Source: an uncultured Bdellovibrionales bacterium (GTDB lineage: Bacteria; Patescibacteriota; Minisyncoccia; Moranbacterales; UBA1568). From it: a DNA stretch of 35,032 nucleotides. This document shows, one piece after another, positions 1-35,032 of the stretch; within the stretch, counting starts at the first letter, position 1, and every line of letters begins with the position of its first letter. The notes under the pieces are model-generated. The model did not search any database. It worked only from the letters and a program-made list of their open reading frames with translations, and had not been told where the DNA came from. The DNA lies in assembly GCA_964590035.1 (NCBI GenBank), contig CAZPXK010000002.1, positions 11,979 through 47,010 on the forward strand. The letters are read 5' to 3'. The position numbers and the translations under genes were made by a program.

Positions 1-672
1 CAGTGGTGATGACTTCAGGGGCATTGACTATACCCTCGGAGTAAAGGCCGATGACATTTGTCTCTTCATCGGCAGCAAAGTGACGAAGAAAATGATTTTC
101 GTTCAAGATGGATTTGTTACCATCACTGACAAAGGCAGAGAACCCTACTTTTTCGGCAGTCAGGTCGAGGAGCGCGGTACAGAGTGCGCCACTTTGTGAG
201 AAAAAAGCCACTGATCCCTGTTTGGGCATGCCACTTGCAAAAGAAGCATTGAGTCCAAGCTTGGGATGAATAAATCCGAGACAGTTCGGACCAAGGAGAG
301 CAATGCCGTATTCTTCTGCAATCTCGCAGAGCTCATTTTCGAGAGCAGCACCAGTCTCACCTGTTTCTTTGAAACCAGCTGAGATAATGATAGCGGCCTT
401 GATTTCTTTTTCGCCGACTTCGCGCAGCGCCTGTGGTACCAAAGCAGCGGGGATAATAATAATGGCGAGGTCTATTGCTTCTTTGATATCGTGAATACTC
501 GCAAAGCAGGGGAGGTCAAACAGCGTTGTGGCTTTTGGGTTGACTGGATAGACTTTGCCGGTGTAGCCGTAGCGGAGCAGGTTTTGTGTGAGTGTATTGC
601 CGACACTTCCTGGTTTGGTTGAAGCACCGATGACAGCGATAGAACGAGGTGAAAATAACGGCGTGAGATTCA
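1..672 (-). CDS. ADP-forming acetate--CoA ligase family protein, N-terminal CoA-binding part; C-terminal part lies beyond the window edge
   Basis: Absent from the ORF track because it is open at position 1. Reverse-complement reading from the ATG (cat at 670-672) gives MNLTPLFSPRSIAVIGASTKPGSVGNTLTQNLLRYGYTGKVYPVNPKATTLFDLPCFASIHDIKEAIDLAIIIIPAALVPQALREVGEKEIKAAIIISAGFKETG... This is the typical N-terminus of NDP-forming acyl-CoA synthetases. 224 codons without a stop. Confidence 0.75.
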
Positions 673-741
673 TAGAAAAAAATCTTAAAAAATCCAGGAT
701 TTATGGCTTGACTGAGATCATTTTACCGCAAAACCTCTCTC

Positions 742-770
742 TTGACAAAAAGCGTAAAATTTGATAAGAT
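742..770 (+). promoter_or_regulatory. sigma70-like promoter (TTGACA-17 nt-TAAGAT)
   Basis: TTGACA at 742-747, 17-nt spacer, TAAGAT at 765-770, about 30 nt upstream of the ATG at 802. It lies inside the N-terminal extension proposed by the ORF track (TTG start at 742). Confidence 0.5.
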
Positions 771-801
771 ACAAGGTCTAAAAATTCATGATTTTATCCC
801 T

Positions 802-1758
802 ATGCAGTTTCGCAACTTTTGGCTTAAACGAGAGGTAATTCTCGGTTTTGCATTTACTGTTTTAATCGCGGCTCCACTCATCGTTTTGGGTGGGAGCAAG
901 CAGGTGTATGTCGACAAGGATGCCAAGGGCTCCGAAGAGGGGACATCCAATCATCCCTATCACAGCATCGGTAAGGCTCTGAAAAATGCCAAAGAGGGAA
1001 CCGATATTCATATTGCCAAAGGAACATACAAAGAAAATATCACGCTTCCAAAGGGTGTGAAGCTTTTTGGTAAGAAAAAAGATATTGGTGATGTGGTTAT
1101 CAAGTCAACCAACGGCGACAAGCCGACGGTCACTATGAAGCATCAGACAGAGCTGAACTTTTTGACGGTTGAGGGTGGTCGTCATGGTGTGCGTATTGAG
1201 GATGATGCCAAAGCCAAGATTTACAAAGTGACGGTAAAAAATAGTAATCGTGATGGTATTCATATCGATGCCGCTAAGCGCGAGAAGAAATATCGCGCAC
1301 TGATTGATGCTGTCGAAGTACGTGGCAGTGCCCGCGCTGGTATTTATTCTGAAAAGCGCGATATCGTGGTTATCAATAGCAATATTCATACCAACAAGAG
1401 TGATGGTATTGATTTGGCAGCTGGCATGGAAGCCTGGTTTGAGGATAACCGAATCAATGGCAATGGAGGAAGCGGTATCAAGGTGGTTCTTGATGGTGCT
1501 TCTGTCTGGACCAAATCAAACAGTATTAGAAATAACAAGCGTGAAGGTGTCGAGGTCAATGCCTACGGTGCTGCCGGCAATGTCGGCTTGAAGAAAGCAC
1601 AATTGGTCGGAAACGGCCGCTATGGTGTCGCTCGTATGGCACGTACAGCCAATGGTCTCAAGTCATTTGGTGGTATCATTTTAGGTACAGGAGTCAATGA
1701 CAATCGTCTCGAAGGCAATCGCGTCGGTGCTACCTCTCCAGTCCTCCGTGGTTTCTAA
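802..1758 (+). CDS. membrane-anchored right-handed parallel beta-helix repeat protein (pectate-lyase-fold, DUF1565-like)
   Basis: ORF 742..1758. Preferred start is the in-frame ATG at 802 (MQFRNFWLKREVILGFAFTVLIAAPLIVLGG = N-terminal TM helix). It has a GTY-E-I motif followed by repeated G-I-x-hydrophobic-N/D-N beta-helix coils (NSNRDGIHID, NSNIHTNKSDGIDL, NRINGNGGSGIKV, NSIRNNKREGVEV). Confidence 0.7.
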   Translation: MQFRNFWLKREVILGFAFTVLIAAPLIVLGGSKQVYVDKDAKGSEEGTSNHPYHSIGKALKNAKEGTDIHIAKGTYKENITLPKGVKLFGKKKDIGDVVIKSTNGDKPTVTMKHQTELNFLTVEGGRHGVRIEDDAKAKIYKVTVKNSNRDGIHIDAAKREKKYRALIDAVEVRGSARAGIYSEKRDIVVINSNIHTNKSDGIDLAAGMEAWFEDNRINGNGGSGIKVVLDGASVWTKSNSIRNNKREGVEVNAYGAAGNVGLKKAQLVGNGRYGVARMARTANGLKSFGGIILGTGVNDNRLEGNRVGATSPVLRGF

Positions 1759-1783
1759 TTGATCTCGAGTTCGAGATTTGCTC

Positions 1784-2959
1784 ATGACATATCATCCTAT
1801 GAAGATCGCATTTATCGGTCAGAAAGGAATCCCCGCTCTTTCTGGTGGGGTGGAAAAGCATGTCGAAAAACTGGCCACTCGTTTGGCGGCTCAGGGGCAC
1901 GACGTGACGGTCTATGTGCGTTCGCACTATACGCCAGTGACACTGCGTGAATTTGAAGGTGTGAAATTGGTACATGTGCCGAGTATTCACACCAAACATC
2001 TCGATGCTATCACGCACGCACTGTGCGCGACCGTGCATGCGCTGTTTGTTTCATACGACATCATTCATTTTCAGTCCATTGGTCCGAGTATTCTGTCGAT
2101 TCTTCCGAGAGTATTGAAACCAAAGACTCGCGTGGTAGCGACTTTCCATAGTCGGGATTATACTCACAAGAAATGGGGATTTTTTGCCCGTCTTTTTCTT
2201 CGTATGGCCGAGTATGCCACCTGTCGTATACCTGAACGGACGATTGTTTCGAGCGAAACACTTATTGAATACGCCAAGGAATCGTATGGTACGGATGTGA
2301 TTTTTATCCCTAGTGGAGCCGAAGTGGCTTTTGAGGAGAACACAGAAACACTGACAGAATTGGGATTGCGCTCAAAGCGCTATCTCTTGGCGGTCCATCG
2401 TTTGGTTCCGCACAAGGGAACGCACTATCTGATCAAAGCATTTAAGGAGTTGGAAGACACCAATCGTATTCCCAACAATTTCAAATTGGTGATTGTAGGC
2501 GCACATGCAGATACGCCTGAGTACGAAAAGTTTTTGAAGCACTTGGCGGAGGGACGATCAAACATTGTGTTTGCCGGCGAACGAACCGGGAGAGCTATGG
2601 AGACGCTCTACTCGCATGCCTATCTCTATGTCCAGCCATCGGAACAGGAGGGTCTGTCTCTCGCGCTTTTGGAGGCCATGGGGCACGGCCTGATGCCTTT
2701 GGTGAGTGATATCGAACCGCATCGGGAAGCAGTAGCCAATACTGGTGCCTTTTTCCCTGTCAAAGATGTGGATGGTTTGAAAAAAGAACTGGCTTATTAT
2801 GTGAATCGAAGCGATGAAGTGGCGGCGCTGGGCCGTATTGCCACGGAAAGAATCCGGGAGCACTACAGTTGGGAGGCCGTTGCCAAAAAGACTGTGGAAG
2901 TATATCGTGATGTGTTGAATCCGGACTATAAAACTGACTATGTTGAGAGCCAGAAATAA
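1784..2959 (+). CDS. GT4-family glycosyltransferase (group 1, DUF1972-like N-terminus)
   Basis: MKIAFIGQKGIPALSGGVEKHVEKLATRLAAQGHDVTVY at the N-terminus and the EX7E-type motif region PSEQEGLSLALLEAMGHG. The start could be ATG 1784 or ATG 1799. Confidence 0.85.
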   Translation: MTYHPMKIAFIGQKGIPALSGGVEKHVEKLATRLAAQGHDVTVYVRSHYTPVTLREFEGVKLVHVPSIHTKHLDAITHALCATVHALFVSYDIIHFQSIGPSILSILPRVLKPKTRVVATFHSRDYTHKKWGFFARLFLRMAEYATCRIPERTIVSSETLIEYAKESYGTDVIFIPSGAEVAFEENTETLTELGLRSKRYLLAVHRLVPHKGTHYLIKAFKELEDTNRIPNNFKLVIVGAHADTPEYEKFLKHLAEGRSNIVFAGERTGRAMETLYSHAYLYVQPSEQEGLSLALLEAMGHGLMPLVSDIEPHREAVANTGAFFPVKDVDGLKKELAYYVNRSDEVAALGRIATERIREHYSWEAVAKKTVEVYRDVLNPDYKTDYVESQK

Positions 2960-3956
2960 TACTCCTACATTTCGCATGGCGTGGCAGCGCTCTTTTTTCG
3001 TGACGCTGTTTTTCGTCATGCTGACCTCTCTTTTGTTTTGGTTGGATGGCTTTCGTGTCTATCAGTCCGAAGTGCAGATCTTGGTCGTGGGCAGGGTTTC
3101 GAGTGTTGCCACGGATCAGGTAGTGGAAAACTTTGGGGAATTGGCGGGTACCTTGTCTTTTTACGAACGTCTTTTGGAAAATCATCAGGATATTGAAGAC
3201 TCGTTTGAGGGATATACCAAAGATCAGCGCAAGAAACTGTGGAATGAGACGGTGAGGGTGGCGCAAAACAAGAATAGCGGCGTATTGTCGGTGTTGGCAA
3301 AGGGTGATACGCAGACACAGGCAAAGCGTTTGTCCGAAGCAACTGTCGCAACGCTGTTTTCTGTAGCTTCTTTGTACTATAATATAGAGACGGACATTGA
3401 CCTGCGCGTTATCGATGAATCAATTGTTGAAACGACGATAGGTCGTCCGGTATTGTATGGGGTGGCCAGCTTTGGGACAGCACTTTCAGTCACCTTTACC
3501 TTTTTTGGGTTACTCTGCTTTGTTCCAATGTTGTTTGGAAAAAAGCGAGAAACGATGCCGGAGTATCCTGTGGGAGCAAGTGTTCCATTTATAGATCCTC
3601 GGAAATTCGTTCCGACTCGCCTCAACACCCTTTCTTTCGAGTCCACACGCGAACATCAAGTCAAACAAGAAATTAAACAAGAGACGGTAAAAACGACAGG
3701 TATTTCCAGTACTGAGCGCATGTTGCCAGGCATGGATGCAGAGGAGCTCCCATTTCAGTTTGAAGAATCATACCCGAGTGACATGGAGGTTGGTGAAACA
3801 GAAGCGCTTTTGACGGATTTACCGATTACCAATGGTTTTGTTATTGATCAGGTTGCTGCAGAACCAGCGCCTACCGTCGTAGATATTCCCAAGGGCGAAC
3901 CAACAGTAGAAGAATACAAACGCCGCCTGAACGAATTACTTTCTGCAGGAAAATAA
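2940..3956 (+). CDS. hypothetical bitopic membrane protein with Wzz-like (chain-length-determinant) topology and an acidic C-terminal tail
   Basis: ORF overlaps the GT4 stop by 20 nt. It has a TM helix (FFVTLFFVMLTSLLFWL), a soluble segment of about 130 aa, a second TM helix (VASFGTALSVTFTFFGLLCFVPMLF), and then an E/D/T-rich tail. No family was recognised with certainty. Confidence 0.55.
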   Translation: MLRARNNTPTFRMAWQRSFFVTLFFVMLTSLLFWLDGFRVYQSEVQILVVGRVSSVATDQVVENFGELAGTLSFYERLLENHQDIEDSFEGYTKDQRKKLWNETVRVAQNKNSGVLSVLAKGDTQTQAKRLSEATVATLFSVASLYYNIETDIDLRVIDESIVETTIGRPVLYGVASFGTALSVTFTFFGLLCFVPMLFGKKRETMPEYPVGASVPFIDPRKFVPTRLNTLSFESTREHQVKQEIKQETVKTTGISSTERMLPGMDAEELPFQFEESYPSDMEVGETEALLTDLPITNGFVIDQVAAEPAPTVVDIPKGEPTVEEYKRRLNELLSAGK

Positions 3957-4023
3957 TTCGAAAAGCTCAAAACAAAAAACACAAATACCAAACAAAACAT
4001 GAAAACACAAAGCCAAAAATCAT

Positions 4024-4071
4024 TGTGCTTTGAAGACTGAAATCTGTGCTTTGTTTGGGTTTTGTGCTTTG
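4024..4071 (+). repeat. three direct copies of TGTGCTTTG in the intergenic region upstream of the DUF4012 gene
   Basis: TGTGCTTTG at 4024-4032, 4045-4053 and 4063-4071. The preceding half of the spacer (3967-4015) is the A/C-rich mirror (AAAACACAAA twice). Confidence 0.6.
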
Positions 4072-4095
4072 AGAATTGTGTTTTAAGAATTTTCT

Positions 4096-5466
4096 ATGAG
4101 ACGTTACACCGCAAAGTTCTGGATGAGTTTTGTTGCTCTGGCAGCCCTGTTTCTTTTGGGCTGGTTTGTGTTTTGGGAAGTGCGAACTCATGATTGGACC
4201 AACTTGCGGCGTCTGCTTGGTTGGCTACCGGTAGAACAAGAGATGAAAACGGATTTGGATACTGTGATTGCTCTCGCTGATTCCCTCCTCGATACCGATG
4301 GAAAAGAAAAAACATTTCTTCTGTTGTTTCAAAACAATCTCGAACTTCGACCAGGTGGTGGGTTTATCGGGAGTTTTGGTATTTTGAAAGTCCGCGATGG
4401 CCACATCACGCATTTTATGGTGCATGATACGGGCAATTTTGATGGACGTATTCCTGATACCATCACGCCACCCTATCCGATGCAAGAAACGCTCAAGATT
4501 CCATCGTGGAAACTGCGTGATTCCAACTATTCTCCTGATTTTGCAGAGAATGCCAAGTGGGCAGAGGATTTCTATCATATGGGGCAAGGACAGGAGCAGT
4601 TTGATGGTGTGGTAGGTATCACTGCCAATGTCCTTTCATCTTTTTTGCGAGTGACTGGACCGGTAGAACTCGAGGGATTCCCTGGTACATACGGAGCAGA
4701 CAACGCGGTTTTGGATTTGGAATATCAGGTAGAACAAGGATATCTGAAACAGGATATTGAATTTGGTGAGCGCAAGTCGGTGATGGGAATACTCGGTCTT
4801 GAAATTTTGGCGCGGGTTAAAGAACTGTCATTGTCCAAGAAATATGAGTTGTTTCGAGTAGTGCTCGATGACCTCCATCGCAAGGACGTCCAGTTGTTGT
4901 TTCGTGATGAGGCGCTCCAGGCCACGGTCGTGGCGGCTGGTTGGGATGGCAGGCTCGATAGTGATTGGAATGATGACTATCTGTTGTTAGTGGACGCCAA
5001 CTTGAATTCGTGGAAGAGTGACTACTATGTGAAACGTTCATATCGATACGATGTTGATCTTTCCCGCGATATCCCGGAAGCGACGCTCTCTGTGACGTAC
5101 AAGCACACCGCGACTGCCAAAGACTGGCTCACCAAGGACTATCAGACATTTTTGCGGGTTTATACTCCCAAAGGAAGCTTTCTTTCTGGAGTAGAAAATG
5201 CTGCTAAAGAACCGGTTTTTGGTGAATTTGCCAACAAAAAATATTTTGGAGCGTTGATTCATGTACCGTTGGGAACGGAAAAGACAGTCACCTTTCGTTA
5301 TACGTTGCCCCAAGAAATACGGCGGACCTGGTATGATATGAAAATGGAAAAGCAGCCGGGATTGAATGACGTGCCCGTTGTGATGACTGTGACACAGACC
5401 GATGGTACAAAAACAGAAAAAGAATTTGTGCTCAATCGCAATACGGTGTGGAGTGAGGTTCGTTAG
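4096..5466 (+). CDS. DUF4012 domain-containing membrane-anchored protein
   Basis: N-terminal TM helix (FWMSFVALAALFLLGWFVFW) followed by the signature LLLFQNNLELRPGGGFIGSFGILKVRDG characteristic of DUF4012. Confidence 0.8.
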   Translation: MRRYTAKFWMSFVALAALFLLGWFVFWEVRTHDWTNLRRLLGWLPVEQEMKTDLDTVIALADSLLDTDGKEKTFLLLFQNNLELRPGGGFIGSFGILKVRDGHITHFMVHDTGNFDGRIPDTITPPYPMQETLKIPSWKLRDSNYSPDFAENAKWAEDFYHMGQGQEQFDGVVGITANVLSSFLRVTGPVELEGFPGTYGADNAVLDLEYQVEQGYLKQDIEFGERKSVMGILGLEILARVKELSLSKKYELFRVVLDDLHRKDVQLLFRDEALQATVVAAGWDGRLDSDWNDDYLLLVDANLNSWKSDYYVKRSYRYDVDLSRDIPEATLSVTYKHTATAKDWLTKDYQTFLRVYTPKGSFLSGVENAAKEPVFGEFANKKYFGALIHVPLGTEKTVTFRYTLPQEIRRTWYDMKMEKQPGLNDVPVVMTVTQTDGTKTEKEFVLNRNTVWSEVR

Positions 5467-5643
5467 ATTTTAGATGGAGTTACTTAACATGTTTCCGAAG
5501 CCCTGTTTTGAAGTGTTTCGGGGTGGTAGCAAGGGGGTATCCTGCATGTGCTTTTGATACCCCTTGGCTCCTGCCTGTTAGGTAGGTGATTTTTCGTGGC
5601 ACCGAAAACTCGGTGCGTTCTCGCAATGGCGTAGGAGGTCAAG

Positions 5644-6075
5644 ATGATCGTGGAAAGTTTGCGGGCGAGTGCCGCCTATTTGGGGGTATTGACCCCGGAG
5701 CAGGTGTTGGTGGTCTTGATCCACGTCGCGGTCTGGGTACGGTATCTACCTTGGGCCTGTACGGGATTATCGGGGCTCAGCCCTGATCAGGAGATCAGGC
5801 GGTTGAGGCAGTCTCGTCGATACGGGGATGGAATCAAGCCAGGGTATTTGGCTGCCGGAATGAGCATTTCTTGGGCACTTGCCAGAGGCATCGTCTGGAC
5901 TGCTGTCTTGGCGGTCCTGGCCAAGAACTATCTGGTAAGCCATCATGATTGGTCAGTGGCAGTGTTCTTCTTTCTAACTCCAGTTGTTTTAGGTCTGGAG
6001 GGCTACCTTCGGTGGTCATCGCCGAAGTACAAGATGGGGAGGAAGAGGAAATCAGTCGAGCGCGTTGGCGTTTGA
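5644..6075 (+). CDS. hypothetical integral membrane protein (GC-rich relative to flanks)
   Basis: ATG preceded by GGAGGTCAAG. Contains 3-4 hydrophobic helices. No recognisable family. Confidence 0.5.
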   Translation: MIVESLRASAAYLGVLTPEQVLVVLIHVAVWVRYLPWACTGLSGLSPDQEIRRLRQSRRYGDGIKPGYLAAGMSISWALARGIVWTAVLAVLAKNYLVSHHDWSVAVFFFLTPVVLGLEGYLRWSSPKYKMGRKRKSVERVGV

Positions 6076-6098
6076 TTGTCAGTTCCTGGTAAAGCTCT

Positions 6099-6130
6099 GG
6101 TCTTGCGCATCGTTCGCAAGACCTTTTTTC
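6099..6130 (+). terminator. rho-independent terminator
   Basis: Perfect 9-bp stem GGTCTTGCG (6099-6107) / CGCAAGACC (6115-6123), 7-nt loop, then TTTTTT. Confidence 0.65.
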
Positions 6131-6225
6131 TTTTTAGGAACATGTCCATCAAACCAAAACAAGCTATGGTACAATGAAGGTTAATGAATCCGCTAGGCAG
6201 CACAATAACCCAATGAAACTGTTTT

Positions 6226-6921
6226 ATGCGTTTTGACATCATCTCTCTGTTTCCGGAAAGTTTTCAATCATACTTTGGCGTGTCCATGCTGAAACGGGCG
6301 ATTGAAAAAAATCTGATAGAAATCCATATGCATCAGCTGCGTGATTTTGCTTTTGATAAGCACAAGGCCGTGGACGATACCCCGTATGGAGGTGGAGCTG
6401 GGATGGTGCTCAAGGTAGAACCTATTGCTGCCTGTCTTGAGGCGGTCAAAAGCCTAAAGTCTGATGACGATACGCTAAAGACTACTCGGACCATTCTTTT
6501 TTCAGCCAAAGGGAAAGTGGCGACGCAAGAAGATATGAAGCGTCTATCGGAATATGATCGATTGATTCTCCTCTGTGGGCGCTATGAGGGAGTGGATGAG
6601 CGGGTAGCCGAGTATCTGGTGGATGAGGAACTTTCGCTCGGTGAATATGTCCTGACTGGCGGTGAACTGCCAGCGATGATCGTGGTGGACGCGGTGGCGC
6701 GCTTGGTGCCGGGAGTACTGGGGAATAGCGAAAGTGCTGTGACCGAGTCACATACGGTTTTGGGTACGGTGGAGCACCCACAATACACCAAGCCCGAAGA
6801 ATGGCAGGGGAAGCGCGTACCGGAAGTGCTTTTGTCAGGGCATCATGCTGAGATAGAAAAATGGCGCCAACAAACAGCCAAATCCAACTTGGACGTTAAA
6901 CATCCAAGTGAAAAAGAATAA
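6226..6921 (+). CDS. trmD: tRNA (guanine37-N1)-methyltransferase
   Basis: MRFDIISLFPESF...DDTPYGGGAGMVLKVEPI...ILLCGRYEGVDERV...SLGEYVLTGGELPAMIVVDAVARLVPGVLG. Canonical TrmD motifs along the full length. Confidence 0.95.
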   Translation: MRFDIISLFPESFQSYFGVSMLKRAIEKNLIEIHMHQLRDFAFDKHKAVDDTPYGGGAGMVLKVEPIAACLEAVKSLKSDDDTLKTTRTILFSAKGKVATQEDMKRLSEYDRLILLCGRYEGVDERVAEYLVDEELSLGEYVLTGGELPAMIVVDAVARLVPGVLGNSESAVTESHTVLGTVEHPQYTKPEEWQGKRVPEVLLSGHHAEIEKWRQQTAKSNLDVKHPSEKE

Positions 6922-6923
6922 AA

Positions 6924-8033
6924 ATGAAACTGCCAAAACTCAGTTTTGATCGACCACTTTTTTTTGCCCTGCTGACTCTTTTGGGCATTGGTCTTATTAT
7001 GGTTGCCAGTGCTGGGGTGGTGTATGGGCGGGTTCGGTTTGGAGATGACTACTACTTTCTTAAGCAGCAGTTGTTTGGATTAGGGGTAGGAATGGTGCTT
7101 CTCTGTGTTTTCCAACACATCCGTTACAAGGTGTGGCAGCGATTTGTGGTGCCGATTTTTTTGATGGCCATCGTGCTCTTGGTGTTGGTCTTTATCCCTG
7201 GTATAGGAACAACAGTGTATGGTGCAGCTCGCTGGGTAGAGCTGGGACCGATTTCTTTTCAGCCGTCTGAAGTCATGAAGTTTGCTATCATTTTGTACTT
7301 GGCAGCCTGGTTTTCTAGTAAGGGTCGAGCCAAGACATCGGACTTTTTTGAAGGGCTAGTGCCATTTCTTGCTCTTTTGTCCATCGTTGGATTTCTCATC
7401 ATCAAGCAGCCGGACACCGGGACGCTTGGATTGATTTTTCTCATTGCACTCTCTATCTTTTTCGCTTCGGGAGCAAACCTGCTTCATATAGTATCGCTCA
7501 TTAGTGCCGGCTTTGTTTTTTTGTTTATTCTTATCAAGATGGCACCGTACCGCATGCAGCGGTTTTTGGTTTTTATGAATCCAGATCATGATCCGATGGG
7601 GTTTGGCTATCAGATGACGCAGGCTCTTTTGGCGTTGGGATCCGGGGGATTATTCGGAGTCGGATTGGGACAGAGCCGGCAAAAATTTAATTACTTACCC
7701 GAACCGGTGACCGACTCTATTTTTGCTGTTTTGGGAGAGGAACTGGGGCTCATTGGCACGGTCACGGTGGTAGCATTGTTTCTCTTTATTGCCTGGCGTG
7801 GCCTGCGGATTGCGGCGGCGGCACCGGATGAGTTTGGGCGGTTGCTCGCTATCGGTATTGTCTCTTGGATTGTTTTTCAGGCGTTCATCAATATTTCAGC
7901 TATTACCGGTCTCATTCCGCTCACGGGTATCCCTCTGCCGTTTATCAGCTATGGAGGAACATCGCTCGCGGTACTGTTGGCAGCGGTGGGAATCTTGCTC
8001 AATATAAGCAAGCACAGTACACTGAAATCATAA
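6924..8033 (+). CDS. ftsW: SEDS-family peptidoglycan glycosyltransferase (FtsW/RodA/SpoVE)
   Basis: Protein with about 10 TM helices and the conserved motifs QPSEVMKFAIILYLA, IKQPDTGT, PEPVTDSIFAVLGEELG and PLPFISYGGTS. It sits immediately upstream of murG, as in dcw clusters. Confidence 0.9.
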   Translation: MKLPKLSFDRPLFFALLTLLGIGLIMVASAGVVYGRVRFGDDYYFLKQQLFGLGVGMVLLCVFQHIRYKVWQRFVVPIFLMAIVLLVLVFIPGIGTTVYGAARWVELGPISFQPSEVMKFAIILYLAAWFSSKGRAKTSDFFEGLVPFLALLSIVGFLIIKQPDTGTLGLIFLIALSIFFASGANLLHIVSLISAGFVFLFILIKMAPYRMQRFLVFMNPDHDPMGFGYQMTQALLALGSGGLFGVGLGQSRQKFNYLPEPVTDSIFAVLGEELGLIGTVTVVALFLFIAWRGLRIAAAAPDEFGRLLAIGIVSWIVFQAFINISAITGLIPLTGIPLPFISYGGTSLAVLLAAVGILLNISKHSTLKS

Positions 8034-8112
8034 ACAGCGTAGAGCTTTTAGCAATAAGCGTTCAGGAGAGTTTTTGACTGAGTGCTTATCGCTTGATGCT
8101 CCCCCCTATCAT

Positions 8113-9240
8113 ATGGCATATATTCCACGCGTCGTCCTGACCGGTGGCATCTCCGGAGGACACACCTTTCCGCTTATTGCTGTCGCCCGGTCTTTGCGCA
8201 AGCGCTACCCGCAGGGGATTGAATTTTTATTTATTGGCTCGCGAGGACACTTCGAAGGTCAGGCTATGGCCGACGAACACATCCCCGCCAAGTACGTTTT
8301 GACCGGAAAGCTTCGGCGGTATTTTTCTCTTTTGAATTTTATTGACCCCTTCAAGGTGCCGCTTGGGACACTTCAGGCGCTGTGGCAACTCTTTGTATTT
8401 ATGCCGGATGCGGTGTTTGCCAAGGGCGGCTCTGCTTCGGTGCCCGTGGTAGTAGCCGCGTGGATATATCGTATCCCGGTGGTTATTCATGATTCCGATG
8501 CCGTGGCTGGTCGCGCCAATCGTTTTTTGGCTCGCTTTGCCACGCGTATTGCTATCGCCTATCCCAGTGCGGGACAGTATTTTCCAGCAGGCAAGGTCGC
8601 ACTGACGGGCAATCCGGTACGAGAAGAATTGTTGCAGGGAGACAGAGTCGAGGGAGCGACGCTTTTGGGACTCCGTCCGGAGAGTCCGACCCTACTTATC
8701 TTGGGTGGCAGTCAGGGCGCCCAAGTTTTGAATGAAGCGATACTTCGTATTCTTCCAGATTTGTTGCGTGAGGGTATACAGGTGGTGCATCAGGTAGGTA
8801 AGGAGAATTACCAGTCCTTGGTGCAGGCTGTTCAAGAAAGTGGCATAGATACCAAACAGAGCGGTTATATAGCCCGTGACTTTTTTTCTGCTTCGGAACT
8901 GGCGGATGTGCTGGCGCTTTCGGATGTAGTGTTGTCACGCGCCGGGGCAGGGTCTATCGCTGAATTGGCTGCTACGAAAAAGGCCGTCATCCTGGTACCT
9001 CTCGCCAATGCTGCCAATGATGAACAACGCATGAACGCCTATGGTATTGCTGGTATTGGTGGGGCAGTGGTCGTAGAGGAGCCAAACTTGGGCGGACATA
9101 TTATACTCGAAAAAATCAAGGAACTCATGCGAGATCCTGAACTGCGAGCTTTGATGGGCAATAAAATGAATGCCTTTTATCATCCGGACGCTGCCGATGT
9201 GTTGGCAGAAGGTCTCGGAACGATGATTGACAGATCCTAA
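8113..9240 (+). CDS. murG: undecaprenyldiphospho-muramoylpentapeptide beta-N-acetylglucosaminyltransferase
   Basis: LTGGISGGHTFPLIAVA (G-loop), ILGGSQGA, SRAGAGSIAEL, NDEQRMNA. The ORF track starts at TTG 8074. ATG 8113 (MAYIPRVVLTGG) is preferred. Confidence 0.9.
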   Translation: MAYIPRVVLTGGISGGHTFPLIAVARSLRKRYPQGIEFLFIGSRGHFEGQAMADEHIPAKYVLTGKLRRYFSLLNFIDPFKVPLGTLQALWQLFVFMPDAVFAKGGSASVPVVVAAWIYRIPVVIHDSDAVAGRANRFLARFATRIAIAYPSAGQYFPAGKVALTGNPVREELLQGDRVEGATLLGLRPESPTLLILGGSQGAQVLNEAILRILPDLLREGIQVVHQVGKENYQSLVQAVQESGIDTKQSGYIARDFFSASELADVLALSDVVLSRAGAGSIAELAATKKAVILVPLANAANDEQRMNAYGIAGIGGAVVVEEPNLGGHIILEKIKELMRDPELRALMGNKMNAFYHPDAADVLAEGLGTMIDRS

Positions 9241-9243
9241 CGT

Positions 9244-10653
9244 ATGGCACAGTCTCTCCTCTCATACAAGCAGGTGCACATGATCGGTATCAAGGGTGCC
9301 GGGATGACTGCTTTGGCCGAATTGCTCGTGCGTCACGGGGCAGTGGTAACTGGATCCGATGTAGCAGAAGTGTTTTTTACCGATGCTATTTTGGCCAAAC
9401 TGGGCATAGCTGTCAATCAGTCATTTGATCCAAAAAATATTCCCAAGGACGCAGCGCTCATCGTTTACTCTACGGCCTATACTCGCGAGAAGAACGCGGA
9501 ACTGGCAGCTGCTTTTGAATCGGGCATCAGGGTTATGAGCTACCCTGAGGCTCTGGGAGCGCTGACAGAGGAGAAGTTGACTCTGGCTGTGTGTGGCACG
9601 CATGGAAAAACAACCACAAGCGCGCTCTTGGCTGATACGCTCCAGTACCTGGGTAAGGATCCGGCCGCTATCGTGGGGAGTCGCATCATGAGTTGGGGCG
9701 GCAATGCCCTTTCCGGTCGAGGGGATTATCTGGTTATCGAGGCAGATGAATATCAGAATAAGCTGGCCAAGTACAGTCCGTTTGCTGTTATCCTGACCAG
9801 TATTGATTTTGATCATCCGGATTTTTTTCCGGATATGGAGAGTTATGAACGCGTGTTTGCAGAGTTTGTCGCACGCATCCCGGCTCAGGGAATTCTGGTG
9901 TACTGTGCTGACTCGGCCAGTGTGGTGCGGGTAGCCAGTCATGCTCGTTGTCATACCGTTTCGTATGGGACGCTCCCGGCTTCTGATTTCCAGGTAGTGA
10001 ACTATATTCCGGAAAAGATGGGATTTTTGGCAGAAAAAGAAATGGTGCGACAGACATTTTCGGTTCTGCGTGCCGGTGAAACATACGGAACATTTCAGTT
10101 GCAATTGGCCGGTATCCACAATGCCCTCAATGCGACGGCTGTTTTGGCGCTCCTCTCTACGCTCAAGCTTGATAGCGATCGGATCAAGAATGCACTGGCG
10201 CGGTTTTCTGGGACAGAGCGTCGTTTTGAATATATCGGCGAACGCTATGGGGCCCTGATTTATGATGACTATGCGCACCATCCCGAAGAAATCCGGGTGA
10301 CACTACGCGCTTTTCGTGACTTGTATCCCGACAAGAAACTTTCGGTTATTTTTCACCCCCATACGTTTACGCGGACCAAGGCCTTACTGACAGAATTTGC
10401 GCAAAGTTTTGATGATGCCGATACGGTGCGGATTCTCGATATCTATGGGAGTGCTCGTGAAAAACAGGGAGGAGTCTCTTCTCAAGAGATGATAGACCTC
10501 ATCAATCGCTTTTTTCCCGGGAAGGCTGAGTATGTTTCTGATAGTCAGGGACTTGCGGAGGCAATAGAGAAGACAATGGGACGAAACGATGTTATTATTA
10601 CGCTTGGAGCAGGAAATGTCTGGGAAATTTCTCATGCTCTCATCAAACACTAG
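9244..10653 (+). CDS. murC: UDP-N-acetylmuramate--L-alanine ligase
   Basis: HMIGIKGAGMTALAELL, VCGTHGKTTTSALLA (P-loop), IEADEYQ, DDYAHHPEEI. Mur ligase architecture over the full length. Confidence 0.92.
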   Translation: MAQSLLSYKQVHMIGIKGAGMTALAELLVRHGAVVTGSDVAEVFFTDAILAKLGIAVNQSFDPKNIPKDAALIVYSTAYTREKNAELAAAFESGIRVMSYPEALGALTEEKLTLAVCGTHGKTTTSALLADTLQYLGKDPAAIVGSRIMSWGGNALSGRGDYLVIEADEYQNKLAKYSPFAVILTSIDFDHPDFFPDMESYERVFAEFVARIPAQGILVYCADSASVVRVASHARCHTVSYGTLPASDFQVVNYIPEKMGFLAEKEMVRQTFSVLRAGETYGTFQLQLAGIHNALNATAVLALLSTLKLDSDRIKNALARFSGTERRFEYIGERYGALIYDDYAHHPEEIRVTLRAFRDLYPDKKLSVIFHPHTFTRTKALLTEFAQSFDDADTVRILDIYGSAREKQGGVSSQEMIDLINRFFPGKAEYVSDSQGLAEAIEKTMGRNDVIITLGAGNVWEISHALIKH

Positions 10654-10677
10654 CAAAAACACAAACTCTATTCTCGT

Positions 10678-11607
10678 ATGATTGCTCTTCGTGAACACGT
10701 TTCGTTGGCCCCATTTACGACATTTAAAATTGGTGGTCAGGCCCGGTATTATGCCGAGGCTTCTGGTGCTATTGAGTTGTCGGAAGTCTTTGACTATGCC
10801 GAAAAAAACAAGCTGCCACTCTATGTTTTGGGCGGCGGGAGCAATGTGCTTTTTTCGGATGCGGGATTTCCCGGTATTGTCGTGAGATTGGTGCACGGCG
10901 GTATCAAGGTAACGGGCGAGCGTATCGCGGTGGGATCTGGCATGCCTCTTTTGAATGTCGTGCGGGCAGCACATGAGGCTAGCCTCTCCGGGATAGAGAA
11001 ACTGGCCGGTATCCCAGGGTCATTTGGTGGTGCCGTGCGAGGCAATGCCGGAGCCTTTGGGACGGAAATTGGTGATGTTGTTGCTTCGGTCAAGGCACTT
11101 GACCAGCACACAGGCATGGTACGAGAATACAAACAGGCCGAATGTGCTTTTTCTTATCGGAATAGTGTTTTCAAAAGGAATCCCGCCCTCGTCATTGTTT
11201 CTGCTGAGCTGAAATTGACCCATGGAGACAAGTCCGAACTGGAGCGTGTCATCAAAGAAACAATGGCGACTCGTGAAGCCAAACATCCGCAAACCGCCCA
11301 GTGTGCCGGATCGTTTTTTATGAATCCAGTGGTAACAAACGAACATCTTTTGAAAGAATTTGAGAAGGATACGGGCAATGCATCCAAGGACGGAAAATTG
11401 CCGGCCGGTTGGCTGATCGATCACGTGGGATTGCGTGGTAAGAAAATCGGGGGAGCTCAGGTCAGTGATAAACATCCCAATTATCTTTTGAATACTGGAA
11501 ACGCGACTGCACTCGATATCGTGACCCTCGCGAGCTTGGTCAAAACCAAGGTGCGTGACGAACTAAATGTCAAACTTCAGGAAGAAGTCCAGTATGTGGG
11601 GTTTTAG
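10678..11607 (+). CDS. murB: UDP-N-acetylenolpyruvoylglucosamine reductase
   Basis: FTTFKIGGQARYY, LGGGSNVLFSD (FAD-binding), GIPGSFGGAVRGNAGAFG, AGSFFMNP, PAGWLID. Typical type II MurB. Confidence 0.92.
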   Translation: MIALREHVSLAPFTTFKIGGQARYYAEASGAIELSEVFDYAEKNKLPLYVLGGGSNVLFSDAGFPGIVVRLVHGGIKVTGERIAVGSGMPLLNVVRAAHEASLSGIEKLAGIPGSFGGAVRGNAGAFGTEIGDVVASVKALDQHTGMVREYKQAECAFSYRNSVFKRNPALVIVSAELKLTHGDKSELERVIKETMATREAKHPQTAQCAGSFFMNPVVTNEHLLKEFEKDTGNASKDGKLPAGWLIDHVGLRGKKIGGAQVSDKHPNYLLNTGNATALDIVTLASLVKTKVRDELNVKLQEEVQYVGF

Positions 11608-11637
11608 TGGCGAGTGTTATTGATGCCGCCAGACTCC

Positions 11638-11666
11638 TTGACAAAGAATACTGGAAAGAGTATAGT
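11638..11666 (+). promoter_or_regulatory. sigma70-like promoter (TTGACA-17 nt-TATAGT)
   Basis: TTGACA at 11638-11643, 17-nt spacer, TATAGT at 11661-11666. An AAGGAGG RBS lies 7 nt before the ATG at 11734. Confidence 0.55.
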
Positions 11667-11733
11667 ATATAGTTGTACTTTGATTTTTTGTTTTCCAACC
11701 GGCCATTTGGCCCAACTGCCCAAGGAGGGCACC

Positions 11734-12102
11734 ATGAAGACCAGGATTTTTGGTATTTTGTCGGTCCCATTGGTCGCCGCGGCGATGGCTCTCCTTACCA
11801 CCGCATGCGGTGGGGGCGAAGAGTACCCCAACAAATCGGCGGAGGCTATGCCTCACGCGGAGCCGGGAAACATGTGTGTCATGGACTCGGGCTGTGCCTC
11901 GCCCGGGTCGGACTACACTGACATCCGGCGGCGCAACATCGGGGTGGTGACCCCTGATCGTCACTGCTCAGTCGACTACCCTGATGCGTCTGCCTGCACG
12001 GCTACGGCGGTGCAGAACTGCCGCACCTGCGCGGATGGCCACCAGGTGTGCAACTGGGGAACCGTGGATCCTCCGCCGGTCGAGGCGTGCACTGGTTTTT
12101 GA
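11734..12102 (+). CDS. small Cys-rich lipoprotein, strongly GC-rich
   Basis: MKTRIFGILSVPLVAAAMALLTTAC has a signal peptide plus a lipobox (LTTAC). There are 10 further Cys in about 100 aa. The ORF-track start at 11614 is rejected because the promoter and RBS lie inside that extension. Confidence 0.65.
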   Translation: MKTRIFGILSVPLVAAAMALLTTACGGGEEYPNKSAEAMPHAEPGNMCVMDSGCASPGSDYTDIRRRNIGVVTPDRHCSVDYPDASACTATAVQNCRTCADGHQVCNWGTVDPPPVEACTGF

Positions 12103-12145
12103 GATAAGTCGCGCGAGGGGAAGGGGCGCCGTCGAACACCACACA

Positions 12146-12177
12146 GGACTCGCTTGTTTTATCAGCGGGTCCTTTTT
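12146..12177 (+). terminator. rho-independent terminator
   Basis: GGACTCGCT / AGCGGGTCC stem (one G-U pair), 9-nt loop, then TTTTT. Confidence 0.6.
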
Positions 12178-12276
12178 CTATGGGGTTGTTGAGTAGAAGA
12201 AAGTTGCCTCTTTGGTGGTTTTGGTGTATTATTTTTTTAGAGAAACTTTCGTGTGCGTAGAAAAAATAAAAAGAAT

Positions 12277-13578
12277 ATGGATGCGTTTGTAGATTTTTTG
12301 AACATTATTCGGAGAAGTAGAATTATTGGCTCAAGCACTGTTTTTGCAGTGTTGTTTTTGTTTGGAACAATTCTTTTTTCATTACCGATTGCTCAGGGGT
12401 GTGATGCGATTTGTGTGAGTGGTCCTGCTGATTGTAATGGTTCTACGGCAATGTCCTGCTGTCAGTTGTTTGATACAAATAACTGTGGCTGTACTCCGGA
12501 TCCTTTGCCTAACCCACCAACCTGTGGACCAGGCTGCGTGAGTGATGTAGGCCAATCGTGCAACGTTATAAATAGTTGCTATATGCCGGGGTTTGGGACG
12601 ACTCAGTGTGATGGTTCCTGTGATGCCGTAGCTCCCTCTGATGACCTGTGTGGCGGTGGCTGTGATCCAAATCAGGGTCAATCTTGTGATAGTTACAATA
12701 CGTGCGGCATGGGAAATGGAGGAAGGACCCAGTGTGATGGTTCGTGTGATGCGACGCCTCCTTCTGATGCTCTTTGTTCTGGTCATAGGATTGTTGCGAG
12801 TGCTGGGCCTGGTGGTTCGATATCGCCTTCCGGATCAGTCTTTGTTTTGGATGGGGGGAGTCAGTTATTTAATATCGTTCCCAGATCTGGATTTAGAGTA
12901 CGGACAGTTTTTTTTGACGGAACGGATATGGGAGTGATTACGGGATCTTATCGGCTTAATAATGTACGGAGTGATCATACGGTTATGGTCACTTTTGAAT
13001 CGACGAGTGGCGCTTCGTGTGGCAACGGTGTAGTAGAATCCGGCGAAGCATGTGACAATGGCGCTTCATCAAATGGGGTGTGTCCTGCAAGTTGTAGCAC
13101 GAGTTGCGCGAGCAATACTTGCGTATCTGTTTCAGCTGCTCTCAATATCTGTCCTGATGGAGCTACGTTGCTTACAGGTGGTACGCAACAACTGAGGGCT
13201 TGGTATACTTCAAGTCACACCAGTTTTATGGGCTGTAGCGATACAACCGGAGCTACTGATCGTACGCAGTCTGTACAGTGGAGTAGTAGCAATCCTTCGA
13301 GGGCAAGTGTGAGTAATAGTGGAGTGAGAGGAGTGGTGACTGCTGGTACTATTCCGAATGCTTCGGTCACCATAACAGCAAATTACCTTGCAAGAGGCCG
13401 GAGTGATACTGCTACCATCAATATTTTAGCCCCACCTTGTACGGAAACAAGATCTTGTACGGCAGCAGCAGTTAACCGTTGTGTTGGTGACACATTTACG
13501 ATAGCTGGAGTCTGTGGCCGGATTGATTGTGTCGGGACTCGTTCGTGTGATTATAACTGGAAAGAAGTGACGCCATAA
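12277..13578 (+). CDS. secreted Cys-rich repeat protein with InlB-B-repeat-like, Myxococcus-type Cys-rich (CGNGxxExGExCDNG) and Big_2 Ig-like segments
   Basis: N-terminal TM/signal segment (STVFAVLFLFGTILFSLPIAQG). Two tandem 42-aa Cys-rich units (12550-12675 and 12676-12801: GQSC..C...G..TQCDGSCDA.PPSD.LC). CGNGVVESGEACDNG motif. QSVQWSSSNPSRASVSNSGVRGVVTAGTIPNASVTITANY matches Big_2. The alternative GTG start is at 12253. Confidence 0.7.
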   Translation: MDAFVDFLNIIRRSRIIGSSTVFAVLFLFGTILFSLPIAQGCDAICVSGPADCNGSTAMSCCQLFDTNNCGCTPDPLPNPPTCGPGCVSDVGQSCNVINSCYMPGFGTTQCDGSCDAVAPSDDLCGGGCDPNQGQSCDSYNTCGMGNGGRTQCDGSCDATPPSDALCSGHRIVASAGPGGSISPSGSVFVLDGGSQLFNIVPRSGFRVRTVFFDGTDMGVITGSYRLNNVRSDHTVMVTFESTSGASCGNGVVESGEACDNGASSNGVCPASCSTSCASNTCVSVSAALNICPDGATLLTGGTQQLRAWYTSSHTSFMGCSDTTGATDRTQSVQWSSSNPSRASVSNSGVRGVVTAGTIPNASVTITANYLARGRSDTATINILAPPCTETRSCTAAAVNRCVGDTFTIAGVCGRIDCVGTRSCDYNWKEVTP

Positions 13579-13602
13579 TAAAAAATGTTGGAGCTGTATT
13601 GT

Positions 13603-14499
13603 ATGAAACAAAAAATTGGATACTTTGGTGGCTTCTTTTTTTCAGTAGTTCTTTTGTTTTCCGCCGCACAGGCTTTTGCAGCTGAGGAAGATTTTCCTCT
13701 GGTTCAAGTTTCTTGTAAACCGGAGCTTACCAAACAGCCGGTTGGAAAAACATCTTTTTCGATATCAGCCGGAGAAGAGGTGACTTTTCGGTGTTTGATT
13801 CAAAATAAAGACACAGCAGTTACTTCGACAGCTATTCTTTTGGGAAACCGCAAGACCGAACAGTCTGGGACAGCCGTTTCGATGAGCGAAATAATTTTGA
13901 AGGACACGGCTTCTACCGAGGTAACGCTGCGTTTTCCAAAAATGCTTCGCTCAGATACTTACTGGTATTCTTTCGTCCTGATAGATAAGGTGACACGGAT
14001 GCCACTCAGTGAAGAACAAGAGTATACTTGGAAATTGAGTATGGATCAGCCTGCTTTTGTTTCGGTGGGGGTTGAACCGAATCAGGAGCGGTATGACTGG
14101 GGTACCCCGGTAGAGCTTCGCGTGGAACTGACGAATGTAGAGGGCCAACTGTCCGAGAATAATGCTCTTAATCTTCATGTTGTGATGAAAGATGAGAAAG
14201 CCGAGATCTGCGCTGTTTTGTTGGAGACGCCCATTCACCAATCTCCTACGTATCAGATGCAATTTCCTGAAAAAGGAGTCTGTACCGGTGTCGTCGTCGT
14301 GACACTCACATCAAAAGATGGCATCACTCTCGATCAAAAAATGCTGGCGCTTCAATTTTCTGATACCATGGTACAAGGCACGGCCCCACAGGAAAAAGAA
14401 TTTATGAGTCGCTGGTCGCCTTTTATTCGATGGGGAGTTATCTTGTTGACAGTATCTTCGTTGATGCTGGTTCTAGGGGTAGCCTATCGTCGGAGATAA
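13603..14499 (+). CDS. hypothetical secreted protein with a C-terminal membrane anchor
   Basis: MKQKIGYFGGFFFSVVLLFSAAQAFA is a signal peptide. The C-terminal segment WGVILLTVSSLMLVLGVAYRRR is a TM anchor. The start is taken as ATG 13603 inside ORF 13585..14499. Confidence 0.6.
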   Translation: MKQKIGYFGGFFFSVVLLFSAAQAFAAEEDFPLVQVSCKPELTKQPVGKTSFSISAGEEVTFRCLIQNKDTAVTSTAILLGNRKTEQSGTAVSMSEIILKDTASTEVTLRFPKMLRSDTYWYSFVLIDKVTRMPLSEEQEYTWKLSMDQPAFVSVGVEPNQERYDWGTPVELRVELTNVEGQLSENNALNLHVVMKDEKAEICAVLLETPIHQSPTYQMQFPEKGVCTGVVVVTLTSKDGITLDQKMLALQFSDTMVQGTAPQEKEFMSRWSPFIRWGVILLTVSSLMLVLGVAYRRR

Positions 14500-14535
14500 A
14501 AAGTTTGGTTCCTTGTCTCCGATAAGGAGTGAATC

Positions 14536-14745
14536 ATGCGCTCTACAGTGGTTTTGCGGATGATGCCTCCTCAAGTTGCGGCAGCATCCAAAGTGCAGCA
14601 CCTGAATAGTTTGAAGCGCCCCTTGTTGTACGAGGGGAGAATAATCGATTGGCGGTACTGTGACCGTGTTGCTTGCGCCAATGCTGGTGTAAGCGGCTGT
14701 CATGGTTGCTCCAATTGGCGGGCGAGTCAAGAGAATTCGAAATGA
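14536..14745 (+). CDS. possible small Cys-rich protein (69 aa)
   Basis: Strong RBS (AAGGAG, 7 nt before the ATG). Cys-rich C-terminus CDRVACANAGVSGCHGCSNW. No homology recognised, and a competing antisense ORF exists. Confidence 0.3.
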   Translation: MRSTVVLRMMPPQVAAASKVQHLNSLKRPLLYEGRIIDWRYCDRVACANAGVSGCHGCSNWRASQENSK

Positions 14746-14755
14746 GGTAAAAGAA

Positions 14756-15049
14756 GTGACCGATTCACAGTTTGTATGTTGTTTTTGTAATAGCCCTGCC
14801 GAATTGGCTGAAGCGCAGTTTATTGGTATTGCTGATACGACTGACCCTGGCCCGTTCTATGAAAGAGGTTGTCATCAGCCATTTTGTAGCGACCGCTGTG
14901 CTCAGGGGTATTACCGGCGGTACTATCGTTCTTATGTCGATCTGAATGCAACGCAGCAGGGGATAGCAGAAGAGCATTGTCCACAAGCAGGGGACAAGGA
15001 AGCAGAAGTACAGGTCGACGACTTTCGACCACCTCCCAATTGGGACTAA
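14756..15049 (+). CDS. small zinc-ribbon protein (TRASH/FCS-like C-x2-C ... FCS-x2-C)
   Basis: CCFCNSP...GCHQPFCSDRCAQGYY resembles TRASH/YHS-type FCS zinc fingers. The GTG at 14756 is preceded by GAGG 8 nt upstream. The ORF track starts at 14702. Confidence 0.4.
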   Translation: MTDSQFVCCFCNSPAELAEAQFIGIADTTDPGPFYERGCHQPFCSDRCAQGYYRRYYRSYVDLNATQQGIAEEHCPQAGDKEAEVQVDDFRPPPNWD

Positions 15050-15138
15050 TGGGGCTTGAAGAATTTCGAGCTCTTTTTTCTTTCTTTCCAAGTTATTTTG
15101 TGCCCTATGCATATCATCAAATGTGCTATACTAGGGCT

Positions 15139-15336
15139 ATGGATACAGAAATTCTTCAAAAATTGCAGACACAGGACGAAAAACTCGAGCTGATCTATCA
15201 GTCTGTTGAGAAAACCCGTAAATATTTCCTCTGGACGCTTATTGCGACAGTTATTGCCTTTGTATTGCCGCTCATCGGATTCGTCTTTGCGGTACCTTTT
15301 CTTTTTAACACGCTTTCGAGTACGTACGGAATCTAA
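15139..15336 (+). CDS. small membrane protein (65 aa), possibly leaderless
   Basis: MDTEILQKLQTQDEKLELIYQSVEKTRKYFLWTLIATVIAFVLPLIGFVFAVPFLF. An extended -10 (TGcTATACT, 15124-15132) ends 7 nt before the ATG at 15139. Confidence 0.5.
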   Translation: MDTEILQKLQTQDEKLELIYQSVEKTRKYFLWTLIATVIAFVLPLIGFVFAVPFLFNTLSSTYGI

Positions 15337-15354
15337 TCCTTTAAGGACAAGAGT

Positions 15355-15705
15355 ATGAAAACACGTTTCTTATTCAAGGGGGTAGATATTGATGAACGAA
15401 CAAGAGAATATATCCTGAAGCGTTTGGAGCGTATAGAAAAGTTGGTGGATCCCGTGAGCGAGTACTCTTTCGAGGTTGATCGAGACAAACATGGGATGTT
15501 TCGTGTGGAAATCATGGTCAAGACACCGCACAATCTGTATCGGGCCGAAGAAACAACTGTCAGTGTCGAAGGATCGACCGACATAGTAATCGATGAATTG
15601 GAAGTGCAGATTGATAAGAAAAAAAACAAGAATCGTGATCTGAAATTGCGCGGCAAGCGTTCAATCAAGAAAAAGATGGTTTTGGACGCCGCCGCCAGAT
15701 TTTAG
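15355..15705 (+). CDS. hpf: ribosome hibernation promoting factor / RaiA family (S30AE)
   Basis: Short HPF architecture (I.ITG..VEL.. type: FKGVDIDERTREYILKRLERIEKL...FEVDRDKHGMFRVEIMVKTP..LYRAEE). The conserved hpf-secA synteny supports the call. Confidence 0.8.
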   Translation: MKTRFLFKGVDIDERTREYILKRLERIEKLVDPVSEYSFEVDRDKHGMFRVEIMVKTPHNLYRAEETTVSVEGSTDIVIDELEVQIDKKKNKNRDLKLRGKRSIKKKMVLDAAARF

Positions 15706-15760
15706 AAAATTATTGGCTTGTATAAAGGAAAAATTCCGTTTCATAGACGGGATTTTTCTT

Positions 15761-15789
15761 TTGACTTTGAAGGGTGTTCTTGATAGAAT
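15761..15789 (+). promoter_or_regulatory. sigma70-like promoter (TTGACT-17 nt-TAGAAT) upstream of secA
   Basis: TTGACT at 15761-15766, 17-nt spacer, TAGAAT at 15784-15789. Confidence 0.45.
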
Positions 15790-15897
15790 AAACAGGACTT
15801 TCATAGTCGTGAGTAGAGTTGTGAGTATGATTTTTTGGCAATTTTGTATTTTCTTAGACTATTCCCTAATCGCTAATAGCTAACCGCTTCTTTTATT

Positions 15898-18585
15898 ATG
15901 TCTTTCCTCGAAAAGTTTTTCGGTTCCAATGAGCGAGAAGTCAATCGACTGCGTCCGACTGTTGATACTATAAATACCTTTGATGCAACGCTCCAGGGTC
16001 TCTCCCTTGAAGAGTTGAAATCGAAAACGGTTGCATTTAAAGAACGATTGGCGACGGGATCGACGCTCGATGACATTTTGCCCGAGGCGTATGCCGTGGT
16101 GCGAGAGACGGCCAAGCGCGTCATTGGCGAGCGCCACTATGATGTGCAGCTCTTGGGCGGTATCGCACTTCATCATGGCAAGATCGCGGAAATGAAAACG
16201 GGTGAAGGCAAGACACTTACCTCGACACTGCCGATTTATCTCAATGCGCTTTCCGGCAAGGGGGTGCATGTGGTGACCGTGAACGACTATTTGGCACGGC
16301 GCGACTGTAACTGGATGGGCAAAGTCTATGAAGCGCTCGGTCTCACGACGGCCTGTATCGTTTCGCAGGGGGTATCGTACCGCTATACTTCCAATGTGGA
16401 AGATAGGGACGAGGTGAGTGTGGAGATGGAAAACCTGATTCCGATTTCTCGCAAGGAGGCCTATGCTGCCGATATCACCTATGGCACCAACAATGAGTTT
16501 GGGTTTGACTACTTGCGTGACAATATGGTGGCAACGCTCGAAGAAATGACTCAACGCGAACTCAACTTTGCCATTGTCGACGAGGTAGACTCTATTCTCA
16601 TCGACGAAGCACGTACGCCGCTTATCATCTCGGCACCGGATAGCGAGTCGACCAAGTTGTATGAGCGCTTTGCCAAGATTGTACCCCGACTGCAAGCGGA
16701 AAAAGACTATGCCATCGATGAGAAAATGAAGGTGGTGACACTGACCGATGAGGGCATGAACTCGGTGGAGCGTCTGCTTGGTATGGAAAATATCTATGCC
16801 TCCGGTAATGTTCAGTACGTGCATCATCTGGAACAATCGCTCAAAGCCAATATCATTTTCAAACTCGATCGTGACTATGTAGTGAAAGACGATCAAGTGA
16901 TTATTGTGGATGACTTTACGGGTCGTCTCATGCCGGGACGTCGATACAGCGAGGGACTGCACCAGGCCATCGAGGCCAAGGAGGGCGTGACCGTGCAGCG
17001 TGAGTCAAAGACACTGGCTACTATCACCTTTCAAAACTATTTTCGTCTCTACAAAAAATTGGCCGGTATGACGGGGACTGCCTCGACCTCTGCTGAAGAG
17101 CTCTCCAAAGTATACAAACTTGATGTGCTCGAAATCCCCACCAACCGTCCCATGACGCGCAAGGATTTGCCGGATATCGTGTACAAGACAGAAGAGGCCA
17201 AGTTCCATGCGATTGTCGAACACATCAAAGAAATTCATGCCGCCGGCCAGCCGGTACTGATCGGAACTGTGGCGATTGAAAAGTCTGAATATCTGAGTGT
17301 ACTCCTCAAGCAAGAAGGGATTACTCACGAGGTGCTCAATGCCAAGAACCATGAACGGGAAGCACATATCATCATGAATGCCGGACAAAAAGGCGCTATC
17401 ACCATCGCTACCAACATGGCCGGTCGCGGTACCGATATCAAACTCGGGGAGGGTGTGCGCGAGGTGGGCGGACTGCTCATCATCGGAACCGAACGTCACG
17501 AGGCGAGACGAATCGACAATCAGCTGCGTGGTCGGGCCGGTCGTCAGGGTGACCCGGGTATGTCGCAGTTCTTTGTGTCGCTCGAGGACGAGTTGATGCG
17601 GCGATTCGGCGGTGAAAAGATGAAGAGCATGATGACAACGCTCGGTTTGCCTGACAATGAACCGATTCAAAATGGCATTATTTCCAAGACCATCGAGAGT
17701 GCCCAATCAAAAATCGAAGGCTTCAACTTTGATATCCGCAAACACGTGCTTGACTATGATGACGTCATGAACAAGCAGCGTGAAGTCGTCTATCGGAAAC
17801 GGCGCACCATATTGGAAACGGAGGAGTTTGAAAACGAGACATTTCGTTTGGTTTCCGAAGAGCTGGATCGTGTCATCGGGTTTCATACGGCCGTCGAAGA
17901 GGGCGAGTGGAACGTGCGAGAAATTGTGAACGAAGCCAATGCCATGTTTTCGAGTCTCGATGAAAAAGAAACCCTGAAAAAACTTGAAACTATTCGTGAT
18001 GACCGTTCCAAAGACGAGGTGGAAAAGCGCGGACTGATACTGGAGTACCTCTTTGGTGAAGCGAAGCGCGTTTGCCGTCAGAAAGAACAGGTGATTGGCA
18101 AGGATGTCTGGAATGCCATCCAAAAGTCGCTCTACCTCCGTTCGCTCGATACGCTCTGGATGAATCATCTGGATGAGATTGACTATTTGCGCCAAGGTAT
18201 CGGACTACGAGGCTACGGCCAGCGTGATCCACTGATCGAGTACAAGCGTGAGGCCTTTGATTTGTTTCTCGGACTCATGGATACGGTGCGCAAGACCTAC
18301 CTCATGACTATTCTCAAGGTGGAACAAAAAACAGAGTCGCTCCCGGAGGAAAAACCACGAGAAATGCAGTTTCGTGGAGCCAGTGAAAATATCGAGTCTT
18401 TTGCCACGCTAAAACAATCAGCAGAAAACAATCAACAATCAACGGGGAGTAACCGCGGTGAAGCTGTGAAGCAAACCCCGATTGTCAATCAAGAAGTCAT
18501 CGGTCGCAACGACCCGTGCCCGTGTGGATCAGGACTCAAGTATAAGCGGTGTGGAATGATCGGCGCTCCGGAGCATAACAAATAA
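15898..18585 (+). CDS. secA: preprotein translocase ATPase SecA
   Basis: 895 aa. MKTGEGKTL (Walker A), FAIVDEVDSILIDEARTPLIIS (DEAD-like), TNMAGRGTDIKLG, and the C-terminal zinc site CPCGSGLKYKRCG. Confidence 0.97.
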   Translation: MSFLEKFFGSNEREVNRLRPTVDTINTFDATLQGLSLEELKSKTVAFKERLATGSTLDDILPEAYAVVRETAKRVIGERHYDVQLLGGIALHHGKIAEMKTGEGKTLTSTLPIYLNALSGKGVHVVTVNDYLARRDCNWMGKVYEALGLTTACIVSQGVSYRYTSNVEDRDEVSVEMENLIPISRKEAYAADITYGTNNEFGFDYLRDNMVATLEEMTQRELNFAIVDEVDSILIDEARTPLIISAPDSESTKLYERFAKIVPRLQAEKDYAIDEKMKVVTLTDEGMNSVERLLGMENIYASGNVQYVHHLEQSLKANIIFKLDRDYVVKDDQVIIVDDFTGRLMPGRRYSEGLHQAIEAKEGVTVQRESKTLATITFQNYFRLYKKLAGMTGTASTSAEELSKVYKLDVLEIPTNRPMTRKDLPDIVYKTEEAKFHAIVEHIKEIHAAGQPVLIGTVAIEKSEYLSVLLKQEGITHEVLNAKNHEREAHIIMNAGQKGAITIATNMAGRGTDIKLGEGVREVGGLLIIGTERHEARRIDNQLRGRAGRQGDPGMSQFFVSLEDELMRRFGGEKMKSMMTTLGLPDNEPIQNGIISKTIESAQSKIEGFNFDIRKHVLDYDDVMNKQREVVYRKRRTILETEEFENETFRLVSEELDRVIGFHTAVEEGEWNVREIVNEANAMFSSLDEKETLKKLETIRDDRSKDEVEKRGLILEYLFGEAKRVCRQKEQVIGKDVWNAIQKSLYLRSLDTLWMNHLDEIDYLRQGIGLRGYGQRDPLIEYKREAFDLFLGLMDTVRKTYLMTILKVEQKTESLPEEKPREMQFRGASENIESFATLKQSAENNQQSTGSNRGEAVKQTPIVNQEVIGRNDPCPCGSGLKYKRCGMIGAPEHNK

Positions 18586-18596
18586 AACGTATTTTT

Positions 18597-18869
18597 ATGC
18601 CAGCAGAAAATCCATTTGAGGGAAGCGTCGAGTCTTCTGGGGAAAAACGTATGATGAGCTGGGAAGAATTGATTCAGTCAGCTGAACAAGGGAAATGTAA
18701 CGAAACAGAGATGGAAGCGCTTAAGTTGCAGGCTCAAATGCGATTTGAGCATATGAAGAATACTCTGCCAGAAGAGTCCTCTAAACCCACTCTCGCTGAA
18801 GCTAGCTTCGAAGTTGATTTTTCCAAAAAGCAGGTGCTTAGAGCGGTGTTGAACGAAGAGTCTGTATGA
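18597..18869 (+). CDS. hypothetical small acidic protein (90 aa)
   Basis: Its stop overlaps the next start (ATGA, 18866-18869), which suggests translational coupling. No family recognised. Confidence 0.45.
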   Translation: MPAENPFEGSVESSGEKRMMSWEELIQSAEQGKCNETEMEALKLQAQMRFEHMKNTLPEESSKPTLAEASFEVDFSKKQVLRAVLNEESV

Positions 18870-19321
18870 AAAAATCTTTCGATCTTAAGAAAGGCGTGGA
18901 TTTTATCGGGGTGACTTGTGTTTTTTACTGTCATGATGGCAAAGGAAATCTATTGATGCACAAACGGAGCAAAAACTGTCGCGATGAACAGGGACGCTGG
19001 GATACGGGTTCTGGATCTATGGAATTTGGTGAAACACCGGAAGAGGCCGTCGTTCGCGAGATACAGGAAGAATATTGCGTGAAACCAAACAAGGTACAAC
19101 TGTGTGGCGTGCGCAATGTACTTCGTACCAATGGGAACACCAAGACTCATTGGATAGCATTCGTATTTGTTGCACAAGTCAATCCCAAAAAAGTAGCCAT
19201 TGGAGAATCGGAAAAAATGGAGGAGTTTTCATGGTTTCGTATGGATAAGCTGCCAAAACCGCTGCATTCTGTTTTTCGTGCTCAATTGAAAATGATTCAA
19301 GAATCAGGTGTAAAAATTTAG
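18866..19321 (+). CDS. NUDIX hydrolase
   Basis: Nudix box GSGSMEFGETPEEAVVREIQEEYCV (GX5EX7REUXEEXGU). Confidence 0.85.
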   Translation: MKKSFDLKKGVDFIGVTCVFYCHDGKGNLLMHKRSKNCRDEQGRWDTGSGSMEFGETPEEAVVREIQEEYCVKPNKVQLCGVRNVLRTNGNTKTHWIAFVFVAQVNPKKVAIGESEKMEEFSWFRMDKLPKPLHSVFRAQLKMIQESGVKI

Positions 19322-19328
19322 AATAGCT

Positions 19329-19919
19329 ATGCTCCAGAAACTGCTTGAATTTTCGAAGATGCTGAACGAACTGCAAGCAGTGGAGCGCGTGATACGCGTG
19401 CCAGGTTCCGAACGTTGGGAAAACGATGTCGAGCACTCATACAGTTTGGCTATGCTTGCCTGGTATATCATAGAGACTGAGAAATTGGCACTTGATAGGG
19501 GTAAGGTGTTTCAGTATGCTCTGGCTCATGACCTGGTGGAGGTTTATGCCGGAGACACCTATCTCTTTAGCGCGGACAAAAAATTTTTGGCATCAAAACC
19601 GGAGCGTGAACGTCTGGCAGCAGAACGTCTGGCAGTAGAATTTCCAGAAGTGCCCGAGATGCATGCTGCAATCCGAGGGTATGTCACCAAAGAAGATCCG
19701 GAAAGTCGGTTTGTGTATGCGCTGGATAAGATTGAGCCACTCATCAAGCTATATCTCGATGGTGGTCGGACGTGGAAAGAAAAGGGAGTGACGCTCGAGA
19801 TGGCCTATGAGAGCAAGAAAGATAAAGTAGCCTTGTCTCCTGAGGTTAAGAAATATTTTGATGAGTTCATGGAGTTGCTTCGCAGAGAAGAAAAACAGCT
19901 TTTTGGTAATAAAAGTTGA
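19329..19919 (+). CDS. HD-domain phosphohydrolase (YfbR-like 5'-deoxynucleotidase family)
   Basis: ENDVEHSYSLAMLAWY ... ALAHDLVEVYAGD gives the H...HD...D metal-binding pattern. Confidence 0.8.
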   Translation: MLQKLLEFSKMLNELQAVERVIRVPGSERWENDVEHSYSLAMLAWYIIETEKLALDRGKVFQYALAHDLVEVYAGDTYLFSADKKFLASKPERERLAAERLAVEFPEVPEMHAAIRGYVTKEDPESRFVYALDKIEPLIKLYLDGGRTWKEKGVTLEMAYESKKDKVALSPEVKKYFDEFMELLRREEKQLFGNKS

Positions 19920-20135
19920 AAGACCTTACGTCAGTAAGGCCTGATGGGTGGTGCGGTGCACCGAAAGGGAGAAGGGGAGGGGGAGAGAGTATAGGAAGCG
20001 TTGTTCTTATAATTTTTGGTATTCAAGCGAATACCAGCTTCTCTCAAGTCCCCCAAGCCCCGTGCCTAGAATATAGCATGATAGATTCCGTGCTACAATA
20101 GCAACAAGTAAAATGGCTTGTATAAGGTGTAAAAT

Positions 20136-20624
20136 ATGAGAAAAATATTGACACTGTGTTTCGTAGTAAAAGAGGACAAGATTCTTCTTGGGATGAAGAA
20201 GCGTGGGTTTGGTGCTGGGCGGTGGAATGGCTTTGGAGGCAAGGTAGAAGTTGGCGAAAGTATTGAGGCAGCGGCCAAGCGTGAAACAAAGGAAGAATCC
20301 GGGATTGAGATAAGCGAGATGCAAGAGGTGGGTATCCATGAGTTTGAATTTCATGACAAGCGGGGAGATATCCTTGAAGTGCATGTGTTCCGAGTAGACA
20401 AGTGGCAGGGCGAGCCCCGAGAAACCGAAGAAATGCGGCCGCAGTGGTTCACCACCGATGCTATCCCTTACGACGAGATGTGGCCGGACGATATCCACTG
20501 GATCCCGGTGTTTTTGACCGGCAAGAAATTTCGCACCAAGTTCCTCTTTGGCGAAGGTGACTCGGTACTGGAGAATCACGTGGAAGAAGTGACTACTCTT
20601 GATGGAACAGAAGGAGTGGTTTAG
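20136..20624 (+). CDS. NUDIX hydrolase, MutT/NUDT1-like
   Basis: GRWNGFGGKVEVGESIEAAAKRETKEESGI is a Nudix box. The overall architecture is that of an 8-oxo-dGTPase-like protein. Confidence 0.85.
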   Translation: MRKILTLCFVVKEDKILLGMKKRGFGAGRWNGFGGKVEVGESIEAAAKRETKEESGIEISEMQEVGIHEFEFHDKRGDILEVHVFRVDKWQGEPRETEEMRPQWFTTDAIPYDEMWPDDIHWIPVFLTGKKFRTKFLFGEGDSVLENHVEEVTTLDGTEGVV

Positions 20625-22213
20625 AATACGCCTGTTTCCAAGGGCCTGTAGTCTAGTGGTAAAACAGTGCATTCGCATTGCACAGCCGGCGGTTCGATTC
20701 CGCCCAGGTCCACCAAATCGGATTTTTTATCGCCAAAGGTCTCACTTATCTCGAAGATAAGCCCCAATTTGGCAGTTCCAAATCCTACACCTTTCGTATA
20801 GCGTATTCCCTCGGGAAAAACCAGTTTTTGGAACCGAGGATACAGATGCGGGGGTAAATCCGTCCATTGTCTTCCTAAATCGCTTATGTAGCGTTCTGCA
20901 TAGGCTACCGAGGCTTCTGCATCGAATTGTTCTATCCGAGCCTCACTTCGCGAAATACGCGAGGCTATGAGCTCGTTTTCCACTTCGGCTTTCCGTTCGG
21001 TAAATTCTTCTTTCGTATAGGAGCCGTCTTCTCGCATCTCGAAAATCCGTTTACGCTTCTCTTCCAAAAGGGCGATTGTCTTATCGTATCGTTTCGCCTC
21101 GGCTTCAAAATGTCCGCCTTTGTCTTTCCAGATACTCACAATGGTCGAGTTGATGAGGTCGCGAACTTTCTTCTTAGGGATGATTTCTTGGAGCTTCTTT
21201 ACGAAGTCTTCTGCTACCTTGTCCACGGAAAGACTTTTGCAATACATAGAGCAACGTTTGGTGAAGCAATGATAGTAGGGGTATGCTCCACCTGTTCCGT
21301 GGGAAATACTCGCGGTTACTGCTTTACCGCACTCTCCGCAGAGGATTGTTTTCCGCAAAGGAAAGGTTGGATTTACCTTGTGGCGGAGGATTTTCACGCC
21401 CTTACCCGCCATTCGTTGTTTGATTTGATAATGTTCTTCTTCTGTAATCATCGGTTTATGCAATCCTTTGACTTCTTCTTTCGCCCACGGATTGACGATG
21501 ATACCTGCATAAAAGTTCAAATGCCTGAAAAGCAATCCGCTCACGAATTGAACCTTGGTTTTGCTTCCTCGGTATTTATCAAGCCCCCACTCATTGAACA
21601 AATGAGCAAGCTCCGTTTGAGAGACTTGCCCGCGAGCGTATTCCTTCAATCCGCGTTGAATAATAGGAAAGACGTTTTCGTCTGGCTTGTCGGGTTCATT
21701 TTTCTTTTCTCCTCGTTTCTTTGCCTGTCCGCAGATGTAGCCGATAGGAGGCTTCCACGGAAAGAGACCTTGGTTTATTCGTGAAATCATTCCGTCCACG
21801 CAACGCTGACGACGAACGGCATTATCAAATTCAGCACTTCCCGCAAGCACGGTCTCGATGAACTTTTCGGTCGGGTTATTTCCAATTGGTTCCGTTACGG
21901 AATGGAGGGTTACGCCGTAATCAAGAAGTACCTTGCGGACGTAGAAATGGTCTTCAGTATTTCTGGCGAACCTGTCTACTTTGGCAACTACAAACGCATC
22001 CATTTTCCCCTTATTCTTTCGGCAAAGCTCGATAGCTCGCAAGAACTCCTTACGGTCGGCAGATTTTGCCGAAGCTCCCTCCTCGCGGAAAACGGCTACG
22101 ATTTCGATGCCTCGGTCTTTGCAATAGTTTCGGCAAATCTCTTCTTGGAAATCAAGAGAAGTGCCTTTGATTTGTTCGTCGCTTGATACGCGTGTATAGA
22201 TTATTCCTTTCAT
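20621..22213 (-). CDS. large serine recombinase (resolvase domain + recombinase domain + zinc ribbon + coiled coil)
   Basis: MKGIIYTRVSSDEQ (catalytic Ser region) ... DAFVVAKVDRFARN ... CGECGKAVTASISHGTGGAYPYYHC (zinc ribbon). The start is taken as ATG 22213 rather than the ORF-track position 22252. The last ~31 codons are antisense to the tRNA-Ala gene and the 18-nt spacer just upstream of it. Confidence 0.9.
   Translation of the reverse strand: MKGIIYTRVSSDEQIKGTSLDFQEEICRNYCKDRGIEIVAVFREEGASAKSADRKEFLRAIELCRKNKGKMDAFVVAKVDRFARNTEDHFYVRKVLLDYGVTLHSVTEPIGNNPTEKFIETVLAGSAEFDNAVRRQRCVDGMISRINQGLFPWKPPIGYICGQAKKRGEKKNEPDKPDENVFPIIQRGLKEYARGQVSQTELAHLFNEWGLDKYRGSKTKVQFVSGLLFRHLNFYAGIIVNPWAKEEVKGLHKPMITEEEHYQIKQRMAGKGVKILRHKVNPTFPLRKTILCGECGKAVTASISHGTGGAYPYYHCFTKRCSMYCKSLSVDKVAEDFVKKLQEIIPKKKVRDLINSTIVSIWKDKGGHFEAEAKRYDKTIALLEEKRKRIFEMREDGSYTKEEFTERKAEVENELIASRISRSEARIEQFDAEASVAYAERYISDLGRQWTDLPPHLYPRFQKLVFPEGIRYTKGVGFGTAKLGLIFEISETFGDKKSDLVDLGGIEPPAVQCECTVLPLDYRPLETGVF
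20642..20715 (+). tRNA. tRNA-Ala (anticodon CGC), CCA encoded
   Basis: Manual cloverleaf. Acceptor GGGCCTG/CAGGTCC with the G3:U70 alanine identity pair. U8, A14, G18G19. Anticodon stem GTGCA/TGCAC with loop TTCGCAT (U33, CGC, A37). T arm GGCGG-TTCGATT-CCGCC. Discriminator A followed by CCA. There is one C:A mismatch in the D stem. Confidence 0.9.
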
Positions 22214-22234
22214 AATTGTAAATTTTAGATACTC

Positions 22235-22344
22235 AAAAGGCGGTTCTGGCACCCAACATACGCCACAAGAGTGGTTTTTGTCGGCAGAACCGCCTTTTCG
22301 GCGACAAAAAATAGAAACTCCTGTGGAATTGGTACGTTGGGTGC
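22235..22344. repeat. cluster of inverted repeats in the spacer between the two recombinase genes
   Basis: AAAAGGCGGTTCTG (22235-22248) / CAGAACCGCCTTTT (22285-22298), perfect 14 bp. GCACCCAACATA (22249-22260) / TACGTTGGGTGC (22333-22344), 11 of 12. TTTTTGTCG (22275-22283) / CGACAAAAA (22302-22310). Confidence 0.7.
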
Positions 22345-22358
22345 ATTTATATTATGCC

Positions 22359-23498
22359 TCATTTTTCGCTTTCTGCCAACTCTTTTTTGAGGATTTTTGC
22401 GAGCTTCTTTATCGCCGTATCGCTCATATCTCCGATAACAGGTTCAATCTCTGGATTGCCGAACTTGATACCGCGGATGATTTCCGTTTGTCGGTCGGTA
22501 GAGATTTTTCCGTAACCGTAAGAACCAAAAGTTGTTCCTACGTCTGTATGTCCGAGATTTTGACTGATAGCTTTCTTTTCTTCCTCGGTCAGTCGTGTCT
22601 TGATGAACTCTTTGACGATAAGATGCCGAAAGGTATGCGGATGGAAATAGGGGATACCTGCACCTTTGAAGCGTTTCTCGAATATCTTTCTGGCAGGGGA
22701 TGCGTTGCTCCAAAAGGTAGGCTCGACAACTCCCGAACTGTAATAGCTGATATTTTCCTTTCCTTGCTCCAATTTGGTGGCGGGAAAAAGCGGGTCAATG
22801 GGTGAGAACTCCCGCTTCTTCTCAAGATAGTCGAACCATTCCAGAAAATAGGTGAGAGGTTTTTTATCAGGCATCGGGAAGAGGGCGGTCGTAATCATCT
22901 TGGAAAACTTGGTTTTCACTCCCGAGGCTGGGTCTTGTTCCAAGATGAGCCTCCGCTTGTCGAAGCTCTTCATTCGGAGGCTGGCGATAGCGGAAATTCT
23001 CGCTCCTGTCAGAAGAGTAAGGGCGATGAGAGCCTTATCACGTTTTTCAACTTCGGTTTCTCCATTGATGCTTTCAAGGACTTGCAAGACTTCCTCGAAA
23101 GTCGGAGCGTCTACCGTCCTCGCTCGGGTGGCTATCTGGCTTTCTTTCCGTGAGAGGTTCAAATAGCCTATGTGAGTAGCGTTGATTTTTGATTTCGGCT
23201 GTTGAGCAAGCCACTCGAAGAACTTTCGCAGGTAGCGGAGAATATCGTAGCAATAGCTCAAGCTGATGGGGTTTTTGGAACCCTTCTTTTCTTTCCCTTT
23301 GAGCCAGTCCCTGAAAACGATTGCCTGCTTATCGTCAAAGGAAGAAAAATCGTCCGTCTTGGTAAAGTCTTCCCAGTAGAGCAGGGCTTTCTCGAAAGAC
23401 GCTATGGAATTGTCTGAAAATTGCTCTGAATTTTTGAGGAAAGCGAAGAACTCACGCTTCGTCATTTCATTCTTGTAATTCGCTTTTTTCATATACAT
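22359..23498 (-). CDS. tyrosine recombinase / phage-type integrase
   Basis: N-terminal SAM-like core-binding domain. Catalytic domain with LTGARISAI (Arg), HPHTFRHLIV (H-x-x-R) and LGHTDVGTTFGSYGY (His/Tyr). Confidence 0.9.
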   Translation of the reverse strand: MYMKKANYKNEMTKREFFAFLKNSEQFSDNSIASFEKALLYWEDFTKTDDFSSFDDKQAIVFRDWLKGKEKKGSKNPISLSYCYDILRYLRKFFEWLAQQPKSKINATHIGYLNLSRKESQIATRARTVDAPTFEEVLQVLESINGETEVEKRDKALIALTLLTGARISAIASLRMKSFDKRRLILEQDPASGVKTKFSKMITTALFPMPDKKPLTYFLEWFDYLEKKREFSPIDPLFPATKLEQGKENISYYSSGVVEPTFWSNASPARKIFEKRFKGAGIPYFHPHTFRHLIVKEFIKTRLTEEEKKAISQNLGHTDVGTTFGSYGYGKISTDRQTEIIRGIKFGNPEIEPVIGDMSDTAIKKLAKILKKELAESEK

Positions 23499-23576
23499 TT
23501 AGGCGTTATTGATGATTTACTCGTAAAGAGACATTCAGGAGAGAGATGCTGGAACCTGTTAGTCCTTTTGGAAGTC

Positions 23577-23960
23577 TCATACGAGGCGATTTACTTTTGT
23601 CCCGCATCGCTCGCATTTTCCCCTTTGGAAGAACTGCTTCCGCGAGTTTTTCCCGATTGTTTTTCCTGTCGGAACCGTCTCTTCCGTTCCTAATGTGGCA
23701 CGGGTCGGCACTCGGCATTTCAGGCAATAATACTCGCCTTGTTGAAGTGGCACTTTTCGCTTCTTCATTTTTTCAGAAAGGAAGTGGCGGAGTTCGTCGC
23801 CCATAATGAGGAGGGGACGAGTGTTCTTTTCAAGGGGATGGAGACCATCCCCGAGCCATCGGAAAATCGTTTTCTTATTGATGTGAAAGAGCGTAGCGAT
23901 TTCTTCGGGTGTGTAGCTATGGCGAGACGTGATAAGTCTCGGGTTATATCGTCGTGTCAT
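23577..23960 (-). CDS. HTH DNA-binding protein with a C-terminal C4 zinc ribbon
   Basis: YTPEEIATLFHINKKTIFRWLGDGL is an HTH. YYCLKCRVP...GKCERCGTK gives CxxC...CxxC. The start is taken as the ATG at 23960 (MTRRYNP), downstream of the small coupled ORF. Confidence 0.6.
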   Translation of the reverse strand: MTRRYNPRLITSRHSYTPEEIATLFHINKKTIFRWLGDGLHPLEKNTRPLLIMGDELRHFLSEKMKKRKVPLQQGEYYCLKCRVPTRATLGTEETVPTGKTIGKNSRKQFFQRGKCERCGTKVNRLV

Positions 23961-23988
23961 ATTTGCGTAATTATGGATTTCAAGTTGG

Positions 23989-24162
23989 CTATGCTTCTCG
24001 GGTCGGAAGTGCCTCACCTTGAGCAGAAGCCTTCCTTTCGCAAAGCCACTGCTCAAAGATTATTTCTCCAAGGATTTGAACGGCATCCCTGATTTCGGCT
24101 ACTTCTTCATCGGAAAGCGTATCGTCGTCCAAAAGCCGTTTGGCTTCTTCGATGGTTAGCAT
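23989..24162 (-). CDS. small acidic ORF (57 aa), below the ORF-track length cut-off
   Basis: MLTIEEAKRLLDDDTLSDEEVAEIRDAVQILGEIIFEQWLCERK... Its ATG overlaps the stop of the upstream gene (ATGCTAA, 24156-24162), which suggests translational coupling. Confidence 0.4.
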   Translation of the reverse strand: MLTIEEAKRLLDDDTLSDEEVAEIRDAVQILGEIIFEQWLCERKASAQGEALPTREA

Positions 24163-24443
24163 ACGGCTTCATCCGAATAGAGACGGTTCTTTATCATCTT
24201 TTGGCTATCAAAGAGCGTCCGTGCATTGAGTTGCAAACGGTCGTTCCAATAGTCGTTGGCACTGGTCTCGATAGTCGGGACACGCCGAAAGATAAACCGA
24301 GCTTTCTTCGGGTTTACGGTTCGCTCGAGGGTATGCAACTCATACCCCAAAGCCACGAGAGAAGAAGCCAAGCCAAGGTCGGTCGTGGCATACTTCGCTT
24401 CTTCAGATAGTTCTGCTGTCTCCTTCAGATGCTTGGTAATCAT
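24156..24443 (-). CDS. DUF5659-like small protein
   Basis: TTDLGLASSLVALGYELHTLERTVNPKKARFIFRR...DYWNDRLQLNARTLFDSQKMIKNRLY fits my recollection of the DUF5659 pattern (TDLyLAafL..G..l...e....k..F.F). This has not been verified by search. Confidence 0.5.
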   Translation of the reverse strand: MITKHLKETAELSEEAKYATTDLGLASSLVALGYELHTLERTVNPKKARFIFRRVPTIETSANDYWNDRLQLNARTLFDSQKMIKNRLYSDEAVC

Positions 24444-24575
24444 AAAGATTGATATAAATGATGATTACCAATCGCGATTGGATTTGCGTTTCTGCTATAT
24501 TGCGCAAAACAAAAACGCATCGTAATGATGCGCTTTTATGTCTTTTGGAAATACTTACATCAGGAAAACGAGTAT

Positions 24576-25661
24576 TTAAATGTCCCTAATATCTTTCGGC
24601 TCTCTTCTATTTTTTATAGACTTTGCAAACCGAGTGGCACTTTTTTTGATAGCATCAGGAGTCATTTGAATATCGTTTTGTTCATCAAGAATTGCGGAGA
24701 TGATTGACTCCTTATACACACCAGCTAGAGAAAGATTTTTTTCACCCTTGTAGTGTTTCAAGAGTTCTTTCTTTGGCAGTTTATAGAGTTCATATATGAG
24801 CTGATTTCTTTTAACATCACTCTCTTTTATCTCGCTAACTTTCACATCGTATTGTTTGTAAAACGTATTCTTTTTGATGATATGCTCTTTCAAATCATTC
24901 CAATTGTCTTCTATATAATTGAGAACCTGCTCTTTTGTTGCATAGGGTTTTACTATGATGAATACACTATTGAAGTGAGAGGAAAGTAGCTTTACTGTTC
25001 TCTCGCTAAAAATATATTTACCACTAAATGGACCCTCCTCTTGACCGTCCATATCATATCGGTCAGGTGAAAAATGGGCTACCCCTATATATCTACAATT
25101 TGGACACGCAATCTTATTTTGAATGTAATTGCGAACACCCTTTTCGCCAAGAAACAGGTATTTCTCAATGAAGTGCATCATTATATGTTCATCAAGCAAG
25201 TCTACATTGAAAAATTTCTGGAATAGAGACCACGCCGTTGGGAAAAGCTTCGAAAGTTTTTTATTCTCTGATATAAAATGATTTTGAGTGAAGTAGCTGT
25301 TGTGGTCATCAATTCGTGAGGATAGAAATATAATTATATCGAGTGGTTTGAATCTTCCTTTTGATTCTTTGATAAAAGCGTCAACTACTTCGTCTCTATT
25401 TTCATTATTCAAACGAATACCTTTTTTTGCCTCATATTTCTCAATAAAACAGAAAAATGCCAGAGAATGTTGTTCATTTGCAGTAAGCTTATTCATCAGA
25501 AATTCTGCCAGTTGTGGAATTTCATCAAAGCCATTTTCAATCGGTATGCCGAGCTCTTTTCTTGTCTTTTTTATTTCATTAACAAAACCCTCCTTTATAA
25601 CAAGCTTATCAAAAAGGATTTTGAATTTTTTCTCGAAATAATCAGCAGAGTACTTTTTCAT
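24576..25661 (-). CDS. hypothetical protein (361 aa), AT-rich orphan
   Basis: Long uninterrupted ORF in a region of about 30% GC. Lys/Asn/Ile/Phe-rich. One CPNC motif. No family recognised. Transcribed divergently from the HTH-mod-res operon. Confidence 0.6.
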   Translation of the reverse strand: MKKYSADYFEKKFKILFDKLVIKEGFVNEIKKTRKELGIPIENGFDEIPQLAEFLMNKLTANEQHSLAFFCFIEKYEAKKGIRLNNENRDEVVDAFIKESKGRFKPLDIIIFLSSRIDDHNSYFTQNHFISENKKLSKLFPTAWSLFQKFFNVDLLDEHIMMHFIEKYLFLGEKGVRNYIQNKIACPNCRYIGVAHFSPDRYDMDGQEEGPFSGKYIFSERTVKLLSSHFNSVFIIVKPYATKEQVLNYIEDNWNDLKEHIIKKNTFYKQYDVKVSEIKESDVKRNQLIYELYKLPKKELLKHYKGEKNLSLAGVYKESIISAILDEQNDIQMTPDAIKKSATRFAKSIKNRREPKDIRDI

Positions 25662-25715
25662 TGCAATCCTAAAGTTTTGCGTAATCGTAATCGTGTAGTA
25701 TAGTTATGGTAACTT

Positions 25716-25937
25716 ATGGTAGAAGAGAAATCAAGTTTGATGAAACGAGAAAATATGCCTGAAATCCTCACTTTGAAACAGGCAAGCGAGGTTTTACATT
25801 GCCACCCAAATACGCTCCGCACGTGGGAGCGGGAAGGGCTGATAAAGTGTATCCGCTTTGGAAAAAGAGGCGATAGGCGATTTGCCAAGGAAGAAATACT
25901 TCGTCTACTTGATGGGAAAGTAGATTTATCAAAATAA
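25716..25937 (+). CDS. excisionase-family / MerR-type HTH DNA-binding protein
   Basis: ILTLKQASEVLHCHPNTLRTWEREGLIKCIRFGKRGDRRFAKEEI is the typical excisionase-family HTH_17 pattern. Internal starts (MKRENMPE or MPEIL) are possible. Confidence 0.7.
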   Translation: MVEEKSSLMKRENMPEILTLKQASEVLHCHPNTLRTWEREGLIKCIRFGKRGDRRFAKEEILRLLDGKVDLSK

Positions 25938-25962
25938 GATTACAAATTACGAAAAAATTACT

Positions 25963-27609
25963 ATGTCAGAAAGCTCACTCAAAAAAGGTCGTTACACGAA
26001 ATTCAGCAATAAAATTGGATTGTATAGCAATAGCAAGGGGGGCTTTATCAAAAACGATACTGACGTAGTGCTGAACTTTCCGTTCAAAGATGCCGTACTT
26101 GAAGCAGGAATGAGCAAGGAGGATGTCGGGCGTGAGGAACGCTTTCTTCACATCGAGGTTGATAGCAAAGACATCGACACGCTGGAAGAACCAAAAGTGC
26201 TTACTGACTTCCGTTACATTGATAAGGACGGCGAAAGGGCATTGGATGCCAATAGCGATATTGAGTTTTTTGATACCGAAGGTAACCTCAAGCAGAACCT
26301 GCTCATCAAGGGGAATAACTTGCTGGCACTGTATACCTTGCGTGAGCGTCTTGCTGGGCAAGTGAAGCTCATCTACATTGACCCCCCGTATAACACGGGT
26401 AACGACGGCTTCCGCTATAACGATAGCTTCAATCATTCAGCATGGCTGGTGTTTATGAGGAATCGACTTGAGGTTGCAAAAGAGTTGCTTAGTGATAATG
26501 GAGCAATATTTGTACAATGTGATGATAATGAGCAGGCTTATCTCAAGGTGTTGATGGATGAGATATTTGGACGCGATAACTTTATCGGAACTCTTATTCA
26601 TCAGCGGGCGAAAGGTGGAGGGCAAGCTAAATATATCGTAAAAGGCCACGATTATATAACTATATTTGCTAAAGATGCTAGTAGTAATGTTCAATTCGCT
26701 CGACAGAAAGTAATTCAGGGAAAGGTTGTAGAAATTGATGGAGTAGCGCACTTACGAAATGATGATATTGTTCGAAAAACTTTTGGAAAATATGATAAGT
26801 CGTTGGGAGATAGGCGCTGTTATTATGAGGAACTAGAAAAATATAAAAATCCATCCCAAATAGAGGAAATTCGACGCAAGGTTGAATTAAGAGAATATGT
26901 TTTGGAAAAAAATGCCTCTGGTATGCATACGATTGTAGCGTATACGCCTGTAGATAGTGCTTATTCGAAGCTATACTCCATCGTTAATGCTTTGTCAGAG
27001 AAGGGTAATGAGCAAATAGAAAGCCTGGGATTGGATTTCAGCAATCCTAAACCAGAAGAGATTATACGGTTTCTTATCGAATCCACTACTAAAGAAAACG
27101 ATATTGTACTTGACTATCATTTAGGTTCAGGCACTACCTCTGCTGTGGCTCAGAAGATGAACCGTCGATGGGTTGGTATTGAACAGATGGATTACATTGA
27201 AGATGTAGCGAAGGAGCGCTTAAAGAAGGTTGTTGCAGGCGAACAAGGTGGTATTAGCAAAACCGTTGGTTGGACTGGCGGTGGCTCTTTTGTGTATTTT
27301 GAACTCAAAAAATACAATCAAGAATATATCGACCGTATCGCGAAGGCTACAAGTCTCTCTGAACTGGAAGAAATCTATGTGGATATGCGGAACAATGCCT
27401 TTCTGAAGTTTTGGTTTGACCGCAAAGAGTTTGAAAAGGACGAGAATTTCCGCAATCTCGACATTCAAGGTCGCAAGCAGAAGCTCGTGGACGTATTGGA
27501 TGAAAACCAACTCTATCTGAACTATGCCGATATGGATGACACACGGCACAAAGTAACTGTCGACGAAAAGACACTAACGGACAAGTTTTATGGCTCGGCA
27601 AAAAACTAA
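25963..27609 (+). CDS. mod: type III restriction-modification DNA methyltransferase (Mod), beta-class N6A/N4C
   Basis: Motif IV IYIDPPYNTGND comes before motif I VLDYHLGSGTTSAVA, which is beta-class order, with a variable region of about 230 aa between them. It is followed by, and overlaps, a res gene. Confidence 0.9.
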   Translation: MSESSLKKGRYTKFSNKIGLYSNSKGGFIKNDTDVVLNFPFKDAVLEAGMSKEDVGREERFLHIEVDSKDIDTLEEPKVLTDFRYIDKDGERALDANSDIEFFDTEGNLKQNLLIKGNNLLALYTLRERLAGQVKLIYIDPPYNTGNDGFRYNDSFNHSAWLVFMRNRLEVAKELLSDNGAIFVQCDDNEQAYLKVLMDEIFGRDNFIGTLIHQRAKGGGQAKYIVKGHDYITIFAKDASSNVQFARQKVIQGKVVEIDGVAHLRNDDIVRKTFGKYDKSLGDRRCYYEELEKYKNPSQIEEIRRKVELREYVLEKNASGMHTIVAYTPVDSAYSKLYSIVNALSEKGNEQIESLGLDFSNPKPEEIIRFLIESTTKENDIVLDYHLGSGTTSAVAQKMNRRWVGIEQMDYIEDVAKERLKKVVAGEQGGISKTVGWTGGGSFVYFELKKYNQEYIDRIAKATSLSELEEIYVDMRNNAFLKFWFDRKEFEKDENFRNLDIQGRKQKLVDVLDENQLYLNYADMDDTRHKVTVDEKTLTDKFYGSAKN

Positions 27610-30421
27610 AGTCAATGAAACGCTCGGTAACTTTCTGTTCAATCAGATAGAAAGCGACCCTGACTTTCAGCAGTGGGCGGTAGATTATAGTATCCCTGAC
27701 TATATCACCGACAACCTACACCCGACGAAACGCTTGCGAGAGTATCAAGAGCGAGCTTTGAAGCACTTCATCTGGCTCTATGACCACGATAGGGCGAGAG
27801 CGAAGCATCTCTTGTTCAATATGGCTACGGGAACAGGGAAGACCCTTGTAATGGCATCCGTGGTGCTGTTTCTCTATGAAAAGGGCTATCGCAACTTCCT
27901 CTTTCTCGTGCATCAGATACAAATCAAAGACCAAGCCGTAAAGAACTTTACCGATTACAAGTTTGAGAAGTATCTGTTCAACCCAAAGGGTATCAAAATC
28001 AATGGACGGAATGTGGACGTCAAAATGGTCGAGAGCGTAGCGGATGCCAACCGCAACGCTATCAACTTTATGTTCTTCAGCACCTCATTGCTCTATAATC
28101 GCCTCAAAGAAGATAGGGAGAACGGATTGACTGCCGAAGACTTTGCAAATAACGATGTCGTGATAATCGCTGATGAAGCCCATCGGCTCAATGTGGATAC
28201 ACGAAGCAAAAACAAGAAAGACCAAGAAGAAATACTCAACTGGGAAACAGCCGTGATGTCGGCTATCAAGGCTCGGGAAGAAAATATGCTGTTGGAGTTT
28301 ACCGCTACGGTTGATTTGGCAAACGAAGCTATTCACAGTAAGTATGAAGATAAGATTGTTCACCGTTACGATTTCCTTGAGTTCAACAAAGACGGTTATA
28401 GCAAGGATGTGAAGTTCCTTTTCAACCAAGAGGTTCATATCGAAGACCAGAAACGCCTACTCATTATCAATGCGGTTGCTTTGAGCGAATATCGCAGGTT
28501 GCTTGCCGAACGAGAAATGGAAGTGTTCATCAGCCCGATTGTGCTTATCAAATCGGTAAAAATCGCTCAAAGCGAAGAAGACCGCAAGTTTTTTGATAGC
28601 GTGATTGGTTCCCTCCGACCAGATGATTTGAACCGTCTCAAAGAATTGAGCAAAGGAGGGAAAAACCGTGAACACGAGATTTTGAGCGATATGTTCAAAT
28701 GGCTCGCATCTCCCAAGGCTGGTCTCGTATCGCAAGGCGATTGGGAGGGATTGAAAGCGTTTACTGCCGAGATACGGGCAAGTTTCGCCCACGAAAACAC
28801 ACTTATCTATAACAGTCAGAAAAAGGAAAAAGCAGAGTTATTGCCATTATTAGATAGTCCTCGAAACACCATCCGTGCCATCTTTTCAGTCAATGCGCTG
28901 AACGAGGGTTGGGATGTGCTTGGTTTGTATGACATCGTTCATTTTGATATTTCCGAAGCCAAGAAGGTATCTCTTCAAGATATTCAGTTGATTGGTCGTG
29001 GTGCGAGATATTGTCCCTATGAACTGCCAAAGCTCTACAAGCAAGATGAAGCCGATGGTATGTCGAGCCTGTTTGCTGGGCGTAGTCTTGAGTTTGATAA
29101 ATACAAACGGAAGTTCGACAACGACCCATTCGATAAGGGGCGAGTGTTGGAAACATTCGTTTATCATTTCGTGAAAACAGGGACATTTCTTGAGAGCCTT
29201 CAGCGTGATTTGCTCGGTGAGGGCATTATCAGCGAAGGTGTCGAAAAGAAGACTATCGCGATGAAGCAAAAGTTCCTTGAAAGCGAGACTTACAAGAAAG
29301 GGTTCGTTCTCGTAAATCATACGGAACAAAGAACCAAGACGAAGGATGATGAGATTGATACGACATTCAAGCGTGTCATAAAGGCTGGCTCATATAATTT
29401 ACGGGCGAGGGGTCTATCGGATTTTGAACAAAACCAAATTATCGCAGGACAAAAAGTTGATGTTATTAGCATCACTGAAGAATATTTCCCACTGCCTGTC
29501 ATTCGTAAAGCGTTGGTTTCTGCCGAGGGTAACTTTTTCCGTTTCAGTAATTTGAGCAAGCATATTGTCGGTATCAGCACGATTGATGAACTCATTGAAA
29601 AATACCTGCCACTTTATAAAATCAGTTATACCTACGAAGAAGGCAAGGGTATCAGTCAGCTCAATCCGATAGAAAAACTGCAATTGCTGGTCGGCGTGAT
29701 ATTGCCAGAGGTGCGTAAGGCGATTGATATAAATATGCCCCGCGTAACGGGGAGCAAAAAATTCCGTCCAGTCTCGTTGTCAGTTGTATTTGGCAAGGAA
29801 AAGAATATCTATCTGATGTCGTTTCCAGTCGAAGACGCGGTTACTGGGAAGAAGGTGTTTATGAGCAACGATGAACGTGCCAAAGCACAGTCCGACCACG
29901 ACAATCCAGAACTGCAATACGATATTCAATCTGCCAATTGGTATGCCTATGATGAGAACTACGGCACGAGTGAGGAGAAACGCTTTGTGAAGTATATAGC
30001 GAGCCAGATTGATGATTTACGGGCGAAGTATCAAGGGGCGGAGATTTACCTGATACGCAACGAACTTGATTACTGGCTCTTTAGCCCGCAAGACGGACGC
30101 AGGTTCAGCCCTGACTATATGCTGATAGTGAATGATGTCGCCAATGGCGAGATGTATTACCAGTGTTTGATTGAGCCAAAGGGCGGTCATTTGCTCGAAC
30201 ACGATGTGTGGAAAGAAGAAGCCCTGATAAGCCTGAATGATGATAGCGAGGTGGTATTTGACGCACGGGATGGTGATACTCGCAATTACCGTGAATACTT
30301 AGCAGAAGTCAGCAAGCACGGCTATAAGGAGATAAAATCGCTTGGCTTGAAGTTCTACAATTCCGACCCTCGCGGTGAAGAAGATTTCGCACTGGATTTT
30401 CAAGAAAAATTACTTCGCTAA
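27590..30421 (+). CDS. res: type III restriction endonuclease subunit (Res), SF2 helicase + PD-(D/E)xK nuclease
   Basis: NMATGTGKT (motif I), IIADEAHRL (DEAH), SVNALNEGWDV, IGRGAR, and the C-terminal FSPDYMLIV...CLIEPKG nuclease motif. The start overlaps mod by 20 nt. Confidence 0.9.
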   Translation: MARQKTKVNETLGNFLFNQIESDPDFQQWAVDYSIPDYITDNLHPTKRLREYQERALKHFIWLYDHDRARAKHLLFNMATGTGKTLVMASVVLFLYEKGYRNFLFLVHQIQIKDQAVKNFTDYKFEKYLFNPKGIKINGRNVDVKMVESVADANRNAINFMFFSTSLLYNRLKEDRENGLTAEDFANNDVVIIADEAHRLNVDTRSKNKKDQEEILNWETAVMSAIKAREENMLLEFTATVDLANEAIHSKYEDKIVHRYDFLEFNKDGYSKDVKFLFNQEVHIEDQKRLLIINAVALSEYRRLLAEREMEVFISPIVLIKSVKIAQSEEDRKFFDSVIGSLRPDDLNRLKELSKGGKNREHEILSDMFKWLASPKAGLVSQGDWEGLKAFTAEIRASFAHENTLIYNSQKKEKAELLPLLDSPRNTIRAIFSVNALNEGWDVLGLYDIVHFDISEAKKVSLQDIQLIGRGARYCPYELPKLYKQDEADGMSSLFAGRSLEFDKYKRKFDNDPFDKGRVLETFVYHFVKTGTFLESLQRDLLGEGIISEGVEKKTIAMKQKFLESETYKKGFVLVNHTEQRTKTKDDEIDTTFKRVIKAGSYNLRARGLSDFEQNQIIAGQKVDVISITEEYFPLPVIRKALVSAEGNFFRFSNLSKHIVGISTIDELIEKYLPLYKISYTYEEGKGISQLNPIEKLQLLVGVILPEVRKAIDINMPRVTGSKKFRPVSLSVVFGKEKNIYLMSFPVEDAVTGKKVFMSNDERAKAQSDHDNPELQYDIQSANWYAYDENYGTSEEKRFVKYIASQIDDLRAKYQGAEIYLIRNELDYWLFSPQDGRRFSPDYMLIVNDVANGEMYYQCLIEPKGGHLLEHDVWKEEALISLNDDSEVVFDARDGDTRNYREYLAEVSKHGYKEIKSLGLKFYNSDPRGEEDFALDFQEKLLR

Positions 30422-30433
30422 TGAGAAAACAAT

Positions 30434-31315
30434 ATGCCAATCTTTCAAATCGCCAGTAAGAACGCAAAGCAGATAGCTCTTGATTTGGGTCGTTTTGAAA
30501 ACGAAGCCTCCCTCCGTGATTACTTCGCGGAAAATCTTGAAAGCCTCCTTGGTATGCGTTTTTTGGCGAAAGAGTATCAAACACGCGATGGGAGAATTGA
30601 TACGCTGGCGATTGATGAGGCAAATGCCCCAGTGATTATTGAGTATAAATGGAACGAAAAGGATACCATACTTCCGCAGGGTCTTTTCTATTTCAACTGG
30701 CTCAAAGAAAACAAACGGTTATTCAATCTTCAGGCTGAAAAAATCCTTGGAAAGGAAGTCAAAGTCAATTGGGAAAAACCACGGGTCGTGCTTATTGCTC
30801 AAGGATTTGACCGCTACACGATGTTTGCCGTCCGAGAGGTGCGGTATGTGGAACTTATCAAATATACGCCATACAAGGACGGTATTTTGCTTCTTGAGAC
30901 GGTATATAGTCCAGATACGTCCAAGCCCATTACGGAAAAAGCGGAAGAAAGTGAGACTGAAGAGAAAGAAGAAAAATTCGGGGTTGATTACCATTTGGAG
31001 AAAGTTACGAATGAAGTGAAAGAGGTTTTCTATGCTCTTGAAGAGAGGCTTTTGGCATTGCCTTCGGTGACGGAGGTTGCCGAGCAAAAGGCGGGCATTA
31101 CCTATCGGACAACCAAGAGCTTTACACGGTTTGAGTTCGGAAAGACATACATTGATATTCTGCTCCGTGAGGCAAAGTATGAAGACCCGCAGGGATTGGT
31201 TCAGGATATTGCTTCATACAAATGGGGTTATAACGGGAGAATAAAAATCAAATCTCTTGAGGAGGTAGAGACTATCTTTGAGTTGATACGCCAGTCGTAT
31301 CAGTCTACCCTTTAG
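30434..31315 (+). CDS. NucS/DUF91-like PD-(D/E)xK nuclease-fold protein with a DUF5655-like C-terminal domain
   Basis: The N-terminal pattern ...EASLRDYFAENLESLLGMRFLAKEYQTRDGRIDTLAIDEANAPVIIEYKW is typical of NucS/DUF91-type nucleases. An acidic linker follows. The C-terminus (ITYRTTKSFTRFEFGKTYIDILL...KIKSLEEVETIFELIRQSY) resembles DUF5655. Both calls are from memory. Confidence 0.6.
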   Translation: MPIFQIASKNAKQIALDLGRFENEASLRDYFAENLESLLGMRFLAKEYQTRDGRIDTLAIDEANAPVIIEYKWNEKDTILPQGLFYFNWLKENKRLFNLQAEKILGKEVKVNWEKPRVVLIAQGFDRYTMFAVREVRYVELIKYTPYKDGILLLETVYSPDTSKPITEKAEESETEEKEEKFGVDYHLEKVTNEVKEVFYALEERLLALPSVTEVAEQKAGITYRTTKSFTRFEFGKTYIDILLREAKYEDPQGLVQDIASYKWGYNGRIKIKSLEEVETIFELIRQSYQSTL

Positions 31316-31323
31316 AAAAAAAA

Positions 31324-31506
31324 ATGTATCACCCTATTCAACCACCAGAAGGAAGCATTGAATGGATGAAGGAGATGGTGAAGAAGAATGAGGGGCGTGA
31401 GCTGACTGACCAAGAGGCTTACGAAGTGGCATACAACTATCTCAATTTCTTCAATATGCTTATATATCTGGATAAAAAGCAGAAGCCTAACAAACCAAAA
31501 GAGTAA
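31324..31506 (+). CDS. small hypothetical protein (60 aa)
   Basis: Tightly packed between flanking genes, with its stop 4 nt before the next ATG. Shares an [LI]-[ST]-D-x-[ED]-A-x-E...L..hh motif with ORFs 32369..32569 and 23989..24162. Confidence 0.4.
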   Translation: MYHPIQPPEGSIEWMKEMVKKNEGRELTDQEAYEVAYNYLNFFNMLIYLDKKQKPNKPKE

Positions 31507-31510
31507 ATTT

Positions 31511-32359
31511 ATGAAAGCAGTAAAAAAGCCCCCACTCAAAGCTAACCTGACACGTCTCTCCAAAGATAAGGAATGGCGTCTGTATAAGAGAAAATCGGCT
31601 ATACCCATAGGGGCAGAGACATCAAGGCACTACTTGATTGGTACCTTGACCAATGGTTTCAATCTTATCCTGGCTGGTATAACTGGCTCTGGGAAAAGCA
31701 CATTTTTCCACAGTGCTATTGTTCATCTTTTGGAGAATACAAAGCCTGACGAATTGAAGCTCGTCCTCATTGACCCGAAACAAGTAGAACTGCGAATATA
31801 CGAAAGTCTGCCTAACTTGGCGTTTCCAGTTATTGGGACTTCAAAAGAAGCAAAGAAAGTTCTGAAATGGTGTATGAGTGAGATGAACCATCGACTCGAG
31901 ACCCTGACAAAAAAAGGGAAGCCTATATCTTTTGACGATTTCAATCGAAAGCATAAGAGCAAATTACCGAGGATTGTAGTTCTTATCGACGAATGTTCTG
32001 ATTTGATGCACGATAGCCCTCGTTTCTTCAGGAAGGCAATCGAAGACATACTCAAGCTTGGAGAGGCGACTGGCGTAAACTTGGTGATAGGCACATCTCG
32101 TCCGTCACTTGATGTTTATCCTGAAAAGCTAGTGAGTGCATTTCAATATAAACTAGCCTTCAAAGTATCGAAGTCCACTGATTCCGTACTTGTTCTTGGT
32201 GTAAAGGGTGCTGAAAAATTGCGAGGTAAAGGGGATATGCTTTTCCGCTTTTGGGAGGGACTGGAGGAGCGTGTTGCTCATTTACAGGGCTTCTATATAA
32301 GTGAGGCGGAAATAAAGAAAGCTATCGCTTCAATCAAACCGCTTAGGAATGGGGGGTAA
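31511..32359 (+). CDS. FtsK/SpoIIIE-family DNA translocase ATPase, motor domain only
   Basis: Walker A LILAGITGSGKSTF, Walker B PRIVVLIDECSDL, VNLVIGTSRPS, GKGDMLF. No TM segment or gamma domain. Confidence 0.8.
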   Translation: MKAVKKPPLKANLTRLSKDKEWRLYKRKSAIPIGAETSRHYLIGTLTNGFNLILAGITGSGKSTFFHSAIVHLLENTKPDELKLVLIDPKQVELRIYESLPNLAFPVIGTSKEAKKVLKWCMSEMNHRLETLTKKGKPISFDDFNRKHKSKLPRIVVLIDECSDLMHDSPRFFRKAIEDILKLGEATGVNLVIGTSRPSLDVYPEKLVSAFQYKLAFKVSKSTDSVLVLGVKGAEKLRGKGDMLFRFWEGLEERVAHLQGFYISEAEIKKAIASIKPLRNGG

Positions 32360-32368
32360 GTAGAGTGT

Positions 32369-32569
32369 ATGGTTTCTCAAGAGGCTCTGGAAGAGTATAA
32401 GAAAATCTACAGGAAGCAATTTAGAAAGGATATTTCGGATGCTGACGCCTTGGAACAGGCGACCAAGCTCCTTCGTCTTATGGAAATCATCTACAAGCCA
32501 ATGACGAAAGAGGAGTTTGATGAACTGGCGAGAAGGAACCCGACTATATCGCTTGAGCCTGCTCAATAG
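32369..32569 (+). CDS. small hypothetical protein (66 aa)
   Basis: Starts 9 nt after the ftsK-like stop. The motif DISDADALEQATKLLRLMEIIY is shared with two other small ORFs of the element. Confidence 0.45.
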   Translation: MVSQEALEEYKKIYRKQFRKDISDADALEQATKLLRLMEIIYKPMTKEEFDELARRNPTISLEPAQ

Positions 32570-32590
32570 CCATTCTCAACTCCTGCCAAG

Positions 32591-32615
32591 AGAGGCTTTA
32601 CAGAGCCTCTTTTTT
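32591..32615 (+). terminator. rho-independent terminator
   Basis: AGAGGC (32591-32596) / GCCTCT (32605-32610), followed by TTTTT. Confidence 0.55.
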
Positions 32616-32618
32616 GTA

Positions 32619-32647
32619 TTGACACCGAGCCTAAAAAGGTGTATAAT
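32619..32647 (+). promoter_or_regulatory. consensus sigma70 promoter of the DGR target gene (TTGACA-17 nt-TATAAT)
   Basis: TTGACA at 32619-32624, exactly 17 nt of spacer, TATAAT at 32642-32647. Both hexamers are perfect consensus. Confidence 0.65.
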
Positions 32648-32794
32648 GGTATGTTGAACCTTAAAAATCCATACTTTTGCCATAGCAGAAAGCGGCTTCA
32701 TCTAGGCCTTTCTCTGCTATGGCAAACTCGAATCTTTCGAGACCTGGCCTGCGACCATGTCCGCAAGGATAGTCGCTTCAACAAGGAGATCGTT

Positions 32795-33421
32795 ATGACG
32801 AAGTCCGAGTTTTCTGTCGTTGGTCTGGCGCACAAAATCTGCCTTGCCGCAGAAGCGCAGGGATACAACCCCGAGCTTCTCAACGCTTTGGCGGAACATC
32901 CTTCTCTCTTCGAGCAATTGCTCGAAGTGCAGCAAGGTCGAGCGAACATCGTTCCGTTCGAGAAAAAGCCGGAGCCCGTTCTCGACACCCTCATCCGTGT
33001 CGACCGCTCCATCCGGCCGGTTTACCCCGACTGGATGAAGACCGTGATGCATCCGGAACTGGAATCTACCGGCCTGGTCGAATACGATCTCGGAACCATC
33101 AACCCTTGGCTCCATGACGGTCAGAAAAATGGCCGCTACATGGAAGGCAACAAGCTCTACGAGTATCTGAAAGAACAGAAGATGCTCGAGAGCTGCCTGT
33201 CGCTGCGCGACGGCGAAGAGATCCAAAAGAAAGGCCTGGCTGTTTTCCGGAAGTTCTTCCAAGGCAAAGCGGTCTTTCTCTGGAAGTCAGTCGTGCGGCG
33301 CCGCGGCGGCAGCCTCAACGTTCCGTATCTCTACGAGGACGACGACGGGGTGGTGGTGGGCTGGCGCTGGCTCGGCAGCAGCTGGGACGGCAACGACCCC
33401 GCTCTGCGCTTCGCAAGTTAG
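32795..33421 (+). CDS. DGR variable (target) protein, 208 aa, no signal peptide; VR forms the C-terminal 42 codons
   Basis: The ATG at 32795 is preceded by AAGGAG 7 nt upstream. The ORF-track start at 32639 lies inside the promoter -10 region and is rejected. The C-terminus ...GGSLNVPYLYEDDDGVVVGWRWLGSSWDGNDPALRFAS ends 5 nt after the VR, as in CLec-fold DGR targets (xxGFRxA-like ending). Confidence 0.85.
   Translation: MTKSEFSVVGLAHKICLAAEAQGYNPELLNALAEHPSLFEQLLEVQQGRANIVPFEKKPEPVLDTLIRVDRSIRPVYPDWMKTVMHPELESTGLVEYDLGTINPWLHDGQKNGRYMEGNKLYEYLKEQKMLESCLSLRDGEEIQKKGLAVFRKFFQGKAVFLWKSVVRRRGGSLNVPYLYEDDDGVVVGWRWLGSSWDGNDPALRFAS
33291..33414 (+). repeat. DGR variable repeat (VR)
   Basis: 124 bp aligned without gaps to 33771-33894 (offset exactly 480). 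There are 19 mismatches, all at positions where the TR has A (17 are G and 2 are C in the VR). The adenine-free 3' block CCCCGCTCTGCGCTTCGC is identical in both. Confidence 0.92.
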
Positions 33422-33474
33422 CACTCTGGACTCTGTATCTTTGGTCTCTTAGACCCTTGATACTTAGTCCTTTG

Positions 33475-33510
33475 ACCCCGCATTTTACCTAATGGTAGTG
33501 CGGGGTTTTC
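33475..33510 (+). terminator. rho-independent terminator downstream of the target gene
   Basis: ACCCCGCA (33475-33482) / TGCGGGGT (33499-33506), followed by TTTT. Confidence 0.55.
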
Positions 33511-33546
33511 ATTTTCTCAATTTTTTATCTTTTGATATACTGAAAT

Positions 33547-33940
33547 TGGTAGTAGGCGAATCTTGCAGGCGACTACGGTTGCCAGCGGCCGAATCCAGTA
33601 TCCATACACCGAGAGTATCCGCGGCCACGGTTTCGGATAGAGTGGTGTATGTAGACACTTCACTAAAAATGAAGATACTTGGTATAAGATGCTAAGGCAT
33701 TTGAGATGCCGAATACGATTCAACTCTGAGAGTATTCAAGGGGTGATGGCACAGGTGGCATTTTATACGTTCGTGCAGAACCGCAACGGCAACCTCAACG
33801 TTCCGTATCTCTACGAGAACGACGACAAGGTGGTGGTGAACTGGAACTGGCTCGACAACAACTGGAACGACAACAACCCCGCTCTGCGCTTCGCCATTCT
33901 CTTCTTTCTCCTCTCACTGGTTAGAGGAGTTTTGTTTTTT
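33547..33940 (+). ncRNA. putative DGR template RNA (structured leader + TR + 3' hairpin)
   Basis: Extended -10 TGaTATACT at 33533-33541. Leader stems: GTAGT/ACTAC (33549-53 / 33572-76), CATACACC/GGTGTATG (33603-10 / 33644-51) enclosing TATCCG/CGGATA (33616-21 / 33634-39), GGCAT/ATGCC (33696-33710) and GAATAC/GTATTC (33711-16 / 33732-37). The TR is at 33771-33894. A hairpin CTCCTCT/AGAGGAG (33908-33929) is followed by a T-run. Transcript ends are inferred, not demonstrated. Confidence 0.35.
33771..33894 (+). repeat. DGR template repeat (TR)
   Basis: Contains 34 adenines, including 12 AAC codons when read in the VR frame. 19 of the 34 A positions differ in the VR, and no non-A position differs. 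Confidence 0.92.
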
Positions 33941-34303
33941 CAGGAGCTGTCCCTGCCAACCCCCGAGCATTCGCCCGATTTCATCAAGTCTTACCGAAAG
34001 TGCCAGATACTTTTTGTTATCCAGTGACTTGGTCTCCCACAAAATCATCAAGAAGAGTTTGAGGGTATCCATCTTTTTGATAGCGTGGCGGATGTACGGA
34101 ATCTTTTCCGTACCTGAAGAAAAGCTGGCTGCTGCCACTGCTTCAATAGTTTCTACAAAGAGACTATCAATTTTCTGCCCTAGAGAATGCCGGTGAATTT
34201 TTGGCAAAGTAAAAAGATAGCTATACCACAATGTGTATCCTTCCTTCAGTTTTTGCAAAAGAGGTAAGAGCTTCGGGGGGGGGGTGTTCAAAGAAGAGTT
34301 CAT
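33914..34303 (-). CDS. avd: DGR accessory variability determinant (Avd), four-helix-bundle / 23S rRNA intervening-sequence protein family
   Basis: 129 aa. ...YLFTLPKIHRHSLGQKIDSLFVETIEAV...IKKMDTLKLFLMILWETK...LSVRLDEIGRMLGGWQGQLLKK parallels Bordetella bAvd (IPRKHG..., AEVGRILGSWIARVNRK) and the four-helix-bundle family. It lies between the TR and the RT but on the opposite strand. Confidence 0.85.
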   Translation of the reverse strand: MNSSLNTPPPKLLPLLQKLKEGYTLWYSYLFTLPKIHRHSLGQKIDSLFVETIEAVAAASFSSGTEKIPYIRHAIKKMDTLKLFLMILWETKSLDNKKYLALSVRLDEIGRMLGGWQGQLLKKQNSSNQ

Positions 34304-35032
34304 ATATAAAGAAAAAATGTGCTGCCACTTATGATAATATCATTTCTCTCGATAATTTGCTTATCGCTTGGAAAGAGTTCTTGAAAGGAAAACAGAAGAA
34401 AAAAGATGTACAGGAGTTTGAATTGCGCCTTATGGATAATATCCTCGCACTGCACCAAAACCTCGTAACTAAAACCTACCGCCATTCAAGCTACGAGGCT
34501 TTCAATATTTCCGACCCCAAACCTCGAAACATCCATAAAGCCCGAGTGAGAGACCGAGTCGTTCATCGTGCCATATACCGCATTCTCTATCCTTTCTTCG
34601 ACCGGCTATTCATTGCTGACTCATATTCCTGTCGAAATGACAAAGGAATCCACAAAGCTCTTGACCGTTTCCGAAGCTTCGCTCGCAAAGCTTCCCACAA
34701 CCATACACGGACTGTTTGGGCACTCAAATGCGATGTGAGGAAGTTCTTTGCTTCTATTGACCAGAGCATCCTCCTTGGTATTCTCGAAAAGCATATTCTT
34801 GACCAAGATATTCTCAAGCTTCTTTCAGCAATCATTGGGAGCTTCCATACAGAGGAGGGGAAAGGCTTACCGCTTGGCAATCTCACATCCCAGCTTTTGG
34901 TGAACGTCTATATGAACGAGTTCGACCAGTTTATGAAACATCAAGCAAAGGCGAAATACTATATTCGTTACGCTGATGACTTTGTAATTTTCTCGGATAA
35001 TAAGGAGCAACTGAAAACAACTCTCTTGCAGA
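34231..35032 (+). CDS. DGR reverse transcriptase, C-terminus beyond the window edge; start uncertain
   Basis: Absent from the ORF track because it is open at 35032. Translation: ...YDNIISLDNLLIAWKEFLKGKQKKKDVQEF...PRNIHKARVRDRVVHRAIYRIL...SYSCRNDKGIHKAL...ALKCDVRKFFASIDQSIL...GLPLGNLTSQLLVNVYMNEFD...YIRYADDFVIF. The LGNLTSQ motif (rather than the QGxxxSP of group II introns) and YADD are DGR-RT hallmarks. The only in-frame ATG upstream is at 34231, which overlaps avd by 73 nt. Confidence 0.9.
   Translation, partial: MCILPSVFAKEVRASGGGCSKKSSYIKKKCAATYDNIISLDNLLIAWKEFLKGKQKKKDVQEFELRLMDNILALHQNLVTKTYRHSSYEAFNISDPKPRNIHKARVRDRVVHRAIYRILYPFFDRLFIADSYSCRNDKGIHKALDRFRSFARKASHNHTRTVWALKCDVRKFFASIDQSILLGILEKHILDQDILKLLSAIIGSFHTEEGKGLPLGNLTSQLLVNVYMNEFDQFMKHQAKAKYYIRYADDFVIFSDNKEQLKTTLLQ
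34275..34284. repeat. G10 homopolymer (C10 on the avd strand)
   Basis: Ten consecutive G at 34275-34284. They encode Pro-Pro-Pro (codons 8-10) of avd on the minus strand and Gly-Gly-Gly of the extended RT frame on the plus strand. Confidence 0.9.

Follow-up and report, generated by a model that had tools for sequence, protein, structure and literature searches.

The window analysed here, a stretch of 35,032 nucleotides from an uncultured bacterium, carries a DGR at its 3′ end. The target gene with its VR, a leader, the TR, avd, and the RT follow one another from position 32795 to position 35032, all on the + strand except avd, which is on the − strand. A promoter, VR, TR, avd, hairpin, and RT had been recognised in an earlier sequence-only reading; each was present where that reading had placed it, and all of its window coordinates were correct. 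The features are as follows.

32619–32647, + strand: promoter of the target gene, TTGACA-17-TATAAT, matching the consensus at 12 of 12 positions
32795–33421, + strand: DGR target gene, 208 aa, with AAGGAG before the ATG and the VR at the C-terminus
33291–33414, + strand: VR, 124 nt, 85% identical to the TR
33422–33475, strand not assigned: array of CTTNG-type motifs with a period of 7–8 nt, directly 3′ of the target stop codon
33476–33509, + strand: terminator-like hairpin of the target gene, CCCCGCA...TGCGGGG and then TTTT, read from the sequence
33533–33541, + strand: putative template-RNA promoter, extended −10 (TG-A-TATACT), in conserved columns of alignments A3 and A4
33548–33770, + strand: conserved structured non-coding leader, a proposed RT/Avd scaffold, recognised by covariation
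33565–33586, + strand: leader helix H1
33603–33651, + strand: leader helix H2
33667–33675, + strand: 5′ strand of the long-range helix
33682–33693 with 33757–33768, + strand: leader helix H3, 12 bp, ending 2 nt before the TR
33696–33710, + strand: leader helix H4
33723–33744, + strand: leader helix H5
33771–33894, + strand: TR, 124 nt
33895–33907, + strand: post-TR linker, of which 33900–33907 (TCTTCTTT) is the 3′ strand of the long-range helix
33908–33940, + strand: hairpin of 7 bp with an 8-nt loop, plus U-run, overlapping the last 9 avd codons of the other strand
33914–34303, − strand: avd ORF, 129 aa, with Pfam bAvd and fold matches
34231–35032, + strand: RT of the DGR (RVT_1), cut by the window end
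34275–34284, strand not assigned: G10 homopolymer in the avd/RT junction, read as PPP in the avd ORF and as GGG in the extended RT ORF

Both a DGR-clade RT and a TR/VR pair were found, the pair differing at TR adenines (19 of 19 mismatches) and the VR lying at the 3′ end of the target ORF, 7 nt short of its end; the region thus belongs to the DGRs. The target gene gave no match to any Pfam family. The CTTNG motifs that follow it averaged 3.5 per 80 nt in 53 loci, as compared with 0.53 in shuffles, with a successive spacing of 7–8 nt, and G+C-rich hairpins equivalent to its terminator occupied the same place in the alignment of relatives. A 112-aa ORF (33689–34027, + strand) that crosses the leader, the TR, and antisense avd had no family match and was taken as spurious.

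The identification of the − strand ORF as avd, on which the sequence-only reading had staked its account, held. The ORF matched Pfam bAvd (PF22296) with an E value of 1.6e-12 and 48.3 bits, above the curated cutoff of 40, and PF22296 was present in every one of 946 Avd homologues. An AlphaFold2 model, built with database homologues, had a pLDDT of 83.9 and four long helices. Foldseek matched it to BPP-1 Avd (4DWL, chain D) with a probability of 1.00 and a target-normalised TM-score of 0.84, and also to the Avd chains of 8UB7 and 8UBB. Sequence searches of the PDB with Avd, using a single sequence or a 40-sequence profile, gave no match, so the fold comparison was needed to make this link. These results indicate that the ORF encodes an Avd with a four-helix-bundle fold like that of the pentameric BPP-1 Avd. 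The stop codon (33914–33916) lies 20 nt past the TR, as had been read; the true start codon is uncertain because the fold begins at residue 14.

The RT frame has no stop codon between the ATG at 34231 and the window end, and it matched RVT_1 (E = 1e-21). The best PDB match was BPP-1 bRT (8UB7_A, E = 3.6e-46), and the DGR-type motif LGNLTSQ is visible. More than 8000 homologues of the RT exist. Those bearing names were all from Patescibacteria, and the RT is 60–90% identical to named CPR RTs. A cassette 98.5% identical to that of the window is present on contig L084, where the RT is full-length at 360 aa and is followed by a Fic-domain gene; the match to the window begins at 32591, just upstream of the target-gene promoter.

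The TR (33771–33894, +), a reverse-strand avd (33914–34303), and the RT (34231 onward, +), with no other accessory gene, place the element in Architecture B3, the TR-(avd)-RT order with avd on the reverse strand that makes up 90% of the CPR DGR set (Wu et al. 2018, NAR 46:11, PMC5758913) and corresponds to DGR clade 2 of Roux et al. 2021 (PMC8144416). Its gene architecture shows no difference from that of these B3 CPR DGRs, sharing with them the order and orientation of TR, reverse avd, and RT, a single adjacent target, and a Patescibacteria host. A comparison among DGRs with related RTs, which the reading had suggested, was run, and avd lay on the reverse strand directly upstream of the RT, in the TR-(avd)-RT layout, in 74 of 74 related loci with enough upstream DNA; the comparison of RNA features below drew on 53–68 relatives. 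The order VR-leader-TR-(avd)-RT was found in 53 of 53 related loci in which TR and VR were found. As to a co-directional avd elsewhere, which the reading had named, together with an ORF that is not Avd-like, as fatal to its account, no second avd was present in any related locus examined or on contig L084. The reading had called the architecture atypical: its anatomy stood, and the atypicality holds only in comparison with phage BPP-1. Within this RT clade a reverse-strand avd is normal, and the element is in gene layout an ordinary member of the CPR DGRs catalogued in 2018. As the standard CPR arrangement, the layout offers no novelty. We read the region as a complete, probably active DGR of the CPR type with Architecture B3, target/VR-TR-(avd)-RT.

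A leader of about 220 nt was present between the target gene and the TR in all 68 loci with enough upstream DNA, and its distance from the RT was fixed in every locus of the clade. Its consensus structure comprises 55 pairs, with 93.1% of cells paired as compared with 72.4% in shuffles. Compensatory cells numbered 646, as compared with 167 ± 19 in shuffles, and none of 500 shuffles reached as high a value; shared ancestry of the related sequences may raise such counts, but slid controls (37–52% paired) speak against that here. The leader showed no codon periodicity. No Rfam family matched the window leader at threshold, and among 24 related loci Rfam reported no RNA family besides tRNA and one group I intron. 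These comparative results demonstrate that the interval between target gene and TR specifies a universal, covarying structured RNA. At the position of the putative template-RNA promoter, TGNTANNNT occurred in 45 of 53 loci, as compared with 23% of shuffles, and transcription would start at about 33548.

The leader is predicted to reach across the TR. Its segment AAAUGAAGA pairs with the 9 nt following the TR; in the window, TCTTCTTT pairs with AAATGAAGA of the leader. This long-range helix was 84.1% paired (72.3% in shuffles), with 48 compensatory cells as compared with 14, and the mean duplex energy was −6.18 kcal/mol for cognate and −4.34 kcal/mol for non-cognate combinations (z = −7.9). The helix is weaker in the window because one nucleotide of the post-TR segment is deleted, and a competing local hairpin (CUUCA/UGAAG) is predicted in its place. 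The hairpin with a T-run that had been noticed at the avd stop is there: a stem at 33908–33929, with the avd stop codon in its loop, is followed by TTTTGTTTTTT. A covarying stem with a variable loop and then GAGTTTTGTTTT was present in 53 of 53 loci, and a strict detector for hairpin plus U-run was positive in 47 of the 53, as compared with 5% of control windows. This hairpin may serve as an intrinsic terminator, bind Avd as a stem-loop, or do both.

Handa et al. (bioRxiv 10.1101/2023.10.23.563531) reported stem-loops directly behind the TR in CPR DGRs. From only 40 nt on the upstream and 100 nt on the downstream side of the TR, they also inferred that the two flanks form BPP-1-like duplexes in these elements; BPP-1-like elements predicted from segments of this size may mislead for this clade. 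The BPP-1 RNP (same preprint; PDB 8UB7) likewise has a stem-loop that directly follows the TR. The BPP-1 DGR (mtd-avd-TR-Sp-brt) and the present element share a homologous RT, the Avd fold, adenine-specific TR/VR differences, a stable duplex adjoining the TR 5′ end, and a duplex beside the TR 3′ end. In BPP-1, however, avd is co-directional and upstream of the TR, whereas here it is on the reverse strand between TR and RT. BPP-1 also separates TR from RT by a structured non-coding 3′ spacer of about 140 nt, whereas the interval here is avd coding on the other strand, and antisense avd has no conserved structure. Both TR-flanking duplexes take their partner strand from the 3′ spacer in BPP-1 and, as predicted, from the 5′ leader here.

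Retron msr-msd RNA carries its structured non-coding part on the 5′ side of the template, and a long-range duplex links that part to sequence just 3′ of the template. The topology proposed here is the same, and by analogy reverse transcription would begin just 3′ of the template. In contrast to retrons, the RT is of the DGR clade, Avd is a partner, and the template is a copy of the target gene subject to adenine mutagenesis; nothing here points to the branching G or the msDNA of retrons. The leader H2 (33609–33664) resembles the 5′ hairpin of Rfam RT-7 RNA (RF03028), including the GAGAGU/AGAGUG internal loop, at 23.2 bits, which is below the gathering score of 116.8; only the 5′ hairpin aligns, and 141 of the 191 model positions are absent. 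The RT-1 to RT-19 motifs, which were proposed as retron or DGR RNAs (Weinberg et al. 2017, PMC5737381), had no match in the 24 related loci.

We propose that a dedicated extended −10 promoter drives the template RNA and that most transcripts stop at the hairpin/U-run at about 33940; these ends, the promoter, and the termination are inferred from sequence. The product, about 390 nt long, would be self-contained and would carry its scaffold 5′ of the TR. The leader would bind the RT in place of the BPP-1 3′ spacer and, via the long-range helix, would position the primer beside the TR 3′ end; H3 would stop cDNA synthesis; and the 3′ hairpin would be the counterpart of the Avd-binding stem-loop. 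The adenine-mutagenised cDNA would then replace the VR, as in other DGRs. Because nothing functional would be needed downstream of the hairpin, the opposite strand between TR and RT would be free to carry avd, of which only the last 9 or so codons would overlap the template-RNA 3′ end. As a whole, this explanation, a CPR-type DGR seated in a genomic island of a Moranbacteria-like bacterium and using an upstream-scaffold, self-contained template RNA, is in our judgement reasonably probable. For the general claim, that the template RNA of CPR DGRs is permuted, a self-contained transcript about 390 nt long that carries the RT/Avd scaffold and priming site 5′ of the TR, the leader:post-TR helix setting the start and H3 the stop of the cDNA, and the RNA ending at the hairpin/U-run that overlaps the avd stop, we judge the case evenly balanced. 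Counting against the model, the long-range helix is weakened in the window, the window RT is without the canonical ATG of its family, and Handa et al. inferred duplexes of the BPP-1 kind around the TR of CPR DGRs. Moreover, no RT promoter was found within avd in the window, so the RT may depend on read-through of the hairpin, which may after all yield a long TR-antisense-avd-RT RNA.

The sequence-only reading had offered two explanations of the interval between TR and RT. Under one of them, the template RNA runs through avd, and antisense avd is a BPP-1-like spacer with primer and RT-binding elements. The interval (33895–34230) has about the right place and size, a read-through RNA may exist in the apparent lack of a separate RT promoter, and Handa et al. 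(same bioRxiv preprint) reported spacer-like elements that are predicted, for CPR DGRs, in the 100 nt after the TR. However, RNAalifold found 0 consensus pairs in 50 aligned antisense-avd sequences (+ strand), and conservation over avd was codon-periodic, with 1.01, 1.35, and 0.42 bits at codon positions 1, 2, and 3; because the third positions vary freely, there is no sign of a second constraint. Rfam RT-10, the BPP-1 spacer, gave no match, and a covarying hairpin and conserved U-run stand directly after the TR. Beyond the first 45 nt or so this explanation is unsupported, and we regard it as highly improbable. The other, a scaffold or priming RNA upstream of the TR, gained comparative support from the universal covarying leader and its predicted pairing with sequence just 3′ of the TR. 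The scaffold role is itself proposed from comparison of sequences, and the leader may instead be a regulatory RNA, such as a sensor or stability element that sets the amount of template RNA, with priming achieved otherwise, for example by a nicked template or a trans-acting primer; competition between the long-range helix and the local hairpin might provide a switch. Two of the best-supported helices nevertheless lie at the TR boundaries, H3 2 nt before and the long-range helix 3–5 nt after, a placement that fits template positioning, and neither a riboswitch nor any other Rfam family matched. The constant spacing between leader and RT, with no locus of the clade lacking the leader, also speaks against regulation, which we consider unlikely.

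The 73-nt overlap of the avd and RT ORFs, between the avd ATG at 34303 and the RT ATG at 34231, is present as had been read, and its biological reality depends on the choice of RT start codon. Ahead of the conserved YDNIISL motif, the ATG at 34231 is the only in-frame ATG, GTG, or TTG. In most relatives an ATG precedes the Y of YDxIISL by 8 codons and is the usual RT start of the family; the corresponding codon of the window, at 34306, is ATA. This loss, together with the 1-nt deletion within the long-range helix, would be expected if the cassette were inactive or decaying and the overlap a by-product. The RT ORF is nevertheless intact (and full-length on contig L084), as are avd and the target ORF, and the VR/TR differences are confined to adenines. 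In addition, the whole Moranbacteria subclade (P0003–P0012) shares the long N-terminal RT extension, which suggests an alternative start rather than decay. Decay appears to us a very unlikely account, and a probably active element with an upstream-scaffold template RNA is the reading that we prefer.

The DGRs of CPR bacteria rank with the most abundant in nature, and to our knowledge the DGR mechanism is known wholly from one phage element, which has a 3′ spacer. The structured RNA needed by CPR DGRs probably lies upstream of the template, not downstream as in the Bordetella phage model. The universally conserved, putative 5′ scaffold with template-flanking helices points to a candidate priming region. 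If true, a permuted template RNA would add a second, compact way of priming to the DGRs and, with the scaffold 5′ of the TR, would explain how the CPR lineage can have avd inverted; a compact module with an RNA of about 390 nt could serve engineered targeted mutagenesis. The proposed layout of the leader RNA as an upstream scaffold appears undescribed in the publications that the literature search covered. Likewise, the descriptions of B3/clade 2 DGRs among these publications mention neither RNA structure, nor the leader, nor the junction G-run.

This G-run, of 6–14 G (mode 9–11), was present in 63 of about 72 related loci, mostly 14 nt ahead of the RT ATG. The idea that the G10 tract turns avd, and possibly the RT, on and off by phase variation was weakened, since upstream ATGs were in the avd-core frame in 21 of 62 loci, about the chance level. 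A metagenome scan using the flanks of the window found no tract-length variants. Five close relatives, 78–98% identical over the aligned DGR region, each have exactly 10 G/C; the frame differences among them come from the flanking sequence and not from the length of the tract.

Every component that the sequence-only reading had listed for the DGR was present in the region, as follows.

32619-32647, + strand: perfect sigma-70 consensus promoter, preceding the 208-aa ORF
32795-33421, + strand: DGR target gene, a 208-aa ORF closed by VR
33291-33414, + strand: VR, a 124-nt direct repeat 85% identical to TR
33771-33894, + strand: TR, the downstream repeat copy (124 nt)
33914-34303, - strand: avd, matching Pfam bAvd above the curated threshold (E = 1.6e-12)
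34231 (ATG) to past the window end, + strand: RT (RVT_1)

All differences between VR and TR (19/19) were at adenines of TR. The closest solved relative of RT was BPP-1 bRT (E = 3.6e-46). The ORF at 33914-34303 was checked for an Avd-like domain and fold. All of its database homologues (946/946) carried the bAvd domain; in the source databases they are annotated as Patescibacteria "four helix bundle protein". An AlphaFold2 model (pLDDT 83.9) contained four long helices and matched BPP-1 Avd, in 4DWL as well as in the Avd chains of the RNP structure 8UB7, with a probability of 1.00 and a target-normalised TM-score of ~0.8. By both checks the ORF is Avd.

We searched for relatives of the element to compare its layout. 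RT matched more than 8000 proteins at E<1e-10, and all the named ones were from Patescibacteria (CPR). A genome scan using one genome per species gave 80 related loci, nearly all from CPR MAGs; the nearest (90% identical) was in a Candidatus Moraniibacteriota MAG. In 74/74 loci with enough upstream DNA, the gene immediately preceding RT was a minus-strand Avd homologue, and a second avd was absent from every related locus scanned. The order VR(+), ~350 nt, TR(+), (avd), RT(+) was found in 53/53 loci with a detectable adenine-biased TR/VR pair. "TR-(avd)-RT", in which parentheses denote the reverse strand, was defined as Architecture B3 by Wu et al. 2018 (PMC5758913). The anatomy described earlier as atypical was thus correct in its parts and is the usual one in this lineage, and the element belongs to an already catalogued DGR kind. 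A co-directional avd beyond the window had also been considered; on a 98.5% identical contig that reaches past RT, the next gene after RT encoded a Fic-domain protein and no avd was found. By the membership tests the element is a DGR, carries Avd and has Architecture B3; it failed the tests for Rfam RT-7 and for a 3' spacer of the BPP-1 type.

Two alternatives had been proposed for the functional RNA, namely that the same DNA encodes Avd on one strand and a template-RNA 3' segment on the other, or that a scaffold RNA lies upstream of TR. We assessed both by comparison across relatives. The RNA elements in the window are given below.

33533-33541, + strand: extended -10 of the leader (TG-A-TATACT)
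33603-33651, + strand: H2, long stem (internal loop GAGAG/AGAG, tetraloop UACG)
33682-33693 with 33757-33768, + strand: H3, 12 bp, 97% paired, the strongest helix
33667-33675 with 33900-33907, + strand: long-range helix between the single-stranded leader segment AAAUGAAGA and post-TR UCUUCAUUU

The leader, situated between the target-gene terminator and TR, was conserved about as strongly as first codon positions, without periodicity. A profile built from it detected a + strand copy in 68/68 loci with enough DNA, at a distance of 461-686 nt from RT on the upstream side, and an extended -10 motif (TGNTANNNT) preceded it in 45/53 loci, compared with 23% of shuffles. The leader helices were predicted using RNAalifold and received very strong support from explicit pair counting: 93.1% of cells were paired (72.4% in shuffles), compensatory cells numbered 646 (167±19 in shuffles), and the covariation score was 0.648 against 0.25, with 0/500 shuffles as high. 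Sliding the 3' partners by 1-3 columns gave 37-52% paired. H3 ends 2 nt upstream of TR. H2 weakly resembled the Rfam RT-7 5' hairpin, scoring 23 bits where the gathering score is 116.8, and the leader RNA had no counterpart in Rfam 15; a limited literature search found no account of it, and a prior description is possible. The octamer GAGAGTAT occurred twice, in the H2 internal loop (33611-33618) and the H5 loop (33727-33734). Both copies were conserved among loci and could be repeated protein-binding sites.

For the long-range helix, 84.1% of cells were paired (72.3% in shuffles; 48-58% in slid controls), and compensatory cells numbered 48 against 14±3. Cognate leader/post-TR duplexes were more stable than non-cognate ones (-6.18 and -4.34 kcal/mol, respectively; z = -7.9, 0/10000 permutations). 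Covarying pairs included AAAUAAAG/CUUUAUUU, AAGUGAG/CUCACUU and AUCGG/CCGAA. The window RNA (33548-33941) folded with z = -3.1 and reproduced H2, H3, H4 and the 3' hairpin. A 1-nt deletion weakens the long-range helix in the window, where this helix also faces competition from a local CUUCA/UGAAG hairpin. The covarying leader gives comparative support to the proposal of a scaffold or priming RNA upstream of TR.

RNAalifold gave 0 consensus base pairs in the antisense-avd strand (50 aligned sequences), and conservation tracked the avd codon phase (1.01/1.35/0.42 bits at positions 1/2/3). Neither result pointed to an additional constraint at the RNA level antisense to avd. Immediately after TR, the pattern ...CGCAA-CUCUCUUCAUUU-stem-loop-GAGUUUUGUUUU was present in 53/53 loci, with a covarying stem sequence and a loop of 3 to 36 nt. 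A strict detector (stem >=7 bp immediately followed by TTTT) found this hairpin in 47/53 loci and in 5% of control windows. The avd ORF runs antisense through the hairpin and, depending on the locus, stops in the loop or beyond; in the window the stop (33914-33916) is inside the loop of hairpin 33908-33929, and the U-run then follows. From the hairpin conservation and the antisense reading of avd through it, a small family-wide dual-use overlap of ~30-45 nt is real. Further than ~45 nt from TR, the dual-coding proposal is not supported.

The comparison established the parts, the clade-wide layout and a structured leader whose helices include one at each TR boundary. For BPP-1, cDNA synthesis requires an RNA made up of 20 nt of avd, TR and a 140-nt 3' spacer; located in this spacer are the Avd-binding stem-loop, priming adenosine, stop duplex and RT-binding stem-loop (Handa et al., bioRxiv 10.1101/2023.10.23.563531). 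For CPR DGRs, that study covered no more than 40 nt on the upstream and 100 nt on the downstream side of TR. We infer that the template RNA here would be an independent ~390-nt transcript that starts near 33548 and ends at the U-run near 33940, with the 5' leader in the role of the BPP-1 spacer. H3 would be the stop duplex, the long-range helix would place a leader nucleotide beside the TR 3' end for priming, and the 3' hairpin may be an Avd-binding element, a terminator, or both. In topology the proposed template RNA would resemble retron msr-msd RNA, where the scaffold likewise precedes the template on its 5' side and a long-range duplex forms at the template 3' end. Such an arrangement would explain how avd is able to occupy the TR-RT interval on the other strand. 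No RT promoter was found within avd, so read-through of the hairpin into RT is possible.

The reported 73-nt overlap between the avd start (34303) and the RT ATG (34231) is correct for the ORFs and biologically uncertain, because the RT start of most relatives corresponds to 34306 and, in the AlphaFold2 model, residue 14 is the first of the Avd fold. In most relatives the RT start is an ATG that precedes the Y of YDxIISL by 8 codons; this Y aligned with BPP-1 bRT residue 9. Where these relatives have the ATG, the window has ATA (34306-34308), 2 nt from the avd ATG (34303-34301, - strand); the two start codons are likewise back-to-back, a few nt apart, in other loci. The Moranbacteria subclade of the window lacks the canonical RT ATG, and its called RT proteins all extend upstream and read the G-run as "GGG"; the closest relatives have Ile, Val or Lys at the equivalent position. 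Translation of RT in this subclade may begin at a non-canonical start codon, or the protein may carry an N-terminal extension encoded across the G-run. The G homopolymer in the junction (34275-34284, 10 nt) measured 6-14 nt (mode 9-11) in 63 of ~72 related loci. It usually precedes the RT ATG by 14 nt and, on the other strand, lies just upstream of Avd helix 1. It could serve RT as an SD-like element, belong to a promoter or UTR, or act as a slippage switch. The upstream ATGs of avd were in frame in only 21/62 loci, and five close relatives all have exactly 10 nt, which argues against rapid length change.

The contig reaching past RT that was mentioned above is ENA wastewater metagenome contig k127_136504, on which the whole cassette (window 32591-35032) was 98.5% identical. 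The match has a sharp left edge at 32591, a short distance ahead of the target promoter, and the two contigs carry different genes upstream of it; movement or recombination of the cassette as one unit therefore seems likely. Core chromosomal genes (trmD, ftsW, murG, murC, murB, secA, hpf) fill the left part of the window. An apparent genomic island (20642-32569) adjoins tRNA-Ala and has the DGR at its end; besides the genes tabulated below, the island encodes a DUF5655 protein.

20642-20715: tRNA-Ala, next to the island
20621-22252, - strand: serine recombinase
22359-23498, - strand: tyrosine integrase
25963-27609: type III restriction-modification mod
27590-30421: type III restriction-modification res
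31511-32359: FtsK/SpoIIIE-like ATPase

The target-gene 5' UTR, ~140 nt from the consensus promoter to the start codon, contains a 21-nt inverted repeat (32676-32726, 86% complementary, 9-nt gap) that could be a regulatory hairpin. One related locus (L015) has, besides the canonical pair, a second adenine-biased repeat pair 3' of RT (TR 5791-5933, VR 5009-5151), suggestive of an additional target or cassette. Directly 3' of the target stop codon in the window is a tandem CTTNG array (33422-33475) with a motif spacing of 7-8 nt, at the position where BPP-1 carries the IMH-flanking hairpin. Across 53 loci, the 80 nt after VR contained a mean of 3.5 CTTNG motifs, compared with 0.53 in shuffles, and the array may serve in target-site recognition or in protein binding.

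What the first reader, a model, noticed from the sequence alone, without database searches (positions are those of the whole stretch)
33291..33894. VR/TR repeat pair with strictly adenine-specific mismatches: direct sequence evidence of DGR mutagenic retrohoming
Positions 33291-33414 (the last 42 codons of ORF 32795..33421) and 33771-33894 align gap-free over 124 bp at an offset of exactly 480 nt. I counted 19 mismatches. Every one sits where the downstream copy has A, and the upstream copy has G 17 times and C twice. None of the 90 non-A positions differs. The downstream copy has 34 A in total, organised as 12 AAC codons plus CAG, AAG and GAC codons when read in the VR frame. That is the classic DGR template design. 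The shared 3' block CCCCGCTCTGCGCTTCGC has no adenine and could act as an IMH-like anchor. Homology stops abruptly after it (VR ...TCGCaagttag, TR ...TCGCcattctc). The strong bias towards G (17 of 19, with no T) is itself unusual for a single VR snapshot.
Basis: seen in the sequence. Interest (0 to 1): 0.9.

Follow-up and report, generated by a model that had tools for sequence, protein, structure and literature searches.

The report
Diversity-generating retroelement in a Patescibacteria genome
The repeat pair is a real diversity-generating retroelement of the type already known to be common in ultra-small (CPR/Patescibacteria) bacteria. The element itself is ordinary, but its template sits in a conserved, structured, self-contained RNA gene that is absent from Rfam and that I did not find described in the papers I could read.

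Summary
Positions 33291-33414 (VR) and 33771-33894 (TR) align gap-free. All 19 mismatches lie at TR adenines (17 G, 2 C), with P=1.6e-13.

The locus has an Avd gene on the minus strand and a reverse transcriptase with the DGR motif LGNLTSQ. Its layout, target/VR, TR, (avd), RT, is the published B3 architecture that accounts for 90% of CPR DGRs.

An independent wastewater contig carries the same cassette at 98.5% identity. Its TR, leader and avd are identical, but its VR differs at 17 TR-adenine sites. Across 69 homologues, codons templated by adenines have 2.5 bits of entropy against 0.5 for the rest.

The G bias is not special to this locus. The whole clade shows about 63% A>G.

Beyond the finding:
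- TR lies in a roughly 390-nt RNA gene with its own promoter, a 222-nt covarying leader, a TR-bracketing duplex and a terminator hairpin.
- This RNA occurs in at least 120 metagenomic cassettes and matches no Rfam family.
- The target domain models confidently but has no significant structural match.

Verdict: a new member of a known kind.

The parts
32619..32647 (+). Promoter-like site of the target gene (TTGACA, 17 nt, TATAAT; 12 of 12 matches). Homology with the independent cassette copy L052 begins at 32591.
32795..33421 (+). Target (variable-protein) gene, 208 aa, with AAGGAG upstream of the ATG. No Pfam, NCBIfam or PADLOC family. 354 homologues; every named one is from Patescibacteria or an unclassified bacterial MAG.
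33291..33414 (+). Variable repeat (VR), the last 42 codons of the target gene.
33397..33414 (+). A-free GC-rich block identical in VR and TR, a candidate IMH-like 3' homology anchor. The function is inferred.
33428..33470 (+). Extended three-segment inverted repeat 14 nt after the end of VR homology (GGACT..GTATC...GGTCT ctt AGACC...GATAC..AGTCC). Most of the 20 loci folded predict a similar segmented hairpin built from different sequences. It is absent after TR. It is the positional analogue of the Bordetella inverted repeat downstream of IMH.
   Evidence: Wu et al. PMC5758913
33476..33509 (+). Terminator-like hairpin of the target gene (CCCCGCA ... TGCGGGG then TTTT).
33533..33541 (+). Extended -10 promoter element (TGATATACT). 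An equivalent -10-like element lies at this position, 6-7 nt upstream of the leader start, in all 21 related genome loci.
33548..33770 (+). Structured 5' leader of the DGR RNA (222-position model, 60 base pairs, 11 helices).
33609..33664 (+). Leader hairpin P2 with a GAGAGU/AGAGUG internal loop. Weak partial match to Rfam RT-7 (23 bits against a gathering score of 116.8).
33667..33675 (+). Leader strand AAAUGAAGA of the long-range duplex that brackets TR.
33771..33894 (+). Template repeat (TR): 34 adenines, identical in L052.
33900..33907 (+). Post-TR linker strand UCUUC(A)UUU of the TR-bracketing duplex. The window lacks the A, which leaves a bulged U.
33908..33940 (+). Covarying hairpin (CTCCTCT / AGAGGAG) followed by TTTTGTTTTTT. 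It is either the intrinsic terminator of the DGR RNA, the Avd-binding stem-loop, or both. The avd stop codon lies inside it.
   Evidence: Handa et al. preprint
33914..34303 (-). avd, the accessory variability determinant, 129 aa. PF22296 bAvd scores 48.3 bits (cut-off 40). NCBIfam DivGenRetAVD scores 62 bits (below its cut-off of 80).
34275..34284 (.). G10 tract. On the minus strand it encodes PPP of Avd. On the plus strand it lies 12-13 nt upstream of the RT start codon in most relatives.
34231..35032 (+). Reverse transcriptase ORF, cut off by the end of the window. Conserved sequence starts at 34330 (YDNIISL...). The start codon is uncertain: the first in-frame ATG is 34231, which overlaps avd in antisense. 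Contains LGNLTSQ and YADD.

Best explanation
This is a functional, or very recently functional, diversity-generating retroelement of the CPR/Patescibacteria B3 type.

Proposed mechanism:
1. A roughly 390-nt non-coding RNA is transcribed from its own extended -10 promoter. It comprises a 222-nt structured leader, the 124-nt TR, a short linker that pairs back to the leader, and a hairpin plus U-tract.
2. The RT and Avd, encoded divergently just downstream, bind this RNA.
3. The RT copies TR into cDNA and misincorporates only opposite adenines. In this clade it mostly inserts dC, which reads as A>G in the gene.
4. The cDNA replaces the VR at the 3' end of the 208-aa target gene. The A-free identical block supplies 3' homology. 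The extended inverted repeat just downstream of VR marks VR, not TR, as the recipient.
5. Twenty-one codons are rewritten (12 AAC, 4 GAC, and CAG, AAG, TAT, TAC, GAG). My own arithmetic gives about 1e20 possible protein variants.

Shown here: all sequence parts, RNA covariation, family-wide hypervariability confined to adenine-templated codons, and VR turnover between two nearly identical cassettes.

Inferred by analogy with the Bordetella phage DGR: RNP assembly, cis-priming, and the roles of the duplex, the hairpins and the IMH-like block.
For: The repeat geometry is strictly adenine-specific, P=1.6e-13.

The RT's best solved-structure match is Bordetella bRT 8ub7, E=5.3e-35. It carries the DGR signature [I/V/L]GxxxSQ as LGNLTSQ. 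Avd is recognised by PF22296 above its threshold.

All 21 related genome loci with a clean VR/TR pair have avd on the minus strand between TR and RT, wherever the contig reaches that far. This is architecture B3, TR-(avd)-RT, reported for 90% of CPR DGRs (PMC5758913).

L052 carries the same cassette at 98.5% identity. It has 0 differences in TR, leader and avd, and 1 in the other 496 bp of the target gene. Its VR has 18 differences, 17 of them at TR-A sites.

In 69 homologues, entropy is 2.51 bits at codons with a TR A at position 1 or 2, against 0.53 bits at other VR codons (Mann-Whitney p=7e-8).

In 57 further metagenomic VR/TR pairs of the clade, 941 of 949 mismatches are at TR adenines.

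Leader RNA: 47 of 60 pairs show compensatory changes in 72 distinct sequences, 96.8% of cells are paired, and 0 of 500 shuffles reach the observed values.
Against: No read-level data exist, so present-day activity is not shown.

This subgroup (window, L052, L001, L007, L003, L009) has no ATG, GTG or TTG at the position where relatives start the RT. How the RT is translated is therefore unclear.

The RT is cut off by the window end, so its completeness rests on L052, where a 360-aa product was called.

Avd scores below NCBIfam's curated cut-off (62 against 80 bits).

The VR-bearing domain could not be shown to have the C-type lectin fold usual for DGR targets.
Confidence: 0.93

Rival explanations
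1. The cassette is a fossil DGR. It diversified the VR in the past but is now inactive, for example because the RT lost its start codon.
For: There is no canonical start codon at the conserved RT start position in this subgroup. L008, a relative, shows decay: 4 non-A VR/TR mismatches, and its RT matches only from residue 76.
Against: The window and L052 show no differences anywhere between 33411 and 34896, which includes the avd-RT junction and the RT 5' region. Yet their VRs differ at 17 TR-A sites with TR unchanged. The cassette was therefore active in this very configuration. The RT ORF is intact for at least 233 codons and is 91-93% identical to L001 and L007. The window's VR/TR pair has no non-A mismatch.
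Confidence: 0.06
2. The pair is an ordinary tandem segmental duplication whose copies diverged by a transition-biased process, such as adenine deamination or editing, with no reverse transcription involved.
For: 17 of the 19 changes are A>G transitions.
Against: Two changes are A>C. Relatives show 17% A>C and 20% A>T. Changes are strictly one-directional and confined to one copy. A DGR-type RT and an Avd lie adjacent. TR is invariant between samples while VR changes. Thymines, which are the adenines of the other strand, are unaffected.
Confidence: 0.005
3. The repeat pair is an assembly artefact: a collapsed or chimeric duplication in a metagenome-assembled contig.
For: The window probably comes from a metagenome-assembled genome: the matching NCBI protein sits on a 47-kb contig and all related loci are MAGs.
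Against: The same layout, with a 426-550 nt VR-TR offset, was assembled independently in more than 75 contigs from many projects. One of them is a 98.5% identical copy from a different study. The flanks of the two repeats are unrelated and each carries its own conserved signals.
Confidence: 0.005

Closest known systems
CPR/Patescibacteria DGRs of architecture B3, TR-(avd)-RT (Wu et al. 2018, PMC5758913). Equivalent to DGR clade 2 of Roux et al. 2021, PMC8144416.
   Same: The gene order and strands match: target/VR, then TR, then avd on the opposite strand, then RT. The host lineage matches. The target is small and has no recognisable domain or transmembrane segment. The locus is chromosomal.
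   Different: Nothing at the level of architecture, so I file it here. The papers I could read do not describe the 222-nt structured leader upstream of TR.
Bordetella phage BPP-1 DGR (mtd-avd-TR-brt), the mechanistic prototype.
   Same: Adenine-specific TR-to-VR transfer. RT with [I/V/L]GxxxSQ. An Avd protein. AAC-rich TR with adenines at codon positions 1 and 2. A GC-rich A-free 3' block shared by VR and TR. An inverted repeat downstream of VR only. [quoted passage not shown] A stem-loop just downstream of TR.
   Different: avd is inverted and lies between TR and RT. The large structured RNA part lies 5' of TR, not in a 140-nt spacer 3' of TR. Only about 45 nt follow TR before a terminator-like U-tract. 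The substitution spectrum is A>G dominated (63%). For bRT in vitro, A>T comes first (dA 22%, dC 18%, dG 12% opposite A; PMC7826257). The RT has YADD where bRT has YMDD. The target is a 208-aa protein, not a phage tail-fibre protein.
Rfam RT-7 (RF03028) and RT-10 motifs (Weinberg et al. 2017, PMC5737381).
   Same: These are structured RNAs found next to bacterial RT genes. RT-10 is the BPP-1 TR-RT spacer. The first hairpin of RT-7, with its GAGAGU/AGAGUG loop, resembles leader hairpin P2.
   Different: The match is 23.2 bits against a gathering score of 116.8, and 141 of the 191 model positions are missing. No relative gave any RT-motif hit at E<=0.1. The leader is not a member.

Membership tests
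Diversity-generating retroelement (DGR) | A TR/VR near-repeat pair whose mismatches fall at TR adenines. | tested here: met
   19 of 19 mismatches lie at TR-A sites and 0 of 90 non-A sites differ; P=1.6e-13.
Diversity-generating retroelement (DGR) | An adjacent reverse transcriptase of the DGR clade with the signature motif [I/V/L]GxxxSQ. | tested here: met
   LGNLTSQ aligns to bRT IGSLTSQ. The best solved-structure hit is bRT 8ub7, E=5.3e-35. No RT phylogeny was built.
Diversity-generating retroelement (DGR) | VR lies inside a protein-coding gene, with TR adenines at codon positions 1 and 2 (AAY codons). | tested here: met
   VR is the last 42 codons of ORF 32795-33421. There are 12 AAC codons. 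Adenines by codon position are 13, 21 and 0.
Diversity-generating retroelement (DGR) | The accessory protein Avd. It is typical rather than universal. | tested here: met
   PF22296 bAvd scores 48.3 bits against a cut-off of 40. NCBIfam DivGenRetAVD gives E=5e-17 but scores 62 bits, below its cut-off of 80.
Diversity-generating retroelement (DGR) | An IMH-like GC-rich 3' block, with an inverted repeat downstream of VR only. | tested here: met
   An 18-nt A-free block is identical in VR and TR. Single-sequence folds predict an extended hairpin at 33428-33470, and most of the 20 loci folded give a comparable hairpin from different sequences. An alignment-based fold of this region found no pairs. 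The function is inferred, not tested.
Diversity-generating retroelement (DGR) | VR varies between individuals at TR-A positions while TR stays fixed (activity). | tested here: met
   Window against L052: TR is identical, and VR differs at 17 TR-A sites plus one other site. Family entropy is 2.51 against 0.53 bits. Heterogeneity within a single sample is not testable here.
Diversity-generating retroelement (DGR) | The variable residues are displayed on a C-type lectin (or Ig) fold. | tested here: inconclusive
   The AF2 models score pLDDT 91.3 (full length) and 94.5 (residues 59-208). Foldseek finds no match with E<=0.001 in PDB or BFVD. The best resemblance is to snake-venom C-type lectin-like chains, TM 0.36-0.45 and probability at most 0.2.
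CPR B3-architecture DGR (Wu et al. 2018) | The order TR, avd on the reverse strand, then RT, in a CPR genome. | tested here: met
   TR is 33771-33894 (+), avd 33914-34303 (-), and RT runs from about 34306 (+). The same order is seen in every related locus that reaches that far. All related loci are MAGs labelled CPR/Patescibacteria, unclassified bacterium, or in six cases Bdellovibrionales.
Rfam RT-7 RNA (RF03028) | A score at or above the family's gathering threshold over the full model. | tested here: not met
   23.2 bits against 116.8. Only the first hairpin aligns. Eight relatives gave no hit.

The most novel reading that the evidence does not exclude
The DGR RNA of this large CPR clade is an autonomous RNA gene of about 390 nt. 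Its conserved multi-helix scaffold (222 nt, 60 base pairs) lies 5' of TR. A 9-bp leader:linker duplex brackets TR, and a terminator hairpin ends the RNA about 45 nt after TR. Relative to the Bordetella avd-TR-spacer RNA, the layout is permuted. On this reading it would be an uncatalogued RNA family. It has no Rfam match and is shared by at least 120 cassettes that diversify at least three different VR sequence classes. The clade's RT would also have an intrinsic preference for inserting dC opposite adenine, and its target would display variability on a fold not yet represented among solved structures.
Probability: 0.4. Interest if true: 0.6.

Novelty: new member of a known kind. Interest (0 to 1): 0.38.

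Why it matters
The DGR call itself adds one more well-documented member to a known class.

The useful by-product is a precise, covariation-supported map of the non-coding parts of CPR DGRs: promoter, leader, TR-bracketing duplex, terminator or Avd hairpin, and the VR-side hairpin. All mechanistic knowledge of DGR reverse transcription comes from one phage element whose RNA is organised differently. A defined 390-nt RNA together with two small proteins gives a concrete second system to reconstitute. It could test which RNA elements are universal, and whether the A>G bias is a property of the enzyme. That bias matters for DGR-based mutagenesis tools.

Tried and rejected
(1) I looked up the exact NCBI protein P0001 to recover the rest of the contig and the full RT. 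It is not on record. The 90% cluster member P0122 and its contig L052 served instead.

(2) Rfam membership of the leader is rejected. There is only a 23-bit partial RT-7 hit in the window, and eight relatives gave nothing.

(3) I could not establish a C-type lectin fold for the target, either with the full-length model or with the domain-only model, against PDB and BFVD.

(4) RNAalifold on a MAFFT alignment of the 66 nt after VR found no pairs, because the alignment is poor. Folding each sequence separately showed a segmented hairpin in most loci.

(5) The full-length RNAalifold run proposed pairing of leader positions 8-22 with the TR 3' end, and of CCAGU with the TR ACUGG. Neither has compensatory changes, and the local helix P1 does, so I did not adopt them.

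(6) The local helix P3 (CUUCA/UGAAG) competes with the leader:linker duplex. In the 72-sequence set P3 has one compensatory pair and 7 broken cells at its variable position. The long-range partner compensates there: 5 C-G and 2 A-U. I favour the long-range duplex but cannot exclude a switch between the two.

(7) I searched for a canonical RT start codon, and considered frameshift or slippage models at the A and G runs. None is convincing.

(8) blastn of the cassette against 50,697 phage records gave no match.

(9) Paul et al. 2017 and a 2026 preprint that mentions DGR ncRNA could not be read. The Weinberg 2017 supplements are not held.
Full report
OBSERVATION. The two 124-bp segments 33291-33414 and 33771-33894 align without gaps at an offset of 480 nt. 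They have 19 mismatches. Every mismatch lies where the downstream copy has A, and the upstream copy has G 17 times and C twice. None of the 90 non-A positions differs. The chance that 19 mismatches all fall on the 34 A sites is 1.6e-13. In the reading frame of ORF 32795-33421 the downstream copy has 12 AAC, 4 GAC, and one each of CAG, AAG, TAT, TAC and GAG. All adenines are at codon positions 1 or 2 (13 and 21, none at position 3). No third copy exists in the window.

LOCAL ANATOMY. The upstream copy (VR) is the C-terminus of a 208-aa ORF that has its own consensus promoter (32619-32647) and ribosome-binding site. Downstream of the second copy (TR) lies a 129-aa ORF on the minus strand, 33914-34303. 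It matches Pfam bAvd above threshold (48.3 bits against 40). It also matches NCBIfam DivGenRetAVD, though below that model's cut-off (62 bits against 80). After it, on the plus strand, an RT ORF runs off the window end (RVT_1). Its best solved-structure relative is the Bordetella phage DGR reverse transcriptase 8ub7 (E=5.3e-35). In that alignment the DGR signature IGSLTSQ of bRT corresponds to LGNLTSQ, and YMDD corresponds to YADD. The ORF 33689-34027 that spans TR is spurious. It arises because TR keeps the VR frame, and it overlaps an RNA with strong covariation.

COMPARATIVE EVIDENCE FOR DIVERSIFICATION. The target protein has 354 homologues. Every named one comes from Patescibacteria or an unclassified bacterial MAG, and none has a Pfam domain. 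In an alignment of 69 of them, the framework residues of the VR region are almost invariant. Columns whose TR codon has an A at position 1 or 2 have a mean entropy of 2.51 bits, against 0.53 bits for the other VR codons (p=7e-8). The rest of the protein averages 1.04 bits.

The 90%-identity cluster of the window protein holds a member from an ENA wastewater assembly, P0122. Its contig L052 carries the same cassette at 98.5% identity over window 32591-35032. The 38 differences are distributed as follows:
- 17 at TR-adenine positions of VR
- 1 at a T in the A-free block of VR
- 0 in TR, the leader and avd
- 1 in the other 496 bp of the target gene
- 12 clustered at 34897-34977 in the RT
- 7 at 32599-31, next to the cassette boundary

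So TR stayed fixed while VR was rewritten at adenine-templated sites after the two lineages split.

FAMILY AND ARCHITECTURE. A scan of one genome per species found 51 loci encoding relatives of the target. All are MAGs. Their labels are CPR/Patescibacteria groups, unclassified bacterium, or in six cases Bdellovibrionales. Twenty-one of them have a clean VR/TR pair at an offset of 446-524 nt. Every one that extends far enough has avd on the minus strand between TR and a plus-strand RT. This is architecture B3, TR-(avd)-RT, of Wu et al. 2018. They report that it accounts for 90% of CPR DGRs and is nearly absent elsewhere (PMC5758913). Roux et al. 2021 place such elements in a Patescibacteria-restricted clade whose targets typically lack recognisable domains (PMC8144416). 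The window element is therefore a standard member of a known class.

THE DGR RNA (beyond the finding). The 356 nt between VR and TR are not a neutral spacer. After the target gene's terminator (33476-33509) comes an extended -10 element (TGATATACT, 33533-33541). An equivalent -10-like element lies at this position, 6-7 nt upstream of a block that starts GGTAGTAGG, in all 21 related genome loci. From 33548 to the first base of TR, the sequence is highly conserved and folds into 11 helices.
- On 18 genome loci, 34 of 60 pairs show compensatory changes and 98.5% of cells are paired. None of 500 shuffles reaches the observed values, and the slid controls are far lower.
- A covariance model built from the 18 loci recovered 75 full-length leaders at 127-247 bits, and only one in the window.
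- On 72 distinct sequences, 47 of 60 pairs show compensatory changes in 607 cells, and 96.8% of cells are paired, again with 0 of 500 shuffles reaching this.

After TR comes a conserved linker (consensus CUCUCUUCAUUUCUC). Then comes a hairpin whose stem covaries, then UUUUGUUUU. In the window these are 33908-33929 plus a T-run to 33940, which scores as an intrinsic terminator.

The linker UCUUCAUUU can pair with the leader segment AAAUGAAGA (33667-33675).
- On the 18 loci, 92.5% of cells pair and 3 pairs show compensatory changes.
- In the larger set, the variable position changes U-A to C-G in 5 loci and to A-U in 2. The competing local helix P3 is broken there in 7.

This duplex brackets TR in the way the avd:Sp cPRT Stop duplex does in the Bordetella RNP. 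The hairpin sits where Handa et al. predict Avd-binding stem-loops in 207 of 278 DGRs (preprint 10.1101/2023.10.23.563531). That study examined only 40 nt upstream and 100 nt downstream of TR. Rfam gives only a 23-bit partial hit to RT-7 against a gathering score of 116.8, and nothing in eight relatives. I could not read Paul et al. 2017, so I cannot say whether the leader was noted there.

Most metagenomic cassettes with this leader have targets that are not detectably homologous to the window target. Their TRs encode at least three different VR sequence classes. The leader-TR-avd-RT core is thus a module reused with different targets.

VR-SIDE SIGNALS. The A-free block (33397-33414) is identical in VR and TR. 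Fourteen nt after the homology ends, VR is followed by a 43-nt inverted repeat of three short stems separated by symmetric internal loops (33428-33470; z=-5.2 against shuffles). TR has no such repeat. Most of the 20 loci folded predict a similar segmented hairpin built from different sequences, although in several the fold is no better than shuffled sequence. By position it corresponds to the inverted repeat downstream of IMH that the Bordetella and Legionella elements need for efficient retrohoming, as summarised in PMC5758913. Its function here is inferred.

THE G BIAS. Against a uniform spectrum, 17 or more G out of 19 has P=6e-7. Against the in-vitro spectrum of bRT it has P=1e-6. That spectrum is dA 22.2%, dC 17.8% and dG 11.6% opposite A, so A>T comes first (PMC7826257). 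The bias belongs to the clade, however.
- 19 non-redundant genome loci give 62% A>G (190 of 307). At that rate the window has P=0.0085, and heterogeneity among loci is mild (p=0.02).
- 57 further metagenomic pairs give A>G 594, A>C 162 and A>T 185, which is 63% G. Seven of 52 loci reach 85% G or more.
- L052, with essentially the same RT, shows 10 G, 2 C and 1 T.

Two explanations remain open. One is an enzyme that prefers dC opposite A. The other is selection for Gly, Asp, Ser and Arg codons. All TR adenines are at non-synonymous positions, so sequence alone cannot separate the two. One lead, not a test: bRT M214V, I176V and L184A shift the bias towards cytosine, and this RT has Ala at the M214 position (YADD).

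TARGET PROTEIN. AlphaFold2 gives confident models: pLDDT 91.3 for the whole protein, and 94.5 with pTM 0.88 for residues 59-208. The C-terminal domain has four short strands, three helices, and then the strands of the C-terminal sheet, most of which fall within the VR. Foldseek finds nothing with E<=0.001 in PDB or BFVD. The only recurrent weak resemblance is to snake-venom C-type lectin-like chains (TM 0.36-0.45, probability at most 0.2). No solved DGR variable protein appears among the hits. The C-type lectin assignment is therefore inconclusive. The N-terminal 60 residues (three helices) are swapped among subfamilies.

CONTEXT. The window is chromosomal. It carries mur genes, FtsW, TrmD and SecA. 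A tRNA lies at 20642-20712. It is followed by a serine recombinase, a tyrosine integrase, a type III restriction-modification pair, a PDC-S18 candidate defence gene and an SspH-like FtsK-family ATPase, and then the DGR. In L052 the sequence upstream of 32591 is unrelated. The cassette therefore sits in different neighbourhoods.

MECHANISM, SHOWN AND INFERRED. Shown:
- all sequence parts and their conservation
- RNA covariation
- adenine-only VR/TR differences in more than 75 cassettes
- an invariant TR with VR turnover between near-identical cassettes

Inferred from the Bordetella system:
- RT and Avd bind the RNA
- the RT cis-primes near the 3' end of TR
- synthesis stops at the bracketing duplex
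- the cDNA replaces VR using the A-free block and the downstream hairpin

Unresolved:
- where priming occurs, given that only about 45 nt follow TR
- whether the U-tract terminates transcription
- how the RT is translated

VERDICT. The finding is real and correctly interpreted. It is a new member of a known, abundant kind of element, and the G bias is a clade property. The most interesting material is the conserved RNA gene around TR and the structurally unassigned target domain.

Noticed in passing
window 34275-34284; also the avd/RT junction of related loci: A G10 homopolymer lies at the divergent avd/RT junction. A G-run of at least 6, mostly 8-11, is present at this place in 43 of 49 metagenomic cassettes. 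It encodes PPP near the Avd N-terminus using CCC codons, and lies 12-13 nt upstream of the RT start codon in most relatives. It may be the RT's Shine-Dalgarno sequence, or a slippage-prone switch for Avd or RT expression. The window, L052, L001 and L007 all have G10, so no length variation was seen among close relatives.
   Followed up: partly
window 34285-34332: This subgroup (window, L052, L001, L007, L003, L009) has no ATG, GTG or TTG where relatives start the RT; the window has AGT TCA TAT ATA AAG there. The first in-frame ATG is 34231, which would overlap avd in antisense by 73 nt, and the gene caller used it for L052. Even so, the VR has turned over between the window and L052, which show no differences anywhere between 33411 and 34896.
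   Followed up: partly
window 32591 and 34897-34977, compared with L052: Homology to the independent cassette copy L052 starts abruptly at 32591, at the hairpin 32588-32613, and the upstream genes are unrelated. Twelve of the 38 differences cluster in 81 bp of the RT, which looks like a recombination tract. The cassette appears modular or mobile.
   Followed up: partly
window 20621-32359: A tRNA (20642-20712) is followed by a serine recombinase, a tyrosine integrase, type III R-M genes (Mod 25963-27609, Res 27590-30421), a PDC-S18 candidate defence gene (30434-31315) and an SspH-like FtsK-family ATPase (31511-32359). The DGR sits at the end of what looks like an integrated defence island.
   Followed up: partly
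window 32680-32722: The roughly 140-nt 5' UTR of the target gene contains a 10-bp-stem hairpin (CCATAGCAGA ... TCTGCTATGG). I did not check whether it is conserved in relatives.
   Followed up: no
window 33827-33829 (TR codon AAG; VR 33347-33349): One TR codon is AAG. Unlike AAC, it can mutate to the stop codon TAG, so a fraction of retrohoming events would truncate the target 24 codons early.
   Followed up: no
L052 4850 (equivalent to window 33410): L052's VR has one non-adenine difference from its TR, a T>G inside the A-free IMH-like block, which changes Phe to Val.
   Followed up: no
L002, L004, L013, L014, L018, L034, L036, L038, L043, L046-L048: Many genomes encode a target homologue with a hypervariable-looking C-terminus but no avd or RT within the flank held, and no leader RNA where the covariance model was run. 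These may be remote targets served in trans, or orphaned VRs.
   Followed up: partly
L060 4036-4262 and 6405-6622: One metagenomic contig carries two full-length copies of the leader RNA 2.4 kb apart, suggesting two DGR RNA genes or cassettes in tandem.
   Followed up: no
window 32969-33418 (target residues 59-208): A very confident AlphaFold2 domain model (pLDDT 94.5, pTM 0.88) has no significant Foldseek match in PDB (domain and full-length models) or in BFVD (full-length model only). There is only weak resemblance to snake-venom C-type lectin-like proteins.
   Followed up: yes

What the first reader, a model, noticed from the sequence alone, without database searches (positions are those of the whole stretch)
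32795..33421. The DGR target is a small, apparently cytoplasmic, GC-rich protein embedded among restriction and mobility genes
The 208-aa target has no signal peptide, lipobox or TM helix (MTKSEFSVVGLAHKICLAAEAQGYNPELL...). Most characterised DGR targets are surface-displayed (phage tail fibre Mtd, TvpA, LdtA lipoprotein). Its roughly 165-aa N-terminal part matches no family I recognise. The gene is much more GC-rich than its neighbours. Sampled lines give 53%, 57% and 68% GC for the target, against 40% in the adjacent ftsK-like gene and 30% in the orphan at 24.8 kb. It has its own perfect-consensus promoter and lies 1.4 kb downstream of a type III RM + NucS-like module on an integrated element. 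An intracellular hypervariable binding protein in that context could be a diversified sensor in a conflict or defence role. That is speculation on my part. It could equally be a packaged or secreted effector using a non-classical route.
Basis: inference. Interest (0 to 1): 0.7.

Follow-up and report, generated by a model that had tools for sequence, protein, structure and literature searches.

The report
Patescibacterial DGR target without export signal
The gene is the hypervariable target protein of a working diversity-generating retroelement in a Moranbacteria (Patescibacteria) genome. It belongs to a very large family that never carries an export signal, a puzzle already noted in the literature, and the restriction genes beside it are chance neighbours.

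Summary
ORF 32795-33421 (208 aa) ends in a variable region (VR, 33291-33414). The VR differs from the template repeat (TR, 33771-33894) at 19 positions, all TR adenines. bAvd lies on the minus strand and a DGR-type RT follows. The gene has a 12/12 consensus promoter, 57.7% GC against 46.4% for the window, and no signal peptide, TM helix or lipobox.

- The protein belongs to a Patescibacteria-wide family (1044 clusters at 50% identity). Only 1 of 257 members has a signal-like N-terminus.
- Published surveys already report that CPR DGR targets lack export signals and known domains, and call this an open question.
- None of 86 homologous loci shares the RM, PDC-S18 or FtsK-like neighbours, so a functional link to them is unsupported.
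- A very confident AlphaFold model (pLDDT 97) has no significant PDB or viral structural neighbour. A C-type-lectin scaffold is therefore not confirmed.

New details:
- The protein is an exchangeable ~55-aa helical N-module plus a conserved 150-aa core.
- GC3 enrichment is a family trait.
- A covarying 21-bp RNA hairpin follows a near-consensus promoter in the 5' leader. It also precedes other DGR target families with different C-terminal domains.

Verdict: new member of a known but uncharacterised kind, moderately interesting.

The parts
20642..20715 (+). tRNA-Ala(cgc), the attachment point of the island
   Evidence: ARAGORN and Rfam. Homology with relative L092 ends at 20718, and L092 has the same tRNA without the island.
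20716..35032 (.). Strain-specific integrated island (at least 14.3 kb, runs off the window). It carries a Ser recombinase, a Tyr integrase, type III RM, PDC-S18, an FtsK/SspH-like ATPase and the DGR.
32588..32613 (+). Terminator-like hairpin that closes the upstream gene. It is part of the conserved leader block 32592-32742.
32619..32647 (+). Sigma-70 consensus promoter TTGACA-17-TATAAT (12/12)
   Evidence: A promoter scoring at least 10/12 lies a median 32 nt before the hairpin in 40 of 47 homologous loci, against 1.5% of random 90-mers.
32676..32726 (+). Conserved 21-bp leader hairpin in the 5' UTR (model R1 match 32669-32734)
   Evidence: 96% of cells are paired, 13 of 21 pairs show compensatory changes, 0 of 500 shuffles reach this, G-U pairs are conserved, and the + strand scores higher. 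It is not in Rfam.
32783..32788 (+). Shine-Dalgarno AAGGAG, 6 nt before the ATG
   Evidence: Read from the sequence.
32795..33421 (+). DGR target (variable protein) CDS, 208 aa
32795..32962 (+). Exchangeable N-module, residues 1-56, three helices
   Evidence: AF2 helices 3-21, 26-34 and 36-46. N-termini fall into 41 clusters. DNA homology is lost over 32743-32980 in loci that share the leader and the core.
32963..33418 (+). Conserved 150-aa core domain, residues 57-208
   Evidence: AF2 pLDDT 97, pTM 0.90. No structural neighbour.
33291..33414 (+). Variable region (VR). Its last 19 nt (33396-33414) are identical to the end of the TR and are read as IMH-like (inference).
   Evidence: 21 adenine-containing codons, 1.1e20 possible proteins. 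VR-restricted variants in other samples.
33428..33470 (+). Imperfect inverted repeat 14 nt after the VR. Candidate counterpart of the hairpin that follows the IMH in other DGRs.
   Evidence: The function is inferred.
33474..33507 (+). GC-rich hairpin plus U-run, the intrinsic terminator of the target gene
   Evidence: z = -7.4. Orphan family copies lose homology here.
33771..33894 (+). Template repeat (TR)
33908..33929 (+). Hairpin plus T-run directly after the TR
   Evidence: Its role (terminator or priming structure) was not tested.
33914..34303 (-). bAvd accessory protein, on the opposite strand
   Evidence: PF22296 1.6e-12. NF033474 5e-17, below the curated cut-off. In every locus where Avd was detected (about 40) it is on the strand opposite to the target and RT.
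34285..35032 (+). DGR reverse transcriptase, N-terminal ~250 aa, cut by the window end
   Evidence: RVT_1 8.5e-22. LGNLTSQ and YADD motifs.

Best explanation
This is the variable protein of a Patescibacteria-type DGR cassette with the order target(+), TR(+), bAvd(-), RT(+). The cassette lies on an island integrated at tRNA-Ala in a Candidatus Moranbacteria genome.

Shown:
- The RT/bAvd/TR machinery rewrites 21 adenine-containing codons in the last 41 residues of the protein.
- The protein is built from an exchangeable ~55-aa three-helix N-module and a conserved 150-aa alpha/beta domain. In the model the VR covers that domain's last four beta-strands and their connecting loops, with variable residues alternating along the two long strands.
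- The gene is an autonomous unit: consensus promoter, structured leader hairpin, strong SD, and its own terminator.

Inferred:
- The variable face is a ligand-binding surface. The N-module is an adaptor that tethers it to some partner.
- Because essentially no family member has a Sec, Tat, lipoprotein or TM signal, the default reading is that it is made, and probably acts, in the cytoplasm. I put this at about 55%. The alternative is export by an unknown route.
- The adjacent type III RM, PDC-S18 and FtsK-like genes are co-resident island cargo, not functional partners.
For: DGR mechanics: all 19 of 19 VR/TR mismatches lie at TR adenines, at codon positions 1 or 2. bAvd and an RT with DGR-type motifs are present.

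Activity: the same scaffold occurs in another assembly with 13 VR-only changes. Two sister clusters show the same pattern, one of them (P0014, contig of L008) at a locus with no RT within 8 kb.

Family: 1044 representative clusters. All named members are Patescibacteria. SecA places the host in Moranbacteria.

Architecture: conserved in about 40 loci.

Modularity: the core (residues 57-208) is conserved and the N-termini fall into 41 clusters. The DNA homology map shows leader conserved, N-module swapped, core conserved.

Structure: pLDDT 94 for the full protein and 97 for the core. Variable codons alternate along strands 174-182 and 185-192 and fill the turn at 183-185 and the loop at 194-201.

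No export signal.

Not viral.

Neighbours not conserved.

Expression unit.
Against: - Localisation rests on the absence of known signals, judged with simple heuristics. Patescibacterial export routes are poorly known.
- The literature's working assumption is host-cell attachment (PMC10221324, PMC10907252).
- No ligand, no partner for the N-module and no conserved neighbouring gene was found.
- The only clearly cytoplasmic fusion, a ClpX zinc finger in P0146, is a single case on a 1.9-kb contig with neither leader hairpin nor TR.
- The fold could not be tied to the C-type lectin scaffold used by characterised DGR targets. The binding-surface reading is therefore by analogy.
- The RT is truncated by the window end, so the integrity of this copy's RT is unproven.
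Confidence: 0.7

Rival explanations
1. Exported or surface-displayed adhesin. The variable protein leaves the cell by a non-classical route, perhaps with the N-module as a targeting or docking signal. It then mediates attachment of the episymbiont to changing host surfaces, as is usually assumed for CPR DGRs.
For: Most characterised DGR targets are surface or virion proteins, and cellular targets usually have a TM segment or signal peptide (PMC8144416). Reviews assign CPR DGRs to host attachment (PMC10221324, PMC10907252). Near-consensus promoters suggest strong transcription, as might be expected for an abundant structural or surface protein. Exchangeable N-modules could be docking domains.
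Against: Only 1 of 257 members has a signal-like N-terminus, and none has a credible N-terminal TM segment or lipobox. No secretion-system gene recurs in 86 loci. One nearly invariant single Cys is present and no Cys pair. One member carries a ClpX zinc finger.
Confidence: 0.3
2. Diversified intracellular sensor of a defence or conflict system that works with the adjacent type III RM, PDC-S18 (NucS-like) or FtsK/SspH-like genes.
For: The gene lies 1.5 kb downstream of the RM/PDC-S18 module within a defence island on a mobile element. It looks cytoplasmic. DGR-diversified cytoplasmic antigen sensors are published for multicellular bacteria (PMC10907252).
Against: None of 86 homologous loci contains any of these neighbours. 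There is no effector, NTPase or adaptor domain and no PADLOC hit for the target. The same N-module was found only in ORFs that carry the core, so no homotypic partner is nearby. The cassette occurs mostly among housekeeping genes. [quoted passage not shown]
Confidence: 0.1
3. Receptor-binding protein of a prophage or other virion-forming element.
For: The classical DGR paradigm is Mtd of phage BPP-1. The cassette lies on an integrated element with recombinases.
Against: There is no homologue in 50,697 phage genomes or in IMG/VR contigs. The part of the island inside the window (20.7-35 kb) carries recombinases, restriction/defence and DGR genes, and none of the genes scanned matched a capsid, tail or terminase family. 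Homologues sit between mur, gat, lig and aaRS genes.
Confidence: 0.03

Closest known systems
DGRs of Candidate Phyla Radiation bacteria (RT clade 2 of Roux et al. 2021, PMC8144416; 'CPR set' with unknown VR classes UVR1-6 of Wu et al. 2018, PMC5758913; Paul et al. 2017, not readable here)
   Same: Patescibacterial host. Cellular, not viral. The target has no TM segment, signal peptide or recognisable domain. The VR is C-terminal with AAC-rich TR codons. Transposases or recombinases are often nearby. Several targets or cassettes can occur per genome.
   Different: I could not map this VR onto a named UVR class because the supplements are not held. None of the papers I could read mentions the leader hairpin, N-module swapping or GC3 excess, but I did not search for them specifically. 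According to PMC10907252, citing Paul 2017, the commonest CPR target architecture is CLec plus AAA ATPase. This family has no ATPase.
C-type-lectin-fold variable proteins (BPP-1 Mtd, Treponema TvpA, archaeal AvpA; PMC2408619, PMC5006420)
   Same: The VR occupies the C-terminal ~40 residues. Invariant hydrophobic and Trp residues are interleaved with variable Asn-coded positions. The order of secondary-structure elements (beta, two helices, then four strands) is compatible with a CLec topology. The C-terminal 'ALRFA' resembles the 'GFRL'-type ends I recall from FGE-type VRs. That resemblance is from memory and is only a lead.
   Different: No Foldseek hit with E <= 0.001 to any PDB chain. No DGR variable protein appears among the 50 best PDB matches shown, and the best CLec hit (1ukm_B) has TM 0.34/0.41 and rmsd 9.3 A. 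hhalign against Mtd gives probability 0.06%. No Pfam CLec, FGE or DUF1566 match at E <= 1 in any of 104 members.
Predicted cytosolic DGR targets in cyanobacteria and DGR-diversified antigen sensors of conflict systems (PMC7517822, PMC10907252)
   Same: The target lacks export signals. The idea of an intracellular hypervariable binder is the same. Targets are modular, with a variable C-terminal domain grafted onto exchangeable N-terminal domains.
   Different: Those targets carry kinase, STAND NTPase, MoxR-associated or peptidase domains and belong to RT clade 5. Here the N-terminal part is only ~55 aa of helices, no effector or transducer is present, and the RT lineage is CPR-type.
5'-UTR stem-loops, and integron attC-like folded recombination sites (analogies for the leader hairpin only)
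   Same: A long imperfect hairpin with conserved bulges, conserved by structure with covariation. It lies at the boundary between a fixed promoter and an exchangeable coding module.
   Different: Only one copy per gene, upstream rather than downstream of the ORF. It lies 25-55 nt after a -10 box, so it is transcribed. Conserved G-U pairs and a higher score on the sense strand favour RNA. No function was tested.

Membership tests
Diversity-generating retroelement (DGR) | TR/VR repeat pair whose differences are confined to TR adenines | tested here: met
   124-nt repeats with 19 of 19 mismatches at TR adenines. The same pattern occurs in about 40 homologous loci.
Diversity-generating retroelement (DGR) | Reverse transcriptase of DGR type next to the TR | tested here: met
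   RVT_1 8.5e-22. LGNLTSQ and YADD motifs. The RT is truncated by the window end, so completeness is unknown. No DGR-specific RT model was available. NCBIfam hits were to other RT classes and all below their cut-offs.
Diversity-generating retroelement (DGR) | Accessory variability determinant (Avd) | tested here: met
   PF22296 bAvd scores 48.3 bits against a cut-off of 40. NF033474 scores 62 bits, below its cut-off of 80.
Diversity-generating retroelement (DGR) | VR at the 3' end of an ORF, with an invariant GC-rich end (IMH) and evidence of diversification | tested here: met
   The VR ends 4 nt before the stop codon, and its last 19 nt are identical to the TR. P0266 has the same scaffold with 13 VR-only changes. 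IMH function itself is not testable here.
C-type-lectin-fold DGR variable protein | Structural similarity of the VR-bearing domain to CLec/FGE-type folds | tested here: not met
C-type-lectin-fold DGR variable protein | Sequence or profile similarity to known CLec VR families | tested here: not met
   No Pfam hit at E <= 1 to CLec, FGE or DUF1566 in 104 members. The PDB profile search was empty. hhalign against Mtd gives 0.06%.
Secreted, lipoprotein or membrane-anchored DGR target | N-terminal signal peptide, lipobox or TM helix | tested here: not met
   Hydropathy and regex heuristics on 257 family members gave 1 signal-like N-terminus, 2 hydrophobic 19-mers (not N-terminal anchors) and 1 lipobox-like string. 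SignalP and TMHMM were not available.
Known anti-phage defence system component | Match to a defence-protein model, or conserved association with defence genes | tested here: not met
   The target and Avd have no PADLOC hit. None of 86 loci shares the RM, PDC-S18 or FtsK-like neighbours.
tRNA-integrated genomic island | Insertion at the 3' end of a tRNA gene, absent from a close relative, with recombinase genes at the junction | tested here: met
   The far end of the island lies outside the window.
Rfam RNA families (for the leader hairpin and the TR flank) | Score at or above the family's gathering threshold | tested here: not met
   Only the tRNA passes. At E <= 1 the only other hit is a weak RT-7 match at 33609-33664 (23 bits against 116.8). 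Nothing matches at the hairpin.

The most novel reading that the evidence does not exclude
Patescibacteria run a modular, intracellular hypervariable-binder system. A dedicated leader RNA hairpin behind a consensus promoter drives small proteins assembled from an exchangeable helical adaptor and one of several exchangeable DGR-mutated domains. At least this 150-aa domain is a VR scaffold unrelated to the C-type-lectin and Ig folds known for DGRs. On this reading the proteins act inside the cell, for example as immune-like sensors or as adaptors that recruit variable ligands to conserved machinery, and not as adhesins.
Probability: 0.2. Interest if true: 0.8.

Novelty: new member of a known kind. 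Interest (0 to 1): 0.5.

Why it matters
DGRs are strikingly enriched in Patescibacteria. Yet what their targets do, and whether they ever leave the cell, is explicitly unresolved (PMC8144416).

This window offers a clean, apparently active example. The analysis turns the puzzle into testable pieces:
- a compact 150-aa domain with a very confident model and no known structural relative;
- an adaptor-like N-module that is swapped between otherwise identical genes;
- a covarying leader RNA hairpin shared by several unrelated DGR target families, which suggests common regulation or handling of target transcripts.

If the proteins do act in the cytoplasm, ultra-small symbionts would carry an intracellular, antibody-like diversification system. 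If the domain is a new scaffold, it is also a small, naturally evolvable binder of biotechnological interest.

Tried and rejected
1. C-type lectin or other known fold. AF2 on the full protein and on the core alone, followed by Foldseek against PDB (twice) and BFVD, gave nothing significant. The PDB profile search was empty. Pfam at E <= 1 on 104 members gave only one ClpX zinc finger. hhalign against BPP-1 Mtd found nothing.
2. NCBIfam and PADLOC gave no hit for the target.
3. Guilt by association. tblastn of all window neighbours against 86 loci, plus clustering of 1202 neighbouring ORFs, found no conserved partner beyond Avd and RT. The third-largest cluster was an antisense-ORF artefact of the GC-rich gene.
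4. Viral origin. No hit in phage genomes or IMG/VR.
5. Searching the N-module alone in the 5.8-billion protein set failed because of the word filter. A local HMM of the N-module hit only ORFs that also contain the core.
6. The ClpX-zinc-finger fusion as proof of cytosolic life is a single member on a short contig, with neither hairpin nor TR. I treat it as weak evidence.
7. GC excess as translational codon selection was rejected. Both C over T and G over A are raised at third positions. GC excess as a footprint of recent transfer of the cassette was also rejected. In the same cassettes, RT and Avd are AT-richer than their flanks.
8. The Rfam RT-7 hit upstream of the TR is far below threshold, and no Rfam RT motif reached its gathering score in nine homologous loci.
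9. Sister families that share the leader hairpin have no Pfam or PDB relatives either.
10. Paul et al. 2017 and the supplements of Wu et al. 2018 were not available.
Full report
**1. What is at the coordinates**

The ORF 32795-33421 (+) encodes 208 aa. Its last 124 nt (VR, 33291-33414) are repeated 480 nt downstream (TR, 33771-33894). The two copies differ at 19 positions. Every one is an adenine in the TR (17 A>G, 2 A>C), and all fall on codon positions 1 or 2.

A bAvd gene (PF22296, above Pfam's cut-off) lies at 33914-34303 on the opposite strand. A reverse transcriptase with LGNLTSQ and YADD motifs starts near 34285 and runs off the window. This is therefore a canonical DGR.

The TR holds 21 adenine-containing codons, 13 of them AAC. 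That gives about 1.1e20 possible proteins.

The element is active in nature. A second public assembly encodes the same protein with one substitution outside the VR and 13 inside it. Two sister clusters show the same VR-restricted variation.

**2.

All of them hold.
- GC: the gene is 57.7% (GC3 74%, VR 71.8%) against 46.4% for the window.
- Promoter: TTGACA-17-TATAAT at 32619-32647 is a 12/12 match. AAGGAG lies 6 nt before the ATG.
- Terminator: two hairpins, the second followed by a U-run, follow the stop codon.
- Upstream genes: type III Mod and Res, a NucS_C/DUF5655 protein that matches the PADLOC candidate PDC-S18 (8.5e-66), and an FtsK/SpoIIIE-like ATPase resembling the C-terminus of SspH.
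- Host: a Candidatus Moranbacteria (SecA 86-96% identical to named Moranbacteria proteins).
- Island: a relative with 96% identical SecA has the same trmD-ftsW-murG-murC-murB...secA...tRNA-Ala(cgc) synteny. Homology with the window stops at 20718, the 3' end of the tRNA. In the window a large serine recombinase and a tyrosine integrase follow. Everything from 20716 to the window end is thus a strain-specific integrated island.

**3. The protein belongs to a very large family**

An exhaustive HMMER search found 1044 representative clusters (50% identity) with E <= 0.001. All named members, and 80 genomic loci, come from Patescibacteria-type MAGs: Moranbacteria, Nomurabacteria, Zambryskibacteria, Kaiserbacteria, Taylorbacteria and others.

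Conservation covers residues 57-208. The first ~55 residues are helical and fall into 41 clusters in all-against-all BLASTP, most of them singletons.

The DNA shows this modularity directly. Several loci share the window's leader (32592-32742, 82-88% identity) and its core (from 32981 onward) but have an unrelated segment between them.

A few members carry two or three tandem cores (P0121, P0123).

**4. Localisation**

Among 257 family members that start with Met, one has a signal-like N-terminus. Two have a hydrophobic 19-mer, one of which lies inside a ClpX zinc finger. One has a lipobox-like string.

These are heuristics, but the result is uniform. It agrees with Roux et al. [quoted passage not shown] Predicted cytosolic DGR targets are also published for cyanobacteria (PMC7517822). 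DGR-diversified cytoplasmic sensors of conflict systems are published for multicellular bacteria (PMC10907252). For CPR it is an acknowledged open question.

The one clearly cytoplasmic fusion I found is a ClpX zinc-binding domain (E = 1e-17). It is a single protein on a 1.9-kb contig, so I count it as weak evidence.

**5. Context**

The defence-island setting does not generalise.
- None of 86 homologous loci contains a relative of the FtsK-like, NucS-like, Res or Mod genes, or of the small ORFs beside the target.
- Clustering 1202 neighbouring ORFs shows only Avd and RT as recurrent partners. Otherwise the neighbours are housekeeping genes (mur ligases, gatCA, ligA, aminoacyl-tRNA synthetases).
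- A large serine recombinase recurs in five other loci, and tRNA genes often lie just upstream. This fits a mobile cassette, not a defence module.
- The order target(+), TR(+), bAvd(-), RT(+) is conserved in about 40 loci.
- Some copies consist only of leader, target and terminator, with no TR or RT within 8 kb (for example L008, L010, L020). At least one such copy (the contig of P0014, locus L008) still shows VR-only variation between samples. This suggests targeting in trans.
- No homologue exists in 50,697 phage genomes or in IMG/VR.

**6. Fold**

AlphaFold2 with a 104-126-sequence alignment gives pLDDT 94 for the full protein and pLDDT 97, pTM 0.90 for the core.

The model has three N-terminal helices. 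Then comes a domain with four short strands, two helices (the second kinked), and a C-terminal strand, long beta-hairpin, loop and strand. The VR covers this C-terminal part.

Variable codons alternate along the hairpin strands (175, 178, 180, 182 and 189, 191). They fill the turn (183-185) and the loop (194-201). The interleaved L, V and W residues are invariant. This is what one expects of an exposed binding face, but that reading is an inference.

Foldseek found no match with E <= 0.001 in PDB (two searches) or BFVD. The only lectin-like hit (snake EMS16) has TM 0.34/0.41 and rmsd 9.3 A. Profile searches of PDB and Pfam, and hhalign against BPP-1 Mtd, were negative.

The order of secondary-structure elements is compatible with a C-type lectin topology. 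The domain is therefore either a very divergent CLec fold, as Roux et al. guess for such targets, or a new scaffold. I cannot tell which. Wu et al. 2018 likewise left CPR VR classes "UVR1-6" unassigned.

**7. GC-richness is a family trait**

- In 68 of 74 loci the non-VR core is GC-richer than its flanks (mean +8.6 points). RT and Avd in the same cassettes are AT-richer than their flanks (-3.8 and -2.7 points).
- GC3 is 0.67 against 0.45 for other genes in the same loci (60 of 64 loci, Wilcoxon p = 1.8e-11).
- Both C over T and G over A are raised at third positions.

This argues against simple translational selection and against recent transfer of the whole cassette from a GC-rich donor. I have no tested explanation.

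**8. A conserved leader RNA**

The inverted repeat at 32676-32726 folds into a 21-bp hairpin with two small bulges.

- Distribution: a covariance model finds it, sense strand, in 49 of 79 other loci searched. It occurs upstream of the family gene, in most loci as a single copy (two in L040), and almost always scores higher on the sense strand. Run without filters, the model finds nothing convincing in 63 kb of unrelated sequence.
- Covariation: on 42 distinct sequences, 96% of cells pair and 13 of 21 pairs show compensatory changes. Two G-U pairs are conserved. No shuffle out of 500 reaches the observed values.
- Position: a promoter scoring at least 10/12 lies a median 32 nt upstream of the stem in 40 of 47 loci, against 1.5% of control windows. 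The hairpin is therefore part of the 5' UTR.
- It has no Rfam match.

A pattern scan of metagenome contigs gave 57 further copies. Of the 46 with at least 450 nt downstream, 26 precede this family. The other 20 precede ORFs, most of 200-250 aa. Several of these have N-modules of the same types (one nearly identical to the window's), but their C-terminal parts do not match the core HMM. At least three of them are DGR targets with TR, Avd(-) and RT(+) downstream. None has a Pfam or PDB relative.

The hairpin and the N-module set are therefore generic parts of this Patescibacterial cassette type, and the VR-bearing domain is itself exchangeable. Possible roles are mRNA stabilisation, protein binding, RNase III processing or a recombination boundary. 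None was tested.

**9. Verdict**

A cytoplasmic-looking DGR target is correct, and correct for the whole family. The link to the restriction and mobility genes is coincidental, and the CLec scaffold could not be shown.

The element is a new member of a known but functionally dark kind, CPR DGRs. My best explanation is a strongly transcribed, modular, DGR-diversified binding protein that is made without an export signal. I put cytoplasmic action at about 55%. Export by an unknown route for host attachment is the main rival at about 30%.

Interest is moderate (0.5). The puzzle is real and acknowledged. The leader hairpin, the module swapping, the GC3 excess and the orphan fold are concrete new handles. 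No function is established.

Noticed in passing
window 32676-32726 (+); homologues in L001-L086 and L096-L152: A 21-bp bulged RNA hairpin lies in the 5' UTR, 25-55 nt after a near-consensus promoter. It shows strong covariation (13 of 21 pairs compensatory) and has no Rfam match. It also precedes other DGR target families that have different C-terminal domains. Its function is unknown.
   Followed up: partly
window 32743-32980 compared with L007, L013, L014, L025 and others: N-terminal module swapping. The leader (32592-32742) and the core (from 32981) are 80-90% identical between loci, while the segment encoding residues 1-62 is unrelated. The same N-module types recur on other C-terminal domains (for example L135, L126, L137).
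   Followed up: partly
window 32963-33290 and 64-74 homologous loci: Family-wide synonymous GC enrichment of the target gene (GC3 0.67 against 0.45 in neighbouring genes, p = 1.8e-11). RT and Avd in the same cassette are AT-richer than their flanks. This is unexplained. The GC-rich gene also produces long spurious antisense ORFs (for example 32717-33262 on the minus strand).
   Followed up: partly
window 33914-34303 (-), 33908-33929 (+), 33514-33679 (+): bAvd is encoded on the strand opposite to the TR and RT in every locus where it was detected (about 40). The TR is followed at once by a hairpin plus T-run and preceded by weak promoter-like sites. The TR RNA may therefore be a separate short transcript, unlike BPP-1, where avd, TR and brt lie on one strand in that order. 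The TR-upstream block 33531-33757 is conserved across loci.
   Followed up: no
window 33609-33664 (+): Weak Rfam RT-7 match (23 bits, gathering score 116.8, E = 0.006) upstream of the TR. It is probably not meaningful.
   Followed up: partly
window 30434-31315 (+) and 31511-32359 (+): The NucS_C/DUF5655 protein matches the PADLOC candidate system PDC-S18 (8.5e-66). The FtsK/SpoIIIE-like ATPase matches the C-terminal part of SspH (2.6e-36) and mad8. With the type III RM (25963-30421) they form a small defence island.
   Followed up: no
window 20621-22252 (-), 22359-23498 (-), 20642-20715 (+): A large serine recombinase ORF overlaps the 3' end of tRNA-Ala at the island junction, and a tyrosine integrase follows. 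Serine recombinases also lie next to the DGR target in L031, L034, L037, L045 and L066.
   Followed up: partly
L001-L003 (target 86% identical to the window's): In this related cassette the RT is split into three short ORFs. Homology to the window starts exactly at the hairpin's first base, and no good promoter precedes it (7/12). It looks like a decaying DGR copy beside an intact target.
   Followed up: no
window 24576-25661 (-): A 361-aa ORF in a 34% GC stretch, with no Pfam, NCBIfam or PADLOC match and no relative in the 86 loci.
   Followed up: no
window 32369-32569 (+): A 66-aa ORF directly upstream of the target has a sub-threshold Pfam match to CTD5 of ABC-3C conflict systems (E = 6e-4, 19.8 bits against a cut-off of 25). 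It is not conserved next to other family members.
   Followed up: no
P0121 / L088 6001-8379: A 792-aa family member has three tandem cores and a long N-terminal region related to the L137 protein. An AAA ATPase gene lies immediately downstream. This recalls the CLec plus AAA ATPase architecture reported for CPR.
   Followed up: no
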